Below are positions 1 through 64,000 of a DNA stretch of 64,000 nucleotides, one piece after another. The position numbers and the translations under genes were made by a program. The stretch comes from an uncultured Candidatus Binatia bacterium (GTDB lineage: Bacteria; Desulfobacterota; Binatia; UBA9968; JAJDTQ01), in the NCBI GenBank assembly GCA_964291295.2, contig OZ219754.1, positions 800,001-864,000 of the forward strand, written 5' to 3'. Within the stretch, counting starts at the first letter, position 1. Each line of letters starts with the position of its first letter. The notes under the pieces were generated by a model. The model saw only the letters and a program-made list of their open reading frames with translations. It had not been told where the DNA came from and ran no database searches.

Positions 1-256
1 ACTCCCGCACCGTCTGCCCGAACTCCTCGGGCAGCGCCTGCTCCAGTTCGCTGATGCGGATGCGGCTCTGGTAGCGGATCTCGCCGCGGTCCGGCTCGAG
101 CCGCCCGGCGATGAGTCGGAGCATGGAGGTCTTGCCCGCGCCATTGCGGCCGATCAGGCAGACCCGCTCTCCCGGTTCGATGGCGAACTCGGCATGCGCC
201 AGCAACCGCTGTTCGCCCAATTCGAGCGAGACGTCCTCAAAGCTGACGAGGGGCAT
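1..256 (-). CDS. ABC-F family ATP-binding protein (Uup-like), 5' part only; runs off the window
   Basis: Manual translation from ATG at 256: MPLVSFEDVSLELGEQRLL...CLIGRNGAGKTS (Walker A)...LEPDRGEI. Not in the ORF track. Confidence 0.8.
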   Translation of the reverse strand, partial: MPLVSFEDVSLELGEQRLLAHAEFAIEPGERVCLIGRNGAGKTSMLRLIAGRLEPDRGEIRYQSRIRISELEQALPEEFGQTVRE

Positions 257-308
257 GGTTCGGGGAGGGGCACCGGCGCCCGCTCAAGCCGGTGCCGCCG
301 CGGCGGCC

Positions 309-650
309 CTACTTGCGACCGCGAGTCGCCCGTGCCCCGGGGGGCCGGTAGGAAACTTTCTTCTTGACCGCCTGGTCCACCGTCTCGGGCGTGATCAGCA
401 CGGTGGCCTTGATATCGAGGGCGCCGGCGTTGGCGATGTGGAGCGAGACGGCGGTCGCCGCGGCATCGTCGGGAAGGTCGGCGATAACGTAAAGATCCGT
501 GTCGCCGAAAGCGTAGTAGAATCCCTCCACGCTGCCGCCCATGGACTTGATGGTGTCGGTCAACGCTGTCCGCCGCCGGCTGCCGCCCTCCTTGAGCAGG
601 CCCGCAAGCCCGCTTGCCGTGTACTTCGAGTGGAACATGTATTTGCTCAT
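309..650 (-). CDS. GYD domain protein
   Basis: MSKYMFHSKYTASGLAGLLKEGGSRRR...GFYYAFGDTDLYVIADLPD; GGAGG RBS upstream of ATG 650. Confidence 0.8.
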   Translation of the reverse strand: MSKYMFHSKYTASGLAGLLKEGGSRRRTALTDTIKSMGGSVEGFYYAFGDTDLYVIADLPDDAAATAVSLHIANAGALDIKATVLITPETVDQAVKKKVSYRPPGARATRGRK

Positions 651-931
651 GGCTGACCTCCAGGAATGATTCTCCGAATGATGGGTGATGTGCGGCGTTT
701 TTTCAAGCTGGCAACTACCGCCGGCGAAAACACCCGACCTTGATGCCCGCAATGCCGCGTCGCTGTGTCGCGTCGTTGCCGGATGCCATCGGACGCCCAT
801 GAGGGACATCGAGCCGGTGCCTGTCCTTGCCCACAGGGAGTTGCCGGACGCCGCCCGCGGTCGGACGCCCATGTGCGGGACAACCGGTTGCAGGGGCAGC
901 GCGGCCGCCCGGGCCGGGACCGGCCTTGCTG

Positions 932-1819
932 CTATCCGTGTTGCTGGCCGGCGACAAAGGCGCGCAGCACCTCGTTGAACTCCCGGGGATGCTCCCGATA
1001 CGAGAAATGGCCGGCCTCGTTGATGATGTGCATCTGGGTGCGGCGCTCGCTTCCGGCCATGAGCTCCATCAGGCGCATGCCCTGGTCCAGGGTGGCGGTG
1101 GGATCGTTGAAGCCCCACACCAGCAGCGTGGGCCGTTGCAAGCCGCGGTCGCGTATCCAGCCCAGGGTCTCCTCCTTCTGGCGCGCGTGTCGGGCCAGGA
1201 ACAGATTGGTCTTGAGCCCCTGGACTTCCATCTTCTCCACCGCCTCCCGATACTTGGGCAGTTGGGCGAGGGCGGTGCAGGCGTCGAGCCAGTCATCGGT
1301 GATGTGGTCGTGGCGGTAGGAATAGCGTTCGTACACCCAGCGCTGGCTTTCCCGGCCCAGGCGCGGACGTGGAGCGTTGGCAAACACGATATCGTTTCGC
1401 CCGACGCCGGGAGCCAGGGTGTTGGTGTCCACGGGGATGACGGATTTGACCAGGTCCGCCCGTTCCAGCGTCATGCGCGCCACCAGATAGGCGCCGCGGG
1501 AATGGCCTACGAGGTGAACGTTGCCGAGCTTCAGGGTCTCCAGGAAGGCCAGGGCGTGCCGCACCACCGCGGCCATGGTGTAATCCTCGTCGCGCCCGGG
1601 GTTGTCGGTCATGCCCTGCCCGAGCTTGTCCACCGCGAAGACGTGGAACCACTGCGCCAGCCCGGCGAAGTTGAGGCTCCAGTCGAGACTGCAGTCGGCC
1701 GCGTCGTTGGAGCCGAAGTTGCCGCCGTGGAACAGCACCAGAGGCTCGCCGCTGCCCTTCTCGAAGTAGCGGGTGCGAATTCCGTCGACGTCCACGAATT
1801 TCTCGTCCGCCTGGTTCAT
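932..1819 (-). CDS. alpha/beta fold hydrolase (meta-cleavage product hydrolase-like)
   Basis: HGG oxyanion motif, GHSRG nucleophile elbow, C-terminal AGHF; start reassigned to MNQADEK after a GGAGG RBS. Confidence 0.85.
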   Translation of the reverse strand: MNQADEKFVDVDGIRTRYFEKGSGEPLVLFHGGNFGSNDAADCSLDWSLNFAGLAQWFHVFAVDKLGQGMTDNPGRDEDYTMAAVVRHALAFLETLKLGNVHLVGHSRGAYLVARMTLERADLVKSVIPVDTNTLAPGVGRNDIVFANAPRPRLGRESQRWVYERYSYRHDHITDDWLDACTALAQLPKYREAVEKMEVQGLKTNLFLARHARQKEETLGWIRDRGLQRPTLLVWGFNDPTATLDQGMRLMELMAGSERRTQMHIINEAGHFSYREHPREFNEVLRAFVAGQQHG

Positions 1820-2060
1820 GCGATTCCTCCTCGGTTTCGGTCCCGGCACCGGCCGCCGTGGTCTTCGGCGCCTCCCGCGCGCCGCCGGTGTGGCCGCGGG
1901 AACCGATCCACTGTAGCGGATTGTGCCGCCGGGGGTAACACGCCGCACCGGGCCGCCGACAAGGCACGGGCAGCTTGGCAATCCACCGGCAATCGGATAA
2001 GGAGAGTGAGCCGAAAGACCGCGAGTGAGCCGGAATACGTACGATCCAGGGAGGCGAGCC

Positions 2061-2885
2061 ATGGCGAAACCGGACGGCGACGAGCATCCCATGATGGGAG
2101 AGGGGCGGGAGCGGCTGCGAGGCAGGGCAGCCGTCATCACCGGGGCCAACAGCGGCATCGGACGCGCCACCGCCCGTCTGTTCGCGCGCGAGGGGGCCAA
2201 CGTCCTGTGTTGCGACATCCAGGAGACCACGACGCCGCGGGTGGACGAGCTAATCGTCCAGGAGGGCGGCAAGGCCGCGTTCCTGAACGTGGACGTGACC
2301 TCCGACGGCGGTCCCGAGGAGATGGTGCAGGCCGCCATCGCCCGGTACGGCGGCGTGGACATCCTCTACAACAACGCGGGGGGCGGGATACGCAAGCAGG
2401 TTCATGAATTCACGGACGAGGAATGGAACTTCATCATGGACCTCAATCTGAACGCCATCCAGAGGAGCGTCCGCGCGGTGATCCCCCACATGTTGGCGAA
2501 GGGCAGCGGCAACATCGTCAGCACCGCATCCACCTTCGGGCTGCTGGCCTCGGCCAACTATCCGGCCTACTGCGCCACCAAGGCGGCGGTCATCAGCCTG
2601 ACCCGCCAGATGGCACTGGACTACGGCCCCAAGGGCATTCGCGTGAACTGCATCTGCCCCGGCGCCACCGAGACTCCGCGCTTCCGCGGCCACCCGCCGG
2701 TACCCTCGCTCCCGGCCGCCACCCCCGAGCAGCGCAAGCGCATGGCCGACAGCAACAAGGCCCTGCTGCGGATGGCGCGTCCGGAGGAGATGGCCTACGG
2801 CGTTCTCTTTCTGGCCTCCGACGAAGCCTCCTTCGTCACCGGCCATGCCCTGGTGGTGGACGGCGGCCAGACCATCGCGGTGTGA
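2061..2885 (+). CDS. SDR family oxidoreductase
   Basis: TGANSGIG, NNAG, YCATK (YxxxK), VDGG motifs. Confidence 0.9.
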   Translation: MAKPDGDEHPMMGEGRERLRGRAAVITGANSGIGRATARLFAREGANVLCCDIQETTTPRVDELIVQEGGKAAFLNVDVTSDGGPEEMVQAAIARYGGVDILYNNAGGGIRKQVHEFTDEEWNFIMDLNLNAIQRSVRAVIPHMLAKGSGNIVSTASTFGLLASANYPAYCATKAAVISLTRQMALDYGPKGIRVNCICPGATETPRFRGHPPVPSLPAATPEQRKRMADSNKALLRMARPEEMAYGVLFLASDEASFVTGHALVVDGGQTIAV

Positions 2886-2938
2886 GGCCGGCGCCGGCGG
2901 CCTGCCGGAGGTTCCCGAAACGAAGCCGGGGGACGGAC

Positions 2939-4018
2939 ATGGGAGAGATACTCGGCCTGGGCATCACGCACTACCCCGGACTCGGGTTCCAGGGGAACAT
3001 GACCAGGCGCATCAGGATGTGCCTGGAAGACCCCTGCCTGCCGGAACGGCTGCGCCACGTGGACGAATGGCCGGCGCCCATGCGCGAACAGTGGGGCACG
3101 GATGACGGCCTGAGCCATTCGGAAGCGCACCGGCAGGATCTGATCGACCGCTTCCGTATCGCCCGGCGCACGCTGGACGAGTTCCGGCCCGACCTCTGCC
3201 TGATCTGGGGCGACGACCAGTACGAGAACTACAAGGAAGACTGCGTGCCGGCCTTTTCCATCCTCGCCTACGAGTCGGTGGAGGCGCAACCGTGGCGGCA
3301 CAGCCGCCGGGGCGCCAACGTCTGGGACGAGGCGGAACACAAGACCTTCACCGTCAAGGGCCACCAGGAGGGCGGCAAGTATCTGGCGTCGAGCCTGCTG
3401 GATCACGGCTTCGACGCGGCCTACTCCTACAAGCCGCTCCACCGGGGACTGGGCCACGCTTTCGTGAACTCCGTCCTCTACCTCGACTGGGACCGCCAGG
3501 GCTTTCCGTATCCGGTGGTGCCGTTCACCGTGAACGCCTACGGCCGCAAGCTCGTGGGCAGCCAGGGCATCCCGCTGACCCCTTCGGCCGCCCGCGCCAT
3601 CAAGGACCGGCTCGACCCGCCCGGTCCCCAGCCCTGGCGCTGCTTCGACATCGGCGCCGCCACCGCCCGCGCCTTCGCGGAGAGTCCGTGGCGCGTTGCC
3701 CTCATCGCCTCCTCAAGCTGGTCCCACTCGTTCCTCACCGCCAAGCACTCCTTCATGTACCCGGACGTGGAATCCGACAAGCGCTACTTCGAGGCGCTGC
3801 GGGACGGCGACTGGGAGACCTGGCGGAAGACCAGCCTGACCGAGGCTGAAGACCGCGGGCACCACGAACTGCTCAACTGGTTCGCCCTGGCCGGGGCCAT
3901 GGCCGAGATCGGCCGCAAGCCCGACGACATCGTCTTCCTGGAATCGTGGATATCCAATTCCGACAAGGTGTTCGCGATCTTCCGCCCGCCGGAGAAGACC
4001 GTCCACCCGCCAGCCTGA
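2939..4018 (+). CDS. LigB-like extradiol ring-cleavage dioxygenase
   Basis: MGEILGLGITHYP, WGDDQYE, LGHAF, IASSSWSH motifs of the LigB/class III dioxygenase fold. Confidence 0.75.
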   Translation: MGEILGLGITHYPGLGFQGNMTRRIRMCLEDPCLPERLRHVDEWPAPMREQWGTDDGLSHSEAHRQDLIDRFRIARRTLDEFRPDLCLIWGDDQYENYKEDCVPAFSILAYESVEAQPWRHSRRGANVWDEAEHKTFTVKGHQEGGKYLASSLLDHGFDAAYSYKPLHRGLGHAFVNSVLYLDWDRQGFPYPVVPFTVNAYGRKLVGSQGIPLTPSAARAIKDRLDPPGPQPWRCFDIGAATARAFAESPWRVALIASSSWSHSFLTAKHSFMYPDVESDKRYFEALRDGDWETWRKTSLTEAEDRGHHELLNWFALAGAMAEIGRKPDDIVFLESWISNSDKVFAIFRPPEKTVHPPA

Positions 4019-4056
4019 CCGGCCGGCGCCACCACGCCGGGACGGCCTGCCGGCAG

Positions 4057-4137
4057 CGTTACCGGACAGGGATCGTTACCGGCTTGGGTCGTGACCGGAC
4101 GAGGTCGTGACCGGACGGGGTCGTGACCGGACCGAGG
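4057..4137. repeat. Tandem repeat, 5 x ~16 bp (CGT[T/G]ACCGGACnnGGT)
   Basis: Units start at 4057, 4074, 4090, 4106 and 4122. Confidence 0.8.
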
Positions 4138-4247
4138 CGCGGAGACCGGGGGCATCCCCTCCATGGCCAGACCCCGCCCTCCCGCCGGAATCCTGCCTGC
4201 TTCGAGCCACGGGCACACGTCTCCGACACGCCACCCCCAAGGTACGT

Positions 4248-4321
4248 ATCCTGTCCCCGGGATTCCTGTCCTTGGTAATCCTTTCCCGGACATCCTGTCC
4301 TTGGTAATCCTGCCCCCGGGA
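4248..4321. repeat. Tandem repeat, 5 x ~15 bp alternating ATCCTGTCCCCGGGA / ATCCTGTCCTTGGTA-like units
   Basis: Units start at 4248, 4263, 4278, 4292 and 4307. Confidence 0.75.
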
Positions 4322-4323
4322 CC

Positions 4324-5217
4324 TTATCCCTGCGACTGAAAGAGAAAGTAGACGCCGGCCACCACCAGCAGCGCGGCCAGACCATCCTTGAGAGTGACGG
4401 CCTCGTCCCCCTGCAGAAGCAGCCGCGCCAGCGAGAAGGTCACCAGCGGTTGCAGATTCCAGACCGGCGCCACGATGATCGCCGGGGCATGGGCCACCGC
4501 CAGGTAGGTGAAGATCGACCCCACCCCCTGGAAGAATCCGGACAGGAGCAGGACAAGGCAGCTGCCCCCGGTGAGCCGGATGCCTTCCCGCCAGTCGATG
4601 CGCAGGAACCGGCCGAAGGACATGACAAGGGCGAGCCCGGTGACGTGGGTGATCAGCGCCCCGGGGATGGGCGTTCCTCCGGCCAGGATCGCGATCTTCT
4701 TGAGTATCGGGCCGAAGCCGAAGCACACGATGGCCAGCAAGGGGTTGAGGAACGCCCGCAGGCTCGGGAGCCCCCGCAGGTCGCCCGCTTCGGGAGTGCG
4801 GCGGGTGATGATCAGAAGCCCGGCGACGATCAGCACCACGCCGACGAGGATCACCGGAGACGCCGTCTCCCCCAGCAGGACGATGGCATAGACGGCGGTG
4901 AGCAGCGGTGCCGAGTTGACGATGGACTGGGCCCGGGAGGCCCCCACCTCGTCGATGCCCTTGAGCGTGAAGGTGCGCCCCAGAAAGCTGCCCACCAAGC
5001 CGACGGCAACGAACACCGCCGCCGCGCTCCAGGGCATCACGGCTCGCACCCCGCCGAACGGGAGCCCCATGATCAGCGCCAGGGTCAAGACCGACCCCAC
5101 CTGCTGCTGCAACACCGCCGCGCTGACGTTGGAGTGCCTGAGGCCGCGCTTGACCAGCACCGGCGACGTCCCCCAGCACAGCGCCGCCGCCAACGCCCAG
5201 GCGATGCCGGTTTCCAT
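4324..5217 (-). CDS. DMT/EamA family transporter
   Basis: About 10 hydrophobic segments in two repeats; N-terminal ALAAALCWG, LLGE motif. Confidence 0.85.
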   Translation of the reverse strand: METGIAWALAAALCWGTSPVLVKRGLRHSNVSAAVLQQQVGSVLTLALIMGLPFGGVRAVMPWSAAAVFVAVGLVGSFLGRTFTLKGIDEVGASRAQSIVNSAPLLTAVYAIVLLGETASPVILVGVVLIVAGLLIITRRTPEAGDLRGLPSLRAFLNPLLAIVCFGFGPILKKIAILAGGTPIPGALITHVTGLALVMSFGRFLRIDWREGIRLTGGSCLVLLLSGFFQGVGSIFTYLAVAHAPAIIVAPVWNLQPLVTFSLARLLLQGDEAVTLKDGLAALLVVAGVYFLFQSQG

Positions 5218-5509
5218 GATTACGGGATAGATAGCACCGGCCGGGGCGGGCCGGAAGCAGCGTCGAGGTCAGGTCTGGACCGAGCGGCGCCAGACGCCGG
5301 CCACATGCTTGAATCGAGCGATGGGGACTTGCTACAAGAACTCCCGTGCACGCTCACAATCGAAATGGACGAAATGCATATAAAGCACGATGGTTCGGCC
5401 GATGACAGTCTGTCCCGCGAACTTGAGGTGAAATGAGCGGCGCACTCAAGGTCCAACCAGCATTGGAGCGGCAGGGCCGCAGGCCTCCGGCCACCCCGAC
5501 GAGGTTCGC

Positions 5510-8500
5510 ATGAGCATCCCTCCTGGCACATTTGTCCGTCTCAAGAGCGACCCCGATCGCGCCGGCGTTCTGGAGCAGGGCGAAAAACGGATAAGTGGCT
5601 CGCGGTTTGCCCCGGTAAGGTTCCCGAACGGGCAGATAGAGTGGTTGCCGCTCTCGGCACTGGAGCCCGTTCCCTCTGCATCCGAAAGCCCTTCCGACCT
5701 CTTTGCCGCAGGGCAGTTCGTTGGACCGAACTGGCTGCGCCGCAAGCTGACCCAACTGCGCGTCACCGGTAGGCTGAGCGATGTGGTCTACAGCATGGAG
5801 GCGACCGAAACAGACTTCTACGCCTACCAGTTCAAGCCGGTCATCAAGATGATGAATTCGCCCACCGATGCCCTGCTGATCGCGGACGAGGTCGGCCTCG
5901 GCAAGACGATCGAGGCCGGCCTCGTCTGGACAGAACTTCGCGCCCGGCTCGACTGCGACCGTTTGCTGGTGATCTGTCCCAAAACCCTGTGCCAGAAGTG
6001 GCAGGACGAACTCGACCGGCGGTTCGGCATCAAGGCGGAGATCGCAGGCCCCCAAGAGCTTCTTCGGGCTCTCAAGCGCAACGGCGAGGGCAAGAGGAAG
6101 GCCTATTCGTTGGTATGCAGCATGGGACTGCGCCCGCCGCGTCATTGGAACCACGACGAGTCGCAGACGGAAGGCGGGTACGGCTCCACTCGACGCGAGT
6201 TGGCGCGGTTCCTCGACGAGGCAAGCGATGGCGAGCCTTTGATCGATCTCCTGGTGGTCGACGAGGCGCACCACATGCGCAACCCCGAGACCTTGCTCAA
6301 CGATTTCGGGAAACTGGCCAACTCCGTCGCAAGCCATCGTCTGTTCCTGTCGGCCACCCCCATCCACCTTCAGAACCGCGACCTTCATTCGATTCTGACC
6401 ATGGTGGATCCGGATACTTTCGAGTTCGAGAATACCCTGCACGAACTGATCGAAACCAACGCGCCCATCATCGCCGCCCGGGATCGACTGCTGCAGGGGG
6501 CTTCGCCAGCCGAGGTGCTGGAGATGTTGGCCGAAGCGCAGGGGCACGAAATCCTGAGGGAGAGCAAAGCCTTGGCCCAGCTTCGTGAGGAACTCGCCAG
6601 GACGAACGGCGTGGACTTCGATCGCACGAAGCGGTCGGAGTTGGCCGCCCGCCTGGAACAAGTCAACCAACTCGCGAACTACGTCACTCGGACACGCGCG
6701 CGTGATGTGCAGACGGCCAAGGTCATCCGCGAACCCAAGGACCCCGTGCTGGAGATGAGCGACGCCGAGCGCTTCTTTTACGATGAGATATCCGCGGTGG
6801 TGCGGGACTATGCCTTGGACCGGGATGTGAACGCGCCCTTTCTGCTGGCTACACCGCAACGACTGCTGTCATCAAGCCCGGCCGCAGCCTCCGCCTACTG
6901 GGCCGGCATGCCAGGCGACGACGAAAACGAAGAACTCGACTACGACATGTCGGACCATTCGGATGAAGAACGCCCCCTGACCGCGCAGATCGCCGAAAAG
7001 ACACGCTCTCTTGACATGACGGGGCAACTCACCGAAGCGGACACCAAATACCGGCTACTGATCGCCGAACTGCGACAACACTGGCGCGCCGAGGCCGCCG
7101 CCAAGATCATCGTTTTCTCCAGCTTCAAGTCGACCTTGCACTACCTGCGGGATCGACTTCGCATGGATGGCATCAAGACCGAGCTCCTGCACGGCAGCGT
7201 GAAGGGGCCACGCGCGGAAATCCTCGCGCGGTTCAGGGAGAAACACGATATCCGCGTATTGCTCTCCTCCGAGGTCGGAAGCGAGGGTGTGGATCTGCAA
7301 TTCAGCTCCATCGTGGTGAACTACGACCTGCCATGGAATCCCATGCGCCTTGAGCAGCGTATCGGCCGAGTCGACAGATTGGGCCAGCAAAAGGACAAGG
7401 TGACCATCCTCAACCTGATCTACGGCGACACCATCGACAAGCGAATATACGAGCGCCTGTTCAAACGCCTCCAGACCGCACGGATCGCCTTGGGCGAACT
7501 GGAATCGGTTCTCGGTGAGCCGATTCGCCAGATGACGGCAAAGCTGCTGGATCCCAGGCTGACCGTTGAACAGAAGGATCAGGCCATTGCTCAGACAGCC
7601 CAGGCACTGGAGAACCAGGAACAGGAACAGAGTCGCCTGGAGTCCGAGGCTGGATCGCTCGTCCAGCACGGTGACTACATCATCGAACGCATCGCGGAGA
7701 GCCGGGATCGGCAACGTTGGCTCAGTGCCGAGGATATATTGATATACATGCGTGATAGCATATTGACAAATTTTCCGGGCAGTGTCATCGAGTCAAGCCC
7801 GACCGGTTCGGACACCTATCGGATCCAGCTCTCATCCAAAGGCACTCTTGAATTCAATCGATTTCTTCAGGATCGCCGTCTCAGAGGTACGACTCGAATC
7901 TCGAGCGGCGACATGCGACAGCGGTTCCGGTTCACGCCGTCGGTGGTGCAGAAGGACAGGAGTGTAGAGAGCATCTCGCATTTGCACCCGCTGGTACGGT
8001 TCGCCACCGAACTGGACCGCCGGGACGATACCGTCCGGGATGCAAGGGCCGTGGCGGCAAAGATTCAACTTAAGGACGTTGACGGGCTGAAGGACGAGTG
8101 TGCATCCGGGCTGTATGTGCTTGCTGCGCACCGCTGGATCATCGGCAGTGCCGGCCACAGGACGGCGAACGTTCGCATCGGATACACCGGTGCCTGCATC
8201 CTTACCGGCACCCTGATTGAAGCCGACCTCGCCGAGAGGATGATGGCGGCCGCAGCCGCGCATGGCTACCCTGTACCGAACGCGGGCAGTCACAGCGGTT
8301 TGGCCAAGGCAAGCACGACACTGAAGACCGTGGTTGAACCGGAACTCGACCGGCGCTTCGAGGAATTCATCCGTCAAACGCAGGACGCGACCGAGGACCG
8401 TTTCGCCATTCGATCCCAGGCTTTGACGCGACACTTCGAAAAGAAAATCGATAGTTTGGAGCAAACGAGAAGCGAGCTTAACGATGACGCGTCACGGGCG

Positions 8501-8680
8501 AAGAACGAGGGGAAAGCCCAAAGGGCGGCCCAATTAAGCAACCTGGCGATCGCTCGGGAGACCAGGATCGAGAAGTTGAAGATGACTTGGCGATCGAAGG
8601 AAGAAGAGATGAGCAACGCGCGTAAGACCGTGCCAGATAGATCGGACGTTGGCTGCCTCCTGCTTCAGGTGGAGGAATAG
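5510..8680 (+). CDS. SNF2/RapA-like superfamily 2 helicase/translocase, 1056 aa, with C-terminal coiled-coil
   Basis: YAYQ (Q motif), ADEVGLGKT (I), DEAH (II), SAT (III), SEGVDLQ (V), EQRIGRVDR (VI). Confidence 0.92.
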   Translation: MSIPPGTFVRLKSDPDRAGVLEQGEKRISGSRFAPVRFPNGQIEWLPLSALEPVPSASESPSDLFAAGQFVGPNWLRRKLTQLRVTGRLSDVVYSMEATETDFYAYQFKPVIKMMNSPTDALLIADEVGLGKTIEAGLVWTELRARLDCDRLLVICPKTLCQKWQDELDRRFGIKAEIAGPQELLRALKRNGEGKRKAYSLVCSMGLRPPRHWNHDESQTEGGYGSTRRELARFLDEASDGEPLIDLLVVDEAHHMRNPETLLNDFGKLANSVASHRLFLSATPIHLQNRDLHSILTMVDPDTFEFENTLHELIETNAPIIAARDRLLQGASPAEVLEMLAEAQGHEILRESKALAQLREELARTNGVDFDRTKRSELAARLEQVNQLANYVTRTRARDVQTAKVIREPKDPVLEMSDAERFFYDEISAVVRDYALDRDVNAPFLLATPQRLLSSSPAAASAYWAGMPGDDENEELDYDMSDHSDEERPLTAQIAEKTRSLDMTGQLTEADTKYRLLIAELRQHWRAEAAAKIIVFSSFKSTLHYLRDRLRMDGIKTELLHGSVKGPRAEILARFREKHDIRVLLSSEVGSEGVDLQFSSIVVNYDLPWNPMRLEQRIGRVDRLGQQKDKVTILNLIYGDTIDKRIYERLFKRLQTARIALGELESVLGEPIRQMTAKLLDPRLTVEQKDQAIAQTAQALENQEQEQSRLESEAGSLVQHGDYIIERIAESRDRQRWLSAEDILIYMRDSILTNFPGSVIESSPTGSDTYRIQLSSKGTLEFNRFLQDRRLRGTTRISSGDMRQRFRFTPSVVQKDRSVESISHLHPLVRFATELDRRDDTVRDARAVAAKIQLKDVDGLKDECASGLYVLAAHRWIIGSAGHRTANVRIGYTGACILTGTLIEADLAERMMAAAAAHGYPVPNAGSHSGLAKASTTLKTVVEPELDRRFEEFIRQTQDATEDRFAIRSQALTRHFEKKIDSLEQTRSELNDDASRAKNEGKAQRAAQLSNLAIARETRIEKLKMTWRSKEEEMSNARKTVPDRSDVGCLLLQVEE

Positions 8681-8685
8681 ACTCA

Positions 8686-10068
8686 ATGGGGTTCGAGTAC
8701 TGGGACTTTCCTGCCGAAGCGGCCGTGCGCGAACCCCCGCCTGCCTCCATTGCGGACAACGACCGGCTGCGGCTTGAGAAAATGCTTCATGAGGGCGAGG
8801 GGCCGCCAACCGGCAGCGACGATCTGTTCCTCTGGCTCGGCCTCGATTTCGGCACCAGCTCCACCAAAATGATTGTTCGGCTTCCCTTTGAAGCGGGGGA
8901 ACCGACCATCGCCATCCCCGCCCCTTCTTTCTGCCGCGGGGAAGGCAATCCCTATCTCTGGAAGACCGTGCTCTGGCTGCGAAATGACGGTGGCTTTCGT
9001 CCCTATCCGGAAGCTGGAACAAAAGTCCTGAATACGCTGAAACAGGGAATCATCCGCCGCCCTGGCGACACGACCCTTGCCGAGACCATCGTCGCATCAA
9101 GCCGAGCCCAGGCAGTCGTCGCCTACCTCGCCCTTGCCATCCGGTACGCCCGAGGCTGGTTGTTGCTCAATCGAAAGAGCCTCTTTCGAAGGGGCCTCTT
9201 TCGGAGACGCAAGCCTGTCTGGTTCGTGAACATCGGCATGCCAGCGGCAAGCTACAACGAGCCTGATCTTGCAGTTCGCTACCGGCACATCGGGGCTGCC
9301 GCACTGCAACTGGCGAACTCCAGGCAGGCCATCACCACCGACACGACGCAGAGCTTTCTCGGAGACCACAAAGTAGCAGAGGCGGGGGAATCGGAGCAGG
9401 TTGCGGCAGATCTCGGCGTCGCCGTAGTACCCGAAACGGCGGCCGAAATGATGGGCTTCACCAAGTCGACCCGCAGCGCCCCCGGCCTCTACCTTACGTT
9501 GGACGTCGGGGCGATGACCCTCGACGCCTGCATGTTCCGGCTCACGCACCGGTTGGATCAGGAGGGGGTGGGGATGGACCACTACCTCTTCATGGCGACG
9601 CAAGTCCGGCCGCTCGGGGTGGAATCATTCCATTGGTTCCTGAGCGAGGGCAAGACCGAACCCGACTTCATTCACCAATGCGAACGTATGCTCTGGTATG
9701 TCGTATGGCACACCAAGCAGGACCGCGATCCTCACGCCGACGAATGGAAGCCCGGAAACAGCCTGCCCGTTTTCCTGACAGGTGGCGGAGCAGAGAATCG
9801 TCTGCATCTGGACATCGTAAAATCTCTCGACCCCTGGCTGAGGCAGTTTCTTCCTGAGAGCGGCGTCCGGCTCATCGACCCGCCAGTGCCAATGCCGCAA
9901 ACGCTTGATCTGCCGGAGCCAATTCAGCATCCCCGCAGAATAAACACTGCTTGGGGCCTGAGCTATCCGGAAATCGGCCGTATCCACCCAACCCACTCCA
10001 TCACCGACATCAAGCCTCCGACCCGGAGAGACTATGGCGATGCCTTTGTCTCCAAGGACCAGATCTGA
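8686..10068 (+). CDS. Uncharacterised actin/Hsp70-fold (ASKHA) ATPase, 460 aa
   Basis: Phosphate-1 LGLDFGTSSTK, connect-1 VVPETAA, phosphate-2 LDVGAMTLD, adenosine FLTGGGA, connect-2 TAWGL. Starts 5 nt after the helicase stop, with its GGAGG RBS inside the helicase 3' end. Confidence 0.8.
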   Translation: MGFEYWDFPAEAAVREPPPASIADNDRLRLEKMLHEGEGPPTGSDDLFLWLGLDFGTSSTKMIVRLPFEAGEPTIAIPAPSFCRGEGNPYLWKTVLWLRNDGGFRPYPEAGTKVLNTLKQGIIRRPGDTTLAETIVASSRAQAVVAYLALAIRYARGWLLLNRKSLFRRGLFRRRKPVWFVNIGMPAASYNEPDLAVRYRHIGAAALQLANSRQAITTDTTQSFLGDHKVAEAGESEQVAADLGVAVVPETAAEMMGFTKSTRSAPGLYLTLDVGAMTLDACMFRLTHRLDQEGVGMDHYLFMATQVRPLGVESFHWFLSEGKTEPDFIHQCERMLWYVVWHTKQDRDPHADEWKPGNSLPVFLTGGGAENRLHLDIVKSLDPWLRQFLPESGVRLIDPPVPMPQTLDLPEPIQHPRRINTAWGLSYPEIGRIHPTHSITDIKPPTRRDYGDAFVSKDQI

Positions 10069-10345
10069 CTACGGCCAACCGCCGGACCGGCGCCCCGCTT
10101 GCAACAACTCTTAACATCCTTGGCCCGACACCCATCGATCCTGTACTCAAGGCCCTCCGCCGCCGACGCCAGCGAGTCATCCCACGGACTTCGCCGACCC
10201 ATGTCCTTCAATGACCTCGACCCGACAGGCGCGGTTCCGCTTTCGTTCGGTCTGCGTTCTCCAGCTTGCAACTCGCCGGCAACGTGGCATGGTGGGGAGA
10301 TGGAGGAGTCGTGACGCGCACGGTGTCACGGGAAAGGAGACCCGC

Positions 10346-10990
<645 letters not shown>

Positions 10991-10997
10991 CGCGGCG

Positions 10998-11525
10998 CTA
11001 CTCCGCCAGGAGCCGCTGGATGATCTCTTCCATCTCGTCGTAGCCGCCCTCGCCGAAACGGGTGTACCGGACCACGCCCTTTCTGTCGATGATGTGCAGC
11101 GTGGGCCAGTAGCGCGTGCGGTAGCGCTTCCAGGTCGCGAAATCGTTGTCCTGCGCCACGGGAAACCTGATTCCCAACTCCCGGCAGGCATTCCGGACGT
11201 TTTCCAGCGCGTGTTCCCAGGCAAACTCCGGCGAGTGGATACCCACCACGACGAGGCCCTCGGAACCATATCTTTCGTGCCACTCCGTCAACGACGGCAT
11301 GGTGTTGAGACAGTTGATTCAGCCGTAGGTCCAGAACTCGACGAGAACCACCTTCCCCTTGAGATCCTTCAGCCTGAGCGGCTCCGAGTTGATCCAGGTG
11401 TCGTTGGCGAACTCCGGCGCCGGCCGGCCCACCAGCGAAGCCGCGGCGCTGCCGGACGCCGCCAGGATCATGAAGCCCAGAAGAACCGCGAGCCCCGGCG
11501 CACGCCATCTTGATGAACGCTGCAT
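10998..11525 (-). CDS. Exported TlpA/DipZ-like redoxin with UxxC active site (probable selenoprotein; in-frame TGA at 11319-11321)
   Basis: Two in-frame ORFs join as ...LKGKVVLVEFWTYG-TGA-INCLNTMPSL...GIHSPEF...YWPT...GEGGY. The TGA sits at the first Cys position of CxxC. Hydrophobic signal-like N-terminus. Confidence 0.85.
11278..11299 (-). promoter_or_regulatory. Candidate bacterial SECIS hairpin
   Basis: On the minus strand CCGTC-GTT-GACGG (11285-11297); the apical G follows the UGA after a 26-nt spacer. Confidence 0.5.
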
Positions 11526-11629
11526 GCGAGTCACACCTCCAGAATCAATTTGCCTTTCGGCCAGTTTCTACCTTGATTTTTTGTTTGCCGGAAATCGCAT
11601 GGATCTCGGGATCCACGAAAGGGAATTGG

Positions 11630-12137
11630 TCAGAAGGCGCCTTTCCTGACACGGTTGGCGACGACCCATTCTTGCACAATGCGAGGCATCTCCTCGACCA
11701 CTTCGCGCCCGAACAGAACCTCATCGACGTAGCCCATGTGAAGCATGTCGAATATCCGACAGAGATAAGCCTTGCCGCAGTTCCACCAGGTAAACCAGGA
11801 ATCGACCATCAAATAGTGCCTGATGTTGATGGACTCGCGTCCCCGAAGCTCTTCAAGTTCCATCCCGTCAAGCAGTGTCTCGTACACCCCGTCGGCGACA
11901 CGGCTCCCGAACGTCGTTGTGTAGTAGTATTCCTTGATCTCCCGGATGGCGATTGGGTTGATTGCGGAAGGGAACGCACCGTCCACCCTCCTTCAGCTTG
12001 TCGAAGGCAGACACCATCTGCTTCGCCGTGGGCACGATGATCGTCTCACCCCCACTATAGCCAACGGTCTGGCTGAGAGACCGCACGCATGCCCAGAAGG
12101 ACTTCGGCTTCCTGAGGAATTTCTCATTCGGTTTCAT
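11630..12137 (-). pseudogene. Putative type II restriction endonuclease, internally deleted and frameshifted
   Basis: N-terminus MKPNEKF...FWACVRSLSQTVGY joins out of frame at ~11992 to RRVDGAFPSAINPIAIREIKEYYYTTTFGSRVADG (D...ExK nuclease-like motif). Overlaps the HTH gene stop and is divergent from an N6A MTase. Confidence 0.7.
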
Positions 12138-12381
12138 TGGGGCGGTCCAGTTGCGCCTCCAACTTGCGGACAAAGTCGGTCAGAGAAACGCCAAGGGCGG
12201 CGCAGACTTCGCGCAGTTCAAGCACGTCGAGACGACGCTCGCCCAATTCGTATTTGCTGATCATCGACTGTGGGACGCCCATCCGCTCAGCAATATCGAC
12301 CTGCCGTACCCCCGCCCGTGTACGGGTCTCCTTGAGCAAGGTCACGAAGACCCGATGCTCCCGAGTGCCAATCTTCGCCAC
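12124..12381 (-). CDS. XRE-family HTH regulator (probable R-M controller, C protein)
   Basis: LLKETRTRAGVRQVDIAERMGVPQSMISKYELGERRLDVLEL; directly upstream of and overlapping the nuclease gene. Confidence 0.85.
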   Translation of the reverse strand: MAKIGTREHRVFVTLLKETRTRAGVRQVDIAERMGVPQSMISKYELGERRLDVLELREVCAALGVSLTDFVRKLEAQLDRPNETE

Positions 12382-12482
12382 GGTGCCCCTATGATTCCCT
12401 TGCGGTATAGTCACCGTGCCCTTATACATGCCCTTGCGGAATATCCCATCTTCCTGTATTTTATGATCATCGGGAGGGCACG

Positions 12483-13385
12483 ATGCAGGCAGTCTTGAAT
12501 TTCGACGAGGTGGTTCTGGCGGTTGACGAGAACACAACCTCGGGCGTCGTTCCGTTCAAATCGCAGCTCCTGAAATGGATCGGGAACAAACAGCGCTTCG
12601 CGCATGAGATCATTTCATTTTTCTCCAGCCGTTTCCGGATGTATCATGAGCCGTTTCTCGGCTCTGGAGCCGTACTCGGGGTACTGGCGCCCCGTAGGGC
12701 CGTAGCAGCGGATAGCTTCAAGCCGCTCATCGACATCTGGAAGACATTGCGGAGCGATCCCGAAATGGTCAAGGATTGGTATCGAAGCCGCTGGCTGGAA
12801 GCCCAAGAGGGCGACAAGGTCTCTCAGTATGAGAAGATAAAAGCGCGATACAACGAGAGAGCCAACGCGGCGGATTTCTTGTTCCTGACACGCGCAGCCT
12901 ACGGTGGGGTGGTCCGTTTCCGCAAGGCGGACGGCTACATGTCGACACCTTGCGGGATACATGAACCGATCCACCACGGTTCGTTCAGCCGTCGGGTGGA
13001 CGAGTGGTGGAAACGGGTTCGTGGGACCGAATTTCATCATCGGGAATATGAAGAGTCGCTAAAGTGCGCGAAAGATGGAGACATCGTGTACTGCGACCCC
13101 CCATACAGTCACAGCCAGGCAATCCTGTACGGAGCCCAAGGGTTCTCTCCCGACGACATGTTCCGCCAGATTGATGCGGCAAAACGGCGGGGAGTGTTTG
13201 TCGCCCTAAGCCTCGATGCGTCGAAAAAGTCCGGAGGCACGAGCTGCGATTACGATATTCCACCTGGCCTCTTTGCGCGCGAGGCGGCCGTGAACTGCGG
13301 GCGATCCATGCTCAAGCGTTTTCAGATGGTTGGAAAAACACTGGAGCATGAAGTCGTAACCGATCGTTTGCTGCTTACACACTAA
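12483..13385 (+). CDS. Dam-family (D12 class) N6-adenine DNA methyltransferase
   Basis: LKWIGNK, EPFLGSGAV (motif I), YCDPPY (motif IV). Exact start uncertain. Confidence 0.92.
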   Translation: MQAVLNFDEVVLAVDENTTSGVVPFKSQLLKWIGNKQRFAHEIISFFSSRFRMYHEPFLGSGAVLGVLAPRRAVAADSFKPLIDIWKTLRSDPEMVKDWYRSRWLEAQEGDKVSQYEKIKARYNERANAADFLFLTRAAYGGVVRFRKADGYMSTPCGIHEPIHHGSFSRRVDEWWKRVRGTEFHHREYEESLKCAKDGDIVYCDPPYSHSQAILYGAQGFSPDDMFRQIDAAKRRGVFVALSLDASKKSGGTSCDYDIPPGLFAREAAVNCGRSMLKRFQMVGKTLEHEVVTDRLLLTH

Positions 13386-13554
13386 GGATAGTCTGAGCAA
13401 GTCCTGTAGGGTACATGGGGCAGCATGAGGGAAGGAGGGGAAAGAATGAAGCAGGCGACGTTGGGGAGGTGGAGCATGATGCGAAGAAGCGAGTGACGCG
13501 GCGGGAAGTATTTCTTGCGAAGATGGAGAATTGGACCTTTTGTTCAGACCTTCC
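13386..13554 (+). mobile_element. IS5-derived non-autonomous mini-element (169 bp)
   Basis: Imperfect terminal IRs GGATAGTCTGAGCAA / TTGTTCAGACCTTCC. Internal frameshifted IS5-type transposase start MKQATLG/EVEHDAKKRVTRREVFLAKME. Preceded by CTAA. Confidence 0.8.
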
Positions 13555-13588
13555 TCAGGACTCGTCCGTGCAGCGTCAGGACTCATTC

Positions 13589-14479
13589 ATGCTCTATGAC
13601 TATGTCGCCTTTCCCGACCGACCGCCGCTGCACTGGCCCCACGGTGCCCGGGTGGCGCTGATCTTCACCATCAACATCGAATACTGGGAGATGACCCGGG
13701 ACAACGACGCGCCCCTCTACCCCGGCGGCCCGGCCACCATCCCCCACGTGCTGCCGGGCAACGTCCCCGACTACGCCAACTGGACTTGGCGCGAGTATGG
13801 CCAGCGCGTGGGCGTGTGGCGCATCATCGACGTGTTCGACCGGGCCGGGGTGCCCGCCACCTGCACCATGAACGCCCTCACCGGCATCGAGCGGCGCCGC
13901 ATCATCGACGCCGTCAACGAGCGCGGCTGGGAGATCCTGGCCCACAACTACGCCCAGAACGATGTGCTCACCGACTACGCGAACCAGCCGGACCGGGAGC
14001 GCCAGGTAATCCGCCGGACCCTGGACGCCTACGCCGAGGCGGTGGGCCGTCCCGCCCGGGGCTGGCTGTCCTCGTCGCTGCGGAGCACCCACGAGACGCC
14101 CCACATCCTGAAGGAGCTGGGGCTGCTGTTCCAGGCGGACTACCTGAACGACGACCAACCCTATCGGCTCAACACCCGCCACGGCCCGCTGGTGTGCATT
14201 CCGTACTCCAACGACGTCAACGACTTCGCGGTATTCTCCCGCGGCGGCAGGACCACGTCCCAGGCCCTGGAGCTGTTCCGGGAACAGTTCGATCAGCTCT
14301 ACCTGGAGGGCGCCGCCAGCGGGCGCATCATGAACGTCGGCATGCACCCCCACGTCATGGGCCAGGCCTACGCCATCCGCGCCCTGCGGGAGTTCGTGGA
14401 CTACGTGAAGACCTTTGACCGAGTGTGGTATCCCCAGCGCCAGGAAATGGCCGAGTGGTTCCTGGAGAACCATCCGTAG
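13589..14479 (+). CDS. Polysaccharide deacetylase family (PuuE/allantoinase-like) amidohydrolase
   Basis: RPPLHWPHGARVAL, EYGQRVGVWR, GWEILAH, DDQPY, MHPHVMGQ. The ORF-track N-terminal extension is IS sequence. Confidence 0.85.
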   Translation: MLYDYVAFPDRPPLHWPHGARVALIFTINIEYWEMTRDNDAPLYPGGPATIPHVLPGNVPDYANWTWREYGQRVGVWRIIDVFDRAGVPATCTMNALTGIERRRIIDAVNERGWEILAHNYAQNDVLTDYANQPDRERQVIRRTLDAYAEAVGRPARGWLSSSLRSTHETPHILKELGLLFQADYLNDDQPYRLNTRHGPLVCIPYSNDVNDFAVFSRGGRTTSQALELFREQFDQLYLEGAASGRIMNVGMHPHVMGQAYAIRALREFVDYVKTFDRVWYPQRQEMAEWFLENHP

Positions 14480-14488
14480 GGAGGTCTC

Positions 14489-15538
14489 GTGAAACCGTAT
14501 CGAGTCGCCTTGATTCAGCAGCAGACCCGGGTCATCGTCGAGCCGGGGGAGCGTGACGCCATCATCGACGAAAACCTCGGGCGCATCTTCGAGTTGCTGG
14601 ACTGGACCGCGCTGCGCCTCGGGGACGTGAAGCTCGCCGTGTTCTCGGAGTACGGCATCATCGGACAGTACCGGCCGCGGTCGGTGGACGAATGGCTGGC
14701 GCTGGCGGAGACCATCCCCGGCGACGTCACCGAGCGGATCGGCCGCAAGGCCCGGGAACGGGGCTGCTACATCGCGGGCAATCTCTACGAACGGGACGAC
14801 GACTGGCCCGGACGGCTCTTCAACACCAGCTTCATCGTCGATCCGGACGGCGTCGTCGTCCTCAAGTACCGGAAGAACAACGGTCCCAACAACCTCAACA
14901 CCACCTACACCGGCCCCGGCGACGTCTATTCCGAATATACCGAACGCTACGGCGAGGACTCCATGTTTCCAGTGGCCGAAACCGAAATCGGCCGGCTGGG
15001 GTGCCTGACCTGCACCGACGTGGTGTTCCCGGAAATGGCCCGCTGCCTGGCGCTGCGCGGCGCCGAGGTGCTGATCCACCCCACGGCCGAGCCCTACGCC
15101 CCGGAAGGCGAGGCCTGGGATGTGCTCCGGCGCGCCCGCGCCTACGAGAATCTGTGCTACTTCCTCTCGGTCAACTGCGGCGCCTTCGTGGGCTCCAACC
15201 GTCCCACCGGCGGCTACCGCGGCATGACCCAGGTCATCGACTACATGGGACACGTCCAGTCCGCGGCCACCGCTCCCGGCGAGGCGGTGGTCACCGGCAT
15301 GGTGGATATCGACAACCTCCGTTGGGAACGCACGCGCATGGCCGACTCGGGCCACGTGTGGAACTTCCTGGTGGAGTTGCGGAGCGACCTCTACGCCCCG
15401 GTGTACGCCAAGGCGAAGCGCTGGCCCAACGACGGCTGGCGCCACCGCAAGCTGCAGGACACCGCGGAGACCCGCGCCGAGGCCCGCAGGATCATTGATC
15501 GGCTGGTGCGGGAGGGACACCTGGTCAAGCCGGAATGA
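14489..15538 (+). CDS. Nitrilase/carbon-nitrogen hydrolase family protein
   Basis: FSE (Glu), YRK (Lys), CLTCTD (Cys) catalytic triad motifs; ARAYEN. Confidence 0.85.
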   Translation: MKPYRVALIQQQTRVIVEPGERDAIIDENLGRIFELLDWTALRLGDVKLAVFSEYGIIGQYRPRSVDEWLALAETIPGDVTERIGRKARERGCYIAGNLYERDDDWPGRLFNTSFIVDPDGVVVLKYRKNNGPNNLNTTYTGPGDVYSEYTERYGEDSMFPVAETEIGRLGCLTCTDVVFPEMARCLALRGAEVLIHPTAEPYAPEGEAWDVLRRARAYENLCYFLSVNCGAFVGSNRPTGGYRGMTQVIDYMGHVQSAATAPGEAVVTGMVDIDNLRWERTRMADSGHVWNFLVELRSDLYAPVYAKAKRWPNDGWRHRKLQDTAETRAEARRIIDRLVREGHLVKPE

Positions 15539-17016
15539 GGAGCCCGCCGCCGGTGTCATCGCGCGAAACCGATGTGGCCGTGGTGGGCTACGGCGGCGCC
15601 GGCGCCACCGCCGCCATCACCGCGGCGGACCTCGGGGCCAAGGTGCTGGTGGTGGAGAAGGAGTCCTCGGGCGGGGGCAACACGAAGCTCTCCGCAGGCT
15701 CCGTGCGGACCTTCGGCGACTTCCACCGGGCGGTGGCACACATCGCCTTCCTGTGCGGCGGAACCACCGATACGGCCGTGATCGAGGCGCTGGTGCGCGA
15801 GAGCCACCAGAACGAGCCGTGGCTCCGCGCTCTCGGCGGGGCGGTGGTCGTCGATCCGATCCAATCCGTCCCCACCCGTTATCCGATCTATCCGACGGGC
15901 GCCGCCTCGCCGGAGCAGCCCGGCGCGGACGGCGTCGGGCCGCGGCTCCGGGTCAAGGGTGCCACCACGGCCAACGGACGCGACCTGTGGGAGCTGCTGG
16001 CCGGCAATGTGGCCGCGCGGAGCATCCCGGTGCTGTTGGACTGCCCGGCAATCCGGCTGCTGCGCGACGGAGACGGCACGATCAACGGCCTGACCGCGAG
16101 GCGGGGCAGGGAAGAGATCGTCATCCGGGCGCGCAAGGCGGTGATCCTCGCCTGCGGCGGCTATGAACGGGACCCGGACATGCAGCTTCAGTTCCTGGGG
16201 CAGCGCTACGAGTCCCTGGGCGCCTCCAGTCACACCGGCGACGGCATCCGTCTGGCCGCCGACGCGGGCGCATCCCTGTGGCACATGAACGCGGTCGCCG
16301 CGGGCTTCGGCTATCGCGTGGAGGGATTCGACTGCGCCGTCCTCCACGCCATGCCGGCACCGGGGTTCATCTACGTGGACCGGCGCGCGCACCGTTTCGT
16401 GAACGAGACGGCCATGGACGCCCACGCGGTGGGGTCCATGGTGACGGAGCTGGATCTGGAGACCATGGAGCAGCCCCGGGTGCCGTGCTTCGTGGTGTTC
16501 GACGAAAAGACCCGCACGGCCGGTCCCGTGGCCGACACCGGCCGCGGCGCGGTGGCCGGGCGCTACCGGTGGAGCGGCGACAATGCCGCCGAGGTGGCCG
16601 CGGGCTGGATCAGGACGGGGGACACGGCCGCGGCCCTGGGCGCGGCGCTCGGCCTGAACCCGGCGTTGCTGGAGCGCACCGTCGGCGAATACAACCGTGC
16701 CTGCACCGAGGGCCGGGACGAAAGGTTCGGGCGCTCCCCCGGCACGCTGAGGGCGCTGGACCGTCCCCCGTTCTACGGCGCGGCGCTGTGGCCGAGCCTG
16801 TTCAACACCCAGGGCGGCCCGCGGCGAAACGCCCGCGCCCAGGTGCTGGACGCCTGGAGCCGTCCCATCCGGGGACTGTACGGCGCCGGCGAACTGGGCT
16901 CCATGTGGTCCCGGAACTACCCCGGTGCCGGCAATCTCACCGAGGTGCTGGCCTTCGGCCGCATCGCCGGTCGCAACGCCGCGGGCGAGACGCGCCGCGA
17001 CCCGCGGTCCGGGTGA
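15535..17016 (+). CDS. FAD-binding oxidoreductase (fumarate reductase/3-ketosteroid dehydrogenase-like)
   Basis: VVGYGGAG, GGNT, ILACGG, TGDG, TQGG, GLYGAGE, FGRIAG. Confidence 0.88.
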   Translation: MRSPPPVSSRETDVAVVGYGGAGATAAITAADLGAKVLVVEKESSGGGNTKLSAGSVRTFGDFHRAVAHIAFLCGGTTDTAVIEALVRESHQNEPWLRALGGAVVVDPIQSVPTRYPIYPTGAASPEQPGADGVGPRLRVKGATTANGRDLWELLAGNVAARSIPVLLDCPAIRLLRDGDGTINGLTARRGREEIVIRARKAVILACGGYERDPDMQLQFLGQRYESLGASSHTGDGIRLAADAGASLWHMNAVAAGFGYRVEGFDCAVLHAMPAPGFIYVDRRAHRFVNETAMDAHAVGSMVTELDLETMEQPRVPCFVVFDEKTRTAGPVADTGRGAVAGRYRWSGDNAAEVAAGWIRTGDTAAALGAALGLNPALLERTVGEYNRACTEGRDERFGRSPGTLRALDRPPFYGAALWPSLFNTQGGPRRNARAQVLDAWSRPIRGLYGAGELGSMWSRNYPGAGNLTEVLAFGRIAGRNAAGETRRDPRSG

Positions 17017-17061
17017 ACGCCGCGCGAAGCGACGCAGGGAAACAGGGAGGAGGCGACCCCT

Positions 17062-18621
17062 TTGGAACCCATCGAGTTCGTGGACACGACATTGCGGGAT
17101 GGACACCAGAGCCTGTGGGCCGAGTCCATGCGCACGGGCATGATGCTGGCGGTGGGCGAGCGCATGGACCGGGCCGGCTTCAAGGGCATGGAGCTGATGT
17201 CGAGCTCCCACATCAAGAAATGCGTGCGGGAACTGCACGAAGACCCTTGGGAGCGCATACGGCTGGTGGCCGGACGCATCCGGGAAACGCCGTTGCGGGT
17301 CATCATCGGGGGCCGCAACGGCTTCGAGCTGACGCCGGAGTCCATCCAGCGGATCTTCCTGGAACGGATGGCGGCCAACGGCGTGCGCCAGGGGCGCATC
17401 TCCGACGAGTGGAACGATCCCGCGGGGTGGCGCCGGACCTTGCGCCTGGCCACGGCGGCGGGGCTTGAGCCGATCCTGAACATCATCTACTCGGTGTCGC
17501 CCAGGCACACCGATGTCTACTTCGCGGAGCGGGCCCGGCAGGCGGCCGCACTTCCGGTGGCGCGGCTGTGCCTCAAGGACCCCGGCGGCCTGCTGACGCC
17601 GGACCGCACCCGCGTGCTGGTGCCTCTCATCAAGGAGAACAGCGGCGGCCTGCCGCTGGAGTTCCACACCCATTGCACCACCGGTCTGGGACCGCTGTGC
17701 GCCCTGGAAGCCATCCGGCAGGGCATCCGCATCATCAACACCGCGCTGCCGCCGCTGGCCAACGGCTCGTCCAACCCGTCGCTGTTCAACGTCGCCGCCA
17801 ACGCCCGCAGCCTGGGCTTCGAGACCGCGGTGGACGAAGAGATGCTGCGGCCGGTGTCCGCGTACTTCACCGCGGTGGCGCGGCGGGAGGGGTTCCCCAT
17901 CGGCGCGCCGGTGGAATACGATTGCAACCAGTACCGGCATCAGGTACCGGGCGGCATGATCTCGAATCTGCGCCACCAGCTCGCCCGGGTGGGCCTCGGC
18001 GACCACATGGAGCGGGCGCTGGAGGAGGTGGTGCGGGTGCGCGAGGAGCTGGGCTACCCCATCATGGTGACGCCGCTGTCGCAGTTCGTGGGCAGCCAGG
18101 CGGCCATCAACATCATCGTCGGGGAGCGCTACGGGCAGGTCACCGACCAGGTGATCCTCTACGCGCTGGGGCGCTGGGGCCGGGAAGGCAGCGAAGGCAT
18201 GGACGCCGGCGTCAAGGACCGTATCCTGGCCTGCCCGCGGGCCCGGGAGCTGGCCGCGTGGGAACCGCCGGAGCCCACCCTCCGGGAACTGCGCGCCAAG
18301 TACGGCGGTGCCGGTGTCCCGGACGAGGAACTGCTGCTGCGCTATTTCCTGACCCGCGAGGAGATCGACACCATGCGCGCGGCCGGCCCGCCCCGGGACT
18401 ACCCCTTCGACAGGAATCGCGTGACGCGGCGGCTGGCGGGTTTCACGCGGCGGCGGGACTACGACGACATTCGCGTGCGCCGCGGGGGATTCGCCCTGCA
18501 TCTTTCACGGAACGCATCCTCCCGCGGAGGTGGGCGGCGTCCCGCAATTGACCCCAACGCTCCCCTCGACCATTCGGCGGCTACGATACCGGAGGAGGCA
18601 TCCGGAAGTGGCGGTGGATGA
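17062..18621 (+). CDS. Pyruvate carboxylase B / oxaloacetate decarboxylase alpha-like carboxyltransferase, without biotin domain
   Basis: DTTLRDGHQSL, CLKD, FHTHCTTG, HQVPGGMISN, GYPIMVTPLSQ; no AMKM biotinyl motif. Confidence 0.85.
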   Translation: MEPIEFVDTTLRDGHQSLWAESMRTGMMLAVGERMDRAGFKGMELMSSSHIKKCVRELHEDPWERIRLVAGRIRETPLRVIIGGRNGFELTPESIQRIFLERMAANGVRQGRISDEWNDPAGWRRTLRLATAAGLEPILNIIYSVSPRHTDVYFAERARQAAALPVARLCLKDPGGLLTPDRTRVLVPLIKENSGGLPLEFHTHCTTGLGPLCALEAIRQGIRIINTALPPLANGSSNPSLFNVAANARSLGFETAVDEEMLRPVSAYFTAVARREGFPIGAPVEYDCNQYRHQVPGGMISNLRHQLARVGLGDHMERALEEVVRVREELGYPIMVTPLSQFVGSQAAINIIVGERYGQVTDQVILYALGRWGREGSEGMDAGVKDRILACPRARELAAWEPPEPTLRELRAKYGGAGVPDEELLLRYFLTREEIDTMRAAGPPRDYPFDRNRVTRRLAGFTRRRDYDDIRVRRGGFALHLSRNASSRGGGRRPAIDPNAPLDHSAATIPEEASGSGGG

Positions 18622-19402
18622 AGTGCGCCAGCAGGGTGACGAAGAACAGCGCCACCGCCACCAGCACGATGGAGCCGCCGGAGGCAATGTCGAAAGTATA
18701 CGCCAGCACCAGACCCGCGGCGCCTGACAGCGATCCGATGGCGGCCGCCAGCAGCACCTGCCAGCGGAAGTTCGACGCCCAGAGCGCCGCGACGGCGGCG
18801 GGCACCACCAGCAGCGCCTGGATGAGCAACAGGCCCACGAGCCTCACGCCCAGGACCACGGTGAGGGCCAGCACCACCAGCAGCAGCACGTTGAGCCCCA
18901 GGACCTTGTGGCCGTAGGCCGCCGCCACCTCCTCGTCGAAAGCCACCAGCAGATGTTCCTTGAAGGTCAGCAGCATGACCGCCATGAGCACTGCGCTCAC
19001 GCAGCCGAGTGCCACCAGTTCCGCGGTGGAGATGGCCAGCACGTTGCCGAAGAGGTAACTGAAGAGGTCCTGCTGGTAGCCGCTCTTCATGCTGAAGAGA
19101 ACCACGCCCAGGGCCATGGAGCCGGAGAAGAAGACGCCGATGACCGTGTCTTCGCTGATCCTGTCGCTGCGGCTCACCAGCGCGATACCCAGCGCCACGG
19201 CAATGGCGAAAAAGGCCCCGGTCAGCAGGGGACTCCACCCCGCCAGGATGCCGATGGCCACCCCGCCGATGGCCGAGTGGGAAATTCCGACGCCGATGAA
19301 CGCCAGGCGGCGCTGCACCACGAAGAAACCCAGGACGCCGCACAGAAGCCCCACCAGGACCGCGGCCGCCAGGGCTCGCTGCATGAAGGCGAACTCGAAC
19401 AT
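18581..19402 (-). CDS. Zn/Mn ABC transporter permease (ZnuB-like)
   Basis: FMQRAL, ISHSAIGG, YLFGNVL, AFDEE. Confidence 0.9.
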   Translation of the reverse strand: MFEFAFMQRALAAAVLVGLLCGVLGFFVVQRRLAFIGVGISHSAIGGVAIGILAGWSPLLTGAFFAIAVALGIALVSRSDRISEDTVIGVFFSGSMALGVVLFSMKSGYQQDLFSYLFGNVLAISTAELVALGCVSAVLMAVMLLTFKEHLLVAFDEEVAAAYGHKVLGLNVLLLVVLALTVVLGVRLVGLLLIQALLVVPAAVAALWASNFRWQVLLAAAIGSLSGAAGLVLAYTFDIASGGSIVLVAVALFFVTLLAHFIHRHFRMPPPVS

Positions 19403-19459
19403 CAGGAGATCTTCCCTCCCCGGCGGGGAGGAGAGTTTTCCCGGCCTGCGACCGGCGTG

Positions 19460-20245
19460 TCAACCCTCATGTGGATGGCCGGGCGCTTCGTGACGGGCGA
19501 GTTCGCCACCCAGGAAGTCGAACTCACAGCAGTAGGCTTCGCGAATGGCGTGGCTGTGGATCACATCCCTGGCGTTCCCGTGGATATGCATGCGCTGGTT
19601 GATGCAGATCAGCTCGTCGCTCTGCCCGGCCATGGCCACGAGGTCGTGGGACACCGCCACGATGGTCAGGGTGAGATCGCGAACAAGCCGGCGCAACAGC
19701 GCGTAGAATTCGTGCTCCGCGGGCAGGTCGAGGCCCACCGTGGGCTCGTCGAGCACCAGCAAGCGGGTGCTGGCGCACAGCGCCTGGGCCAGCATGACGC
19801 GGCGCTGCTCGCCGCCGGAAATCCGGCCCACGGGACGATCCCTGCGGTCCTGAATGCCCACCAGCGCCAGGCTTTCGTCCACCCGCTGCCAGTCCCTGCG
19901 TCCGGAGAAGCCCAACAGGCCAAGCTGCCGCAATCGCCCCATCAGCACCACGTCGCCGACGGTGGCCGGAAACTCGACGGGGATACTCTGGCGTTGCGGC
20001 ACGTAGCCGATGGTTTGCGAGCGCTTCCCGCCGGGGGGAGCGCCGAACACTTCGACGCGGCCGCTCACCACCGGCACGAGACCCATGATGGTGCGCAGGA
20101 GTGTCGTCTTGCCGGCGCCATTGGGTCCGACGATGCCCAGGAATCCGCCCTCGCGCACATCGAAGTTGATGTCGTGCAAGACGGAACGGCCGTCGAGTTC
20201 CACCGCCACGTCGCTCACGTGGACGGCGACCGGGTCTCCGTTCAA
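19460..20245 (-). CDS. Zn/Mn ABC transporter ATPase (ZnuC-like)
   Basis: GPNGAGKT, GYVPQ, ISGGEQRR, LDEPT; His-rich tail. TTG start overlaps the SBP stop. Confidence 0.9.
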   Translation of the reverse strand: MNGDPVAVHVSDVAVELDGRSVLHDINFDVREGGFLGIVGPNGAGKTTLLRTIMGLVPVVSGRVEVFGAPPGGKRSQTIGYVPQRQSIPVEFPATVGDVVLMGRLRQLGLLGFSGRRDWQRVDESLALVGIQDRRDRPVGRISGGEQRRVMLAQALCASTRLLVLDEPTVGLDLPAEHEFYALLRRLVRDLTLTIVAVSHDLVAMAGQSDELICINQRMHIHGNARDVIHSHAIREAYCCEFDFLGGELARHEAPGHPHEG

Positions 20246-21402
20246 TTGCCCTTCCCCTTCATCGCCTGCCGGAAAGCGCGGGCGTTGAACAGCATCAACT
20301 CCTCGTAGGTGTCGCGCGCCGGGTCGCCGGGGTCGCCCAGCGGATCCACCATCACCGTTCCGGCGTCGAACTCCGCGGCGAGGGTCCGCGCCACCCGCGA
20401 ATCCAGTTGCGGCTCCACCAGTATGGCACCGACCCCCAGAGCGCGGGCGGAGCGCACGAGGTTGGCGACTTCCCGGGGGGTCGGCTCCTCGCCGGCGAAC
20501 TCCTGAACCACCGCGACCTTCTCCAGGCCGTAGCGTTCGGCGAAATAGGGCCACGCCGCGTGAAAGGCAATGTACCGGCGCGTCTTCGCCCTGTCCATCT
20601 CCGCTGCGATCCGCTGGTGCAGAGCCGTCAACCGCTCATGGAAGTCCTGCCGGCGCCTCTCGTACCAAGCCTTGCCGGCCGGATCCGCCGCCGTCAACCG
20701 CTCGACCAGTACCGGAACGACCGCGTCTCTCACACGGATGGGGTCCAGCCAGAAATGCGGGTCGAGCCCTTCGCCTTCCTCGCCGTGGTGCTCCTCCTTC
20801 CCGGCCATCTTCTCTTCACCGTGATCATGGTGCTCTTTCTCCGCCGCCACTTTATCGTCGTGGTGGTGATGGTGTTCTTTCTCCGCCTGGTGGTGGTGCT
20901 CCTTTTCCGCCACCTTCTCCTTGTGGTGGTGCTCGCCGTGATGCCCCTCACCGTGGTGGTGATCTTTCTCCGTCACCTTCGCTTCGTCGTGGTGATGCTC
21001 CTTCTCCGCCGCCGGCTCCTCGCCGTGGTGGTGGTCGTGGTGCTCGCCTTCAAGGGGTTTCAGATTCGGGGCCTCGATCAGACGCACGATCTCGATATCT
21101 TGGGAGGCCGCCCCGAGAAGCTGTTCGGACCAGGCATCAAGGCCTCCACCGACGACCACCAGTTGCCGCGCCCGAGCCAGTTTCCTCATGTCACTCGGTA
21201 CGGGCTCGAACGTATGGGGGCTCGCACCCGGCGGCACCAGCACGTCCACCTTGACCCGCTCGCCTGCCAACTCCTCAACGATATACGCCAACGGAATCAC
21301 GCTGGTGACGACGTTCAACGATGGCCCGCTGGCAAAGGCTGGCAGCACGCTGATCCAGCAGCTTGCCAAAGTCAGGACAAAAAAGCTCCACGGTCTTCTC
21401 AT
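20242..21402 (-). CDS. Zn ABC substrate-binding protein (ZnuA/AdcA-like) with a very long His-rich loop
   Basis: Signal peptide, SPHTFEP, DPHFWLDP, FHAAW; ~95-aa loop of EKEHHH-like repeats. Confidence 0.92.
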   Translation of the reverse strand: MRRPWSFFVLTLASCWISVLPAFASGPSLNVVTSVIPLAYIVEELAGERVKVDVLVPPGASPHTFEPVPSDMRKLARARQLVVVGGGLDAWSEQLLGAASQDIEIVRLIEAPNLKPLEGEHHDHHHGEEPAAEKEHHHDEAKVTEKDHHHGEGHHGEHHHKEKVAEKEHHHQAEKEHHHHHDDKVAAEKEHHDHGEEKMAGKEEHHGEEGEGLDPHFWLDPIRVRDAVVPVLVERLTAADPAGKAWYERRRQDFHERLTALHQRIAAEMDRAKTRRYIAFHAAWPYFAERYGLEKVAVVQEFAGEEPTPREVANLVRSARALGVGAILVEPQLDSRVARTLAAEFDAGTVMVDPLGDPGDPARDTYEELMLFNARAFRQAMKGKGN

Positions 21403-21456
21403 TGCATGCTCCTGTCGGTTCGGAAAAGAATCGTCGGTTCGAAATAGAATCAAATC

Positions 21457-21476
21457 ATTGAGAACAATATCTCAAT
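21457..21476. promoter_or_regulatory. Palindromic Fur/Zur-family-like operator upstream of the znuA-like gene
   Basis: ATTGAGA-ACAATA-TCTCAAT inverted repeat inside an AT-rich patch, with outer GAATCA...TGATTC. Confidence 0.55.
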
Positions 21477-21544
21477 ATCATCTGATTCACAAGTGCATTG
21501 TCAACTTCGATTCCACCGGCGACCCGGGCGCCGTCCGAAGACCC

Positions 21545-22669
21545 TCAGCCGCCAGCCCGCGGGAAGGCGCTGTTGCGCAGCTTCCGCCCCTGGCGCCCGA
21601 AGCCCTTTCTGGCGAAACTCCGGAGCAACAGGAAAACCAGGGCCACCGCCGACAGCGCCTTGAGCGCGAACAGCGCGCCGGCACCCTGCCCAAGCTCGCC
21701 AAAGGAGACCACCCGGATGGCGTCGGCCAGGGTCGCATCCACCAGCAGGCCCGAGGCCAGGCTCACCACCACGATGGCGCCAAGGTAGACGCCGAGATGG
21801 CGGCGCCCCAGGAGCTGACCCACCACGGCCATGGTGGCAAGGTTGGTGGCCGGCCCCACCAGCAGGAACACCAGCGCCGCGCCCGGAGAGAGGCCCTTGG
21901 CCATGAGCGTGGCGGCGACGGGTGTGGAAGCACTGGCGCAGAGATACAATGGCAGACCCACCACGATCATGGCCAGCATGGGCACGAGTCCCGAGCCCCA
22001 GCCGAGCACCTCGCTGAAGAAGTCGTCGGGCAGAAGTCCCGCCAGGATCCCGGTCAGCAACAGGCCGGCGAAGAGCGACAGCGCGATGTCGTCCAGCACC
22101 AAGTTGAAGCCGTATTCCAGGGACCGAAAGAAACGGCGCGCCCGGGAGGTAGCCTCCACGGGCGCGCAGGTCTCACCGCACGCCTCGCCGTCCACGCCCT
22201 CGCACGCACAGGCGTCGTCGCAGCAAGCGTGGTCCGGCGGCGCACCGGCCGATTCCTCCCGGACGCCCATGGAGGCAATGCCGGCAACCAGCGCGGTCAC
22301 CACCGCCACCACGGGACGGACCACGGCCATGACCGGACCCATCAGCCCGTAGGTCAGCGCCACCGAATCCGGCCCGGTCTCGGGGGTCGAGATCAGGAAC
22401 GAAACCAGCGGCGCCCGGCCGGCCCCTTGCCGCTGGAAGGACGCCGCCGCCGGCAGGACGCCGCACGAGCACAGGGGTATCGGCGCACCGAAGAGCGCGG
22501 CGAGGGCCACCGAGCGCACGTCGTTCCGGCCCAGGTGGCGCCCGATGAGGTTCGCCGGCAGATACACGTACAGCAGTCCGGCGACGAAGAATCCGACCAG
22601 GAGATACACCGAGGCTTCGCAAAAGACCCCCAGGGTTTCCCGGGCGACAGCGCTCCACAGCGATTCCAC
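21545..22669 (-). CDS. SO_0444/ArsP-type permease (putative Cu/Zn transporter)
   Basis: PIPLCSCGVLP, FLISTPETG, YLCASASTP, GPATN; Cys-rich cytoplasmic loop HACCDDACAC. Confidence 0.85.
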   Translation of the reverse strand: MESLWSAVARETLGVFCEASVYLLVGFFVAGLLYVYLPANLIGRHLGRNDVRSVALAALFGAPIPLCSCGVLPAAASFQRQGAGRAPLVSFLISTPETGPDSVALTYGLMGPVMAVVRPVVAVVTALVAGIASMGVREESAGAPPDHACCDDACACEGVDGEACGETCAPVEATSRARRFFRSLEYGFNLVLDDIALSLFAGLLLTGILAGLLPDDFFSEVLGWGSGLVPMLAMIVVGLPLYLCASASTPVAATLMAKGLSPGAALVFLLVGPATNLATMAVVGQLLGRRHLGVYLGAIVVVSLASGLLVDATLADAIRVVSFGELGQGAGALFALKALSAVALVFLLLRSFARKGFGRQGRKLRNSAFPRAGG

Positions 22670-22720
22670 GGCTCAGACCTCCCGCTCCGGCAGGTGACGC
22701 CATTGCGATGACCGGAGTCG

Positions 22721-23344
22721 CTAAGTCGACGGCGAGGTTTCGAGTGTTCTCAGATCCTTCAGCAGCACGTCGGGGTCGGGAGCGGAACCGAAATAGGCGA
22801 AGCGCATCACCCCCTCCGCGTCCGCCACCACGGTGAGGGTCGTATGCTCGATGAGTCCCCGGGCGAGCCGCCGCACGCTCACGCCGAAACCCTGCCACAC
22901 CCGACTCAGCTTCCGGGCCTCGCCGGTCAGCCACGACCAGTTGGGGGCATCGGCCTCGTGCCGCCGGCTGTAGGCCTTGAGCACCTCGGGCGTATCCACT
23001 TCCGGATCCGTGGTGATGGACAGGAAGCGGATGTCCCGGGCCTCCGCCGGGTTCATGTGATCCCGGACGATCTTGAGACTCGCCGTCAGCAGCGGACAGA
23101 CGTCCGGGCACGACGTGTACATGAAGTTGATGACCATCGGCTTGCCCCGGAGGCTTGCGAACTCCACTTGGCTGCCGTCCTGGTCGGTGAGAGTGAAGTT
23201 GTCGATGAGGACGTCCAGTTCGCGGCGCTCCGCGAACTCGACCTTGAGGATGGATTTGTGGGCCAACGCCTCCGTGCCCGCTGCGAGCACGAACGCCAGC
23301 GCCAGCGCGGCGGACCCGAGCGTTCCGAGGATGATCGACCTCAT
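22721..23344 (-). CDS. SCO family copper chaperone
   Basis: FTLTDQDG, FMYTSCPDVCP (CxxxC), ITTDPEVDT, conserved His in IEHT. ATG overlaps the UbiD TGA (ATGA). Confidence 0.88.
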   Translation of the reverse strand: MRSIILGTLGSAALALAFVLAAGTEALAHKSILKVEFAERRELDVLIDNFTLTDQDGSQVEFASLRGKPMVINFMYTSCPDVCPLLTASLKIVRDHMNPAEARDIRFLSITTDPEVDTPEVLKAYSRRHEADAPNWSWLTGEARKLSRVWQGFGVSVRRLARGLIEHTTLTVVADAEGVMRFAYFGSAPDPDVLLKDLRTLETSPST

Positions 23345-24774
23345 ACCCCCCATTTTCTGGCGACCTTTTCCTTGTACTGCGGCTCGAACGCGTTCACCGG
23401 CGGAAACCGGTCGATCCACTGGTACGGCCGGCAGGCGTCGATGAGCACGCGGTCGGTGACGTAGCCCCGGGTGTCCCGGTCCATGGGCGAGATGACCGGC
23501 TCGCACACCGAGGCCCACACGTTCTTCACGATATCGATGCCCTCGCGCGGGTCGCAGCGGGTGGACATGGCCCAGATCACCTCGCCGGGATTGGTGATGT
23601 CCACGTCGTCGTCCACCACCACCACCATCTTGCCGCCGTAGGCGCCGGCCCGGGCGCCCGCGGCCACCAGCAGCGCCTGCTTGGCATGGCCGGTGTAGCG
23701 CTGCTTGATGGAGATGACGGTGAACGGTCCCGGCTGGCCGCCGTAGACGAAGCCCCAGACGCCCTTCACGTCCGGAATCCCGGCCTTCTCCAGCTGTTCC
23801 CAGAGCGTGATGGCACCCAGGGGGATGGGCAGATAGCTGTTGGGCGGCCGCACGGGCGGTGCGCCGAGCATGATGGGATCGTCGCGGTAATAGACCCGCT
23901 TCACGGTCATGAGCGGGACGTCGCCCTCGGTGGCCTCGGTGTAGTAGCCCGGCCATTCGCCGAAGGGGCCTTCCTTGGGAAGCTGCTCCGGCGGCAGCGG
24001 CGGGATCTCGCCTTCCAGCACCACCTCGCCGTTGGCGGGGAGGGGCAGGCCGGTGACGGCGCCCCGGACCACCGGGATGGGGCTGCCCTGAATCCAGCCG
24101 GCGAACTCGTACTCGCTCACCGACGGCGGCAACGGCATCTGCGACGCCAGCATGACGCTGGGCTCCTGTCCCAGCGAGATGGCCACGGGCAGCGCCTCGC
24201 CCCGGGCATGGGCCCGCTCCATGGCCAGCCGCCCGTGCTTGCCCTTGTTCATCTTGACCGAGACCTTGTTCTTCTCCTGGACCATCACCCGATAAGTGCC
24301 GATGTTGATGCCGCCGGACTCCGGGTCTCTGGTGATGACGCCGCATCCGGTGCCGATGTAGCGGCCGCCGTCGAGGTCGTGCCACAGCGGCGTCGGAAAC
24401 CGGGTCAGGTCCACCTCGTCCTCGTCCATCTGGTTGTCGAACACCGGCCCGCCCTCCACCTGCTCGCAGGGCAGCGGCTGGAACTCCAGCGACCGCTTGC
24501 GCCAGGCGTGGAGAAAGCCCACCCCCTTGACGTCCGTGGGCAGCCCCATGGCCACCGCCGAACGCCGGCAGGTGCGAAACAGATTCGAGACGATGCGAAA
24601 CCCCTTGGGAAACCCGTCGAATCCGTCGAACAGCAGCGCCGACGACTCAATGTCGCCCATATGCTCCGTGAGCGCGCCCACGTCGGTGTCGAGGTCTGCG
24701 CCCTCGATGCGTTTCACCTCGCCCATGGCATCCAGGCGTTCGATGAAGCTCCGCATGTCGGTTACCGGCTGCAT
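23341..24774 (-). CDS. UbiD family (prFMN-dependent) decarboxylase
   Basis: DGGRYIGT, NIGTYR, EGPFGEWPGYY, VVDDDVD. Confidence 0.92.
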   Translation of the reverse strand: MQPVTDMRSFIERLDAMGEVKRIEGADLDTDVGALTEHMGDIESSALLFDGFDGFPKGFRIVSNLFRTCRRSAVAMGLPTDVKGVGFLHAWRKRSLEFQPLPCEQVEGGPVFDNQMDEDEVDLTRFPTPLWHDLDGGRYIGTGCGVITRDPESGGINIGTYRVMVQEKNKVSVKMNKGKHGRLAMERAHARGEALPVAISLGQEPSVMLASQMPLPPSVSEYEFAGWIQGSPIPVVRGAVTGLPLPANGEVVLEGEIPPLPPEQLPKEGPFGEWPGYYTEATEGDVPLMTVKRVYYRDDPIMLGAPPVRPPNSYLPIPLGAITLWEQLEKAGIPDVKGVWGFVYGGQPGPFTVISIKQRYTGHAKQALLVAAGARAGAYGGKMVVVVDDDVDITNPGEVIWAMSTRCDPREGIDIVKNVWASVCEPVISPMDRDTRGYVTDRVLIDACRPYQWIDRFPPVNAFEPQYKEKVARKWGV

Positions 24775-25080
24775 TCCATTCTCCCTTCTCTCTCCTCCCG
24801 CTGGCCTCAAAGGGGCGCTGGCTCAGGGTGCCTCGGGTTCTCAGCGGCGCTTTCGGATTCGCGGCCCGTCCGACTGCGTCGAACCGGGATGGTCTCGTTG
24901 CGCGAGTCCCGTGCTTGATCTCCTTGCGTGACCTTTGGCGCATGCGCGACGCGACGATTCTCGCCGATTCCATTTGAGCCGTACCACAGTATGCGGAGGA
25001 TTTCGAATAGTTTTCGAGGAGTCCGGGCGCGCCGCCAACTCGGTTTGCGGCTCCATCGAGGCATCACCTATGGTGACGCC

Positions 25081-25950
25081 ATGGGCGGACTGATATGGGG
25101 CTTGTGCGGCGCCAGCCTGATCGGCGTTTCCGACTGCGTGGCGCGGGTGACGGCGAACCGTGTCTCCCTGTCCGTGATCATCACGGTTGTCATGGCCATC
25201 CCCTTTGCCGGCATGACGGTCTGGTTCGCGTTCACCGGCGGTTGGCCCGGCTGGGAGGCGTCGGGCTGGGGCGCCTCGGCCTTGTCCGGCCTTCTGAACG
25301 TGGCGGTGCTGGCGCTGCTGTTCCGAGCGCTCGCGCGGGGACCGGTAACGGTGGCGTCCCCCGCCGTGTCGAGCTTCTCGGTGATTCTCGTGGCGCTGAA
25401 CGTGCTGGCCGGCCAGCCCTTTCACCGGCTGCACGGGATCGCGGTGCTGACGGTCTTTATCGGCGTCGCCATGCTGGCCCGACCCGACCGGCCGGGAAAG
25501 GAGCGCTACGACCGCGTCTGGTTGCGCGTCACTGCGCTGCTGGGGCTTGGTGCGGCGGTGGCGACGGCGCTTCGCATGTTCTTCGCACAGGAGGCCGGCG
25601 CCGTGCTCGGCCCGTTTCCCGCGGTCTATCTGAACCGCCTCTTCGCCCTGGCCAGCGCACTGGGCTTCCTGACCCTGGAACGGCAGCGGCAAAGCCGGCT
25701 CTCCTGGCCCGACCGGACCACATGGCCGCTCGTCATCGCCCAGGCATTGCTGGAATCGGCGGCGCTGTTCGCCTTCCTGACCGGCTCCGCCAGCGGCGGG
25801 CGTGTCGCCGCGACCATCGGCTTCTCCGCCTTCTCCGCAGTCACGGCCTTCACCGCATGGCTGTGGCTCGGAGACCGGGTCGGACTCCGACGGCTGTTCT
25901 GGATGACCGTGGTCGCGATGGGCGTGGCGGTGGGTTCGTTGGGCAAGTGA
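25081..25950 (+). CDS. DMT/EamA family transporter
   Basis: Two hydrophobic repeats, ALARGPVTVASP. Confidence 0.75.
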   Translation: MGGLIWGLCGASLIGVSDCVARVTANRVSLSVIITVVMAIPFAGMTVWFAFTGGWPGWEASGWGASALSGLLNVAVLALLFRALARGPVTVASPAVSSFSVILVALNVLAGQPFHRLHGIAVLTVFIGVAMLARPDRPGKERYDRVWLRVTALLGLGAAVATALRMFFAQEAGAVLGPFPAVYLNRLFALASALGFLTLERQRQSRLSWPDRTTWPLVIAQALLESAALFAFLTGSASGGRVAATIGFSAFSAVTAFTAWLWLGDRVGLRRLFWMTVVAMGVAVGSLGK

Positions 25951-25971
25951 GGGCTCATCCCTATCCAGGCT

Positions 25972-26950
25972 TCACGCCGCCCGACCGGTGGAAGGCCGGG
26001 CGTCCGGCGCACTTGAAGCCGAAGGCGGCTGCGGGACAGCGGTATTTGAGTGTGCCGCAGACACCGCACCCGGCCTCGAACCCCTGGAACGCCATCGCAC
26101 GGACCTCGCCGGTCTGCGGGCAGACGCAGGACACCCGACCGCGCTCGTCATGAACGACGACGTCAGCGCGCTCGGGGAACAGCGGTCACGTGATCGGCCG
26201 GGCCGGGTCATGGCTCGGCTCCTGCTTCTCGACCCGCCACATGAGCCGCGTGTCGATCAGCGGGCGGATATGCCACCTGTCCTATAGCCGCGCCTTCATG
26301 CGGGCGTTGTCGAGACCGCGGTCGGCGCTGAAGTCGGCACAGCGCCCGGCCATCTCGGGCGCCCCGGCGAACAACTCCTCCAGCATCCCGGACAGCACCC
26401 TGGGTTCGGACGCCGATACCCGTGTCACCTCGAAAGCCACAGGGATCTCGTAGTCCGTGTCGGCGATCAGGTGCAGCCCGTAGCCGAACCACGACTTCAC
26501 CTTCTTCCAAGCCGCGCCGGTCTTCGCGTTCACCCCACTCGTCTCGTGCTTCCCCCAGTCGGCATCGGGGTCCGAGGTCTTCCCTCTGTCACCGGCAATC
26601 CGGCCCGTCGAGTGGCTCGCCACCGCCTTGCCGTCGTAGCCGAGATGGCGCCCGAACCCGGGCAGCTCCTCGAACAGCGAGGCGCGCAGGCGCCCGATCA
26701 TCCCCGACACAAGGCCCCACTTGTCCTCAAGCCGCACCACGCGCCCCAGGAACCGCGAGAAGTTCCAGGAGCCCGGCGCCGTCGAGCGCAACGGCGCCGG
26801 ATGCCTCACCGCGCGCCCCGCGCGAAGCGCCGTCAACGGCGCACCCTGCCATGGCAGCGCCTCGAGCCCGCAAACCTCCAAAAGCGCCGGGTTGCGGCCC
26901 AACTCCCGCAGAAGCGACTGCATCGAGGCGTGCTGGAACACGGTCCCCGC
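25972..26950 (-). pseudogene. DDE transposase remnant (IS4/IS5/IS1182-like superfamily)
   Basis: YDGK, DPDADWG, WFGYGLHLIAD, ADRGLD. Premature TAG at 26282-26284 after which the reading frame continues (DRWHIRPLIDTR). N-terminus missing. Confidence 0.8.
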
Positions 26951-27030
26951 AATTAAGGAGTTCGCCGAGGCGGCTCTGCGGGATGTTGGCAATGCGGGCG
27001 AGCACGTCGGCGAGCGGGTCAACTCCAAGC
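26951..27030 (-). mobile_element. IS66 TnpC C-terminal fragment
   Basis: LGVDPLADVLARIANIPQSRLGELL resembles the IS66 C-terminal motif (GVDP..YL.DVL.RI...P..RL.ELLP). Confidence 0.6.
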
Positions 27031-27217
27031 GAAAGGGGCGTTGCGCTGCTCGAATTCGGCGCGGTAGCGGCGGATAATCTCGTGGGAGCCGGTCCCTTGG
27101 GGGTTGACCAGGAACAGGACCATAGCCGGGAAATCACTGGCGGCGGGCGCAGAGCGGAGGTCGTCGCGCCAACGGACCAGTCTGTCGTGGTCGTGCGCGT
27201 CGTAGCGGTAGGACATA
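27019..27217 (-). pseudogene. Hypothetical protein, probably truncated by the IS debris
   Basis: MSYRYDAHDHDRLVRWRDDL... starts 4 nt after the VOC gene stop and ends abruptly at the IS66 fragment. Confidence 0.45.
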
Positions 27218-27221
27218 TCGG

Positions 27222-27689
27222 CTATCCTCCCTGGGCGGCTTGGCGGAGCTGCCGGATGTCGAGTTTTTTCATTTGGAGGACAGCATCCATAACGCGGTTG
27301 GCGTTGGGGCCTGACATGAGCAAGGCGGGCAAGTCGGAGGGGATTATCTGCCAGGATACGCCGAAGCGGTCTTGCAGCCAGCCGCACTGAACTTCTGCGC
27401 CCCCGTCGGTGAGTTTTTCCCAAAGGTGGTCAATTTCGGCTTGGGTGTCGCAGGAGACCATGAAGGATATGGCGGGGGTGAACTCGAAGGCGGGACGGCC
27501 GTCGAAGGCTACGAATTGCACGCCGTCCAGTTCAAAAGCTACGGTGGAGCTGCCGGCGGCGGGGCCATCTCCGAAGGTATCGCTGGATACTATGCGGGAG
27601 TTTGAGAAGATTGAGACGTAAAAATCGGCAGCTTCGCGGGCGGTTCCGTCCAGCCAGAGGAACGGGGTGATTTTCTGAAACTCGGACAT
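27222..27689 (-). CDS. VOC/PhnB-like (3-demethylubiquinone-9 3-methyltransferase-like) protein
   Basis: QKITPFLW, FTPAISF, QCGWLQDRFGVSWQI, MKKLDI. Confidence 0.92.
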   Translation of the reverse strand: MSEFQKITPFLWLDGTAREAADFYVSIFSNSRIVSSDTFGDGPAAGSSTVAFELDGVQFVAFDGRPAFEFTPAISFMVSCDTQAEIDHLWEKLTDGGAEVQCGWLQDRFGVSWQIIPSDLPALLMSGPNANRVMDAVLQMKKLDIRQLRQAAQGG

Positions 27690-28028
27690 GGGGTGCGCTC
27701 CGTTGATTGCCGGCTAATCGCCGGCGTCGAACTGGACCAGGATCACCTGAAGGAGGATCGACCGGCGCGGCCGCGGGCCGCGTCAGTTTCGAGGTAGCGG
27801 CGCCCCGTACCGGGCGGTCTCCCAGACCGCGCGACCGCCTCGATGTTGTCGCTCCAGCTACCCATGCCCGCAAGTTGACGCCGCCCCGGCGAACCCTGCA
27901 AGCCGCCCGTCAACTCCCGCCCGGCCGCCCCAGCCGGAACCACCACTCCCACCGTTGCCCGCCGCACCGCCGGGGGTCGCGCGCCGGTGATTCGCCCTGC
28001 AGCTGTCATACATATAGAGCAGGCCACG

Positions 28029-30838
28029 TCATACTCGAAACACCTTCATGGCCTCGTCGCCGAGGTGATTGATGACCTTGACGGCGATGCGGCCGGAGGC
28101 TGGGCGCGGGAACGGGCGTGAGACGTCGCTGTTGAGCGTGGCCCAGGCGTCGGCGTCGATCTCTGCCTTCAGTGTCGTCTTCAGCGCCTTGTAGGGGTTG
28201 TTCGCTCCCAGGAAGTAGGCGTGGCGGACGAAAAAACTCTCCTCGTTGTAGTTGGTGTCCACGAACCAGCAGGCGATGCCGTCGGCGCCATCGCTCCGGA
28301 TCTCTCCGGTGTTGGGGTGGAAGACATCCACTCCCTTGATCCGCACCCGGATGTTGTCGGCGTCGTCTTCCAGGATATCGATATCGGGCTCGCCGAAGAT
28401 GACGAACAGGTTGCCGTTGCCGGTTTTCCTGAGGTCGTCGGCCATGTGCAGGTCGGCGTTCATGCGCGCCTTCAGCACCGGGATGGGTCCCAGTTTATCG
28501 AACTCGGCGGCGTGGGCTTCGTAGCTGAAGGCGCAGGCGATCAATACGTCGAAGCCGGCGTCGGCGGCTTCACGTGCGGCGGCCACCAGGTCGGGCCGCG
28601 TCACGGTGCCGAACTCCGGGCCGATGAAGACACCGGCCCGGCGCGTGGCGGCGTTCTCGCCGCCACCCTCCACATAATGTCCCTTGGCGCAGACGTAGTG
28701 GCCGGGCCAGGGCGTCAGCGACGAGAAGGCGATGCGGTCCTCCTTGTGCGCCTGCTGCAGGCCGGCGGTCTTGAGATTCTCCAGGATCATTTCGACAAAT
28801 TTCGGCGCCTCGTCGTAGCCGGGCTCCTGGTCAGCGACTCCGGTGACGAGTTCGTCATACTCGTCCAGCACCAGCGTCCGGTGCGGCGCCAGGCTTTCGA
28901 CCGTGAAAGGACCGGCGACGCGGATGCGCGCGTTGTCAACATGGGGCTTGTCGTAAAGGTATTCGTATTCCGCCTTGGCGGCGATGGAGGCGTCGATTTC
29001 CTTCTGCCGGGCGATGCGCGCCTGCCAGAAGGCGGCGTGCGCGTCCACGGCATCGCCCGGCCAGTCCTCCCCGGTTTCGCGCGCGTTGGGGGGGGGGGGG
29101 GGGGGGGGGGTACTTCCCACTCCTCCCACGTCTTTTCGAGAATGCCGTTGAGCCGGGCGCGGAGAGGCTCCAGAATCTTCTGCCATTTCTCCCAGATCAC
29201 GTCGATCTCGGCGTTGTCGGCAATGGACTTGAGGGTGATGTGAGGCACACGCTCGTAGACGAAACCCTGGCGGATATCGCCTCCCGTTGGCGCTGTCGAC
29301 GGCGCCCGTCCTGCGATCTTCGCCTCTTCTTGTTGCCCCTCGGGGCTGTCGGCAAGCAGATACCAAGGATAGCGCGCGCCCATGATGCGGGCACGGGCCA
29401 AGGCCAGAGCAACACGGGAGGTATCGATGGTGATCCAGCGCCGGCCCCACTGCTCGGCGACGTAAGCGGTGGTGCCGGAGCCGCAGGTGGGGTCCAGCAC
29501 CAAGTCGCCGGGGTCGGTGGTCATGAGGATGCAGCGTGATACCGGATTTGTCGATGTCTGTACAATGTAGGACTTTTCAATCTCCGGTCCGGTGTCGCCC
29601 CAGGAATTGGAAATCTCAAAAGCCGGATAGTCATCGTGGTAATACTTTGCACGAAGGGCCGTTCTGTCAGGATGGATCCTGGATGCCTTGCAGAGCCTTT
29701 CAAATCCGACTGGCGAATACCGCCAACTTCTCATTGGCGGTATTCGCCAGTCGGATTTGAAAACCCTTCTCGGCTCATGATCCCCGGAAGCCATCGAATG
29801 CACTGGAAGTTTCTGATAAGGCCGGGACATTTCCGGGCATTTGGACGGATCCCTGCGTTCTTCTTTGGTCATGGGGCGTCTGGTCACGCCATCTTCCATC
29901 TCCAATTGATTGTACATGGTCGTGTCCAATACCTTGTCTTCCAGCAATCTCCGGAACTTGATTGCATCCGAACTCCTGCAGTACCAGACAATGAAGTCCG
30001 ATATGCGCTTGACAGAGTTCTGCTGTGTGGTACCGCTGCTCGTTCGATAAGTGATGAGGCTTACAAAATTCTCCGCCCCGAACACTTCATCCATCAACAA
30101 CCGCACCCGGTGGACGTTTTCATCGCCGATCTGAACAAATACTGATCCGCTTTCCGACAGCAATTCCCGTGCCGCCGTGAGCCGATCGCGCAGATAGCCA
30201 AGGTACGAGTGGACGCCGTCGCGCCAAGTGTCGCGAAAGGCCTTCACCTGCTCGGGTTCGCGGGTGATGTGGGCGGCATTGCCGTCCTTCACGTCGCGGC
30301 TGGTGGTGGACCACTGGAAGTTGGAGTTGAACTTGATGCCGTAGGGCGGGTCGATATAGATGCATTGCACCTTGCCGCGCAGGCCTTCGCGTTCCGCCAG
30401 CGACGCCATCACCCGCAGGCTGTCGCCCAGGATCATGCGGTTCGACCAGTTGGCGTCGTGCTGGTAGAATTCGGTGCGCGCATCTTCGTTCGGCAGGCCG
30501 TTGAAAGCGGCAAAGAGATCGGGCTGGATTGGCGGTTCCTCCCCCCGCCGTTGCTTCGTCTGCCGCAGCAGGTCGTCGATCACGACCTTGGGGTGCACCT
30601 TCTCCTGGATGTAGAGCGGCGGCGCCTGCACCACGAGGTCGGCCGCATCCTGCGCTTCCTTGCCGCGCCAGACGAGTTGCGGATCGAGGTCGCGGTTGCG
30701 GCGCTCATAGGCTACTCGGACCGGCACCTTTTCATCTTCGGACAGGATCGTATGGTACTCCGCGGTCGGGATGTTGCGCCGCGCAGCATCGCCGTGGATC
30801 AGCGTTTCGACCGCCTTGGACTTCTTGCCGCTCGCCAT
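28029..30838 (-). CDS. Type III-like R-M Mod (N6A DNA methyltransferase), frameshifted at a poly-C tract
   Basis: IDPPYG and DPTCGSGTT motifs in the 5' frame; conserved C-terminus RIAVKVINHLGDE in another frame. The frame switch lies in the C23 tract. Span 2810 nt (3n+2). Confidence 0.88.
29088..29110. repeat. G23 homopolymer (C23 on the mod coding strand)
   Basis: 23 consecutive G counted directly. Confidence 0.95.
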
Positions 30839-30853
30839 GCCGCTCCCTCGCCC

Positions 30854-33800
30854 TCAGACCGCCTGTGGTGACACGAAGGCATTGATGAGTCTGTCGAACT
30901 CCGACTCGATTTCGTGCACGTCCGTGAATTCCGCAAAAGCCCAGCGGCCGTAGTCACCGCGATTGTTCACGCCCGGCACCCAGTAAGTGTCCATGGTCTT
31001 TTTCTTGTCCTTCGCATCCTCTCCACGGTAGCCCTTGATCTCGACGATCAGGTGAAGCGGATGGTCCTTGCCCTTCCCGTCGTCCACCAGAACGATGAAG
31101 TCGGGGATGTAAGTCCGGGCCTCGCCGCCATGGCGGTAGGGAACTTCAAGGCCGAGTCGGTGGTTCTTGACATAGGCGCGCACGCTGGGATGCGTCTCCG
31201 CAACGCGACAGAATTCGGTTTCCCAGGTGCTGTCGCATACAATCCAGTTGAGATGACAGCGATTGAATGCAGCCTGCCAGAGTTCCTTCTTCGAGGTCAT
31301 GAAGTTGACATGGAACGTGGAGCCGTCCGGGTTGTAAGGATCGAGCACGGCCTTGACCCGGTGCTCACCCACATGACGGGCGACAATGCCCTGCGTGATG
31401 CGCTCGCAAGCCATGTCCGCGAGCTTCTGATACATGAGCTGTGCCGGGTAAGTATCGCCTTTGCAGACGAGATGATTGTCGAGCCAGTACCGTGCGACCC
31501 GCTTGAGTTGACCGAACAAGTGAAGCTTCGGACTTTCGTTTGGATCGCGCCACTTCGTCTCCAGCAGCCGCCGGGTCAGGTGGAACAGCAAGGTCGAGCG
31601 GCGCAGACCGCCGGTGTGACCCAGGTCGAGGTCCACTCCCTTGCCGATGATACCCTCATTGCGGGTAATCGAGGGGCCGACAAGGTCGGGGGTCAACTCA
31701 AGCGTCGAATCATCATCGAACCTTGCCCGCAGACGCTCCTCCGGAAGGTCGACGCGGTAGCCGGCGACGCGCGGGAAGCGGATTTCACAGGCATCCCGTT
31801 CCGGCGTAACGGCCTTGACCTGAACGGTCTTGCGGGGCGGCTGCGCCGGTGCAACCACGGGCCGCGCCGTGAAGTCGAAGGGAATGCCGAGTACATCGGC
31901 ATACTCGACAGGAAGCACGCCCGCGTCGTTCAATTCGTAAGATTGCCGGCGCAGCGCCCGGCCTACCGCCTGTTCGCACAGAAGCTGGGTGCCGAAGGCG
32001 CGCACGCCGAGCACATGAGTGACGGTGTTGGCGTCCCAGCCTTCCGTCAGCATTGAGACCGAAACAACGCAGCGCACCGTTTCACCCAGTTGGCCGCGCT
32101 TACCGACGGTATTCATGACCTCGCGCAGCAGCTCCTCATCAGAGATCTTGTCACCGGCTTGACTGTCACCCGTGCGCTGAATGCGTTCGCGTCGGAAACG
32201 GTTGATCTCGCCTTTGGCGAGGGCGCGGAAGTTCCTGTCGAGTGCCTGCCCGGATTCGAGTTGCTCGCTGTCGATGAGGAGCGTGCGCGGGCGTCCCAGC
32301 GGTGTGCCGTGGTCGTCGAAGTTTCGGAACAGCTCGAAGCGGCCGTTCTCCAGGGGTTGCGGGGAACCATCCGGGCTCTCTGGGTAGACTCCGGCGATGT
32401 ATTCGTGGACCAGCTTCGAGGTCGAGGTATTGTTGCAGATCACGATGAAGCAGGGCGGAAACTCGATACCCGCCTCTTGCCAGAGAGCGAAGGTCTTTTC
32501 GTAGTGGCCATAGAGAGCTTCCAGCGCCGTCTGCAGCATCGGAGGAATTTGCAGCGGATCGAGGCTGGAGGCCTTGCCGCGGCCCTTCTTCGGCATGTCC
32601 TTGCGGATATGCTCCCACAGGTTGCGGAACTTCGGCATGTCGCCGCCAGCGATGTTGTCGGCCACGGGCACGCGCGGCAGCTTCACGATACCGCATTCGA
32701 TCGCGTCCATGAGCGAGAAGTCGTTCATGGTCCAGGGGAACAGCGTTCCTTCCGCGTAGCCCGAGCCGCGCAGGAAGAACGGCGTCGCCGAGAGGTCGAT
32801 GACGCGGGCGAGATCGACCCTGCGGCCCACCGCCTCCAGTCCGGAAATCCAGAGCTTCGCCGCCTCCCGGTTCTTCTCCGCTTCCGCGCGATCTTCGCCC
32901 TTCAGATCGCCTTCTTCATTGTCGTATTCCGGTTTCTGCCGGTAGCAGTGGTGGGCCTCGTCGTTCAGCGCCAGCACGTTCTTCATGCCCATGAGCTCGG
33001 GCATCACCCGCTGGAGCATCTGGCCCTCGCTCTCGCGTGAGCGCAGTTCGGGACCACGGCCCCGGAGCAGAGCGCGGCCGCCCTTCGAGACCTCCATCGT
33101 ATCGCGGCACCTGAAGGAGTGGAAGTTGGTGATGACGATCTTCGCGCGGTTGAGATCGCCCAGCATGTCGCCAGGAACGAGTTCGCGGCTCCGGTAGTAG
33201 CTGTCCGTCAGGTCGTTGGGCTGGAGCACGCGGAGCCGGTCCTTGATGGTGATGCCGGGGGTGACCACCAGAAAGCCCCGCGTAAAGCGCCTGCGGTTCG
33301 GATGGCGGACCGCATTGATGGTCTGCCAGGCGATGAGCATGGCCATGACGGTGGTCTTGCCGGCACCGGTGGCCAGTTTCAGGGCCAGCCGCGCCAGACC
33401 GGGGTTGGCCTGTTCGTTCGCCGCCTCCAGGTGTTCGAGAAACGCTCGTCCGGCTTTACCTTTGGAAGGCGCGACCTCGGTCAGCCAGATCACCGTCTCC
33501 ACGGCCTCGACCTGGCAGAAAAAGGGGCGGTAGTCGCTGAACTCATGGCCCCGCCAGTGCTGAAGCAGCCGAGCCGTTTCGGGCGTCACTTCGGGGTACC
33601 GAAGCGCCCTCCAGCGATCCACGGCGTTGCGGACGCTGTTGATGGTCTGCGCCAGTTCGTATTGCTGGCCGTCGGTCGCGACCCGGCGCGCGCCCTCATC
33701 AAAGACTATCTTCTGCTGAGTGTTTCGCTGCGCGCCGGCATGTCTCTTCGGATTGGGGATCGGCGTGATGAACGAGACTGGACGCCTCCGGTCCACGATC

Positions 33801-33904
33801 CGATTGGTGGGCTGACCGCGCTCGCCAAGCTCCCAGTGGCGCGCCGGATACTCGTAGGGTGAATTGAGGACAGGGTGATCGAAGAACGAGTTGCTCGAAT
33901 CCAT
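30854..33904 (-). CDS. Type III-like restriction subunit (Res; SF2 helicase plus C-terminal nuclease, BPTD_3080-like)
   Basis: PVLNSPY, LATGAGKT, DEAHH, LSATP, MLTEGWD, QAVGRALRR; C-terminal YIPDF...IVEIKG (PD-(D/E)xK). Confidence 0.92.
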   Translation of the reverse strand: MDSSNSFFDHPVLNSPYEYPARHWELGERGQPTNRIVDRRRPVSFITPIPNPKRHAGAQRNTQQKIVFDEGARRVATDGQQYELAQTINSVRNAVDRWRALRYPEVTPETARLLQHWRGHEFSDYRPFFCQVEAVETVIWLTEVAPSKGKAGRAFLEHLEAANEQANPGLARLALKLATGAGKTTVMAMLIAWQTINAVRHPNRRRFTRGFLVVTPGITIKDRLRVLQPNDLTDSYYRSRELVPGDMLGDLNRAKIVITNFHSFRCRDTMEVSKGGRALLRGRGPELRSRESEGQMLQRVMPELMGMKNVLALNDEAHHCYRQKPEYDNEEGDLKGEDRAEAEKNREAAKLWISGLEAVGRRVDLARVIDLSATPFFLRGSGYAEGTLFPWTMNDFSLMDAIECGIVKLPRVPVADNIAGGDMPKFRNLWEHIRKDMPKKGRGKASSLDPLQIPPMLQTALEALYGHYEKTFALWQEAGIEFPPCFIVICNNTSTSKLVHEYIAGVYPESPDGSPQPLENGRFELFRNFDDHGTPLGRPRTLLIDSEQLESGQALDRNFRALAKGEINRFRRERIQRTGDSQAGDKISDEELLREVMNTVGKRGQLGETVRCVVSVSMLTEGWDANTVTHVLGVRAFGTQLLCEQAVGRALRRQSYELNDAGVLPVEYADVLGIPFDFTARPVVAPAQPPRKTVQVKAVTPERDACEIRFPRVAGYRVDLPEERLRARFDDDSTLELTPDLVGPSITRNEGIIGKGVDLDLGHTGGLRRSTLLFHLTRRLLETKWRDPNESPKLHLFGQLKRVARYWLDNHLVCKGDTYPAQLMYQKLADMACERITQGIVARHVGEHRVKAVLDPYNPDGSTFHVNFMTSKKELWQAAFNRCHLNWIVCDSTWETEFCRVAETHPSVRAYVKNHRLGLEVPYRHGGEARTYIPDFIVLVDDGKGKDHPLHLIVEIKGYRGEDAKDKKKTMDTYWVPGVNNRGDYGRWAFAEFTDVHEIESEFDRLINAFVSPQAV

Positions 33905-33929
33905 GTCAACCTACCGTCCCGACCCCGCA

Positions 33930-34454
33930 TCATTGCGGGCGTGGCTCCCGAAGCCACGCAATTGCAGCAAATCGAGAGACCGCCGCAATTCGCAGTGGGG
34001 GGTGTATCAGCCACTTCTTCAGGTTTTGCATGTCAGGTTCCGCAGGCGAACCAATCTCATCTTGCAAAGCCTGGCGTTGTCGCATCGTCCATCGCGTCAT
34101 CGCAAATTTCGACTCGAGACCGTCAGCGAGTTCGTCAGGGACAATACGTCCCTGTTGCATCGCCGCAACAAGAAGTTTCTTTACAAACGCTCTCGGAAGA
34201 CGGCGGCACCACTCGTCCTGAACAGCCGCAGCTACGCGCCGAGTTACCTTGCCAAGCCGGACATAATCGAGCTTGCAAATGTCGATGTGCCGATCGGCAC
34301 AATCTGTAACGGGAGTTCGTCCGGCAATGTCCCTCAGCCTCTGGCCGTCAGCCCGTAGCTCGCTGTCTGCCAGCATTTCGCCATCCGCCAAGCCCCGGGT
34401 GCCATTGCGCGTTGCCTCCCATTTTGCGCGGGCAGTCTTCCGAACCAAGAACAT
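33930..34454 (-). CDS. Hypothetical protein (MFLVRK...KW family), possibly internally deleted toxin-like gene
   Basis: ATG with coherent translation between the upstream ORF and res. Function is inference. Confidence 0.5.
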   Translation of the reverse strand: MFLVRKTARAKWEATRNGTRGLADGEMLADSELRADGQRLRDIAGRTPVTDCADRHIDICKLDYVRLGKVTRRVAAAVQDEWCRRLPRAFVKKLLVAAMQQGRIVPDELADGLESKFAMTRWTMRQRQALQDEIGSPAEPDMQNLKKWLIHPPLRIAAVSRFAAIAWLREPRPQ

Positions 34455-34463
34455 TAACGCTCT

Positions 34464-34871
34464 TTACACTTCGATTTCCTTGAGGACGTCCTCCACGCAT
34501 GCATGAAGCCACCGTACTGTCTCGTGATGGCTCTGGAGTGCGTTTCGCATCTCCACTCCGCCCCATGACTCCGCTGCCTGCACCGCAGCATCCCGCATCT
34601 CCACATCGTCCGTGGCGAGCACTGCTCGCACCACCTCGGCACGCCATGCAGGCGTCCCCGGCTGTTGTCGGCCCAGACAGCGCAAAACCGATGACGCCAG
34701 ATCGGGGCTTCCCGTGTCCACCGATAGTGTCCTCAACCATTCCAAATGGAGTTGTACATCCACCGACTGCAAGGCGTCGTCGATGATCCGTTCCGCAGGG
34801 TGATTGATCCCGTCCTCAACAGGTCTGTCCTCGAACGCCATCCGCAATCGGGCTTCCAGTTGCCATCCCAT
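34464..34871 (-). CDS. Hypothetical alpha-helical (HEAT-like) protein, probably 5'-truncated
   Basis: FEDRPVEDGINHPAERII...DDVEMRDAAVQAAESWG; 9 nt upstream of the next gene. Confidence 0.55.
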   Translation of the reverse strand: MGWQLEARLRMAFEDRPVEDGINHPAERIIDDALQSVDVQLHLEWLRTLSVDTGSPDLASSVLRCLGRQQPGTPAWRAEVVRAVLATDDVEMRDAAVQAAESWGGVEMRNALQSHHETVRWLHACVEDVLKEIEV

Positions 34872-34935
34872 GTACGAACCTGAACTCGCAGAGCGCTTCC
34901 TCTACAGGTGGATTCTTGTAGCGCCGATGATTCAT
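34872..34935 (-). pseudogene. TIGR04255-family N-terminal stub
   Basis: MNHRRYKNPPVEEALCEFRF matches the characteristic N-terminal Y.NPP..EA..E.RF motif, then breaks off. Confidence 0.6.
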
Positions 34936-35049
34936 TGATTCAGTCCTTGAAGTTACGATCGCCGCCTTCCCGCTTCGAACCTTTGCAATGGCCACGCTGC
35001 TCAAGAATCACATCAAGAGTGGCCGCAGCCCCGCTCACTACACATAAAC

Positions 35050-35736
35050 TCACTGCACATAAATCTTCTTCGCGGCTTCCAGGCCGAGGACGACCTCGTG
35101 GTTGCCCACCGAGAGGTTCATGGTGCCGAGGGATGGGGCCACGTCGAGGATGCGTATCTTGGTGCCGGGATGGACGTTGTGATCGTAGAGGAACGAGAGC
35201 AGCCTGGCGTCGCGCTCTCCGGTCTCGGTGATGCAGCGGAAGATCACCCTGCTGCCGGCTTCCGCCATGTTGAGGGGGTTCCACTTCCGGCGCGGCGATG
35301 GTTTTCCCTTGACCGGGATGGGGTTGCCGTGGGGACAGGTGGAGGGATTGTCGAGTATGGCGCTGAGGCGCTCTTCCACCACCGCCGATATGGCGTGCTC
35401 CAGGTGGTGGGCTTCCTGGTGGGCGGTGACCCAGTCCAGGCCCAGCAGGTCGGTCAGCAGCCGCTCCGTCAGGTAGTGGCGCCGCAGGATCGCCTCGGCC
35501 ACCTCGCGGCCTTTGGAGGTCAGGTAGATGTTCTTGCGGCGCTCTACCCGGACGAACTCTTCCTTCTCAAGCCGCCGCAGGGCGCTGAACATGGTGGACG
35601 GCTTTACACCGATATCCTCCGCCACCCGCGCCGCAATGACCTGGTCGCCCTCCTCGGCCAGGCTGTAGATAGCCTTGAGGTAATCTTCCGTCACGGAAGA
35701 GACTTCTGAACGTTTCACCGCCACGCGCTCCGTCAA
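35050..35736 (-). CDS. DtxR/MntR/IdeR-family metal-dependent repressor
   Basis: EDYLKAIY, RRHYLTERLL, EAHHLEHAIS, CPHGNPIP, C-terminal FeoA-like domain. Confidence 0.93.
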   Translation of the reverse strand: MTERVAVKRSEVSSVTEDYLKAIYSLAEEGDQVIAARVAEDIGVKPSTMFSALRRLEKEEFVRVERRKNIYLTSKGREVAEAILRRHYLTERLLTDLLGLDWVTAHQEAHHLEHAISAVVEERLSAILDNPSTCPHGNPIPVKGKPSPRRKWNPLNMAEAGSRVIFRCITETGERDARLLSFLYDHNVHPGTKIRILDVAPSLGTMNLSVGNHEVVLGLEAAKKIYVQ

Positions 35737-35761
35737 GCAGACTCAAGGGGGGCCGCCGCCC

Positions 35762-36256
35762 TCAGGCGGCGCCTTCGCCACCGCCGGCACTGTAGATCTG
35801 CTGGGCCAGATAGTTCTCCTGGCCCACCTCCTGGATCAGATGCAGCTGTGCTTCGATCCAGTCCATGTGATGCTCTTCATCCGACAGTATCTTCTCCAGA
35901 AGGTCCCGGCTTACGTGGTCGCCCGCTTCGTGACAGGTCGCAATACCAGCGTGGAGCACCTTGATGGCGCCGTCTTCCAGCCCGAGGTCATTCTCCAACT
36001 GCTCCTTGACGTTCTTGCCCACCATGATCTTGTCGTAGCCGGCAACATTGGGAACGCCGTCCAGCAGCAGGATGCGGTTGATGATCTGGTCCGCGTGCCG
36101 CATCTCCTCGATGGATTCGGTCCAGATGAACTGATCCAGGGCCTGGTAGCCCCAGTTGCGGCACATGCGCGAGTGCATGAAGTACTGATTGATGCCGGTC
36201 AACTCTTTCCGGAGCACGTCATTGAGCGCCTTGAGCACTTTGGGGTCGCCTTTCAT
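35762..36256 (-). CDS. bfr: Bacterioferritin
   Basis: MKGDPKV...ELTGINQYFMH, EEMRHAD, EEHHMDW. Confidence 0.96.
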   Translation of the reverse strand: MKGDPKVLKALNDVLRKELTGINQYFMHSRMCRNWGYQALDQFIWTESIEEMRHADQIINRILLLDGVPNVAGYDKIMVGKNVKEQLENDLGLEDGAIKVLHAGIATCHEAGDHVSRDLLEKILSDEEHHMDWIEAQLHLIQEVGQENYLAQQIYSAGGGEGAA

Positions 36257-36500
36257 CCTTGTCTCCTTCCTCCGCCGGGGGATGCCCGTCACCCGAACCG
36301 CAGAGTCCCAATCCCCTGAGAACATAGTCAAAACAGGTCCCTATTGAAAGCGCCGCTTCGGCGGGAACGGCAGCCACGGTTGACACGGGTCGGCCCTCTC
36401 GAATCGGGGCGCGGTCGAAATCAGGGAGTCGACCAACTGGGGGAGTCGGCAGGCCCATCCCGGCAATGTCGTCTCAGAAAATGACTCAGCCTGAATATTC

Positions 36501-36545
36501 TATTGTTGGTTGACCTAATAAAAATAATTAGGTAATAACCCTAAA
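36501..36545. promoter_or_regulatory. AT-rich divergent promoter with DtxR-like TTAGG/CCTAA inverted repeats
   Basis: TTAGG-N7-CCTAA at 36528-36544 and ACCTAAT-N7-ATTAGGT at 36513-36533; resembles DtxR/SirR half-sites. Confidence 0.6.
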
Positions 36546-36627
36546 CCTCGGATCGCCCGGGGGCGCCGGCATGGCCGAGGAGCGAGTACGACAAGAGCGG
36601 TCACGACAAGAACGAAAGGAGGGCGCC

Positions 36628-36966
36628 ATGTCCCACAATCAACTCATCGAAGCGGCGTGGGAACTCCATCAGCGGACCCGGGACTGCCCAAGAGGCATGA
36701 TTGCAAATGCGACCCGGTGGCTGGAGAGTTGCTACGGCAAGTCGCCTGACTGGAAGACCGCTTTCGCCATCGCGGTCCACTACGTCGTCCTCGCGCTGAG
36801 CCAAATGGAAACGGACCGCGGCGACGGTGCCGCCGACTACCTCCCGCTGGCGCTGCACTGGAACGCCACCAAGGACCAGGATCGCATCAAGCTCATCGAC
36901 ATGGGGCGAGCGGCGCTCGCAGGGGTGCCGGAGAAAGAGAGCGAAACCCGCGACACTCCGGAGTGA
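36628..36966 (+). CDS. Hypothetical protein (112 aa)
   Basis: AGGAGG RBS before ATG 36628; GC-rich third codon positions. Confidence 0.65.
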   Translation: MSHNQLIEAAWELHQRTRDCPRGMIANATRWLESCYGKSPDWKTAFAIAVHYVVLALSQMETDRGDGAADYLPLALHWNATKDQDRIKLIDMGRAALAGVPEKESETRDTPE

Positions 36967-36994
36967 CCCGGCGGGCAGCGAGGAAAGAAGGACA

Positions 36995-37204
36995 ATGGAG
37001 CACAACGACCAACAACACACGCGGCGCTGGCAGATATTCATGTGCCAGAGCGGCAGCGTGCACATCCACTACGGCACCGGCTCCCTGCACATCACCAAGG
37101 ATGATTTTCCCGGACTGGCGGAGGACCTGCACACGATAGCGGTTTCCCTCCGCAGCGGAAATGAGGGCCGGAAGCAACCCCCGCCGCGGGGTCCGCTTCA
37201 TTGA
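36995..37204 (+). CDS. Small Cys/His-containing hypothetical protein (69 aa)
   Basis: AAGGA RBS; MEHNDQQHTRRWQIFMCQSGSVHIHYGTGSLHITKDDF. Confidence 0.65.
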   Translation: MEHNDQQHTRRWQIFMCQSGSVHIHYGTGSLHITKDDFPGLAEDLHTIAVSLRSGNEGRKQPPPRGPLH

Positions 37205-37980
37205 GGCACCGCCGTCGTCGCGAACGGAATCCGCGGCAGGACGACGGCCGGCACGCCGAGAGCGTGACGCGCTGCGGGCTCGATCAACACCTCTCCGGGC
37301 GGCCCCTCCACGAGCACCCTTCCACCCGCCAGGATCGCGACACGGTCCCCGTACATGCCGGCCTGGTTGGCATCGTGGAGGATCATCACCACGCCAATAC
37401 CCCGTTCCGCCGCGCGACGGGCTACATCAAGGGTTCCGCGGGCGGAATCAAGGCGGCAGGTGGAGCCGTCCAGCAGGAGATACCGGTCCGCCCCCTGCCG
37501 CCCGGCCGCGGTGGAATGGATCTGGGCCAGCACCCGCGCCAACTGCACCCGCTGCCGTTCGGCACAGGAGAGTGTCGTGTAGACACGCTCCGCAAGATGG
37601 CCAGCGCCCGTCTCCGCCAGACACGCCCACGCCACGTCCCGATCCTCCTGGGGGCTGCTACACCGCAATGGGGCGAACGCCCCAGCAGCAGCACCTCCCA
37701 GCGTGCTGAAGACGAATGAAAGCTCCGGCAACTGCGGCAACACCGCGCGCCTTCGGGCAAGCGCCCGCGGTGTCCATGTCGCCAGGGGATGGTCATCCAG
37801 ACAAACGCTGCCCGTGCGGGGCGGCAACGAGCCCGAAAGGACATTGAGCAGCGTCGATTTCCCGGCCCCATTGGGACCCACGACGGCCACCACCTGCCCC
37901 GGCGCCACTGCCAGCGAGACCCCTTTCAACACCTCCACGTCACCAAGGACCACGCGGGCATCACGCGCCTGCAATATCAA
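37198..37980 (-). pseudogene. hmuV: Heme ABC ATPase HmuV-like, degenerate
   Basis: Walker A GPNGAGKST intact, but the signature reads LSCAE and Walker B LLLDGST; compensating frameshifts hide EVLLLGRSPH. Confidence 0.75.
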
Positions 37981-39107
37981 CCGCCTCCCGTGAAACGGCG
38001 GCGCACGAGCAGCCAAAGGAGCAGGGGGCCGCCGACACAGGCGGTCAGGACGCCGATGGGCAAATCGGCCGGCAGGACGACCATGCGCGCCGCCAGATCG
38101 GCCATCAGCATCGAACCGGCGCCCAGCAGGATCACCGCGGGCAGCAACATCCGGTGGTCGGGTCCGATCATGACGCGCACCAGATGGGGCACCACCAAGC
38201 CGATGAATCCGATGACCCCAGTGAGCACCACCGAAGTGCCCGCGGCCAGGGCTGCCAGCGCCGCGATCCGGCGTTTGGCGGACTTCACACGGAAGCCCGG
38301 ATACAGCGCCTCGCGCTCGCCCATCAGAAGCGCGTCGAGATGCCGAGCGAGATGCGGCAGCGCCACCAAAGCACCAACCAGAAGCGGGGTCACCGCCAGC
38401 AGCCTGGTGCCGGTGACTCCCCCCAGGCTCCCCAGAAGCCAGAATCTCGGATCCCGAAACTGTGGCCCGCTGCCGGCGAAGACCAGCAGACCGATGCCGG
38501 CAAAGGCGACGACGTTCACGACGACACCGGCCAGCAGCATGGCGGCGACGTTGGTACGGCCTTCACGACTGGCGATACGGTAGACCAGCCAAGTCGCGAA
38601 CAGGCCCCCCGCGAAGGCGGCCAGGGGCAGGACAAGGGCGTCAAAGGACGGCGGCGTCGAGACTCCGGCGCCCAGGACGGTGGCACCGGCGACAGCAAGC
38701 GCCGCGCCGGCGGAAACGCCCATCAGCGCCGGGTCCGCGAGCGGATTACGCAACAGTCCCTGCAACGCCGCGCCGGAAGCGGCCAGAGCGGCACCGGACA
38801 TGACGCCGAGGAAAGTTCGCGGGAGACGCACCGACATCAACTCCGACTGTTCGGTGGCGGTGAACTGCCACGGCACCCCCAGGGCGTCGGCGACGATGGC
38901 AAGCATCGCCACGGGCGCGATGTCCAACGGACCCGACCCGACGGAAGCGAAAAAGGCAAGAGCCGACAACGCCCCGAAAAGCCACAGCGCCACGGCGCCC
39001 AGATACCGATGCCGGACCGTGAGCACGCGAGTAACGGCAACACCCATGGCCCGCATGGGATTCGCAGCGCCGTGTGATTCCGGATCAATCAATTCCGGGT
39101 CACTCAT
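37977..39107 (-). CDS. hmuU: Heme/iron-chelate ABC permease HmuU/FecCD-like, possibly decaying
   Basis: RLPRT, LRNPLADP, WLLGSL, GFIGLVVPH, DLPIG. Start uncertain. Confidence 0.78.
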   Translation of the reverse strand: MSDPELIDPESHGAANPMRAMGVAVTRVLTVRHRYLGAVALWLFGALSALAFFASVGSGPLDIAPVAMLAIVADALGVPWQFTATEQSELMSVRLPRTFLGVMSGAALAASGAALQGLLRNPLADPALMGVSAGAALAVAGATVLGAGVSTPPSFDALVLPLAAFAGGLFATWLVYRIASREGRTNVAAMLLAGVVVNVVAFAGIGLLVFAGSGPQFRDPRFWLLGSLGGVTGTRLLAVTPLLVGALVALPHLARHLDALLMGEREALYPGFRVKSAKRRIAALAALAAGTSVVLTGVIGFIGLVVPHLVRVMIGPDHRMLLPAVILLGAGSMLMADLAARMVVLPADLPIGVLTACVGGPLLLWLLVRRRFTGGG

Positions 39108-39518
39108 GTCGTCGTCCGCGGCGGAGGAATTTGCCAAGGGAACTCGCCAGGGGAATTCGGCGGAACGAGTTCGGTGAGACCTGCCGTCAGGGAGGCAACC
39201 CGTACAGGCCCGCCGCCGGGTGTCGGGGAGGGGTTCCGACACCCGAAACTCGATACCCCGAACCCGCCTTGCCGGAACGCGGCTTCCGGCCGGTCGCGGC
39301 TGTCGGAGCCCTTGAACCGGATGGAAGTCCGTTGACGCGCGCTCACGCTGAAGCCGTCCCGCTTTCCCTCGGGATCGTGCCGCGGCCCGAGCTTCATGCG
39401 CTCGCCGGCCAACAACTCCGGTCTGCTCCGGAAATGGAACGCCCGGCGAGCCGGGGGAACAGGCCGGCGGCGCGCCGCGCGGGCGCCGCCGGCGCTGCGC
39501 CTCCAACGGGATGCGGCC

Positions 39519-40574
39519 CTACGGGATGCCCACCCGATCGAATATCCTGACGGCCAGAGCCCGGTTCCTCGCGACCTTGATCATGTCGATGTCGTCCGCC
39601 TTGAACCTGCCCCACGACTCCACCAGACCGGACCACGGAACGCCGGGCTTCACGGGATACTCGAAGTTCTGCTCGGCGTACATCTTCTGCGCCAAGTCGT
39701 CGCTCAGAAATTCCAGCAGCTTGATGGCGTTCTCCTTTCGCCCCGCGTGCCGGGTGACGCCGGCACCGCTGATGTTCATGTGAGCACCGCGGCCATCCTG
39801 ATTGGGGAAGAACAGGAACACTGACTCCGCCCACTCGATCTGCTTTTCGTTGGTGAGCATCTTGCCCATGTAGTAGGTGTTCCCGAGCGAAATGTCGCAT
39901 TCCCCCGAGAAGATGGCCTTGACCTGTGCGCGGTCGTTGCCCTGAGGCTTGCGCGCCAGATTGGCCTTCAAGCCCCTGGCCCACTCTTCAGCCCTTTTCT
40001 CGCCGTGATGGGCCACCAGCGAAGCAAGCAACGCCACGTTATAGACGTTTTTCGAAGAGCGGATGCAGATGCGGCCCTTCCACTTGGGATCGACCAGGTC
40101 TTCGTAGGTCGAGAGATCCCCCGGCTTCACCCGCTCCCTGGAGGCGTAGACGATGCGGGCGCGTCTCGTGAGTGCGTACCACAGCCCCGACGGATCCCGG
40201 TCGCGCGACGGAACGTTGGCCATGAGCTTCCCGGTCTTGACCGGCTGCAGCACGCCCGCTTCAACGGCGTCGTTGATCCGTCCGATGTCCACCGTCAGGA
40301 TCATGTCCGCCGGGCTGTTCCTGCCCTCCTTCTGCAGTCGCGTGATCATCCCCTTGGGTGCGAACACCACATTGGTCTTGATCCCGGTCTGGTGAGTGAA
40401 GGCGCTCAGCATCGGTTTGATGAGGAACGGCTGCCGGTAGGAGTAGATGTTGACCTCTCCGTTGGCGACGGCGTTCGCCGCAAGCCCCATGGACAGGCCA
40501 AGAACCACCGCCAGGCAAGCCAACGCCCTGGCCCCTGACGCTTTTCCAACTGCTTTCCCAACTGTCTCAGTCAT
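39519..40574 (-). CDS. Fe3+ ABC transporter substrate-binding protein (FutA/FbpA-like)
   Basis: VNIYSYRQ, NSPAD, GNDRAQVKAI, NTYY (Tyr ligands), NFEYPV. Confidence 0.92.
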   Translation of the reverse strand: MTETVGKAVGKASGARALACLAVVLGLSMGLAANAVANGEVNIYSYRQPFLIKPMLSAFTHQTGIKTNVVFAPKGMITRLQKEGRNSPADMILTVDIGRINDAVEAGVLQPVKTGKLMANVPSRDRDPSGLWYALTRRARIVYASRERVKPGDLSTYEDLVDPKWKGRICIRSSKNVYNVALLASLVAHHGEKRAEEWARGLKANLARKPQGNDRAQVKAIFSGECDISLGNTYYMGKMLTNEKQIEWAESVFLFFPNQDGRGAHMNISGAGVTRHAGRKENAIKLLEFLSDDLAQKMYAEQNFEYPVKPGVPWSGLVESWGRFKADDIDMIKVARNRALAVRIFDRVGIP

Positions 40575-40645
40575 TGTCGTGCTCCTTCCTTCAAGAGATA
40601 TTTTCCGCCATGAATACTCCATTGATCCCCGTAATGCAATACTTT

Positions 40646-40665
40646 AAATTAGTTTGATCAAATTT
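40646..40665. promoter_or_regulatory. Near-palindromic DtxR/SloR-like operator upstream of the Fe3+-binding protein gene
   Basis: AAATTAGTTTGATCAAATTT in an AT-rich patch. Confidence 0.5.
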
Positions 40666-40864
40666 TTTCTTTTCCTATAATCGAAGCCGCCTTGAAGCCG
40701 TCCCGAGACCTTCGGTCCAGAGACTGCGGAGCCCGACCCCCGGCCCGGGTTCGACGCTCCACCCGGCCCGGCTTGTATCGGCGGCGATGACCTTTTAACT
40801 TCGTCCAGGAAAACCTCGTCCAATGAAAGCCTGAAAAAGGCGATGGCGCGGCATGGAACTGCTC

Positions 40865-40922
40865 GCAACCTGTGGATTCCATTGATTCAGCCCCAGCGAA
40901 TTCGGGTTTGTTCAGACCTTCC
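40865..40922 (+). mobile_element. IS5-family right-end remnant
   Basis: TTGTTCAGACCTTCC at 40908-40922 is identical to the right IR of the element at 13540-13554. Left boundary approximate. Confidence 0.6.
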
Positions 40923-40969
40923 CCGACTTCGTGCCACTTCGTGACACCGGAATCGGTGACGATGACGTC

Positions 40970-43900
40970 ATGTATCTGGATCGGCGACTGCTGACGCATA
41001 CCCGCGGCGTGCGCGCACGCATTGCCGCTTCCGCCCTGCTCGGCCTGGGCTCGGCGGCCGCGGGCTTGGCGCGGCTGGTGTTCTCCGGCCTGGTGATCGC
41101 CGGGGTTCTCACCGGCGCCGCCTTCTCGCCGCTGATTCCCTGGCTGGCCGCGGTGGCCGGTTGCGTCGCGCTGCGGGCACTGCTCCAGTACCTGCGGGAC
41201 ACGGTCAGCCAGGGAACCGCAGCCCGGGTCAAGGCGAGGCTGCACCACCGGCTCTACCGCCACGCCCTCGACCTGGGTCCGGGACACTTCGACCAGGAGC
41301 GCACCGGCGACGTGCTGGTGTCGCTGGGCGAGGGGGTGGAGCGCCTCCAGGTGTTCTACGGCCAGTTCCTGCCGCAGATGATCGTGGCCGGGGTGGCGCC
41401 GGTGCTGATCTTCTTTCTCATGGCCTCCTTCGACGTGGTCATCGGTCTCATCTTCGTGGCCTTCGCCCTGCTGACGCTGGTCGCCACGCCGCTGTTCATG
41501 GTCTTCAACGAGGAGAGCAGCCGGCGCCGGCGGGCTTCCTACGGCGCCTTCGCCGCCGACTTCCTGGACAGCATCCAGGGCATTGCCACCCTGAAGATCT
41601 TCGGCCGGAGCCGCAGCCAGGGAGCGACCCTCGCGCACCGGGCGCGCCATCTCTACCGCACCACCATGGGCGTGCTGGCGGTGAACATGGCTTCCGTCGG
41701 CATCACCACCTTCGGCATTCTGGGCGGCACCGCCTGCGCCCTGGCCTGGGGCGCCCTCAAGGTCGATGCCGGCGACCTCGAGGTCCGCTCGCTGATCGTG
41801 ATCCTGATCATGGGCGCAGAGGTCTTTCGGCCCACCCGGGAGCTGATGGTTCTCTATCACCAGGGGATCGACGCCATGGCCGCGGCCCAGGGCATCTTCG
41901 CGCTGCTGGAGACGCCGGCGACGGTGTGCGAGCCGACCCCGGAACAGGCCCCGGACCGCACCGCCTTCGAGCCTGCCATCCGCTGCGAGAACGTGAGCTT
42001 CGCGTACCGGCAGGGCGGCCGTCCCGCACTCCGGGAGGTCTCCCTGGAGCTTCGCGCGGGCGAGAAGCTCGGGGTGGTGGGCCCCAGCGGAGCGGGCAAG
42101 TCCACCCTGGTGTCGCTGATGCTGCGCTTCGCCGACCCGCAGCGGGGGCGCGTGCTGCTGGGCGGCCGGGACATCCGCACCATCCCCCTGCACATCCTGC
42201 GGCGCCACATCGCGGTGGTGGCCCAGGACATGTACCTCTTCTACGGCACCATCGCCGACAATCTGCGCATGGCCAGGCCCGACGCGGACGCCGGTGAGCT
42301 CGAACGGGCGGCCCGGGCGGCCAACATCCACGAGTTCATCGCCAGCCTGCCCCAAGGCTACGACACGGTGGTGGGCGAGCGCGGCATGCGGCTTTCGGGC
42401 GGCGAGCGCCAGCGCATCGCCATCGCCCGCGCCATCCTCAAGGACGCGCCGATCCTGGTGCTGGACGAGGCGCTGTCCAGCGTGGACGCCCAGAGCGAGG
42501 CGGTGATCAACGAGGCGCTGCGCAAGCTCATGGAGGGGCGCACCACGCTGATCATCGCGCACCGCCTGTCCAGCGTCATCCACGCGGACCGCATGGTGGT
42601 GCTGGAACGGGGGCGCGTGGTGGAAACCGGCAGCCACGGCGCCTTGCTGGAGAGCGGCGGCACCTACGCCCGGCTCATGGACGCCCAGGCCCGGGGGACC
42701 CACGCCGAGGCGGTGGACGCCGAGGCGCTGGCCGAGCGCGAGACCCCGGCCACGGACAGCGCGGCCGGCCCTGCGGACCCCGCCCGGGCGCCGGCGGCAA
42801 CCGTAACCGCGCCGGCTGCCGCGGTGCTGCGCCGGCTCATCGCGCTGGTGCGGCCGTTCCGGCGCAAGCTCGCGGTCTCGTTCTCCGCCGGGGTGCTTTT
42901 CCAGGCCTCGGTGGTGGGGGTCGGCGCGGCCGGCGCGCTGCTGGTGGGCCAGTTGATACGCGGCGGCGACATCACTCTGTACCTGATCCTCCTGGGAACC
43001 CTGGTGGCGGCGGCCTCCCTGCTCTCCTGGGCCGATTGCTGGCTGCCCCACGACCTGGCCTACCAGCTACTGGCGGAGATGCGCATCGACTTCTACGACA
43101 CCCTGGAACCGCTGGCTCCGGCCTACCTGACCCGGCGCCGCTCCGGCGACTTGGCCAGCATCGCCGGCGCCGACGTGGAGACGGTGGAGCTGTTCTTCGC
43201 CCATACCATCACCCCGGCGTTCATCGCCGTGGTGGTGCCGGCGGGCATTCTCACCGTGCTGGGCTTCGTGGGCTGGCCGCTGATGCTGGCGCTGGCGCCT
43301 TTTCTGATACTGCTGGCGGCATCGCCATTCCTGGCCCGGCAGCGCTCGGAACGCTTGGGCGGCATCGTGCGCCGGGAACTCGGGCAACTCAACGCCCATC
43401 TGGTGGACAGCCTCCAGGGCATGCGCGAGGTGGTCTCCTTCGGCCACGAGAAACGCCAGCTTGCCGCCGTGCTGGCCAACAGCCTGCGGCTCGCCAAGGC
43501 CCAGCTCGCGTTCCACAAGGACCAGGCGCTTCAGGCCAGCCTCAATGAAGCGGTGACCGGCCTCGGCGCCCTGGCGGTGCTGGGCACGGGAGTGTGGCTG
43601 GCAGGCCGACTCGAGATGGACCGGGCGCTGCTGCCGCTGGCCACCGTGCTGGCGCTGCTGGCCTTCGGGCCGGTAACCGACGTCGCCCGCACGTTCAAGG
43701 AGCTGATGGAGACGCTGGAGTCCGGCCGCCGCGTGTTCGAGGTCAAGGACGAGCCCGTGCCGGTGCGGGACGGCGCCGGCGTCCCGGCACTCCCGGATGT
43801 TCCGCCGGCCATCCGATTCGACCGCGTCAGCTTCGGCTACGACGGCGGCGGCCTCGCGCTGCGGAACGTGTGCCTGGAGGTGGAGCCGGGTCAGACCGTG

Positions 43901-44611
43901 GCGCTGGTGGGCCCCTCGGGTGCCGGCAAGACCACCTGCGCCCACCTGCTGCTGCGCTTCCAGGATCCTGCCGCCGGCGCCGTAACGCTTGCCGGGCAGG
44001 ACCTCAGGGAATTCGCCCTGGACCACTTGAGGGAACATATCTCCCTGGTGTCCCAGGACACTTGGCTGTTCAACACGACGCTGCGCGACAACATCGCGCT
44101 GGGGCGGCCAGATGCATCCCGGCAACAGGTGGAGGAAGCCGCCGCCACCGCCCATATCCACCAGTTCATCAGCCGCCTGCCCGAGGGTTACGACACCAGG
44201 ATCGGCGAGCGCGGGGTGCAGCTCTCCGGCGGTCAGCGGCAACGCATCGCCATCGCCCGGGCACTGCTCAAGGACGCGCCCGTGCTGATACTCGACGAAG
44301 CCACCTCGCACCTCGACGCCATCAACGAGGAGTTGATCCACCAGGCCGTGGCGCGGCTGGCTCAGGGCCGCACCACCCTGGTGATCGCTCACCGGCTGTC
44401 CACCATCCGCGATGCCGACCGGATCGTCGTGCTCGATTCCGGCACCATCGCCGAGCAGGGCACCCACGACGAACTGCTCCGGGCCAACGGGATGTACGCC
44501 AATCTGGTCCTGACCCAGCTTGTCGGCGGCACCGGACCGGCCCGGAGGACGGAGGATCGGCGCCCCGGGTTCCCGCCGCCGCGGGAAGGAGCGGGAAGGA
44601 GACCGGCATGA
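40970..44611 (+). CDS. Fused TMD-NBD-TMD-NBD ABC transporter (CydDC/IrtAB-like type IV fold)
   Basis: Two sets of GPSGAGK[S/T], LSGG[E/Q]RQR, LDEA and IAHRLS, each after a membrane domain. Confidence 0.9.
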   Translation: MYLDRRLLTHTRGVRARIAASALLGLGSAAAGLARLVFSGLVIAGVLTGAAFSPLIPWLAAVAGCVALRALLQYLRDTVSQGTAARVKARLHHRLYRHALDLGPGHFDQERTGDVLVSLGEGVERLQVFYGQFLPQMIVAGVAPVLIFFLMASFDVVIGLIFVAFALLTLVATPLFMVFNEESSRRRRASYGAFAADFLDSIQGIATLKIFGRSRSQGATLAHRARHLYRTTMGVLAVNMASVGITTFGILGGTACALAWGALKVDAGDLEVRSLIVILIMGAEVFRPTRELMVLYHQGIDAMAAAQGIFALLETPATVCEPTPEQAPDRTAFEPAIRCENVSFAYRQGGRPALREVSLELRAGEKLGVVGPSGAGKSTLVSLMLRFADPQRGRVLLGGRDIRTIPLHILRRHIAVVAQDMYLFYGTIADNLRMARPDADAGELERAARAANIHEFIASLPQGYDTVVGERGMRLSGGERQRIAIARAILKDAPILVLDEALSSVDAQSEAVINEALRKLMEGRTTLIIAHRLSSVIHADRMVVLERGRVVETGSHGALLESGGTYARLMDAQARGTHAEAVDAEALAERETPATDSAAGPADPARAPAATVTAPAAAVLRRLIALVRPFRRKLAVSFSAGVLFQASVVGVGAAGALLVGQLIRGGDITLYLILLGTLVAAASLLSWADCWLPHDLAYQLLAEMRIDFYDTLEPLAPAYLTRRRSGDLASIAGADVETVELFFAHTITPAFIAVVVPAGILTVLGFVGWPLMLALAPFLILLAASPFLARQRSERLGGIVRRELGQLNAHLVDSLQGMREVVSFGHEKRQLAAVLANSLRLAKAQLAFHKDQALQASLNEAVTGLGALAVLGTGVWLAGRLEMDRALLPLATVLALLAFGPVTDVARTFKELMETLESGRRVFEVKDEPVPVRDGAGVPALPDVPPAIRFDRVSFGYDGGGLALRNVCLEVEPGQTVALVGPSGAGKTTCAHLLLRFQDPAAGAVTLAGQDLREFALDHLREHISLVSQDTWLFNTTLRDNIALGRPDASRQQVEEAAATAHIHQFISRLPEGYDTRIGERGVQLSGGQRQRIAIARALLKDAPVLILDEATSHLDAINEELIHQAVARLAQGRTTLVIAHRLSTIRDADRIVVLDSGTIAEQGTHDELLRANGMYANLVLTQLVGGTGPARRTEDRRPGFPPPREGAGRRPA

Positions 44612-45600
44612 CGACGAAGACCGTGCGGGTGGCCGGCGTGATCCATGGGGTGCTGACGGGGTTGACGCTGGCGCTCTCGACCCAGCTTTACGCGGCGTCC
44701 CCGCGGGTGGTCACCACGGTGGCGCCCATCACCAGCATCGTGGAGAACGTGGCCGGGGACCGGGCGCACATTGCCGGGATCGTGCCGGAAGGGGTGAACT
44801 CCCATACGTTCCGGCCGGTTCCGTCGGACGCCCGGACCATGGCAAAGGCCCATCTCATCATCATGAACGGCCTCCACCTGGAGATCCCCACGCTCAAGCT
44901 GGCGCGCGCCAACAAGCGGCGCGAGACGCCCATCCTGCTGCTGGCCGACCGTACCATCACCCGGCGGGACTACGTCTTCGACTTCAGCTTCCCCAGGGAT
45001 CGGGGACACCCCAACCCGCATCTGTGGCTCGACCCGGTGCACGTCATGAGCTATGCGCGCTTGGTGCGCGGCGCCCTGGCGGCGGCCGACCCTCGGGGCC
45101 GGACCGCCTACCGGGACAACGCCGCACGCTACCTGCAGCAGCTCGGGGCCCTGGACCGGGCCATCGCGGCGGCCGTGGCCACGGTGCCGGCACAAGACCG
45201 GCGCCTGCTCACCTATCACGACTCGTGGCCCTACTTCGCCCGGCGTTACGGCTTTGCGGTCATCGGTGCGGTACAGCCCTCCGGCTTCTCCGAGCCGAGC
45301 CCCCGGGAGGTGGCGCGGCTCATCGACCAATTGACCCGGGAGCGGGTGCCGGCGGTGTTCGGCTCAGGGGAGTTCCCCAGCCCGGTGCTCCGGCAGATCG
45401 CGCGGGAAGCAGCGACGGTGTTCGTCGACCGCCTGCGGGACGACATTCTGCCGGGGCGGCCCGGCGACCCGGCCCATTCGTACACCGGCATGATGCTCGA
45501 GAACGTCCGCACCATCGTCACCGCGTTGGGCGGCTCGGCCGATGCGCTGAAGGCGGTGGACCCGGCGCCGGTGGCGGGCCATCACGCGCGCTACCGGTAG
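44608..45600 (+). CDS. TroA/MntA-like metal ABC substrate-binding protein
   Basis: NSHTFRP, PNPHLWLDP, TYHDSW, LRDD; ATGA overlap with the upstream ABC gene. Confidence 0.9.
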   Translation: MTTKTVRVAGVIHGVLTGLTLALSTQLYAASPRVVTTVAPITSIVENVAGDRAHIAGIVPEGVNSHTFRPVPSDARTMAKAHLIIMNGLHLEIPTLKLARANKRRETPILLLADRTITRRDYVFDFSFPRDRGHPNPHLWLDPVHVMSYARLVRGALAAADPRGRTAYRDNAARYLQQLGALDRAIAAAVATVPAQDRRLLTYHDSWPYFARRYGFAVIGAVQPSGFSEPSPREVARLIDQLTRERVPAVFGSGEFPSPVLRQIAREAATVFVDRLRDDILPGRPGDPAHSYTGMMLENVRTIVTALGGSADALKAVDPAPVAGHHARYR

Positions 45601-45950
45601 GCCGGCGCACCGGCCTCCGGAGGCGGGCCGGAACTTGCAGGCCGCTGCCATCCCTGTCTCAATGGCACCGTGTACGGGAAGGGAGGGCCGCGCCGGGTGG
45701 CGCGGGCGCCCTTCCGATCGATGTTTTCGATCGATAATGGACGGAATCCGATGATCGACATGGCGAGGATCGACATGGACTGTCCCGTCATCGACGTGGT
45801 GGGGCCGGACCGGGAGAAGGCCCGTTGTCCGCGGGCCTGCCGGCCGGCCCTCTTCGCGCATGCGGAGATGTCAGCCGACTCCAGGCGCCGGGTTCCGCCG
45901 GCGAATCCCGGGCGCCTGTACAATCCGGTTCGTCTGGCTCAGCGGGTTCA

Positions 45951-46811
45951 GTGACTTCGGACAAGCACACCGACAGGGTCCACCGCGTCCACGGCAGGCT
46001 CCACGGGCCCCGGCCTGTCGGCGCCCGGGAGTGGAGCGAGCACGGCCAACCCTTGGTCGAACTCACGGACGTGTCCAGCGGCTACCGGCACACCCTGGGC
46101 ATCGCCCATGTCAATCTGAAGCTCTGGCCGGCCCAGTTCCTGGCCGTGGTGGGGCCCAATGGCGGCGGCAAGACGACCTTGCTGCGCACCATCCTGGGCC
46201 ATGTCCGGCCCGTGGAAGGGCGGATTACGGTCCACGGCGGTTCGTCCCTGGGACCTGCCGGGTACGTGCCGCAACTGGAGCAGATCGACCTGAGCTTTCC
46301 CATCACGGTGGAGGAAGTGGTGCTGCTGGGCCTGTCGCGGCACCGCCGGTGGTTTCGCCGCACCGCTCCGGAGGAGCGCGACCGCGCCCACGAGATCATG
46401 GAGCGTCTCAACCTGCTGGAGATGAGGAACCGCCAGATCCGGGAGCTGTCGGGAGGCCAGCAGCAGGGCGCGTTCATCGCCCGGGCGCTGCTGGGGGAGC
46501 CGGAACTGATCCTGCTCGACGAGCCCACGTCCGGGCTGGATATCCGCTCCCGCGACGAAGTGATCCACTTCCTGCACGAGATCAACCACTCGGGCGTCGC
46601 CATCCTCATCACCAGCCACGACCTCAACTGGGTGGCCGCGCACCTGCCGTGGGTGGTGTGCCTGAACCGCCGCGTGATCGCCGAGGGCGAACCCCAGGAG
46701 GTCTTCACCACCCAGGTGCTGGGGGAGACCTACAAGGGGGAGATGGTGGTGTTCCAGCACGGCGACATGATCATGGTCGGCGAACGGCCCCACTCGCCCA
46801 ACGGCGGATGA
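45951..46811 (+). CDS. Metal ABC transporter ATPase
   Basis: GPNGGGKT, GYVPQ, LSGGQQQ, LDEPT. Start uncertain. Confidence 0.88.
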   Translation: MTSDKHTDRVHRVHGRLHGPRPVGAREWSEHGQPLVELTDVSSGYRHTLGIAHVNLKLWPAQFLAVVGPNGGGKTTLLRTILGHVRPVEGRITVHGGSSLGPAGYVPQLEQIDLSFPITVEEVVLLGLSRHRRWFRRTAPEERDRAHEIMERLNLLEMRNRQIRELSGGQQQGAFIARALLGEPELILLDEPTSGLDIRSRDEVIHFLHEINHSGVAILITSHDLNWVAAHLPWVVCLNRRVIAEGEPQEVFTTQVLGETYKGEMVVFQHGDMIMVGERPHSPNGG

Positions 46812-47638
46812 TGCCTGACTTGACGGGTCTCCAGGAGCCCTTTGCCTACGAGTTCTTCCGCAACGGCATGATCGCCGCGGTCATCGTCGGCGCGGTGTGC
46901 GGCTACGTCGGCGTCTACGTGGTGCTCCGGCGCATGAGCTATATCGGCCACGGGCTGGCCCACGCCCTTTTCGGCGGCGCGGTGCTGAGCACCGTGGTGG
47001 GCGTCCATTTCTTCATTGGCGCGGGCGTCTGGGCGCTGGTGAGCGCGGTGCTGATCCACCTCATCAGCCACCGCCGGCTGGTGGGCGCCGATGCCGCCAT
47101 CGGAGTGGTGACCACGGCGAGCTTCGCTCTGGGGGTGGCGGTGGTTTCCAGCTACCGGAAATTCACCCTGGACTTCGAGGCCGCGCTTTTCGGCAACCTG
47201 CTGGGCATCACCCCCCTGGACCTCCGGATCATCGCGGCCACCGCCGCCGTGGTGGTGCTGGTCATGATCGTCATCCGCCATTCGCTCCTGTTCTCGACCT
47301 TCGATCCCGAGGTGGCGCCGGTGTACGGCATTTCCACCAGCCGCACCGAACTGATCTTCATCCTGGTGCTGGCCGTCACCATCGTGGCTTCCACCCGCAT
47401 CCTCGGCGTCACCCTGGTGTCCGCCGCCGTGGTGATCCCACCGGTCATCGGCCGCTACCTGACCCAGCGGTTCCGGACCCTGTTGGTCATCACCCCGATC
47501 ATCGGCGCCCTGTGCGCGGCCTCCGGCATGTATTTGAGCTACTTCATCGACATCTCGTCCGGTGCCATGATCGTCCTCACCTTCGCACTGGTGTTCTTCG
47601 TGGTGGGAGGCCGCCGCTGGCTTCGGCGAAACCGGTAG
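46808..47638 (+). CDS. Metal ABC transporter permease
   Basis: PFAYEFF, IGHGLAHA, LFGNLLG, TFDPE. Confidence 0.9.
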   Translation: MMPDLTGLQEPFAYEFFRNGMIAAVIVGAVCGYVGVYVVLRRMSYIGHGLAHALFGGAVLSTVVGVHFFIGAGVWALVSAVLIHLISHRRLVGADAAIGVVTTASFALGVAVVSSYRKFTLDFEAALFGNLLGITPLDLRIIAATAAVVVLVMIVIRHSLLFSTFDPEVAPVYGISTSRTELIFILVLAVTIVASTRILGVTLVSAAVVIPPVIGRYLTQRFRTLLVITPIIGALCAASGMYLSYFIDISSGAMIVLTFALVFFVVGGRRWLRRNR

Positions 47639-47684
47639 CCGAACGGGAAACCGGCGCCTGCACTCGGCGGTCGATCATGCTTTA

Positions 47685-49187
47685 ATGAAAGAAGGGACAA
47701 GAGATGCTCCGCAGAGGTGGCTGAACTTCATGGACGAGTCGGGAAACAGGACGAGCCTTGCGGCCCGGGTGGTGCGTGCGGCCCGGGTGGGATGTGGAGC
47801 CATGATGGCTGTCGCACTGTGGGCAGTCTTGGCAGGCTGGTCCGTTGCGGCCGCGGCGGAGAGTCCCGGCGGGCTCCGCGACCTGGTCTCGCGCTACCTC
47901 ACGGCGGTGTACGCCAACGACTACGCCGAGGCCTATCAATACCTCTCGCGACCGGACCGCGCGGCCAAGAGCGAGACGGCGTATCTGAGAGAGAACCCCT
48001 CCTTCACCGGCGCGGCCGCGGAACTGGTCCGGGCGCTGGCCGAACGCATCGTGGTGGGGCCGCCGTCTTCCGAGGTTCGCGGCGACAGCGCCACGGTCCG
48101 TTTCACCGTAACCCTTCCCGACGCCAACTCCGAGGCGTTGTCGGAACTCTTCGCCGGTTTCGACAACGACGCGCTGAACCGGCTGACGCCGGCACAGCGC
48201 CGGCACATCCTCGATTCCCTCTATACCATGAGCCGCACCGGCCGCCTTCCCGTCATCCGCGGGGAAGAGTCGCTGGAACTGCTCCGGGAGGACGGCCGCT
48301 GGACCATTTTCCGCAACTGGAGCAACGCCATCCGGGTCCACTTCCACGCCGAGGTCAAGGAGGGCCTGCCCTGGGCCTTCGAGCCAGTGGCGAAACTGGT
48401 GCTGGCACAGCCGGGGGAGACCCTGCACGCCTCCTACCGCGTCCGGAATCTCTCCGACCGAACCGTGAGCGCCAAGGCGCGCCACCTGGATACACCCAAG
48501 GAGGCGGCCGCCAAGTATCTCGAAATCATACAGTGTTTCTGCTTTGTCCAGCAGACCCTGGAACCCGGCCAGGAGAGGGAGCTTCCCCTGGTGTTTCGGG
48601 TCGACTGGGACGTCCCCCGCGAGCACGACGCGTTCCACGTCACCTACCAGTTCTTTCCGAGCGACAAGTTTCCCGATGATGCCGGCCAGGACCGCGCCCC
48701 GCGCGAGGCGGTCCTTGAGATTCGGGTCAAGGACCACCGGAACGCCATCGACGATTTCCGGAGTCTGGGGTTGCGCTTCGGCAAGCTGCGGCTGGCCCCC
48801 GACGCCCGCCTCGGCTCCGCCGATCCCGGCTGGCTGGAACTGGCGCCGCAACTCGACCGCATGGACCTGACCCGCTACAAGGACGGGACGGCGGCGGCAA
48901 CGGTGTACCGGGGCAGCCTCGCGGCCCGGCGCTTTGCCGCGGTGGATCTGCGGATCGACGCCATCCACGGGATTCTCCGCAGCACCGGCGGGCGCGGCGC
49001 GGTCAAGAACGCCGTGCGCCCCATCCGCCTGGACTTCGAACTCAAGCCCGGAGCCACCACGGTGGTGGTCCTGGATCTGGAGCTGCTCGACTTGAGCGAC
49101 CACCCCGGCCGCGGCTACGAACTGCTCCTGAAGGGTTACGAGCTGTATGAAAATGACACTCTGCTCCGGAAGATTCCGCCGGGTTAG
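47685..49187 (+). CDS. Exported multidomain protein with a central CtaG/Cox11 copper-chaperone domain
   Basis: IRVHFHAEV...LPWAFEP...PGET...IQCFCFVQQTLEPG...LPLVFRVD...VTYQFF (Cox11 CFCF motif), flanked by extra N- and C-terminal domains. Start uncertain. Confidence 0.75.
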   Translation: MKEGTRDAPQRWLNFMDESGNRTSLAARVVRAARVGCGAMMAVALWAVLAGWSVAAAAESPGGLRDLVSRYLTAVYANDYAEAYQYLSRPDRAAKSETAYLRENPSFTGAAAELVRALAERIVVGPPSSEVRGDSATVRFTVTLPDANSEALSELFAGFDNDALNRLTPAQRRHILDSLYTMSRTGRLPVIRGEESLELLREDGRWTIFRNWSNAIRVHFHAEVKEGLPWAFEPVAKLVLAQPGETLHASYRVRNLSDRTVSAKARHLDTPKEAAAKYLEIIQCFCFVQQTLEPGQERELPLVFRVDWDVPREHDAFHVTYQFFPSDKFPDDAGQDRAPREAVLEIRVKDHRNAIDDFRSLGLRFGKLRLAPDARLGSADPGWLELAPQLDRMDLTRYKDGTAAATVYRGSLAARRFAAVDLRIDAIHGILRSTGGRGAVKNAVRPIRLDFELKPGATTVVVLDLELLDLSDHPGRGYELLLKGYELYENDTLLRKIPPG

Positions 49188-49265
49188 CGCGATCCCTCCC
49201 GGCCAGGACGCCGCACCGGAGAGTGCGTGCGGAGCCGGCAGGGGGTGCGGCACGAGGTGTGCGGC

Positions 49266-50045
49266 ATGACGCAAGGGCGCTTCGCGATCCAGGTCACCGT
49301 CGGATCGGTGCTGTTCCTCGCCCTCATCGGCTTGGTCATCCACCAGCTCCGCGCACCCGCGGCCTCGCCGCGGCGGCCCGCCCTGGAGCAGCTCCAGCGG
49401 TACGGGCCGGCACCGGACTTCTCGCTGGTGGAACGAAGCGGACGGCCCGTGTCCACCGGCGACCTCAGGGGGCGGGTCTGGATCGCGGACTTCATCTACA
49501 CCAAGTGTCAGGACTCCTGTCCGCTTCAAAGCCGCACCATGGCCGCGCTTCAGGCCGAGTTCCTGGACTACCGGGATCTGCGCCTGGTCTCCATCACCGT
49601 GGATCCGCTCACGGATTCCACCGCCCTGCTGTCACAATACGCCGACCGCTACGGCGCCGACACCGAACGCTGGCTGTTCCTCACCGGCGAGGTCCGGGAC
49701 ATCCGGCGTATCGTGCAGGACGGCTTTCGCCTGAGCGCCGCCCCGGTGGACGGCCAGACCCTTGATCCCGTGCTGTTCCACAGCGCCCGCTTCGTGCTCG
49801 TGGACCGGGACGGCGAGATCCGCGGCTATTACGACAGCACCGACCCGCAGGCGTTGGACCGCCTGCGGGAGAACGCCCGACGCCTGTTGGCGGACAAGCC
49901 CCGGGAGCCGGCGCCGCAGAACAGTGTCGTGGGGCAGAGGGGGCAGCGAGCTGCCGGAGCGCCCGCGGGCGCCCAATCGTTGAAGATCCTCTTGTCCGAA
50001 CCGGGAACCACCGGGGAGAGAAGGAGATCCGACGATGTATCCTGA
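49266..50045 (+). CDS. SCO family copper chaperone
   Basis: APDFSL, FIYTKCQDSCP, ITVDP, FHSARFVLVD. Confidence 0.9.
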   Translation: MTQGRFAIQVTVGSVLFLALIGLVIHQLRAPAASPRRPALEQLQRYGPAPDFSLVERSGRPVSTGDLRGRVWIADFIYTKCQDSCPLQSRTMAALQAEFLDYRDLRLVSITVDPLTDSTALLSQYADRYGADTERWLFLTGEVRDIRRIVQDGFRLSAAPVDGQTLDPVLFHSARFVLVDRDGEIRGYYDSTDPQALDRLRENARRLLADKPREPAPQNSVVGQRGQRAAGAPAGAQSLKILLSEPGTTGERRRSDDVS

Positions 50046-50283
50046 AACCGCGCTCGTCCTGGCGATCCTCTGGTGTGGCACCTGCGGCATTGTGGCGTGG
50101 TGCATTGACCGGTCGGGCAAGGCCGTGGCGATGGGGATCATCGGCGGGCCGGTCGGCTTGTGGCTGGTGCTGCTGATGGTTCGCGGCGCGGAACTCGTCA
50201 AGGAGAAGCTGCGCGAACCCGAAACCGGACTGACCGAGACCTGGCCGACCAGGAGCGGACCGGACAACCTTGAGTGGGGCTGA
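50035..50283 (+). CDS. Small membrane protein
   Basis: AGGAG RBS; two hydrophobic segments. Confidence 0.5.
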   Translation: MYPETALVLAILWCGTCGIVAWCIDRSGKAVAMGIIGGPVGLWLVLLMVRGAELVKEKLREPETGLTETWPTRSGPDNLEWG

Positions 50284-50537
50284 ACGCCTTCCCGGTCCGG
50301 GGACCCCTGCCCATGACCAGCGGTGGCGGAGCGGAATCCGGGTCCAACAATGGATCGCGGCGGAAAATTGCCGGCATCCTGGACGAGAATCCGGACATCC
50401 GCCCCCGCCGGCCGCATCCTGAAGCGTCCCGCGGCACACACTTCCGGGGTCGCGCTGTTGTCCTGGAATTCCGGAGTCTGATAGATTTGGCGCGAACGTG
50501 ACCAGCGGCGGGGCGCCGGACCGACCGAGGAGAGACC

Positions 50538-51422
50538 ATGGCCAAGGCAAACAAGAAGAAGGCGGGGCGCGGACCAAGGCAGCAGGCGCCGCCGGCTCCG
50601 CCAGGTCCGGACTGGGTGGTTCTGGCCTTGGCCGTGGTGGGGCTGGTGCTGGCGGGGTATCTGACCGCCACCGCGTGGTCGGGCGAGAAGGCCGCCTTTT
50701 GCGAGGCGGGCGCCGACTGCGACATCGTTCTGCACAGCCGCTGGTCGGTGCTGCTGGGCCTGCCGACATCCCTCTGGGGTTTCTTCGTCTATGCAGTGCT
50801 GGCGGCCGCGGCCTTCAGCAAGCGCCGGAGCCGGCGCTGGAAGCTCACCGTCGCGGTTTCGCTCTTCGGCGTCGGCTACAGCGTCTATCTCACGGCCATT
50901 TCCCTGTTTCGGCTGGAGGCGGCCTGCCCGTACTGCCTGACCTCCCTGGGGCTGCTTGCGGCCATCCTGGCGGTCACCCTGTTCCGGATACCGCAGGTGA
51001 GCCGGCGGCTGGCATGGCAGCCCTGGCTGGGCTCGAGCGTCGCGGCCACCGCGGTGGCAGTGGTGGCGCTGCATCTGGTCTTCTATTCGGGCACCACCGT
51101 GGTGGCCTCGGACAAGGAGGATCCCTGGATACGAGAGCTGGCCCTTCACCTGGAGAAGAGCGGCGTCAAGATGTACGGGGCGTTCTGGTGTCCCGCCTGC
51201 GAGAACCAGAAGGAACTGTTCGGGGCCTCCGCCCACCGCATCCCTTACATCGAATGCAGCCCCGCCGGCCGCAACGGCCCCACCGCCAACAAGTGTCTGG
51301 CGGCCGGGGTCCGTTCCTATCCCACATGGTTGATAAAGGGCCGCCGGCACACCGGCGTGCTGACACCGGCGGCACTGGCGGAACACGCCGGCTTTGCCGG
51401 CGTCCAGGACACGCGCGGCTGA
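50538..51422 (+). CDS. VKOR-thioredoxin fusion (disulfide-bond formation)
   Basis: FCEAGADC, CPYC in the membrane domain, YGAFWCPAC...YIEC...YPTW thioredoxin-like domain. Confidence 0.92.
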   Translation: MAKANKKKAGRGPRQQAPPAPPGPDWVVLALAVVGLVLAGYLTATAWSGEKAAFCEAGADCDIVLHSRWSVLLGLPTSLWGFFVYAVLAAAAFSKRRSRRWKLTVAVSLFGVGYSVYLTAISLFRLEAACPYCLTSLGLLAAILAVTLFRIPQVSRRLAWQPWLGSSVAATAVAVVALHLVFYSGTTVVASDKEDPWIRELALHLEKSGVKMYGAFWCPACENQKELFGASAHRIPYIECSPAGRNGPTANKCLAAGVRSYPTWLIKGRRHTGVLTPAALAEHAGFAGVQDTRG

Positions 51423-51716
51423 TGCGCCGCTCCGTCATCGGCCTGCCGCGCTGCGGCTCATGGCGGCGACCCCGGCCTGGAGCAACTCCGGCGGCTCTCT
51501 GCAGGCAGGGTCACCGCGACATGCGGGTATTGTACCAGGGGCTTCCGGGCTGGATCGAAAAAGGCTGACCCATGACCGGCGGGTACCCTGCGGGACTCGC
51601 CGCCCGGGGCCGGCAGGCGGACGATGGCCGCCGCCACGCCTGGATTCCCGCCAGCGCACGGCGGCGGCGCAGGTTCGCAAGGCTGTCTTTACCGGACTTG
51701 TGTGCGGTCGGCTCCC

Positions 51717-52547
51717 GTGTCGAGAATCATTACCCTGACCACCGATTTCGGCTACCGGGACCCCTTCGTCGGGATCATGAAGGGAGTGATCGGCTCCATC
51801 GACCCCGGTGCCGCCGTCATCGATCTGACCCACGGCGTGGCGCCCCAGGATGTCACCGGCGGCGCGCTGGCGCTGGCGGCCGCCGTGGATTTCTTCCCAG
51901 CGGGCACCATCCACGTGGCGGTGGTGGATCCGGGGGTGGGAAGCGCCCGGCCCCCCATCCTCGTGGAAACCGACCGCGCCTGCTACGTCGGCCCGGACAA
52001 CGGACTCGTGAGCCTGGCGGCGGACCGGCAGGAGTTGCGCCGCGTCATCCACCTCACCCGTTCCGAATATCACCTGCACCCCTCCAGCAACACGTTCCAC
52101 GGCCGGGACATCTTCGCCCCGGTGGCCGCCCACCTCGCCGCCGGGGTTCCCCCCGAGAAGCTCGGCGAGGCCGTCAAGGACTTGAAGACCCTGGCCCTGC
52201 CAACCCCGGAACGGCGCGGCGGCAACCGCCTGCTCGGCGAGGTGATCCATGTGGACGGCTTCGGCAATCTCGCCACCAACATCCGGCGCGGGGACCTGGA
52301 CGGGTTCGACCCGCGGCACATGACGGTCCGTATCGGCGACACCCTGGTGCGCGGCATTTCGACCCACTACGCCGACGCCGGAGCCGGCAACTATCTCGCC
52401 CTGATCAACAGCTGGGATCGGCTCGAGATATCCCGCTGCAACGGCAACGCCCAGGCCGGCCTCGGTGCCGGGGTCGGCACGCGCGTGCTGCTGGACAGGA
52501 CGCCATGGCCGCGAGTACGCGGGCGTCGAACATCCGCGCCGGCTTGA
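51717..52547 (+). CDS. SAM hydroxide adenosyltransferase (DUF62; chlorinase/fluorinase superfamily)
   Basis: IITLTTDFG, VVDPGVG, GPDNG, TFHGRDIFAP, DGFGN. Confidence 0.92.
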   Translation: MSRIITLTTDFGYRDPFVGIMKGVIGSIDPGAAVIDLTHGVAPQDVTGGALALAAAVDFFPAGTIHVAVVDPGVGSARPPILVETDRACYVGPDNGLVSLAADRQELRRVIHLTRSEYHLHPSSNTFHGRDIFAPVAAHLAAGVPPEKLGEAVKDLKTLALPTPERRGGNRLLGEVIHVDGFGNLATNIRRGDLDGFDPRHMTVRIGDTLVRGISTHYADAGAGNYLALINSWDRLEISRCNGNAQAGLGAGVGTRVLLDRTPWPRVRGRRTSAPA

Positions 52548-52697
52548 TGAGTGCCGCGGTACGAAGGGCCTGCGCGGTATGGTATCCTTGCCGACCGGCA
52601 GCGCGGGCTTGCCAAGTAGTCCCCCGTCGGTGCACGTCCACCGTTTTCGGTCCGGCATTCTCCAACGGGCGCCGGCGGCAAGGCTGCGGAGGTGGCG

Positions 52698-53156
52698 ATG
52701 GCAGACGGCAGGCTGAGCTGGGATCAGTACTTCATGACCATCACGCGGCAAGTGGCGGAGCGCTCCACCTGCACCCGCGCCAAGGTCGGCGCCACCATCG
52801 TCCGGGACCGGAGCATCCTGGCCACGGGCTACAACGGCTCACCCGCGGGCATGCCCCACTGCACGGAGGTGGGCTGCCTCATCTACGAATCCAGGAACCC
52901 GGACGGGGCCATCGAGCAGAACTGCTTCCGCACCATTCACGCGGAGATCAACGCCATCGCCCAGGCCGCCAAGAACGGCGCCAGCATCCAGGGCGCCTCC
53001 ATCTACATCACCCACACCCCGTGCATTCACTGTCTCAAGGTTCTGGTGAACACCGGGATCGGCGACATCTACTACGAGAAGCCCTACAAGCTCGATACCG
53101 TATCGGACATCCTGGAGCACACGGGCGTCAGGCTGCACGCGGTCGCCATGCCGTGA
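52698..53156 (+). CDS. dCMP deaminase (ComEB-like)
   Basis: SWDQYF, RSTC, TGYNG, HAE, PCIHC. Confidence 0.92.
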
Positions 53157-53260
53157 GGAGTCCCCGGGCCGGCCCCGGCTCGGTCTCCGCTGCCGCGGCA
53201 ATGAAGGGCCGGGGGGAGGCCAGTGCGCGGGTGCGGCGGACACCGGGATCGTGCCTGGTT

Positions 53261-53303
53261 GAAAAGAAAGAGGCAGGGGCCGCGCTGGCGATCCCTGCCT
53301 CTT
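53261..53303 (-). terminator. Rho-independent terminator of the atp F0 operon
   Basis: AAGAGGCAGGG / CCCTGCCTCTT stem followed on the minus strand by a T-rich tail. Confidence 0.7.
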
Positions 53304-53346
53304 CCGGTGTCGCGGAACCGCGCGTGCGCATGCGCGGCGATTGGCC

Positions 53347-53673
53347 TCAAACCTTGCCCGCGAGGATGAAGGCGATGATCAGGGCATAGATGCCCAGCGC
53401 CTCGATGAGGGCCAGGGACAGGATCAACGGAGTGAAGATCTTGTCGGCTGAGTTGGGGTTGCGGCCGATGCTTTCCATGGCCGCACCGCCCACCCGGCCC
53501 TGGGCGAGCGCGCAACCGAACGCGGCGATGGCGATGCCAAGGCCTGCGCCCAGTGCAATGATGCCCGGGACCATGTTGGTCGAGCCGCCCGCCGCAGCGT
53601 CCGCCGCAGCGGCCACTCCGGACAGGATCAGCAGGAGAAGTCCCGTGAGTACAAAGGCTGTGAACTGCTTCAT
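53347..53673 (-). CDS. atpE: ATP synthase F0 subunit c
   Basis: GAGLG...QG...GRNP...LALIEAL; N-terminal signal-like extension. Confidence 0.95.
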   Translation of the reverse strand: MKQFTAFVLTGLLLLILSGVAAAADAAAGGSTNMVPGIIALGAGLGIAIAAFGCALAQGRVGGAAMESIGRNPNSADKIFTPLILSLALIEALGIYALIIAFILAGKV

Positions 53674-53748
53674 CTGTTTCCTCCTTTCCGGCGCCGCGGT
53701 TCCCGGCCTGCCTCTCCTCATCATCCTCTCCACGTGCCGCCGCCGCGC

Positions 53749-54450
53749 TCAATGATCATGGCTCAACGCCAGGGATGCATAGATCATGCTCAACAGGGTG
53801 AACACGAAGGCCTGGATCACGGAGACCAAGGCCCCCAAAAGATAGAACAGCACCGGGATCACCACATAGGTGAGGCCGGTGAAGATCTCCACCACCAGGT
53901 GGTCGGCGAACATGTTGAAGGCCAGCCGCAAGCCCAACGTGAGCGGCCGGAACATGTGGGAGAACACCTCGATGAGGAAGAACAGCGGTGCGATCACCAG
54001 GAACGGTCCCATGAACTGCCCGAGGTAGCCGCGGCCGTGCTCGCGGATGCCGAAATAGTGATAGGCGCCGAAGGAGACGAGCCCCAGACCCAGGGTGATG
54101 TTCAGATTGCTGGTGGGGGGCGAGAAGCCCGGCACCAGCCCGATGAAGTTGGACAGCAGGATGAAGATGAAGAAGGTCCCGTAAAGGGAAAGATAGCGTC
54201 GGCCCTTCTGGCCGATGATGCTGTCGCTCAAGCCCGTCACGAATTCGATCAGCAGCTCGAAGATGTTCACCAGCGTGATGCGGTCGCTGGGGATCACCGC
54301 GTCATGGCTGTCCAGCAGGCGGCGCCGGACGCCCAGCGCCAGGCAAACCAGCAGCACCATGCTCACCAGCGAGAAGAAGAGTTGCAGGGGCAACACGCCC
54401 TGCAGCGACGCGGGCAACAGATCGTACCAAGTGAATGGATGATGTCCCAT
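53749..54450 (-). CDS. atpB: ATP synthase F0 subunit a
   Basis: PPTSN, RPLTLGLRLAFNMFADH, IQAFVFTLL. Confidence 0.96.
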   Translation of the reverse strand: MGHHPFTWYDLLPASLQGVLPLQLFFSLVSMVLLVCLALGVRRRLLDSHDAVIPSDRITLVNIFELLIEFVTGLSDSIIGQKGRRYLSLYGTFFIFILLSNFIGLVPGFSPPTSNLNITLGLGLVSFGAYHYFGIREHGRGYLGQFMGPFLVIAPLFFLIEVFSHMFRPLTLGLRLAFNMFADHLVVEIFTGLTYVVIPVLFYLLGALVSVIQAFVFTLLSMIYASLALSHDH

Positions 54451-54476
54451 CTTGCTTGCTCAACCTTGCTTGCTTT

Positions 54477-54857
54477 TCAACCTTGCCTGCTCAGCATCGT
54501 ATCGTAGAGTCGATCCCACAGAAATGCCAGGATCAGGCAGTTCACTCCCACGGCGAAGGACAGCGCGTCCGGCGCGACCTTGGTCAACAGCACCCACGAA
54601 GCGCCCAGCAGGAAGCCGAACTTCAGGATCAGCAGCGCCACTCCCGCGCGAATCCTTCCCTTGCTCGCGAACGGGGCCAGGAGCCGGCGGACGCCCGCCG
54701 CCAGGAGCAGGAAGTTGACGCCCATGAACAGTCCGCCCAGCAGCAGTCCGCCCGGCTCGATCCACTCCAGCGGCACCAGCGCCAAGCAGGCCAGCACCAG
54801 GAGTCCATGCCAGAGTTCCACCCGCAACACGGGCAGACCGTGAGCTTCCCAACTCAT
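54477..54857 (-). CDS. atpI: ATP synthase I chain
   Basis: Four hydrophobic segments, GG..MGVNF, LKF; directly upstream of atpB. Confidence 0.75.
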   Translation of the reverse strand: MSWEAHGLPVLRVELWHGLLVLACLALVPLEWIEPGGLLLGGLFMGVNFLLLAAGVRRLLAPFASKGRIRAGVALLILKFGFLLGASWVLLTKVAPDALSFAVGVNCLILAFLWDRLYDTMLSRQG

Positions 54858-55114
54858 TTCCGCTCCGCCGAGAAGTGCCGCAACAGCATCACCAGGCGGT
54901 AGAAAGCGAGCGCCAAGCCAAGCAGGCCCAGCACCAGGACCATCCACGGCGAGGTGCCGAGGTACTGGTCGGCGAAGTAGCCCAGAACCAGACCGGCTCC
55001 CACCGTGGAGGGAAATTCAAAGCCCACCGCCGTGTACTTGGCGGCGCGAAAAAGAAACGGACCCCTTGAAGGGTCCCCTGGGGACGGTCCGTTCCCTCCT
55101 TCGGGTGTTCCCAT
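54854..55114 (-). CDS. AtpZ/AtpI family protein
   Basis: VGFEF...GYFADQYLGTSPW motif. Confidence 0.8.
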   Translation of the reverse strand: MGTPEGGNGPSPGDPSRGPFLFRAAKYTAVGFEFPSTVGAGLVLGYFADQYLGTSPWMVLVLGLLGLALAFYRLVMLLRHFSAERK

Positions 55115-55124
55115 CGGGTCCCGG

Positions 55125-55547
55125 TTAGTAGCCCATGCAGTCCAAATAGACTTCCCTGGCCGCCGGGTGCTGGGTGCAACGGATCGTCCGCTCAATATTC
55201 TCAAGGGCGTTGTTGCGCCGACGCTCTTCCTGCTGGCGGAGTTCCTCCTCCCACGACCTGCGCCACTCCATCTTGCGCCTGTTCTTCTCCTGCTGCAGCT
55301 GCTCCAAGAGCCGGACATTCTCCCGCTGCAGCCGCTCCAAGCGCCGATCCTTCTCCCTGCCTATCTCCCCAACCGTCGGGGCCGTCCACTGCTGGGTCCG
55401 CCACTGCTGCGCTGCCGGGGCTGGGTACCACTGCGGTTCTACCGGGTCCACTGGCGCTGCCGGGTCCACGGGGTCCGTATATAACTGCGCCGCCACCGGC
55501 TCAGCCAAGGCGACGCTCACCAAGGCCGCAAGAACCAAATGCCTCAT
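55125..55547 (-). CDS. Hypothetical secreted protein with Pro-rich repeats and a coiled coil
   Basis: Signal peptide MRHLVLAALVSVALAEPVAAQ; DPVDP/PVDPVEP and QQW repeats; two C-terminal Cys; purine-rich RBS. Confidence 0.7.
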   Translation of the reverse strand: MRHLVLAALVSVALAEPVAAQLYTDPVDPAAPVDPVEPQWYPAPAAQQWRTQQWTAPTVGEIGREKDRRLERLQRENVRLLEQLQQEKNRRKMEWRRSWEEELRQQEERRRNNALENIERTIRCTQHPAAREVYLDCMGY

Positions 55548-55741
55548 CCCTCTCTCCTTTCGGTTAGCGGCCAGCCAATACTGCCTCGGAAACTCTGCCT
55601 CAGCAACTATCCAAAGTTCGCGCATCCACGGCTCTCGCTCTTGTCCAGCCTCCCTCAAGAACTTCGGGAACTCCCTTGCGTGACACCTCCGGATTCCTTT
55701 GCCCGCTGGGGAGATGTTACTAGCACGCGGCCCGCGGCCGG

Positions 55742-57058
55742 TCAATGTCGCGAGGCCTCTTCGCCGGCCCAGTCGGCAAATGCGGCGACGGTGGCGGCGA
55801 TGTCGTCATCGCCGTGGGCCAGCGACACGAACAGCGCTTCGAAGGGCGACGGCGGCAGGTAGACGCCCCGCGCCAGCATGCCGTGAAAGAAGCGCGCGAA
55901 GCGGGCGCGGTCGCAGGTTCGGGCATGGTCCGGCGCGGCGACCCGTTGGGGTCCCAGGAAGAGCGTCAACATCGAGCCCACCCGGTTGACCGCGCCGGGA
56001 AGGCCCTCGCCAAGCACTCCCGCGAGACCCTCCGCGAGCTTTCGGCCCTTCTCCTCCAGCTCCCGGTACGCGGCCGGCTCCGTCAATTCACGAAGCGTGG
56101 CCAGCCCGGCGGAGACCGTCACCGGGTTTCCCGAAAGAGTGCCCGCCTGATAGACCGGGCCCACCGGCGCCAGCAGGCTCATGATGTCCCGGCGCCCGCC
56201 GAAGGCACCCACCGGAAGTCCGCCGCCCAGGATCTTGCCCAGGCAGGTGAGGTCCGGAGTGACGCCGTACCGCTCTTGGGCTCCGCCCCGGGCCACCCGG
56301 AATCCGGTAATCACCTCGTCGAAGATCAGCACGACCCCGTGGCGGGCGGTTCGCTCCCGCAGCGACTCCAGGAAACCGGGGGCAGGCGGAATCACGCCCA
56401 TGTTGCCGCACACGGGCTCCACGATCACCGCTGCCAACTCCGCACGGTTCTCATCGATCACGCGGCTGGCCGAGGAGGCGTCGTTGAAGGCCGCGATCAG
56501 CGTCTGTCCGGTGAAGCTCTCGGGCACGCCGGCGCTTTCCGGCAACGACAGGCTGGCGACGCCCGAGCCGGCCCTGGCCAGCAGCGCGTCCACGTGGCCG
56601 TGATAGCAGCCGTCGAACTTCAACACCTTGCCGCGACCGGTGTATCCGCGCGCCAGCCGGATGGCGCTCATGGTGGCCTCGGTGCCCGAGTTCACCAGCC
56701 GCAACTGCTCGACGCCGGGGATACGCTGGCAGACCAGTTCCGCCAGATCCAACTCTTTTCGTGTCGGTGCGCCGAACCCCGTGCCCTCCACCACCGCGCC
56801 GGCGACGGCCTGCACCACCGTCCGGGGCGCATGCCCCAGGATCAGCGGACCCCAGGCACACACGTAGTCGATATAGCCGCGGCCCTCCAGATCGAAAACC
56901 CGGGAACCCTCGGCACGGGCGATGTAGAGCGGCTCCCCGCCCACGGCGTTCCATGCCCGCACCGGGCTGTTGACGCCCCCGGGAACGACCCGTCTCGAAC
57001 GCTCGAAGAGGCCGGAGGATACCGGCGTCCCCTTTGTCCGTGTTCCCCCTTCCGGCAT
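55742..57058 (-). CDS. hemL: Glutamate-1-semialdehyde 2,1-aminomutase
   Basis: PGGVNSPVRA, NSGTEATM, FDEVITGFR, GKILGGGLP, YQAGTLSGNP. Confidence 0.96.
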   Translation of the reverse strand: MPEGGTRTKGTPVSSGLFERSRRVVPGGVNSPVRAWNAVGGEPLYIARAEGSRVFDLEGRGYIDYVCAWGPLILGHAPRTVVQAVAGAVVEGTGFGAPTRKELDLAELVCQRIPGVEQLRLVNSGTEATMSAIRLARGYTGRGKVLKFDGCYHGHVDALLARAGSGVASLSLPESAGVPESFTGQTLIAAFNDASSASRVIDENRAELAAVIVEPVCGNMGVIPPAPGFLESLRERTARHGVVLIFDEVITGFRVARGGAQERYGVTPDLTCLGKILGGGLPVGAFGGRRDIMSLLAPVGPVYQAGTLSGNPVTVSAGLATLRELTEPAAYRELEEKGRKLAEGLAGVLGEGLPGAVNRVGSMLTLFLGPQRVAAPDHARTCDRARFARFFHGMLARGVYLPPSPFEALFVSLAHGDDDIAATVAAFADWAGEEASRH

Positions 57059-57339
57059 TCCCTTACCTGCCGGTCCGGTTCCGCCGCCGCACCGCGGGTT
57101 CCCGCCCCGACGACCGCCCACCCATGGACTCCCGATGCCCGTGGCGCCAGCGGGATGTCATCGATCCCCTGGATTTCATTGCGAATATTGACCGCGTCAT
57201 CGTTCACCTTGCATTACCCATCAAAAAGCATTAAAAGAACCCCTTTTTTCGCCCCGGTCATAAGCTCGAAGCGTCGCAAAACCTGCCGCTGCCCTCAAGA
57301 CACGCAGTGGCCTGGACGGTTTTCGTATTGCTTGAGCCC

Positions 57340-57390
57340 GCACCTCACAAAGTTGTCCACATCTGTGGATAACATTGTTAACAACTTGAA
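57340..57390. promoter_or_regulatory. DnaA boxes upstream of dnaA (oriC part 1 / dnaA autoregulation)
   Basis: TTGTCCACA at 57353-57361 and a perfect TGTGGATAA at 57364-57372, back to back. Confidence 0.85.
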
Positions 57391-57422
57391 GAAACAAGCA
57401 CTTGGAATCCGGCAGGACGACT

Positions 57423-58733
57423 ATGAAACCGCTTCCGCGTGAGATACAGAATCGCCTCAAGGAAACAGTCGGCTTACACAATTTCGAATCCTGGATCAAA
57501 CCTCTGAGAGCCAGCGAAGTGAAGGCGGGAGCGGTCACCCTCGAGGTACCCAGCACGCTCTTCCGCAACTGGCTCAACGACAACTATATCGAGGCCATCG
57601 AGGAGGAGTTCTCGCGTCTTCACGGCCAGCGGGTCGCCATCGCGATAGCGGTCAACACGGCACACCCCGGCGACGTCAAGGCCGCACCGCGCCCGCGAAC
57701 ACCCCGTCAACCGGACGCATCGACCCTGATTCCGCGCTACACCTTCGAGAAGTTCGTGGTCGGTGCCAGCAACCAGTTTGCCCACGCCGCCTGTCTGGCC
57801 GTGACCGACCGGCCCGCGGACCACTACAACCCGCTCTTCATCTACGGCGGCGTGGGCCTGGGCAAGACCCATCTGGTGAATGCGGTGGGACATCGTCTGC
57901 TCACGCGCAACCCCGGGCAACAGGTCGTCTACACGACCTTCGAGTCGTTCATGAACCAACTCATCAGTTCTTTGCGCCGCGATCGCATGAACGAGTTCAA
58001 GAACCACTACCGCAGTATCGACGTCCTGATCCTGGACGACATCCAGTTCATCGCGGGCAAGGAACGCACCCAGGAGGAGTTCTTCCACACCTTCAACTCG
58101 CTGTACGAGAACCACAAGCAGATCATCCTCACGTCGGACCGATTCCCCAAGGAAATACCCAACCTGGAAGACCGGCTCCGGAATCGCTTCGAGTGGGGCC
58201 TGACCGCGGACATCCAGCCCCCCGACATCGAGACCCGCAGCGCGATCCTGTGCAAGAAAGCCGAGGAAGAAGAGATCGATCTGCCCCAGGAGGTGGCCAA
58301 CTTTCTGGCCACGAACATCTACTCCAACGTCCGGGAGCTTGAGGGCTCGCTCACCCGGCTGGGCGCCTTCGCTTCCCTTACCAAAGTGAAGATCACCCTG
58401 GACCTCGCCAAGGAGGTGCTGAGCCATACCCTCAAGGACAACGAGAAACAGGTCACCGTGTACAACATCCAGAAGGCCATCTGCGACCACTTCGACATCA
58501 AGATCAGCGATCTCAAGTCAAAGCGGCGCACCAGGAATCTGGCCCTGGCGCGCCAGATGGCAATGTATCTTTGCCGGAAGTTCACTTCGACATCGTTTCC
58601 GGCCATCGGAGCCGAGTTCGGCGGGCGGGATCATTCCACCGTGATCCACGCCTCCAAGACCATCGAGAAGAAGATCAAGGATCCCGACATCAGGGCCACC
58701 GTGGACCGGCTGGTGCGCCAGCTCAAGAACTGA
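57423..58733 (+). CDS. dnaA: Chromosomal replication initiator
   Basis: YTFEKFV, YNPLFIYGGVGLGKTHL, DDIQF, QEEFFHTFN, GGRDHSTV. Confidence 0.98.
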   Translation: MKPLPREIQNRLKETVGLHNFESWIKPLRASEVKAGAVTLEVPSTLFRNWLNDNYIEAIEEEFSRLHGQRVAIAIAVNTAHPGDVKAAPRPRTPRQPDASTLIPRYTFEKFVVGASNQFAHAACLAVTDRPADHYNPLFIYGGVGLGKTHLVNAVGHRLLTRNPGQQVVYTTFESFMNQLISSLRRDRMNEFKNHYRSIDVLILDDIQFIAGKERTQEEFFHTFNSLYENHKQIILTSDRFPKEIPNLEDRLRNRFEWGLTADIQPPDIETRSAILCKKAEEEEIDLPQEVANFLATNIYSNVRELEGSLTRLGAFASLTKVKITLDLAKEVLSHTLKDNEKQVTVYNIQKAICDHFDIKISDLKSKRRTRNLALARQMAMYLCRKFTSTSFPAIGAEFGGRDHSTVIHASKTIEKKIKDPDIRATVDRLVRQLKN

Positions 58734-58960
58734 GAAACCCGGTGGAAATACTGTGGAAAAACCGGCACAGCCTGTGGATTTCCTGACGCTCCCAGGCCGC
58801 TCTACTCCCGTCGCTGTGAAGAACGTGCATTGCGACAATTTTCTTTCCACTCCAAAGATGCTTCAATATCCGCAGGTTGTGACGTCTATCCCGATATTCA
58901 CAGCCCCTTCTGCTACTCTTGACTCCTATACTATTGGAAGAATTGACAGAGCCGTGTGAT
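58734..58960. other. oriC unwinding region in the dnaA-dnaN spacer
   Basis: Degenerate DnaA boxes (TGTGGAAAA, TGTGGATTT, TGTGAAGAA, ATATTCACA), then GCCCC and a TAC/TAT-rich DnaA-trio-like tract. Confidence 0.75.
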
Positions 58961-58972
58961 CCAGGAGGACAA

Positions 58973-60079
58973 ATGGAGATCAAAGCCACACGGGAAGACT
59001 TCCTGAGTGCGTTGTCCCGGATTCAGGGAACGGTGGAACGACGCAACACCATGCCGATTCTGGCCAACGTCCTGATCGAGACCCATACGAACCGGATACG
59101 AGTGACGGCCACGGACCTCGAGGTGGGAGTTCGGGCGAGTCTCAACGGCGACATCGTCACCGCGGGCCGCGTTACCGTGGATGCCAGGAAGCTGTTCGAG
59201 ATCGTTCGTGAACTGTCCGACGAGATGATTGAATTGCAACGGCTCGAGAATGACCGGGTGGAGATCCGCAGCGGCAAGTCGGTGTTCAGGATGGTGGGTC
59301 TCGACGCTCGGGAGTTTCCGGTGCTGGCCACGAGTCCGGAGGGCGAGCGCAGCGAATGTCCGGCCCATGTCCTGAAGGAGATGATCGACAAGACGGTCTT
59401 TTCCATCTCCACGGACGAGACCCGCTCCAACATCAACGGCGCGCTGATCCAACCCTCGGGGGAGGCCAGCGTACGGATGGTGACCACCGACGGCCACCGG
59501 TTGTCGCTGGTGCAGCGGGAGATCGGCCCGCTGGGTCTGGAGAAGGGCGTCATCATACCGCGGAAGGGGCTGACGGAGCTTCGCAAACTGCTGGAAGACG
59601 CCGGCCAGGAGTTGGTCGCGCTGGGCTTCAGCGACAACATGGTATTCGTGTGGAGCGGGGATGTGGAGATGTCGATCCGGCTGATCGACGGCGACTTCCC
59701 CGAATACGACAAGGTCATACCGAGTGACAACGAGAACGAGGCCAACGTGGTGCAGCACAGCCTGTACCGGGCTTTGCGGCGGGTGGCGCTGCTGTCCAGC
59801 GACCGTTATCGGGGTATCCGGGTGGAGTTGCAGGATGGCCGCATGTCCGTCTCGGCCAACAATCCGGAGTTGGGCGAGGCGACGGAGGAACTGGCGCTGG
59901 AATACCAGGGTCCGCAGTTGGCAATCGGCTACAATCCCAATTACCTGCTGGATATTCTCGGCGTCCTGGAGTCCGAGGACGAGATCCGGATGCTGTTCAG
60001 GGACGACGAGAGTCCGATGCTGTTGAAACGCGTTCGGGACGAAAGCCTGTTGTACGTCGTGATGCCGATGCGGATCTAG
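58973..60079 (+). CDS. dnaN: DNA polymerase III beta clamp
   Basis: MPILANVL, ATDLE, TTDGHRL, IIPRK, YVVMPMRI. Confidence 0.97.
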   Translation: MEIKATREDFLSALSRIQGTVERRNTMPILANVLIETHTNRIRVTATDLEVGVRASLNGDIVTAGRVTVDARKLFEIVRELSDEMIELQRLENDRVEIRSGKSVFRMVGLDAREFPVLATSPEGERSECPAHVLKEMIDKTVFSISTDETRSNINGALIQPSGEASVRMVTTDGHRLSLVQREIGPLGLEKGVIIPRKGLTELRKLLEDAGQELVALGFSDNMVFVWSGDVEMSIRLIDGDFPEYDKVIPSDNENEANVVQHSLYRALRRVALLSSDRYRGIRVELQDGRMSVSANNPELGEATEELALEYQGPQLAIGYNPNYLLDILGVLESEDEIRMLFRDDESPMLLKRVRDESLLYVVMPMRI

Positions 60080-60085
60080 CCGGCC

Positions 60086-60592
60086 ATGGCGGACAAAGCT
60101 CACACGGATCGAAGCCTCAAGAGCGTCGCCTGTTTCGTCATCACCGTCAGCGACACCCGCGACGAGGCCACCGACCGGAGCGGCGCCGCCATCAGACAAC
60201 TCCTGGAAACGGGCGGACACGCGGTGGCGGGCTACGAAATCGTCAAGGACGAGCCGGATGACATCCATGTGTTGATCGACAAGGCGCTGGCGATGCCGGA
60301 CGCGGACGTGGTGCTGCTCAACGGCGGTACCGGCGTGGCGCCGAGAGACGGTACCTTCGAGGTCGTCAGCGGCATGCTCGACAAGCGCATTGACGGTTTC
60401 GGAGAGTTGTTCCGGATTCTCAGCTACGAGGAGATCGGCTCGGCGGCCATGCTGAGCCGCGCGGTGGCGGGCACGGTGGGCTCTCGCATCGTGGTGTCGA
60501 TGCCGGGGTCCCGTGGGGCCGTGGAGTTGGCCATGCGCAAGCTCCTGGTGCCGCAGTTGGGCCACATGGTGGCGCAGGTCCGAGGCCTGTGA
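60086..60592 (+). CDS. moaB: Molybdenum cofactor biosynthesis protein B (MogA/MoaB)
   Basis: ITVSD, GGTG..PRD, GFGELFR, AMLSRA, MPGS. Confidence 0.92.
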   Translation: MADKAHTDRSLKSVACFVITVSDTRDEATDRSGAAIRQLLETGGHAVAGYEIVKDEPDDIHVLIDKALAMPDADVVLLNGGTGVAPRDGTFEVVSGMLDKRIDGFGELFRILSYEEIGSAAMLSRAVAGTVGSRIVVSMPGSRGAVELAMRKLLVPQLGHMVAQVRGL

Positions 60593-60834
60593 AGGTCCGG
60601 GTCAAGCTCTTCGCCATGCTTCGGGAACGGGCGGGGACCGGCGATATCGTCCAGGAGCTTCCCGAGGGCAGCACCGTGGGCGATCTCTGGGACGAGTTGC
60701 GGCGTCGGTACGCAGGGATTGCCGCAGTCGAGTTGAAGCTTCTTCACGCCGTGAACCGGGAGTATGTCGCTCCCGGCCATCGGCTCGCGGACGGCGACGA
60801 GGTCGCCTTCATACCACCCGTAAGCGGAGGGTAA
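60589..60834 (+). CDS. moaD: Molybdopterin synthase sulfur carrier
   Basis: LFAMLRE...AVN...DEVAFIPPVSGG (C-terminal GG). Confidence 0.95.
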   Translation: MKVRVKLFAMLRERAGTGDIVQELPEGSTVGDLWDELRRRYAGIAAVELKLLHAVNREYVAPGHRLADGDEVAFIPPVSGG

Positions 60835-60835
60835 C

Positions 60836-61303
60836 GTGTACCGGCTTGTGGACCGTCCCATCGAATTGAACGATCTGGTGGCCTTCGTGGGGGATCCCGG
60901 GGCGGGCGCCCTGGCCACGTTCATCGGAACCACCCGGGACAACAACGAAGGCCGTTCCATCGTCTCTCTGGACTACGAGGCCTACCCGGGGATGGCCGAG
61001 CAGGAGATGGCCCGGCTCGGGGAAGATGCGGCGAAGCAGTGGCACATCACGCGAATGGCCATCGTGCACCGCACCGGCAATGTGCCCATCGGCCAGGCCA
61101 GCGTCATCATCGCGGTGTCGGCGCCGCACCGGGACGACGCCTTCAAGGCCTGCCGCTACGCCATCGACGAACTCAAGAAACGCGTACCCATCTGGAAGAA
61201 GGAGATCTACCAAGGCGGGGAAGTCTGGATCGGCAGTCAGACCGGCGAGCGGTTCGCCGCCCCGCCGGACGCCTCGACAACAGTCCCGCTTTCGCGGGAA
61301 TGA
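60836..61303 (+). CDS. moaE: Molybdopterin synthase catalytic subunit
   Basis: FIGTTR, LDYEAY, HRTG, SAPHR, PIWKKE. Confidence 0.95.
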   Translation: MYRLVDRPIELNDLVAFVGDPGAGALATFIGTTRDNNEGRSIVSLDYEAYPGMAEQEMARLGEDAAKQWHITRMAIVHRTGNVPIGQASVIIAVSAPHRDDAFKACRYAIDELKKRVPIWKKEIYQGGEVWIGSQTGERFAAPPDASTTVPLSRE

Positions 61304-61344
61304 CGGAGCGCGGCACCGGTATCCAGGCCGGGCGGAGCCCGCGG

Positions 61345-62079
61345 TCAGCCCTCCTCGATGCGGAGAATGGCCGACTCCGGCAACTTCTCCAGCAGTCCGG
61401 CCACCGCCTGGTCGAGATAGTCGCCGCTCTTGGACTCCACCGTCACCTTCACCTTGTAGTCCGGATTGTCCAGCACCGGATAGGAACCGAGCATGATGTC
61501 GGGAAACCGTGCCAGCAGGTCGTTCAGTGTCTCGGCGATGACGCCCTCGCCGTTGCGGATGTAGATGTTCCTGAGGTGGTAGGGCGCCTCGCGGAAGCGC
61601 TCCTTGATGGCGTTGAAGCGATCCTGCAGAATGCGCGGCACGCCGGCGAAGATGTAGACGTTGTTCATCCGCACCACCGGAGCGAACAGCGAACCGCCGC
61701 CCACGAGTTCGGCTCCGTCCGGCACCATGGCCATGCGCCGCCGTGCCGGATTGAGTTCGGCGCCGTAGCGCTGCGACAGTCGGCGTTCGAGTTGCGGGTG
61801 GATGACCGCCTCGACCCCGAAGCCATGGGCGATGCCCTCGATGGTGACATCGTCGTGGGTGGGGCCGACGCCGCCGGTGGTGAAGACGAGGTTCCACCTG
61901 GCGGAGAAACGCGCGGCCGTGCGTCCGATGAGTTCCCGGTGGTCGGGGATGACGGTGACGCGCTGCACGTCGACGCCCAGGAGCCGCAGCTCTCGACAAA
62001 GAAAGGTCGAGTTGATGTCCTGGGTCTTGCCCGACAGGACTTCGTTGCCAATGATGATGATGCCCGCGGTCTTCGACAT
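61345..62079 (-). CDS. CinA N-terminal-like molybdopterin-binding domain protein (COG1058 pyrophosphatase)
   Basis: IGNEVLSGKTQDIN, TTGGVGPTHDDVT, GVP, GSYP. Confidence 0.88.
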   Translation of the reverse strand: MSKTAGIIIIGNEVLSGKTQDINSTFLCRELRLLGVDVQRVTVIPDHRELIGRTAARFSARWNLVFTTGGVGPTHDDVTIEGIAHGFGVEAVIHPQLERRLSQRYGAELNPARRRMAMVPDGAELVGGGSLFAPVVRMNNVYIFAGVPRILQDRFNAIKERFREAPYHLRNIYIRNGEGVIAETLNDLLARFPDIMLGSYPVLDNPDYKVKVTVESKSGDYLDQAVAGLLEKLPESAILRIEEG

Positions 62080-62153
62080 GGCGTGGCCTCATACTATGCC
62101 ATGTCGGGGCAAAGCGAAAGAACCCGAGGACCACGGGAGGAGGTCCGGATGAG

Positions 62154-62882
62154 ATGACAGGGACAGCGCAATACCTGATCGATGTGGCCTATCCGTACTG
62201 GGAGACCGAGGCGGAGATCGCCAGGCGCTTCTTCCGCGCCAAGCCGGCGCGCGAGCGGCACATCCACTGGCTTCGGGCACAGCTCTGGAAGGAGCTGCAT
62301 CCGGTGGACGGTTACTTCAGCGGCCTCCATCGGGAGCTCGCCAATCTGGTGGAGATGTTCCCGGAGGTGGATCGGACCGTGGACCGCCACCACTATCACG
62401 GGCTCCTGGAGCAGATGGTGCAGGAGTTCAACCATTATGTGCTCCAGGCGGACATCCTGGAGTACCTGCTGGGCCGAAGGATCGGCGCCGATGACACCGT
62501 CCAGTTGTCCGAGGAGAAGACCCTGGGGAATCTGCGCCGGACCTTTGTCGCCGGCTCGGCGGTGGAAAAGGCGGCGGTGCTGGTGACGGAAGGGGGCGGT
62601 GCGAGACTGTTTCGCGAGGGGCGCAAGCTCAAGGGAGGCGTGCTCGAACGCAAGATTGCCGCGGCCATGGAGGTCATCTACCAGGATGAGAAGAGCCACT
62701 ACCGGGTGGCGGCGCAAGAGGCCGCCTCGGCGGTCGCCGGCCAACGCGATCTGAAGGCCATGAAGCGGGCCATCCAGCGCGTCAGCCTGCAGCGGGTGCA
62801 CATGAGGAACGAGATGTTCCAGTTCCCGCTGTCGGCGGAGGGCGTCAAGCGCTGCCTGGTCAAGTTTCACAGGGAGGTCTGA
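62154..62882 (+). CDS. Ferritin-like di-iron domain protein, uncharacterised
   Basis: Two ExxH motifs (EFNH, EKSH) plus spaced Glu residues in a helical protein. Confidence 0.6.
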   Translation: MTGTAQYLIDVAYPYWETEAEIARRFFRAKPARERHIHWLRAQLWKELHPVDGYFSGLHRELANLVEMFPEVDRTVDRHHYHGLLEQMVQEFNHYVLQADILEYLLGRRIGADDTVQLSEEKTLGNLRRTFVAGSAVEKAAVLVTEGGGARLFREGRKLKGGVLERKIAAAMEVIYQDEKSHYRVAAQEAASAVAGQRDLKAMKRAIQRVSLQRVHMRNEMFQFPLSAEGVKRCLVKFHREV

Positions 62883-62975
62883 CCGCGGGCGGCCGCGGCG
62901 CGGGAAGGACGGCCAGCGTGCGGTGGTCCCCGGGGTGGCGCGGTGTGGTCGGGAGACCGCTGGCGGGACGCGCCG

Positions 62976-63776
62976 TCAGGGCCGACCCGGTGGATGGCCC
63001 TTGGGGCCGGCGCATACGCCGCGGCGCGATGAGCGGATGAAGTCCAGGAGTTCCAGGACGTCGCCGGAGGCGTCGCCAAGGGCGGCTTCCAGTTCCTTCA
63101 CCGACGCGCCGAGGTTGCGCCGCTTGCGAAAGAGAAGCTGAAAGGCGTTCTTCAGGGTCCGGATCCTGGCGTCGTCGAAACCGGCCCGCCGCAACCCCAC
63201 GACATTCAGCCCGCGTACCGTATGCTGCCAGTCGATGATGGAGAACGGAGGCACGTCGCGGCTCGTGGCGCTCATGCCGCGCATGATGGCGATACGCCCG
63301 ACGCGGACGAACTGGTGGACCGCGCAGTTCGCGGAGAGCACCGCGCGGTCGCCCACCTCCACGTAGCCCCCCAGCACGGCGTTGTTGGTCAGGATGATGC
63401 GGTTGCCCAGCTTGCAGTTGTGGCCCACGTGGCTGTTGGCCATCAGGAAGTTGTCATCGCCGATGACGGTGGTGGTTTCGGCCGCGGTGCCCCGGTGTAC
63501 CTGAACCCCCTCGCGGAACACGTTGCGGTGGCCGATGCGGAGGTAGGATCTGGCGCCCCGGTACGACAGATCCTGTGGCGCGTCGCCGAGTACCGCCCCG
63601 CTGTGCACCTCGTTGCCTTCCCCGATCTCGGTCCAGCCCATGACCACGGCGTGCGGCGACAGGTGTGTTCCCGCCCCGATCTTCACCGGCCCGTCGACCA
63701 CGGCGTAAGCACCCAGTCGAGCCTCGGGATGGATTTCCGCCCGTGGATCCACCACGGCTGCAGGATGTATCGACAT
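62976..63776 (-). CDS. lpxA: UDP-N-acetylglucosamine O-acyltransferase
   Basis: IHPAAVVD hexapeptide repeats, PQDL, RE..VHRGT, HVGHNC, VHQF, GLNVVGLRR. Confidence 0.93.
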   Translation of the reverse strand: MSIHPAAVVDPRAEIHPEARLGAYAVVDGPVKIGAGTHLSPHAVVMGWTEIGEGNEVHSGAVLGDAPQDLSYRGARSYLRIGHRNVFREGVQVHRGTAAETTTVIGDDNFLMANSHVGHNCKLGNRIILTNNAVLGGYVEVGDRAVLSANCAVHQFVRVGRIAIMRGMSATSRDVPPFSIIDWQHTVRGLNVVGLRRAGFDDARIRTLKNAFQLLFRKRRNLGASVKELEAALGDASGDVLELLDFIRSSRRGVCAGPKGHPPGRP

Positions 63777-63834
63777 GGGATGATGCCCGCCCGTTTGCAG
63801 CGTCACACCGCGCTGACGGGCGCGGCATCCGGTA

Positions 63835-64000
63835 TCATCGACGGTCGGTCTCGTCGTGCGCTTCGTCCTCAAGATCGGCGCCGGCGATCCGGTACTTGCC
63901 GTCTGCCCAGGATCCGAGATCCACGACGCGGCAACGTTCCGAACAGAAGGGCCGGTGCGGGTTGCCGGCCCATACAGTCTCGGTACGGCAAATGGGGCAT
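63835..64000 (-). CDS. yacG: DNA gyrase inhibitor YacG (5' end outside the window)
   Basis: Manual translation: [38 protein letters not shown]. Confidence 0.92.

Follow-up and report, generated by a model that had tools for sequence, protein, structure and literature searches.

The gene pair and its surroundings

Two adjacent genes on the plus strand make up the locus, which is part of a window of 64,000 nucleotides (the whole stretch of DNA that was analysed). P0001 (5510..8680; 1056 aa) was assigned from its open reading frame and profile matches to the SNF2-family ATPases of the RapA/DrmD/BrxHII type, and P0002 (8686..10068; 460 aa) is predicted from its open reading frame and an AlphaFold model to encode an ASKHA-fold (Hsp70-NBD-like) ATPase of an uncurated family. 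The stop codon of P0001 (TAG, 8678-8680) is followed by five bases and the ATG of P0002 at 8686, and the ribosome-binding site of P0002, GGAGGA (8671..8676, plus strand; read from the sequence), lies inside the 3' end of P0001. The pair is flanked by genes for an EamA/DMT transporter and MsrA and is less GC-rich (G+C 0.575-0.62) than the DNA upstream (0.655-0.68) and downstream (0.66). An earlier sequence-only reading of this DNA had reported the two open reading frames at these positions, the 5-nt spacing with an overlapping ribosome-binding site, the transporter and msrA as neighbours and the lower GC content, and our data agree on each point.

A restriction-modification (R-M) remnant begins 1.56 kb downstream of the pair, where the same reading had placed an R-M locus at 1.5 kb. 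It comprises DUF7687, DUF7690, an HTH gene and a D12 methyltransferase gene (12483-13385), which is the nearest methyltransferase and matches type II MTase models, not DrmMI. Several neighbouring genes had been described as decayed; the truncated DUF7687 (profile positions 81-187 only) is the one case found. A type III R-M system is located at 28787-33904. The window ORFs that we scanned (111 to 33904) include no DrmA, DrmB (DUF1998/MZB) or DrmC (PLD), the DrmA model gave no strong match near the pair, and in the host genome MZB domains are present at 2.29 and 2.58 Mb only. Moreover, the scanned ORFs of the window include no MotA/ExbB-type gene, its neighbouring genes no McrB or McrC family member, and no methylase or DUF499 gene is adjacent to the pair in the window. 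The sequence-only reading had noted no DrmABC, methyltransferase or ZorAB with the pair.

The SNF2 helicase P0001

Pfam identified SNF2-rel_dom (1.3e-18) and Helicase_C (3.5e-21) in P0001. The ATPase core (residues ~100-680; 5807..7549, plus strand) carries motifs I (DEVGLGKT), II (DEAH), III (SATP) and VI (QRIGRxDRxGQ), and the corresponding columns A125-L138, D251-H254, A282-P284 and Q616-Q626 are invariant in an alignment of 37 homologues, in keeping with the SF2 motifs claimed from the sequence. The PADLOC DrmD model PDLC02623, which has no curated cut-off, matches P0001 over its full length (773 bits, residues 1-1026). The N-terminal region (residues 1-95; 5510..5794, plus strand), with which PDLC02623 aligns from position 1, is possibly a Tudor/SH3-like barrel by analogy with RapA and BrxHII as described in the available part of PMC12839542; a Pfam search of residues 1-107 gave no match.

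The C-terminal region (residues 690-1056; 7577..8677, plus strand) had no Pfam match and appears RapA-like in its AlphaFold model (m033dca000950, pLDDT 86.8), which predicts an alpha/beta part followed by a long helical hairpin and a last beta-strand. Foldseek gave significant matches to four RapA chains only (E 2.9e-5 to 3.9e-4), and their TM-scores were low (0.23-0.25). The antiparallel hairpin (residues ~931-1038; 8300..8623, plus strand; helices 242-310 and 314-349 of the C-terminal model) resembled generic helical hairpins (VIA-align, Z 11.5 or less), and what had been read as a coiled-coil tail corresponds to this predicted hairpin. Finally, Pfam searches of P0001 and P0002 and Foldseek of the P0001 C-terminal region revealed neither a nuclease nor any other effector domain; the sequence-only reading had already noted no nuclease motif in the helicase.

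The partner ATPase P0002

P0002 matched no Pfam (E 0.1 or better), NCBIfam or PADLOC family and no PDB sequence at E 1 or better, and 24 further family members were likewise without a Pfam match (E 0.05 or better); NCBIfam and PADLOC models, too, matched none of the members tested. Its AlphaFold model (pLDDT 85, pTM 0.88) is predicted to have the Hsp70/actin (ASKHA) nucleotide-binding fold. Specifically, the model matches Sse1/Hsp110 (Z 23.4, 296 aligned residues, rmsd 3.4), the Hsp110 NBD (Z 21.2), Ssb1 (Z 20.4) and the DnaK NBD (Foldseek E 3e-9), and more weakly MreB/BeeR (Z 19) and PilM, FtsA, ParM and Arp4 (Z 16-18). Lacking Pfam matches, P0002 is by sequence neither an Hsp70 (PF00012), of which the NBD fold alone fits, nor a member of the MreB/ParM/FtsA/Alp families; for distant relatives of P0002 the matches to MreB, FtsA or Alp7A were all sub-threshold. 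The NBD-like fold takes up residues 45-433 and the final 13 residues are disordered in the model, so that 460 aa leave no space for a C-terminal substrate-binding domain, the absence of which had been noted earlier.

Of the five actin-fold motifs claimed in the sequence-only reading, phosphate-1, connect-1, phosphate-2 and adenosine were examined and are retained in the P0002 family (38 aligned members). Phosphate-1 (GLDFGTSSTK, residues 52-61; 8839..8868, plus strand) is kept in 38/38, although it also served as one of two search patterns and its conservation is partly by construction. In phosphate-2 (DVGAMTLD, residues 273-280; 9502..9525, plus strand) D-x-G-x-x-T is present in 38/38, and the final D of DxGxxTxD in 37/38 (E in L045). 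The adenosine-binding GGG (residues 366-368; 9781..9789, plus strand) occurs in 35 members and as GGA in the other three (L026, L027 and L047); connect-1 (PE) is also retained. We collected 248 homologues, and the eight listed with a source name are all called "hypothetical protein"; at E 1e-30 or better the family comprises 733 clusters (50% identity).

Many homologues have an N-terminal extension of roughly 100 residues that P0002 lacks. This, together with the apparently degraded R-M locus nearby, would fit a window copy without function, left over from a system that was once larger. We consider this highly improbable, however, given that the two ORFs are unbroken and span the full length of the family profiles, that all catalytic motifs are retained and that short-form partners are found in other genomes too (e.g. 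L013, L011 and L029).

Conserved linkage of the two genes

We retrieved 47 genomic loci using two short peptide patterns of the P0002 family, which makes this a biased sample. A SNF2 homologue is positioned directly upstream on the same strand in 43 of these loci; of the other four, three are truncated at a contig end and one is disrupted by a transposase/IS. Consistent adjacency of the homologues, a test set beforehand, is thus borne out. In the reverse direction, an ASKHA protein is encoded downstream of 5/5 metagenomic SNF2s of this clade that have room downstream. A P0001 match extending into the C-terminal region accompanied the ASKHA partner in four of the five strong metagenomic cases, while in L086 tblastn with P0001 extended to residue 790.

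Among the 35 intact pairs, including that of the window, the called gaps range between -38 and +69 nt in 30, and over at least eight phyla the two genes keep their order, strand and close spacing. The pairwise identities of P0001 and P0002 correlate with r 0.95, a value reached by 0 of 999 permutations, which is expected for any co-travelling genes and is no proof of physical interaction. P0001 and P0002 are thus co-inherited partners in these loci.

When 525 flanking ORFs were clustered all against all, only two families proved to be conserved across the loci: there was no third conserved gene beside the pair, and no methyltransferase, DrmA, DrmB, DrmC, McrB or McrC family was conserved with it. 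The sequence-only reading had left the choice between a stand-alone and a truncated module; with two conserved families only, stand-alone is favoured over truncated.

Distribution and genomic context

The distribution of the pair is sporadic. A strong match was detected in one of 301 genomes sampled from the host's own phylum, and this was the host genome itself. Compared with the syntenic relative L013 the pair is 64-67% identical and the flanking genes 81-88%, i.e. the pair diverges faster than its flanks. Searches of 50,697 phage records and of viral contigs gave no match.

Defence genes are present in the flanks of approximately 27 of the 47 loci (a raw count without a background rate). 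The neighbouring systems include type I, IIG and III R-M, GmrSD/HEC-05/06, Zorya I and II, Lamassu, DndH-like, PDC-S68, HmaC, Mokosh-like, McrB-like and DISARM genes, with R-M genes being the commonest. On the Aminobacter plasmid pAA03 the pair is located beside Hachiman, AbiEii and restriction genes. Housekeeping genes alone were seen in the flanks of at least four loci (L003, L005, L014 and L020); the homologues lie mostly in defence or mobile-element contexts, and a general housekeeping setting, which would have spoken against a defence module, was not what we observed.

Mobile-element contexts are represented by conjugative plasmids, which are three of the four plasmid records with a match, by a TrwC relaxase flanking L004 and by a terminase flanking L017. 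These contexts, the absence of a recognised nuclease and the position of RapA as closest solved relative by sequence and sole significant C-terminal fold match are consistent with a non-immune DNA/RNA role for the element or the cell, e.g. the recycling of RNA polymerase that has stalled, as by RapA but with the aid of a chaperone-like protein, or establishment or maintenance of conjugative elements. Such a role is improbable in our judgement: the NCBIfam RapA score is far below its cut-off (see below), the pair is sporadic and diverges faster than its flanks, matches are missing from the phage records and viral contigs, and defence neighbours recur.

Some loci resemble DISARM more closely. 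Three from Burkholderiales (L034, L038 and L044) have DrmB-like and NERD-helicase genes upstream of the pair, preceded in the extended L038 and L044 by DrmMII-like, UvrD-like and DrmA genes, and in L032 the pair is immediately followed by DrmC and a second DrmD. Together with the full-length match to the PADLOC DrmD model and the frequency of R-M neighbours, this might suggest that the pair is not autonomous and is instead an add-on motor of modification-dependent systems (DISARM-like, ARMADA/BREX-like or R-M), needing their methyltransferase and nuclease, with lone copies such as that in the window being orphaned or serving systems elsewhere. The R-M remnant and the type III R-M system in the window, and an ARMADA-like locus at 2.29 Mb in the host genome, could be such systems. 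We find this explanation unlikely, however, as conservation with the pair extends to no methyltransferase, DrmA, DrmB or DrmC family, most loci are without such genes inside 8 kb, several have housekeeping flanks only, and the neighbouring systems are so diverse and unrelated that co-location in islands explains them better than a fixed partnership does.

Proposed function

On balance, we lean towards the two genes forming a single self-contained module that moves horizontally and most likely acts against phages or plasmids. It is a credible candidate for a new defence module, the defence function being suggested by genomic context. The SNF2 protein, probably built like RapA, BrxHII and DrmD, would act as an ATP-driven double-stranded-DNA translocase. 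Its Hsp70-NBD-like partner, with its own ATP cycle, might license or target this motor, serving as a switch or adaptor gated by nucleotide; a filament role for P0002, which the sequence-only reading had proposed beside those of sensor and switch, is less likely. Since neither protein has a recognised nuclease, most likely either replication or transcription complexes on invading DNA would be stripped or stalled in an ATP-driven manner, or the invading DNA would be handed to nucleases encoded elsewhere. Hand-over would fit those copies of the pair that are embedded in DISARM-like or R-M loci.

Being reduced to two genes, without a recognisable nuclease or methyltransferase, such a system would provide a simple setting for learning the role of a RapA-type translocase in immunity, and possibly represents a new immune strategy. 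Moreover, naming the P0002 family would improve the annotation of many genomes and plasmids.

Comparison with known systems

DISARM, BREX type 3, ARMADA, Hma and Zorya all have an SNF2 motor at their core, the role of which is poorly understood. The pair matches no named system in full among the NCBIfam and PADLOC models, as the sequence-only reading had proposed, and a literature keyword search found no paper describing the SNF2 and ASKHA pair.

Like DrmD of class 1 DISARM, P0001 is a SNF2-family helicase of approximately 1000 aa, and its full-length fit to PDLC02623 indicates, at the sequence level, that it is related to DISARM. Unlike DrmD, it scores 406.2 bits on NCBIfam NF038317 (DISARM_DrmD, cut-off 610); on NF038318 it scores 141.7 bits (cut-off 950). 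The class 1 gene order is drmD-drmMI-drmA-drmB-drmC according to the accessible part of bioRxiv 10.1101/2021.12.28.474362, whereas the window pair has no adjacent N6-adenine methyltransferase DrmMI and no DrmA, DrmB or DrmC, and the constant partner of the pair, unlike in DISARM as described, is the ASKHA ATPase. With a sub-cut-off DrmD score and neither DrmMI nor DrmABC nearby, the window pair does not fit DISARM as described.

RapA is the best solved relative of P0001 by sequence profile (E 1e-53), but P0001 reaches only 142.7 bits on NCBIfam NF003426 (equivalog cut-off 576). Its predicted beta-sheet domain, with two long helices before the last strand, fits the C-terminus of RapA and BrxHII as outlined in excerpts of PMC12839542. 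The RapA-like defence helicases BrxHII (BREX type 3) and ArmA (ARMADA) are described as travelling with PglX-like methyltransferases, a companion that the pair lacks. P0001 does not fit Zorya type I (NCBIfam ZorD, 36 bits versus a cut-off of 1500), and Zorya genes appear only as neighbours of the pair (L029 and L030). Hma (HmaA-HmaB-HmaC) is likewise a SNF2-based defence system, and HmaC is directly upstream of the pair in L026; HmaA has an essential C-terminal PD-(D/E)xK nuclease (PMC11232893, in the portion available), whereas P0001 matches the HmaA model only partially (161 bits) and has no recognised nuclease.

Another parallel is CnuD, the Hsp70-like NBD/SBD proteins of type III CoCoNuT McrBC systems (PMC11090510, available sections). 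Here too an Hsp70-like ATPase domain accompanies an NTP-driven translocase in a predicted restriction system. By that description CnuD retains the SBD, has degenerate ATPase motifs and is partnered by McrB-type GTPases, whereas P0002 has no SBD, retains its motifs and has a SNF2 partner.

Neighbourhoods in which a Tiamat-like GHKL ATPase accompanies a Swi/Snf helicase have been linked to defence (bioRxiv 10.64898/2026.09.30.754977, in the text accessible). In 12 metagenomic loci we found a sister SNF2 clade with a downstream Tiamat-like GHKL ATPase, and the host genome has one such pair at 1.71 Mb, where the helicase has an N-terminal Swt1-like HEPN domain besides; the sister-clade members scanned score 368-421 bits on PDLC02623. 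As in our pair, a second, non-helicase ATPase follows the SNF2 gene in the same position and orientation, but that partner is Sacsin/HATPase_c_3 (GHKL), while P0002 has the predicted ASKHA fold and no TmtA match. This hints that the partner slot of the SNF2 motor is swappable, ASKHA in one clade and GHKL in its sister, and at a design principle of a motor with an exchangeable ATPase sensor.

The eukaryotic SNF2 remodellers INO80, SWR1 and BAF/PBAF carry actin/Arp modules on an HSA helix. They share with the pair the combination of a SNF2 motor and an actin-fold protein, and Arp4, Arp8 and actin (INO80, PBAF) match the P0002 model with Z 14-16; Hsp70/Hsp110 domains match it better (Z 20-23). 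The likeness would be one of analogy or convergence. A bolder reading, to which we assign a decidedly low probability, is that the pair is a bacterial counterpart of these SNF2 and actin-fold modules, in which the partner would dock on the clade-specific C-terminus and hairpin and gate nuclease-free immunity, with the Hsp90-like (GHKL, Tiamat-like) ATPase occupying the same slot in the sister clade. Instead of cutting the invading DNA, the motor would remove its replication or transcription machinery or bring it to a halt. If true, RapA-type SNF2 motors would constitute a general chassis for plug-in chaperone-type ATPase sensors.

A helicase and an ASKHA-fold ATPase encoded in tandem

The gene for the SNF2-type helicase P0001 (5510-8680, plus strand, 1056 aa) and that for its partner P0002 (8686-10068, plus strand, 460 aa) are both open reading frames. 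Reading the junction base by base, the TAG stop codon of P0001 occupies 8678-8680 and is followed by 5 bases and then the ATG of P0002, and the ribosome-binding site preceding P0002, GGAGGA at 8671-8676, lies inside the first gene. The pair is flanked by an EamA/DMT transporter gene (4324-5217, minus strand) and MsrA (10211-10990), and its G+C content is 0.575-0.62 compared to 0.655-0.68 upstream and 0.66 just downstream. Positions, spacing, flanks and lower G+C content are all as described in the sequence-only reading. A promoter and terminator scan of 5100-10400 predicted no sigma-70-like site and a single terminator-like site, on the minus strand within the helicase gene, which is fewer than in shuffled sequences. 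Among public sequencing runs none listed as RNA contains the stretch, whereas three runs of unrecorded type, all from one study, do.

P0001 carries the Pfam domains SNF2-rel_dom and Helicase_C, and helicase motifs I, II, III and VI show no variation among 37 aligned sequences, in keeping with its initial description as a SNF2/RapA-like helicase. With a profile of 37 homologues the best solved relative is Escherichia coli RapA (E 1e-53, 186 bits), and eukaryotic SNF2 proteins reach at most 109 bits. The PADLOC DrmD model PDLC02623 covers residues 1-1026 (773 bits), but the curated NCBI DISARM_DrmD model gives 406 bits, below its cut-off of 610; the NCBI RapA and ZorD models score 143 bits (cut-off 576) and 36 bits (cut-off 1500), respectively. 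Pfam detects no nuclease domain in P0001, and none had been recognised at the outset. In the structural model of residues 690-1056 (pLDDT 86.8) an alpha/beta part leads into two very long antiparallel helices (approximately 931-1038), after which a last strand rejoins the sheet. Foldseek matched this model significantly to four RapA chains alone (E 2.9e-5 to 3.9e-4), at low TM-scores. A VIA-align comparison with PDB representatives yielded nothing beyond generic helical hairpins (Z ≤11.5) and no nuclease fold, but it scarcely probed the alpha/beta part.

P0002 has no match in Pfam, NCBIfam or PADLOC, 24 of its relatives have no Pfam match above noise, and a profile of the family found nothing among PDB sequences. 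Its predicted structure (pLDDT 85.1, pTM 0.88) is nevertheless a clear ASKHA fold. It is closest to Sse1/Hsp110 (Z 23.4), the Hsp110 nucleotide-binding domain (NBD; Z 21.2) and Ssb1 (Z 20.4), followed by BeeR and MreB (Z 19.3-19.6), PilM (Z 17.8), FtsA, ParM and the archaeal actin homologue Ta0583 (Z about 17) and Arp4 (Z 16); Foldseek matches it to the DnaK NBD with E 3e-9. A substrate-binding domain is absent, so the proposal of an actin/Hsp70-fold ATPase that lacks this part of DnaK is borne out by the model. Phosphate-1 (GLDFGTSSTK), connect-1 (PE), phosphate-2 (DxGxxTxD) and GGG are retained in 38 partner members down to approximately 25% overall identity; since phosphate-1 was one of the two patterns used for retrieval, only the remaining motifs count as independent evidence of conservation. 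Judged from sequence, both proteins of the pair are apparently competent ATPases.

For the partner family a word-indexed search gave 248 matches, and the eight listed with a source name are all annotated "hypothetical protein". Among 1.84 billion cluster representatives there are 733 matches at E 1e-30, 1660 at 1e-10 and 2401 at 1e-3. Many members have a basic, helical N-terminal extension of approximately 100 residues that is missing in the window copy and in its closest relative. At one locus (L032, 3415-6339) the partner ORF call is 975 aa long; its approximately 530 additional N-terminal residues match nothing in Pfam or PADLOC and represent either a real extension or a separate gene.

The two genes are conserved as a unit

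To study the pairing we used 47 loci, retrieved with two peptide patterns, phosphate-1 among them, from a survey in which each species was represented by one genome. Lack of consistent adjacency among homologues had been named beforehand as something that would refute the sequence-only reading; tblastn with P0001 instead placed a helicase homologue immediately upstream, in the same orientation, in 43 of the 47 loci. The four others are either cut by contig ends (L010, L024, L031) or have a transposase before a truncated partner gene (L016). A helicase is present yet separated or broken in L012, L018, L020 and L027; in the last of these (Terasakiella, 2640-9338) an inserted 471-aa ORF, probably an IS element, splits the helicase of the pair and a second copy lies just upstream.

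All-against-all clustering of 525 ORFs left just two families that recur in more than five loci, the partner (48 loci including the window) and the helicase (44). This favours the suggestion of a stand-alone over that of a truncated defence module; a truncated DISARM system is rejected because no DISARM gene is conserved alongside the pair. Among intact pairs (n=35 including the window) the gaps between ORF calls are mostly -38 to +69 nt. Helicase and partner show correlated pairwise identities (r 0.95, reached in none of 999 permutations), as would be expected anyway for genes that travel together. The loci come from Alpha-, Beta- and Gammaproteobacteria, a deltaproteobacterium, Acidobacteriota, Binatia, Gemmatimonadetes, Spirochaetes, Bacteroidota and Actinomycetota. 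A search for SNF2-ASKHA fusions among proteins of 806-2300 aa, of weak evidential value, found none.

For the reverse test, metagenomes were scanned with SNF2 motifs as seeds, and 66 loci were kept. Five of these have a helicase of the P0001 clade and at least 2.4 kb of downstream room (L081, L082, L085, L086, L087; 31-44% identity to P0001; PDLC02623 scores of 829 bits for L086 and 702 bits for L087), and the partner is immediately downstream in all five. A further five close SNF2 matches (L083, L084, L088-L090) end at a contig edge and were left out. Downstream of five more distant helicases (L096, L097, L100, L111, L138; 368-421 bits) comes a weaker ASKHA-like protein (hmmsearch E 1e-15 to 2e-18) with no PADLOC match and, in four of the five, sub-threshold Pfam matches to MreB, FtsA or Alp7A. 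In 12 of the 66 loci the helicase is followed instead by a Tiamat-like protein (E 1e-42 to 1e-66 with TmtA models), and all four of these that were scanned with Pfam have Sacsin and HATPase_c_3 domains.

Such a sister pair is also encoded in the genome of the window on the minus strand (G000:C1:1707567-1715171; L077 5567-13171). It consists of a 1218-aa SNF2 protein (388 bits on PDLC02623) that begins with a Swt1-like HEPN domain and a 1030-aa Tiamat-like GHKL protein with Sacsin/HATPase_c_3 domains; a HEC-01A-like ATPase gene is present nearby on the opposite strand. Tiamat-like proteins are reported to be often encoded beside helicases including Swi/Snf (bioRxiv 10.64898/2026.09.30.754977).

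In the metagenome set, P0001 matches that reach the C-terminal domain mostly accompany an ASKHA partner (L086 excepted), and this domain is therefore a candidate docking site for the partner, although only as a lead. An uncontrolled complex prediction with helicase residues 690-1056 and the partner gave no answer (score 0.00 against a mark of 0.32) and speaks neither for nor against such docking.

Genomic context and mobility

Each flanking family of at least 230 aa within a reach of 8 kb was scanned through a single representative, so the number of loci with defence-type genes, at least about 27 of 47, is a lower bound and a raw count. The neighbours include type III R-M (L019, L021, L022, L042), type I R-M (L023, L045, L048), type IIG or other methyltransferases (L040, L046, L011, L043), GmrSD, HEC-05 or HEC-06 (L017, L019, L023, L036), Zorya I and II (L029, L030), a ZorD-like protein (L012), Lamassu LmuB (L008), and DndH-like (L007), PDC-S68 (L015), HmaC (L026), Mokosh-like (L030, L035, L048), DpdF-like (L033), McrB-like plus UvrD (L039) and DruE-like (L040) genes. 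DISARM-type neighbours are DrmC with a second DrmD (L032) and DrmB with a NERD-helicase (L034, L038, L044). In L032, DrmC and the canonical-type DrmD (PDLC02621, 964 bits) directly follow the partner gene, and in the extended L038 and L044 loci DrmMII-like, UvrD-like, DrmA, DrmB and NERD-helicase genes precede a small ORF and then the pair. In L003, L005, L014 and L020 the flanks showed housekeeping genes only; overall the neighbourhoods are mostly of the defence or mobile-element kind.

Four plasmid records carry a relative and three of these plasmids are conjugative. On Aminobacter pAA03 the pair, annotated as "helicase-related protein" and "hypothetical protein", has a RecB-like nuclease/ATPase/restriction cluster on one side and Hachiman, a restriction enzyme and AbiEii on the other. 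No match was found among 50,697 phage records or in viral contigs. The pair is a conserved, co-inherited two-gene unit that often resides in defence islands and on conjugative plasmids.

The pair in its host lineage and other loci of the genome

In a sample of 301 genomes of the phylum, a profile search gave a strong match in one, namely this genome, on which grounds a housekeeping gene was rejected. The pair is likewise found between EamA and MsrA in a related Candidatus Binatia genome (L013, 3638-11823; window counterpart 4324-11300), where an additional 377-aa minus-strand ORF separates the partner gene from MsrA. The pairs are 64-67% identical and the flanking genes 81-88%, a gap that would fit either fast evolution of the pair or its replacement at a hotspot.

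Window 11630-13385 is a small R-M-like islet of low G+C content (0.556-0.59). It has minus-strand HTH_3 (12124-12537), DUF7690 (11868-12173) and DUF7687 (11630-11986) genes and a divergent, plus-strand D12 N6-adenine methyltransferase gene (12483-13385); the DUF7687 ORF spans just profile positions 81-187, a sign of frameshift or truncation. The type III R-M pair at 28787-33904 on the minus strand appears intact (Mod, 683 aa, PADLOC MTase_III 746 bits; Res, 1016 aa, ResIII and RE_endonuc domains). In window 13415-18621 (G+C 65-72%; 0.69-0.72 over 15-18.5 kb) two minus-strand ORFs without family matches, 13583-15559 (658 aa) and 15556-18501 (981 aa), are probably spurious; the plus-strand ORFs overlapping them encode a polysaccharide deacetylase, a CN hydrolase, an FAD-binding oxidoreductase and a carboxylase domain protein.

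MZB/DUF1998 domains occur in this genome only at 2.29 and 2.58 Mb, neither linked to the pair. The 2.29 Mb locus (G000:C1:2285151-2297164, minus strand; L078 3152-15165) looks ARMADA-like, with a YprA/DruE-like helicase (1770 aa, MZB domain), a DpdE/BrxHII-like SNF2 protein (984 aa, 682 bits on the DpdE model) and a DrmMI/PglX-like methyltransferase divided, possibly by a frameshift, between a 727-aa and a 753-aa ORF.

Possible function and relation to known systems

We infer that the two proteins act together: the RapA-type motor would move along DNA, and the ASKHA protein would gate or target it through its ATP cycle. No nuclease being recognised, the favoured output would be that complexes on foreign DNA are displaced or stalled, or that the DNA is passed on to nucleases whose genes lie elsewhere. 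It is reasonable to regard the pair as a candidate, apparently undescribed, defence module, and this reading withstands the refuting conditions set beforehand on adjacency, on housekeeping context and on a full match to a named system. Keyword searches of the literature outside subscription journals and bioRxiv supplements found no description of a SNF2 plus Hsp70/actin-like pairing, the nearest returns being papers on CoCoNuT and DISARM, in line with the initial view that no characterised two-gene system of exactly this architecture was known.

The pair builds on a known kind of defence helicase. Its nearest published parallels are DrmD (bioRxiv 10.1101/2021.12.28.474362), the RapA-like BrxHII (PMC12839542) and ArmA (10.1101/2025.09.15.676423), the neighbourhoods of Tiamat-like proteins and helicases (bioRxiv 10.64898/2026.09.30.754977), the Hsp70-like CnuD of CoCoNuT systems (PMC11090510) and HmaA (PMC11232893).
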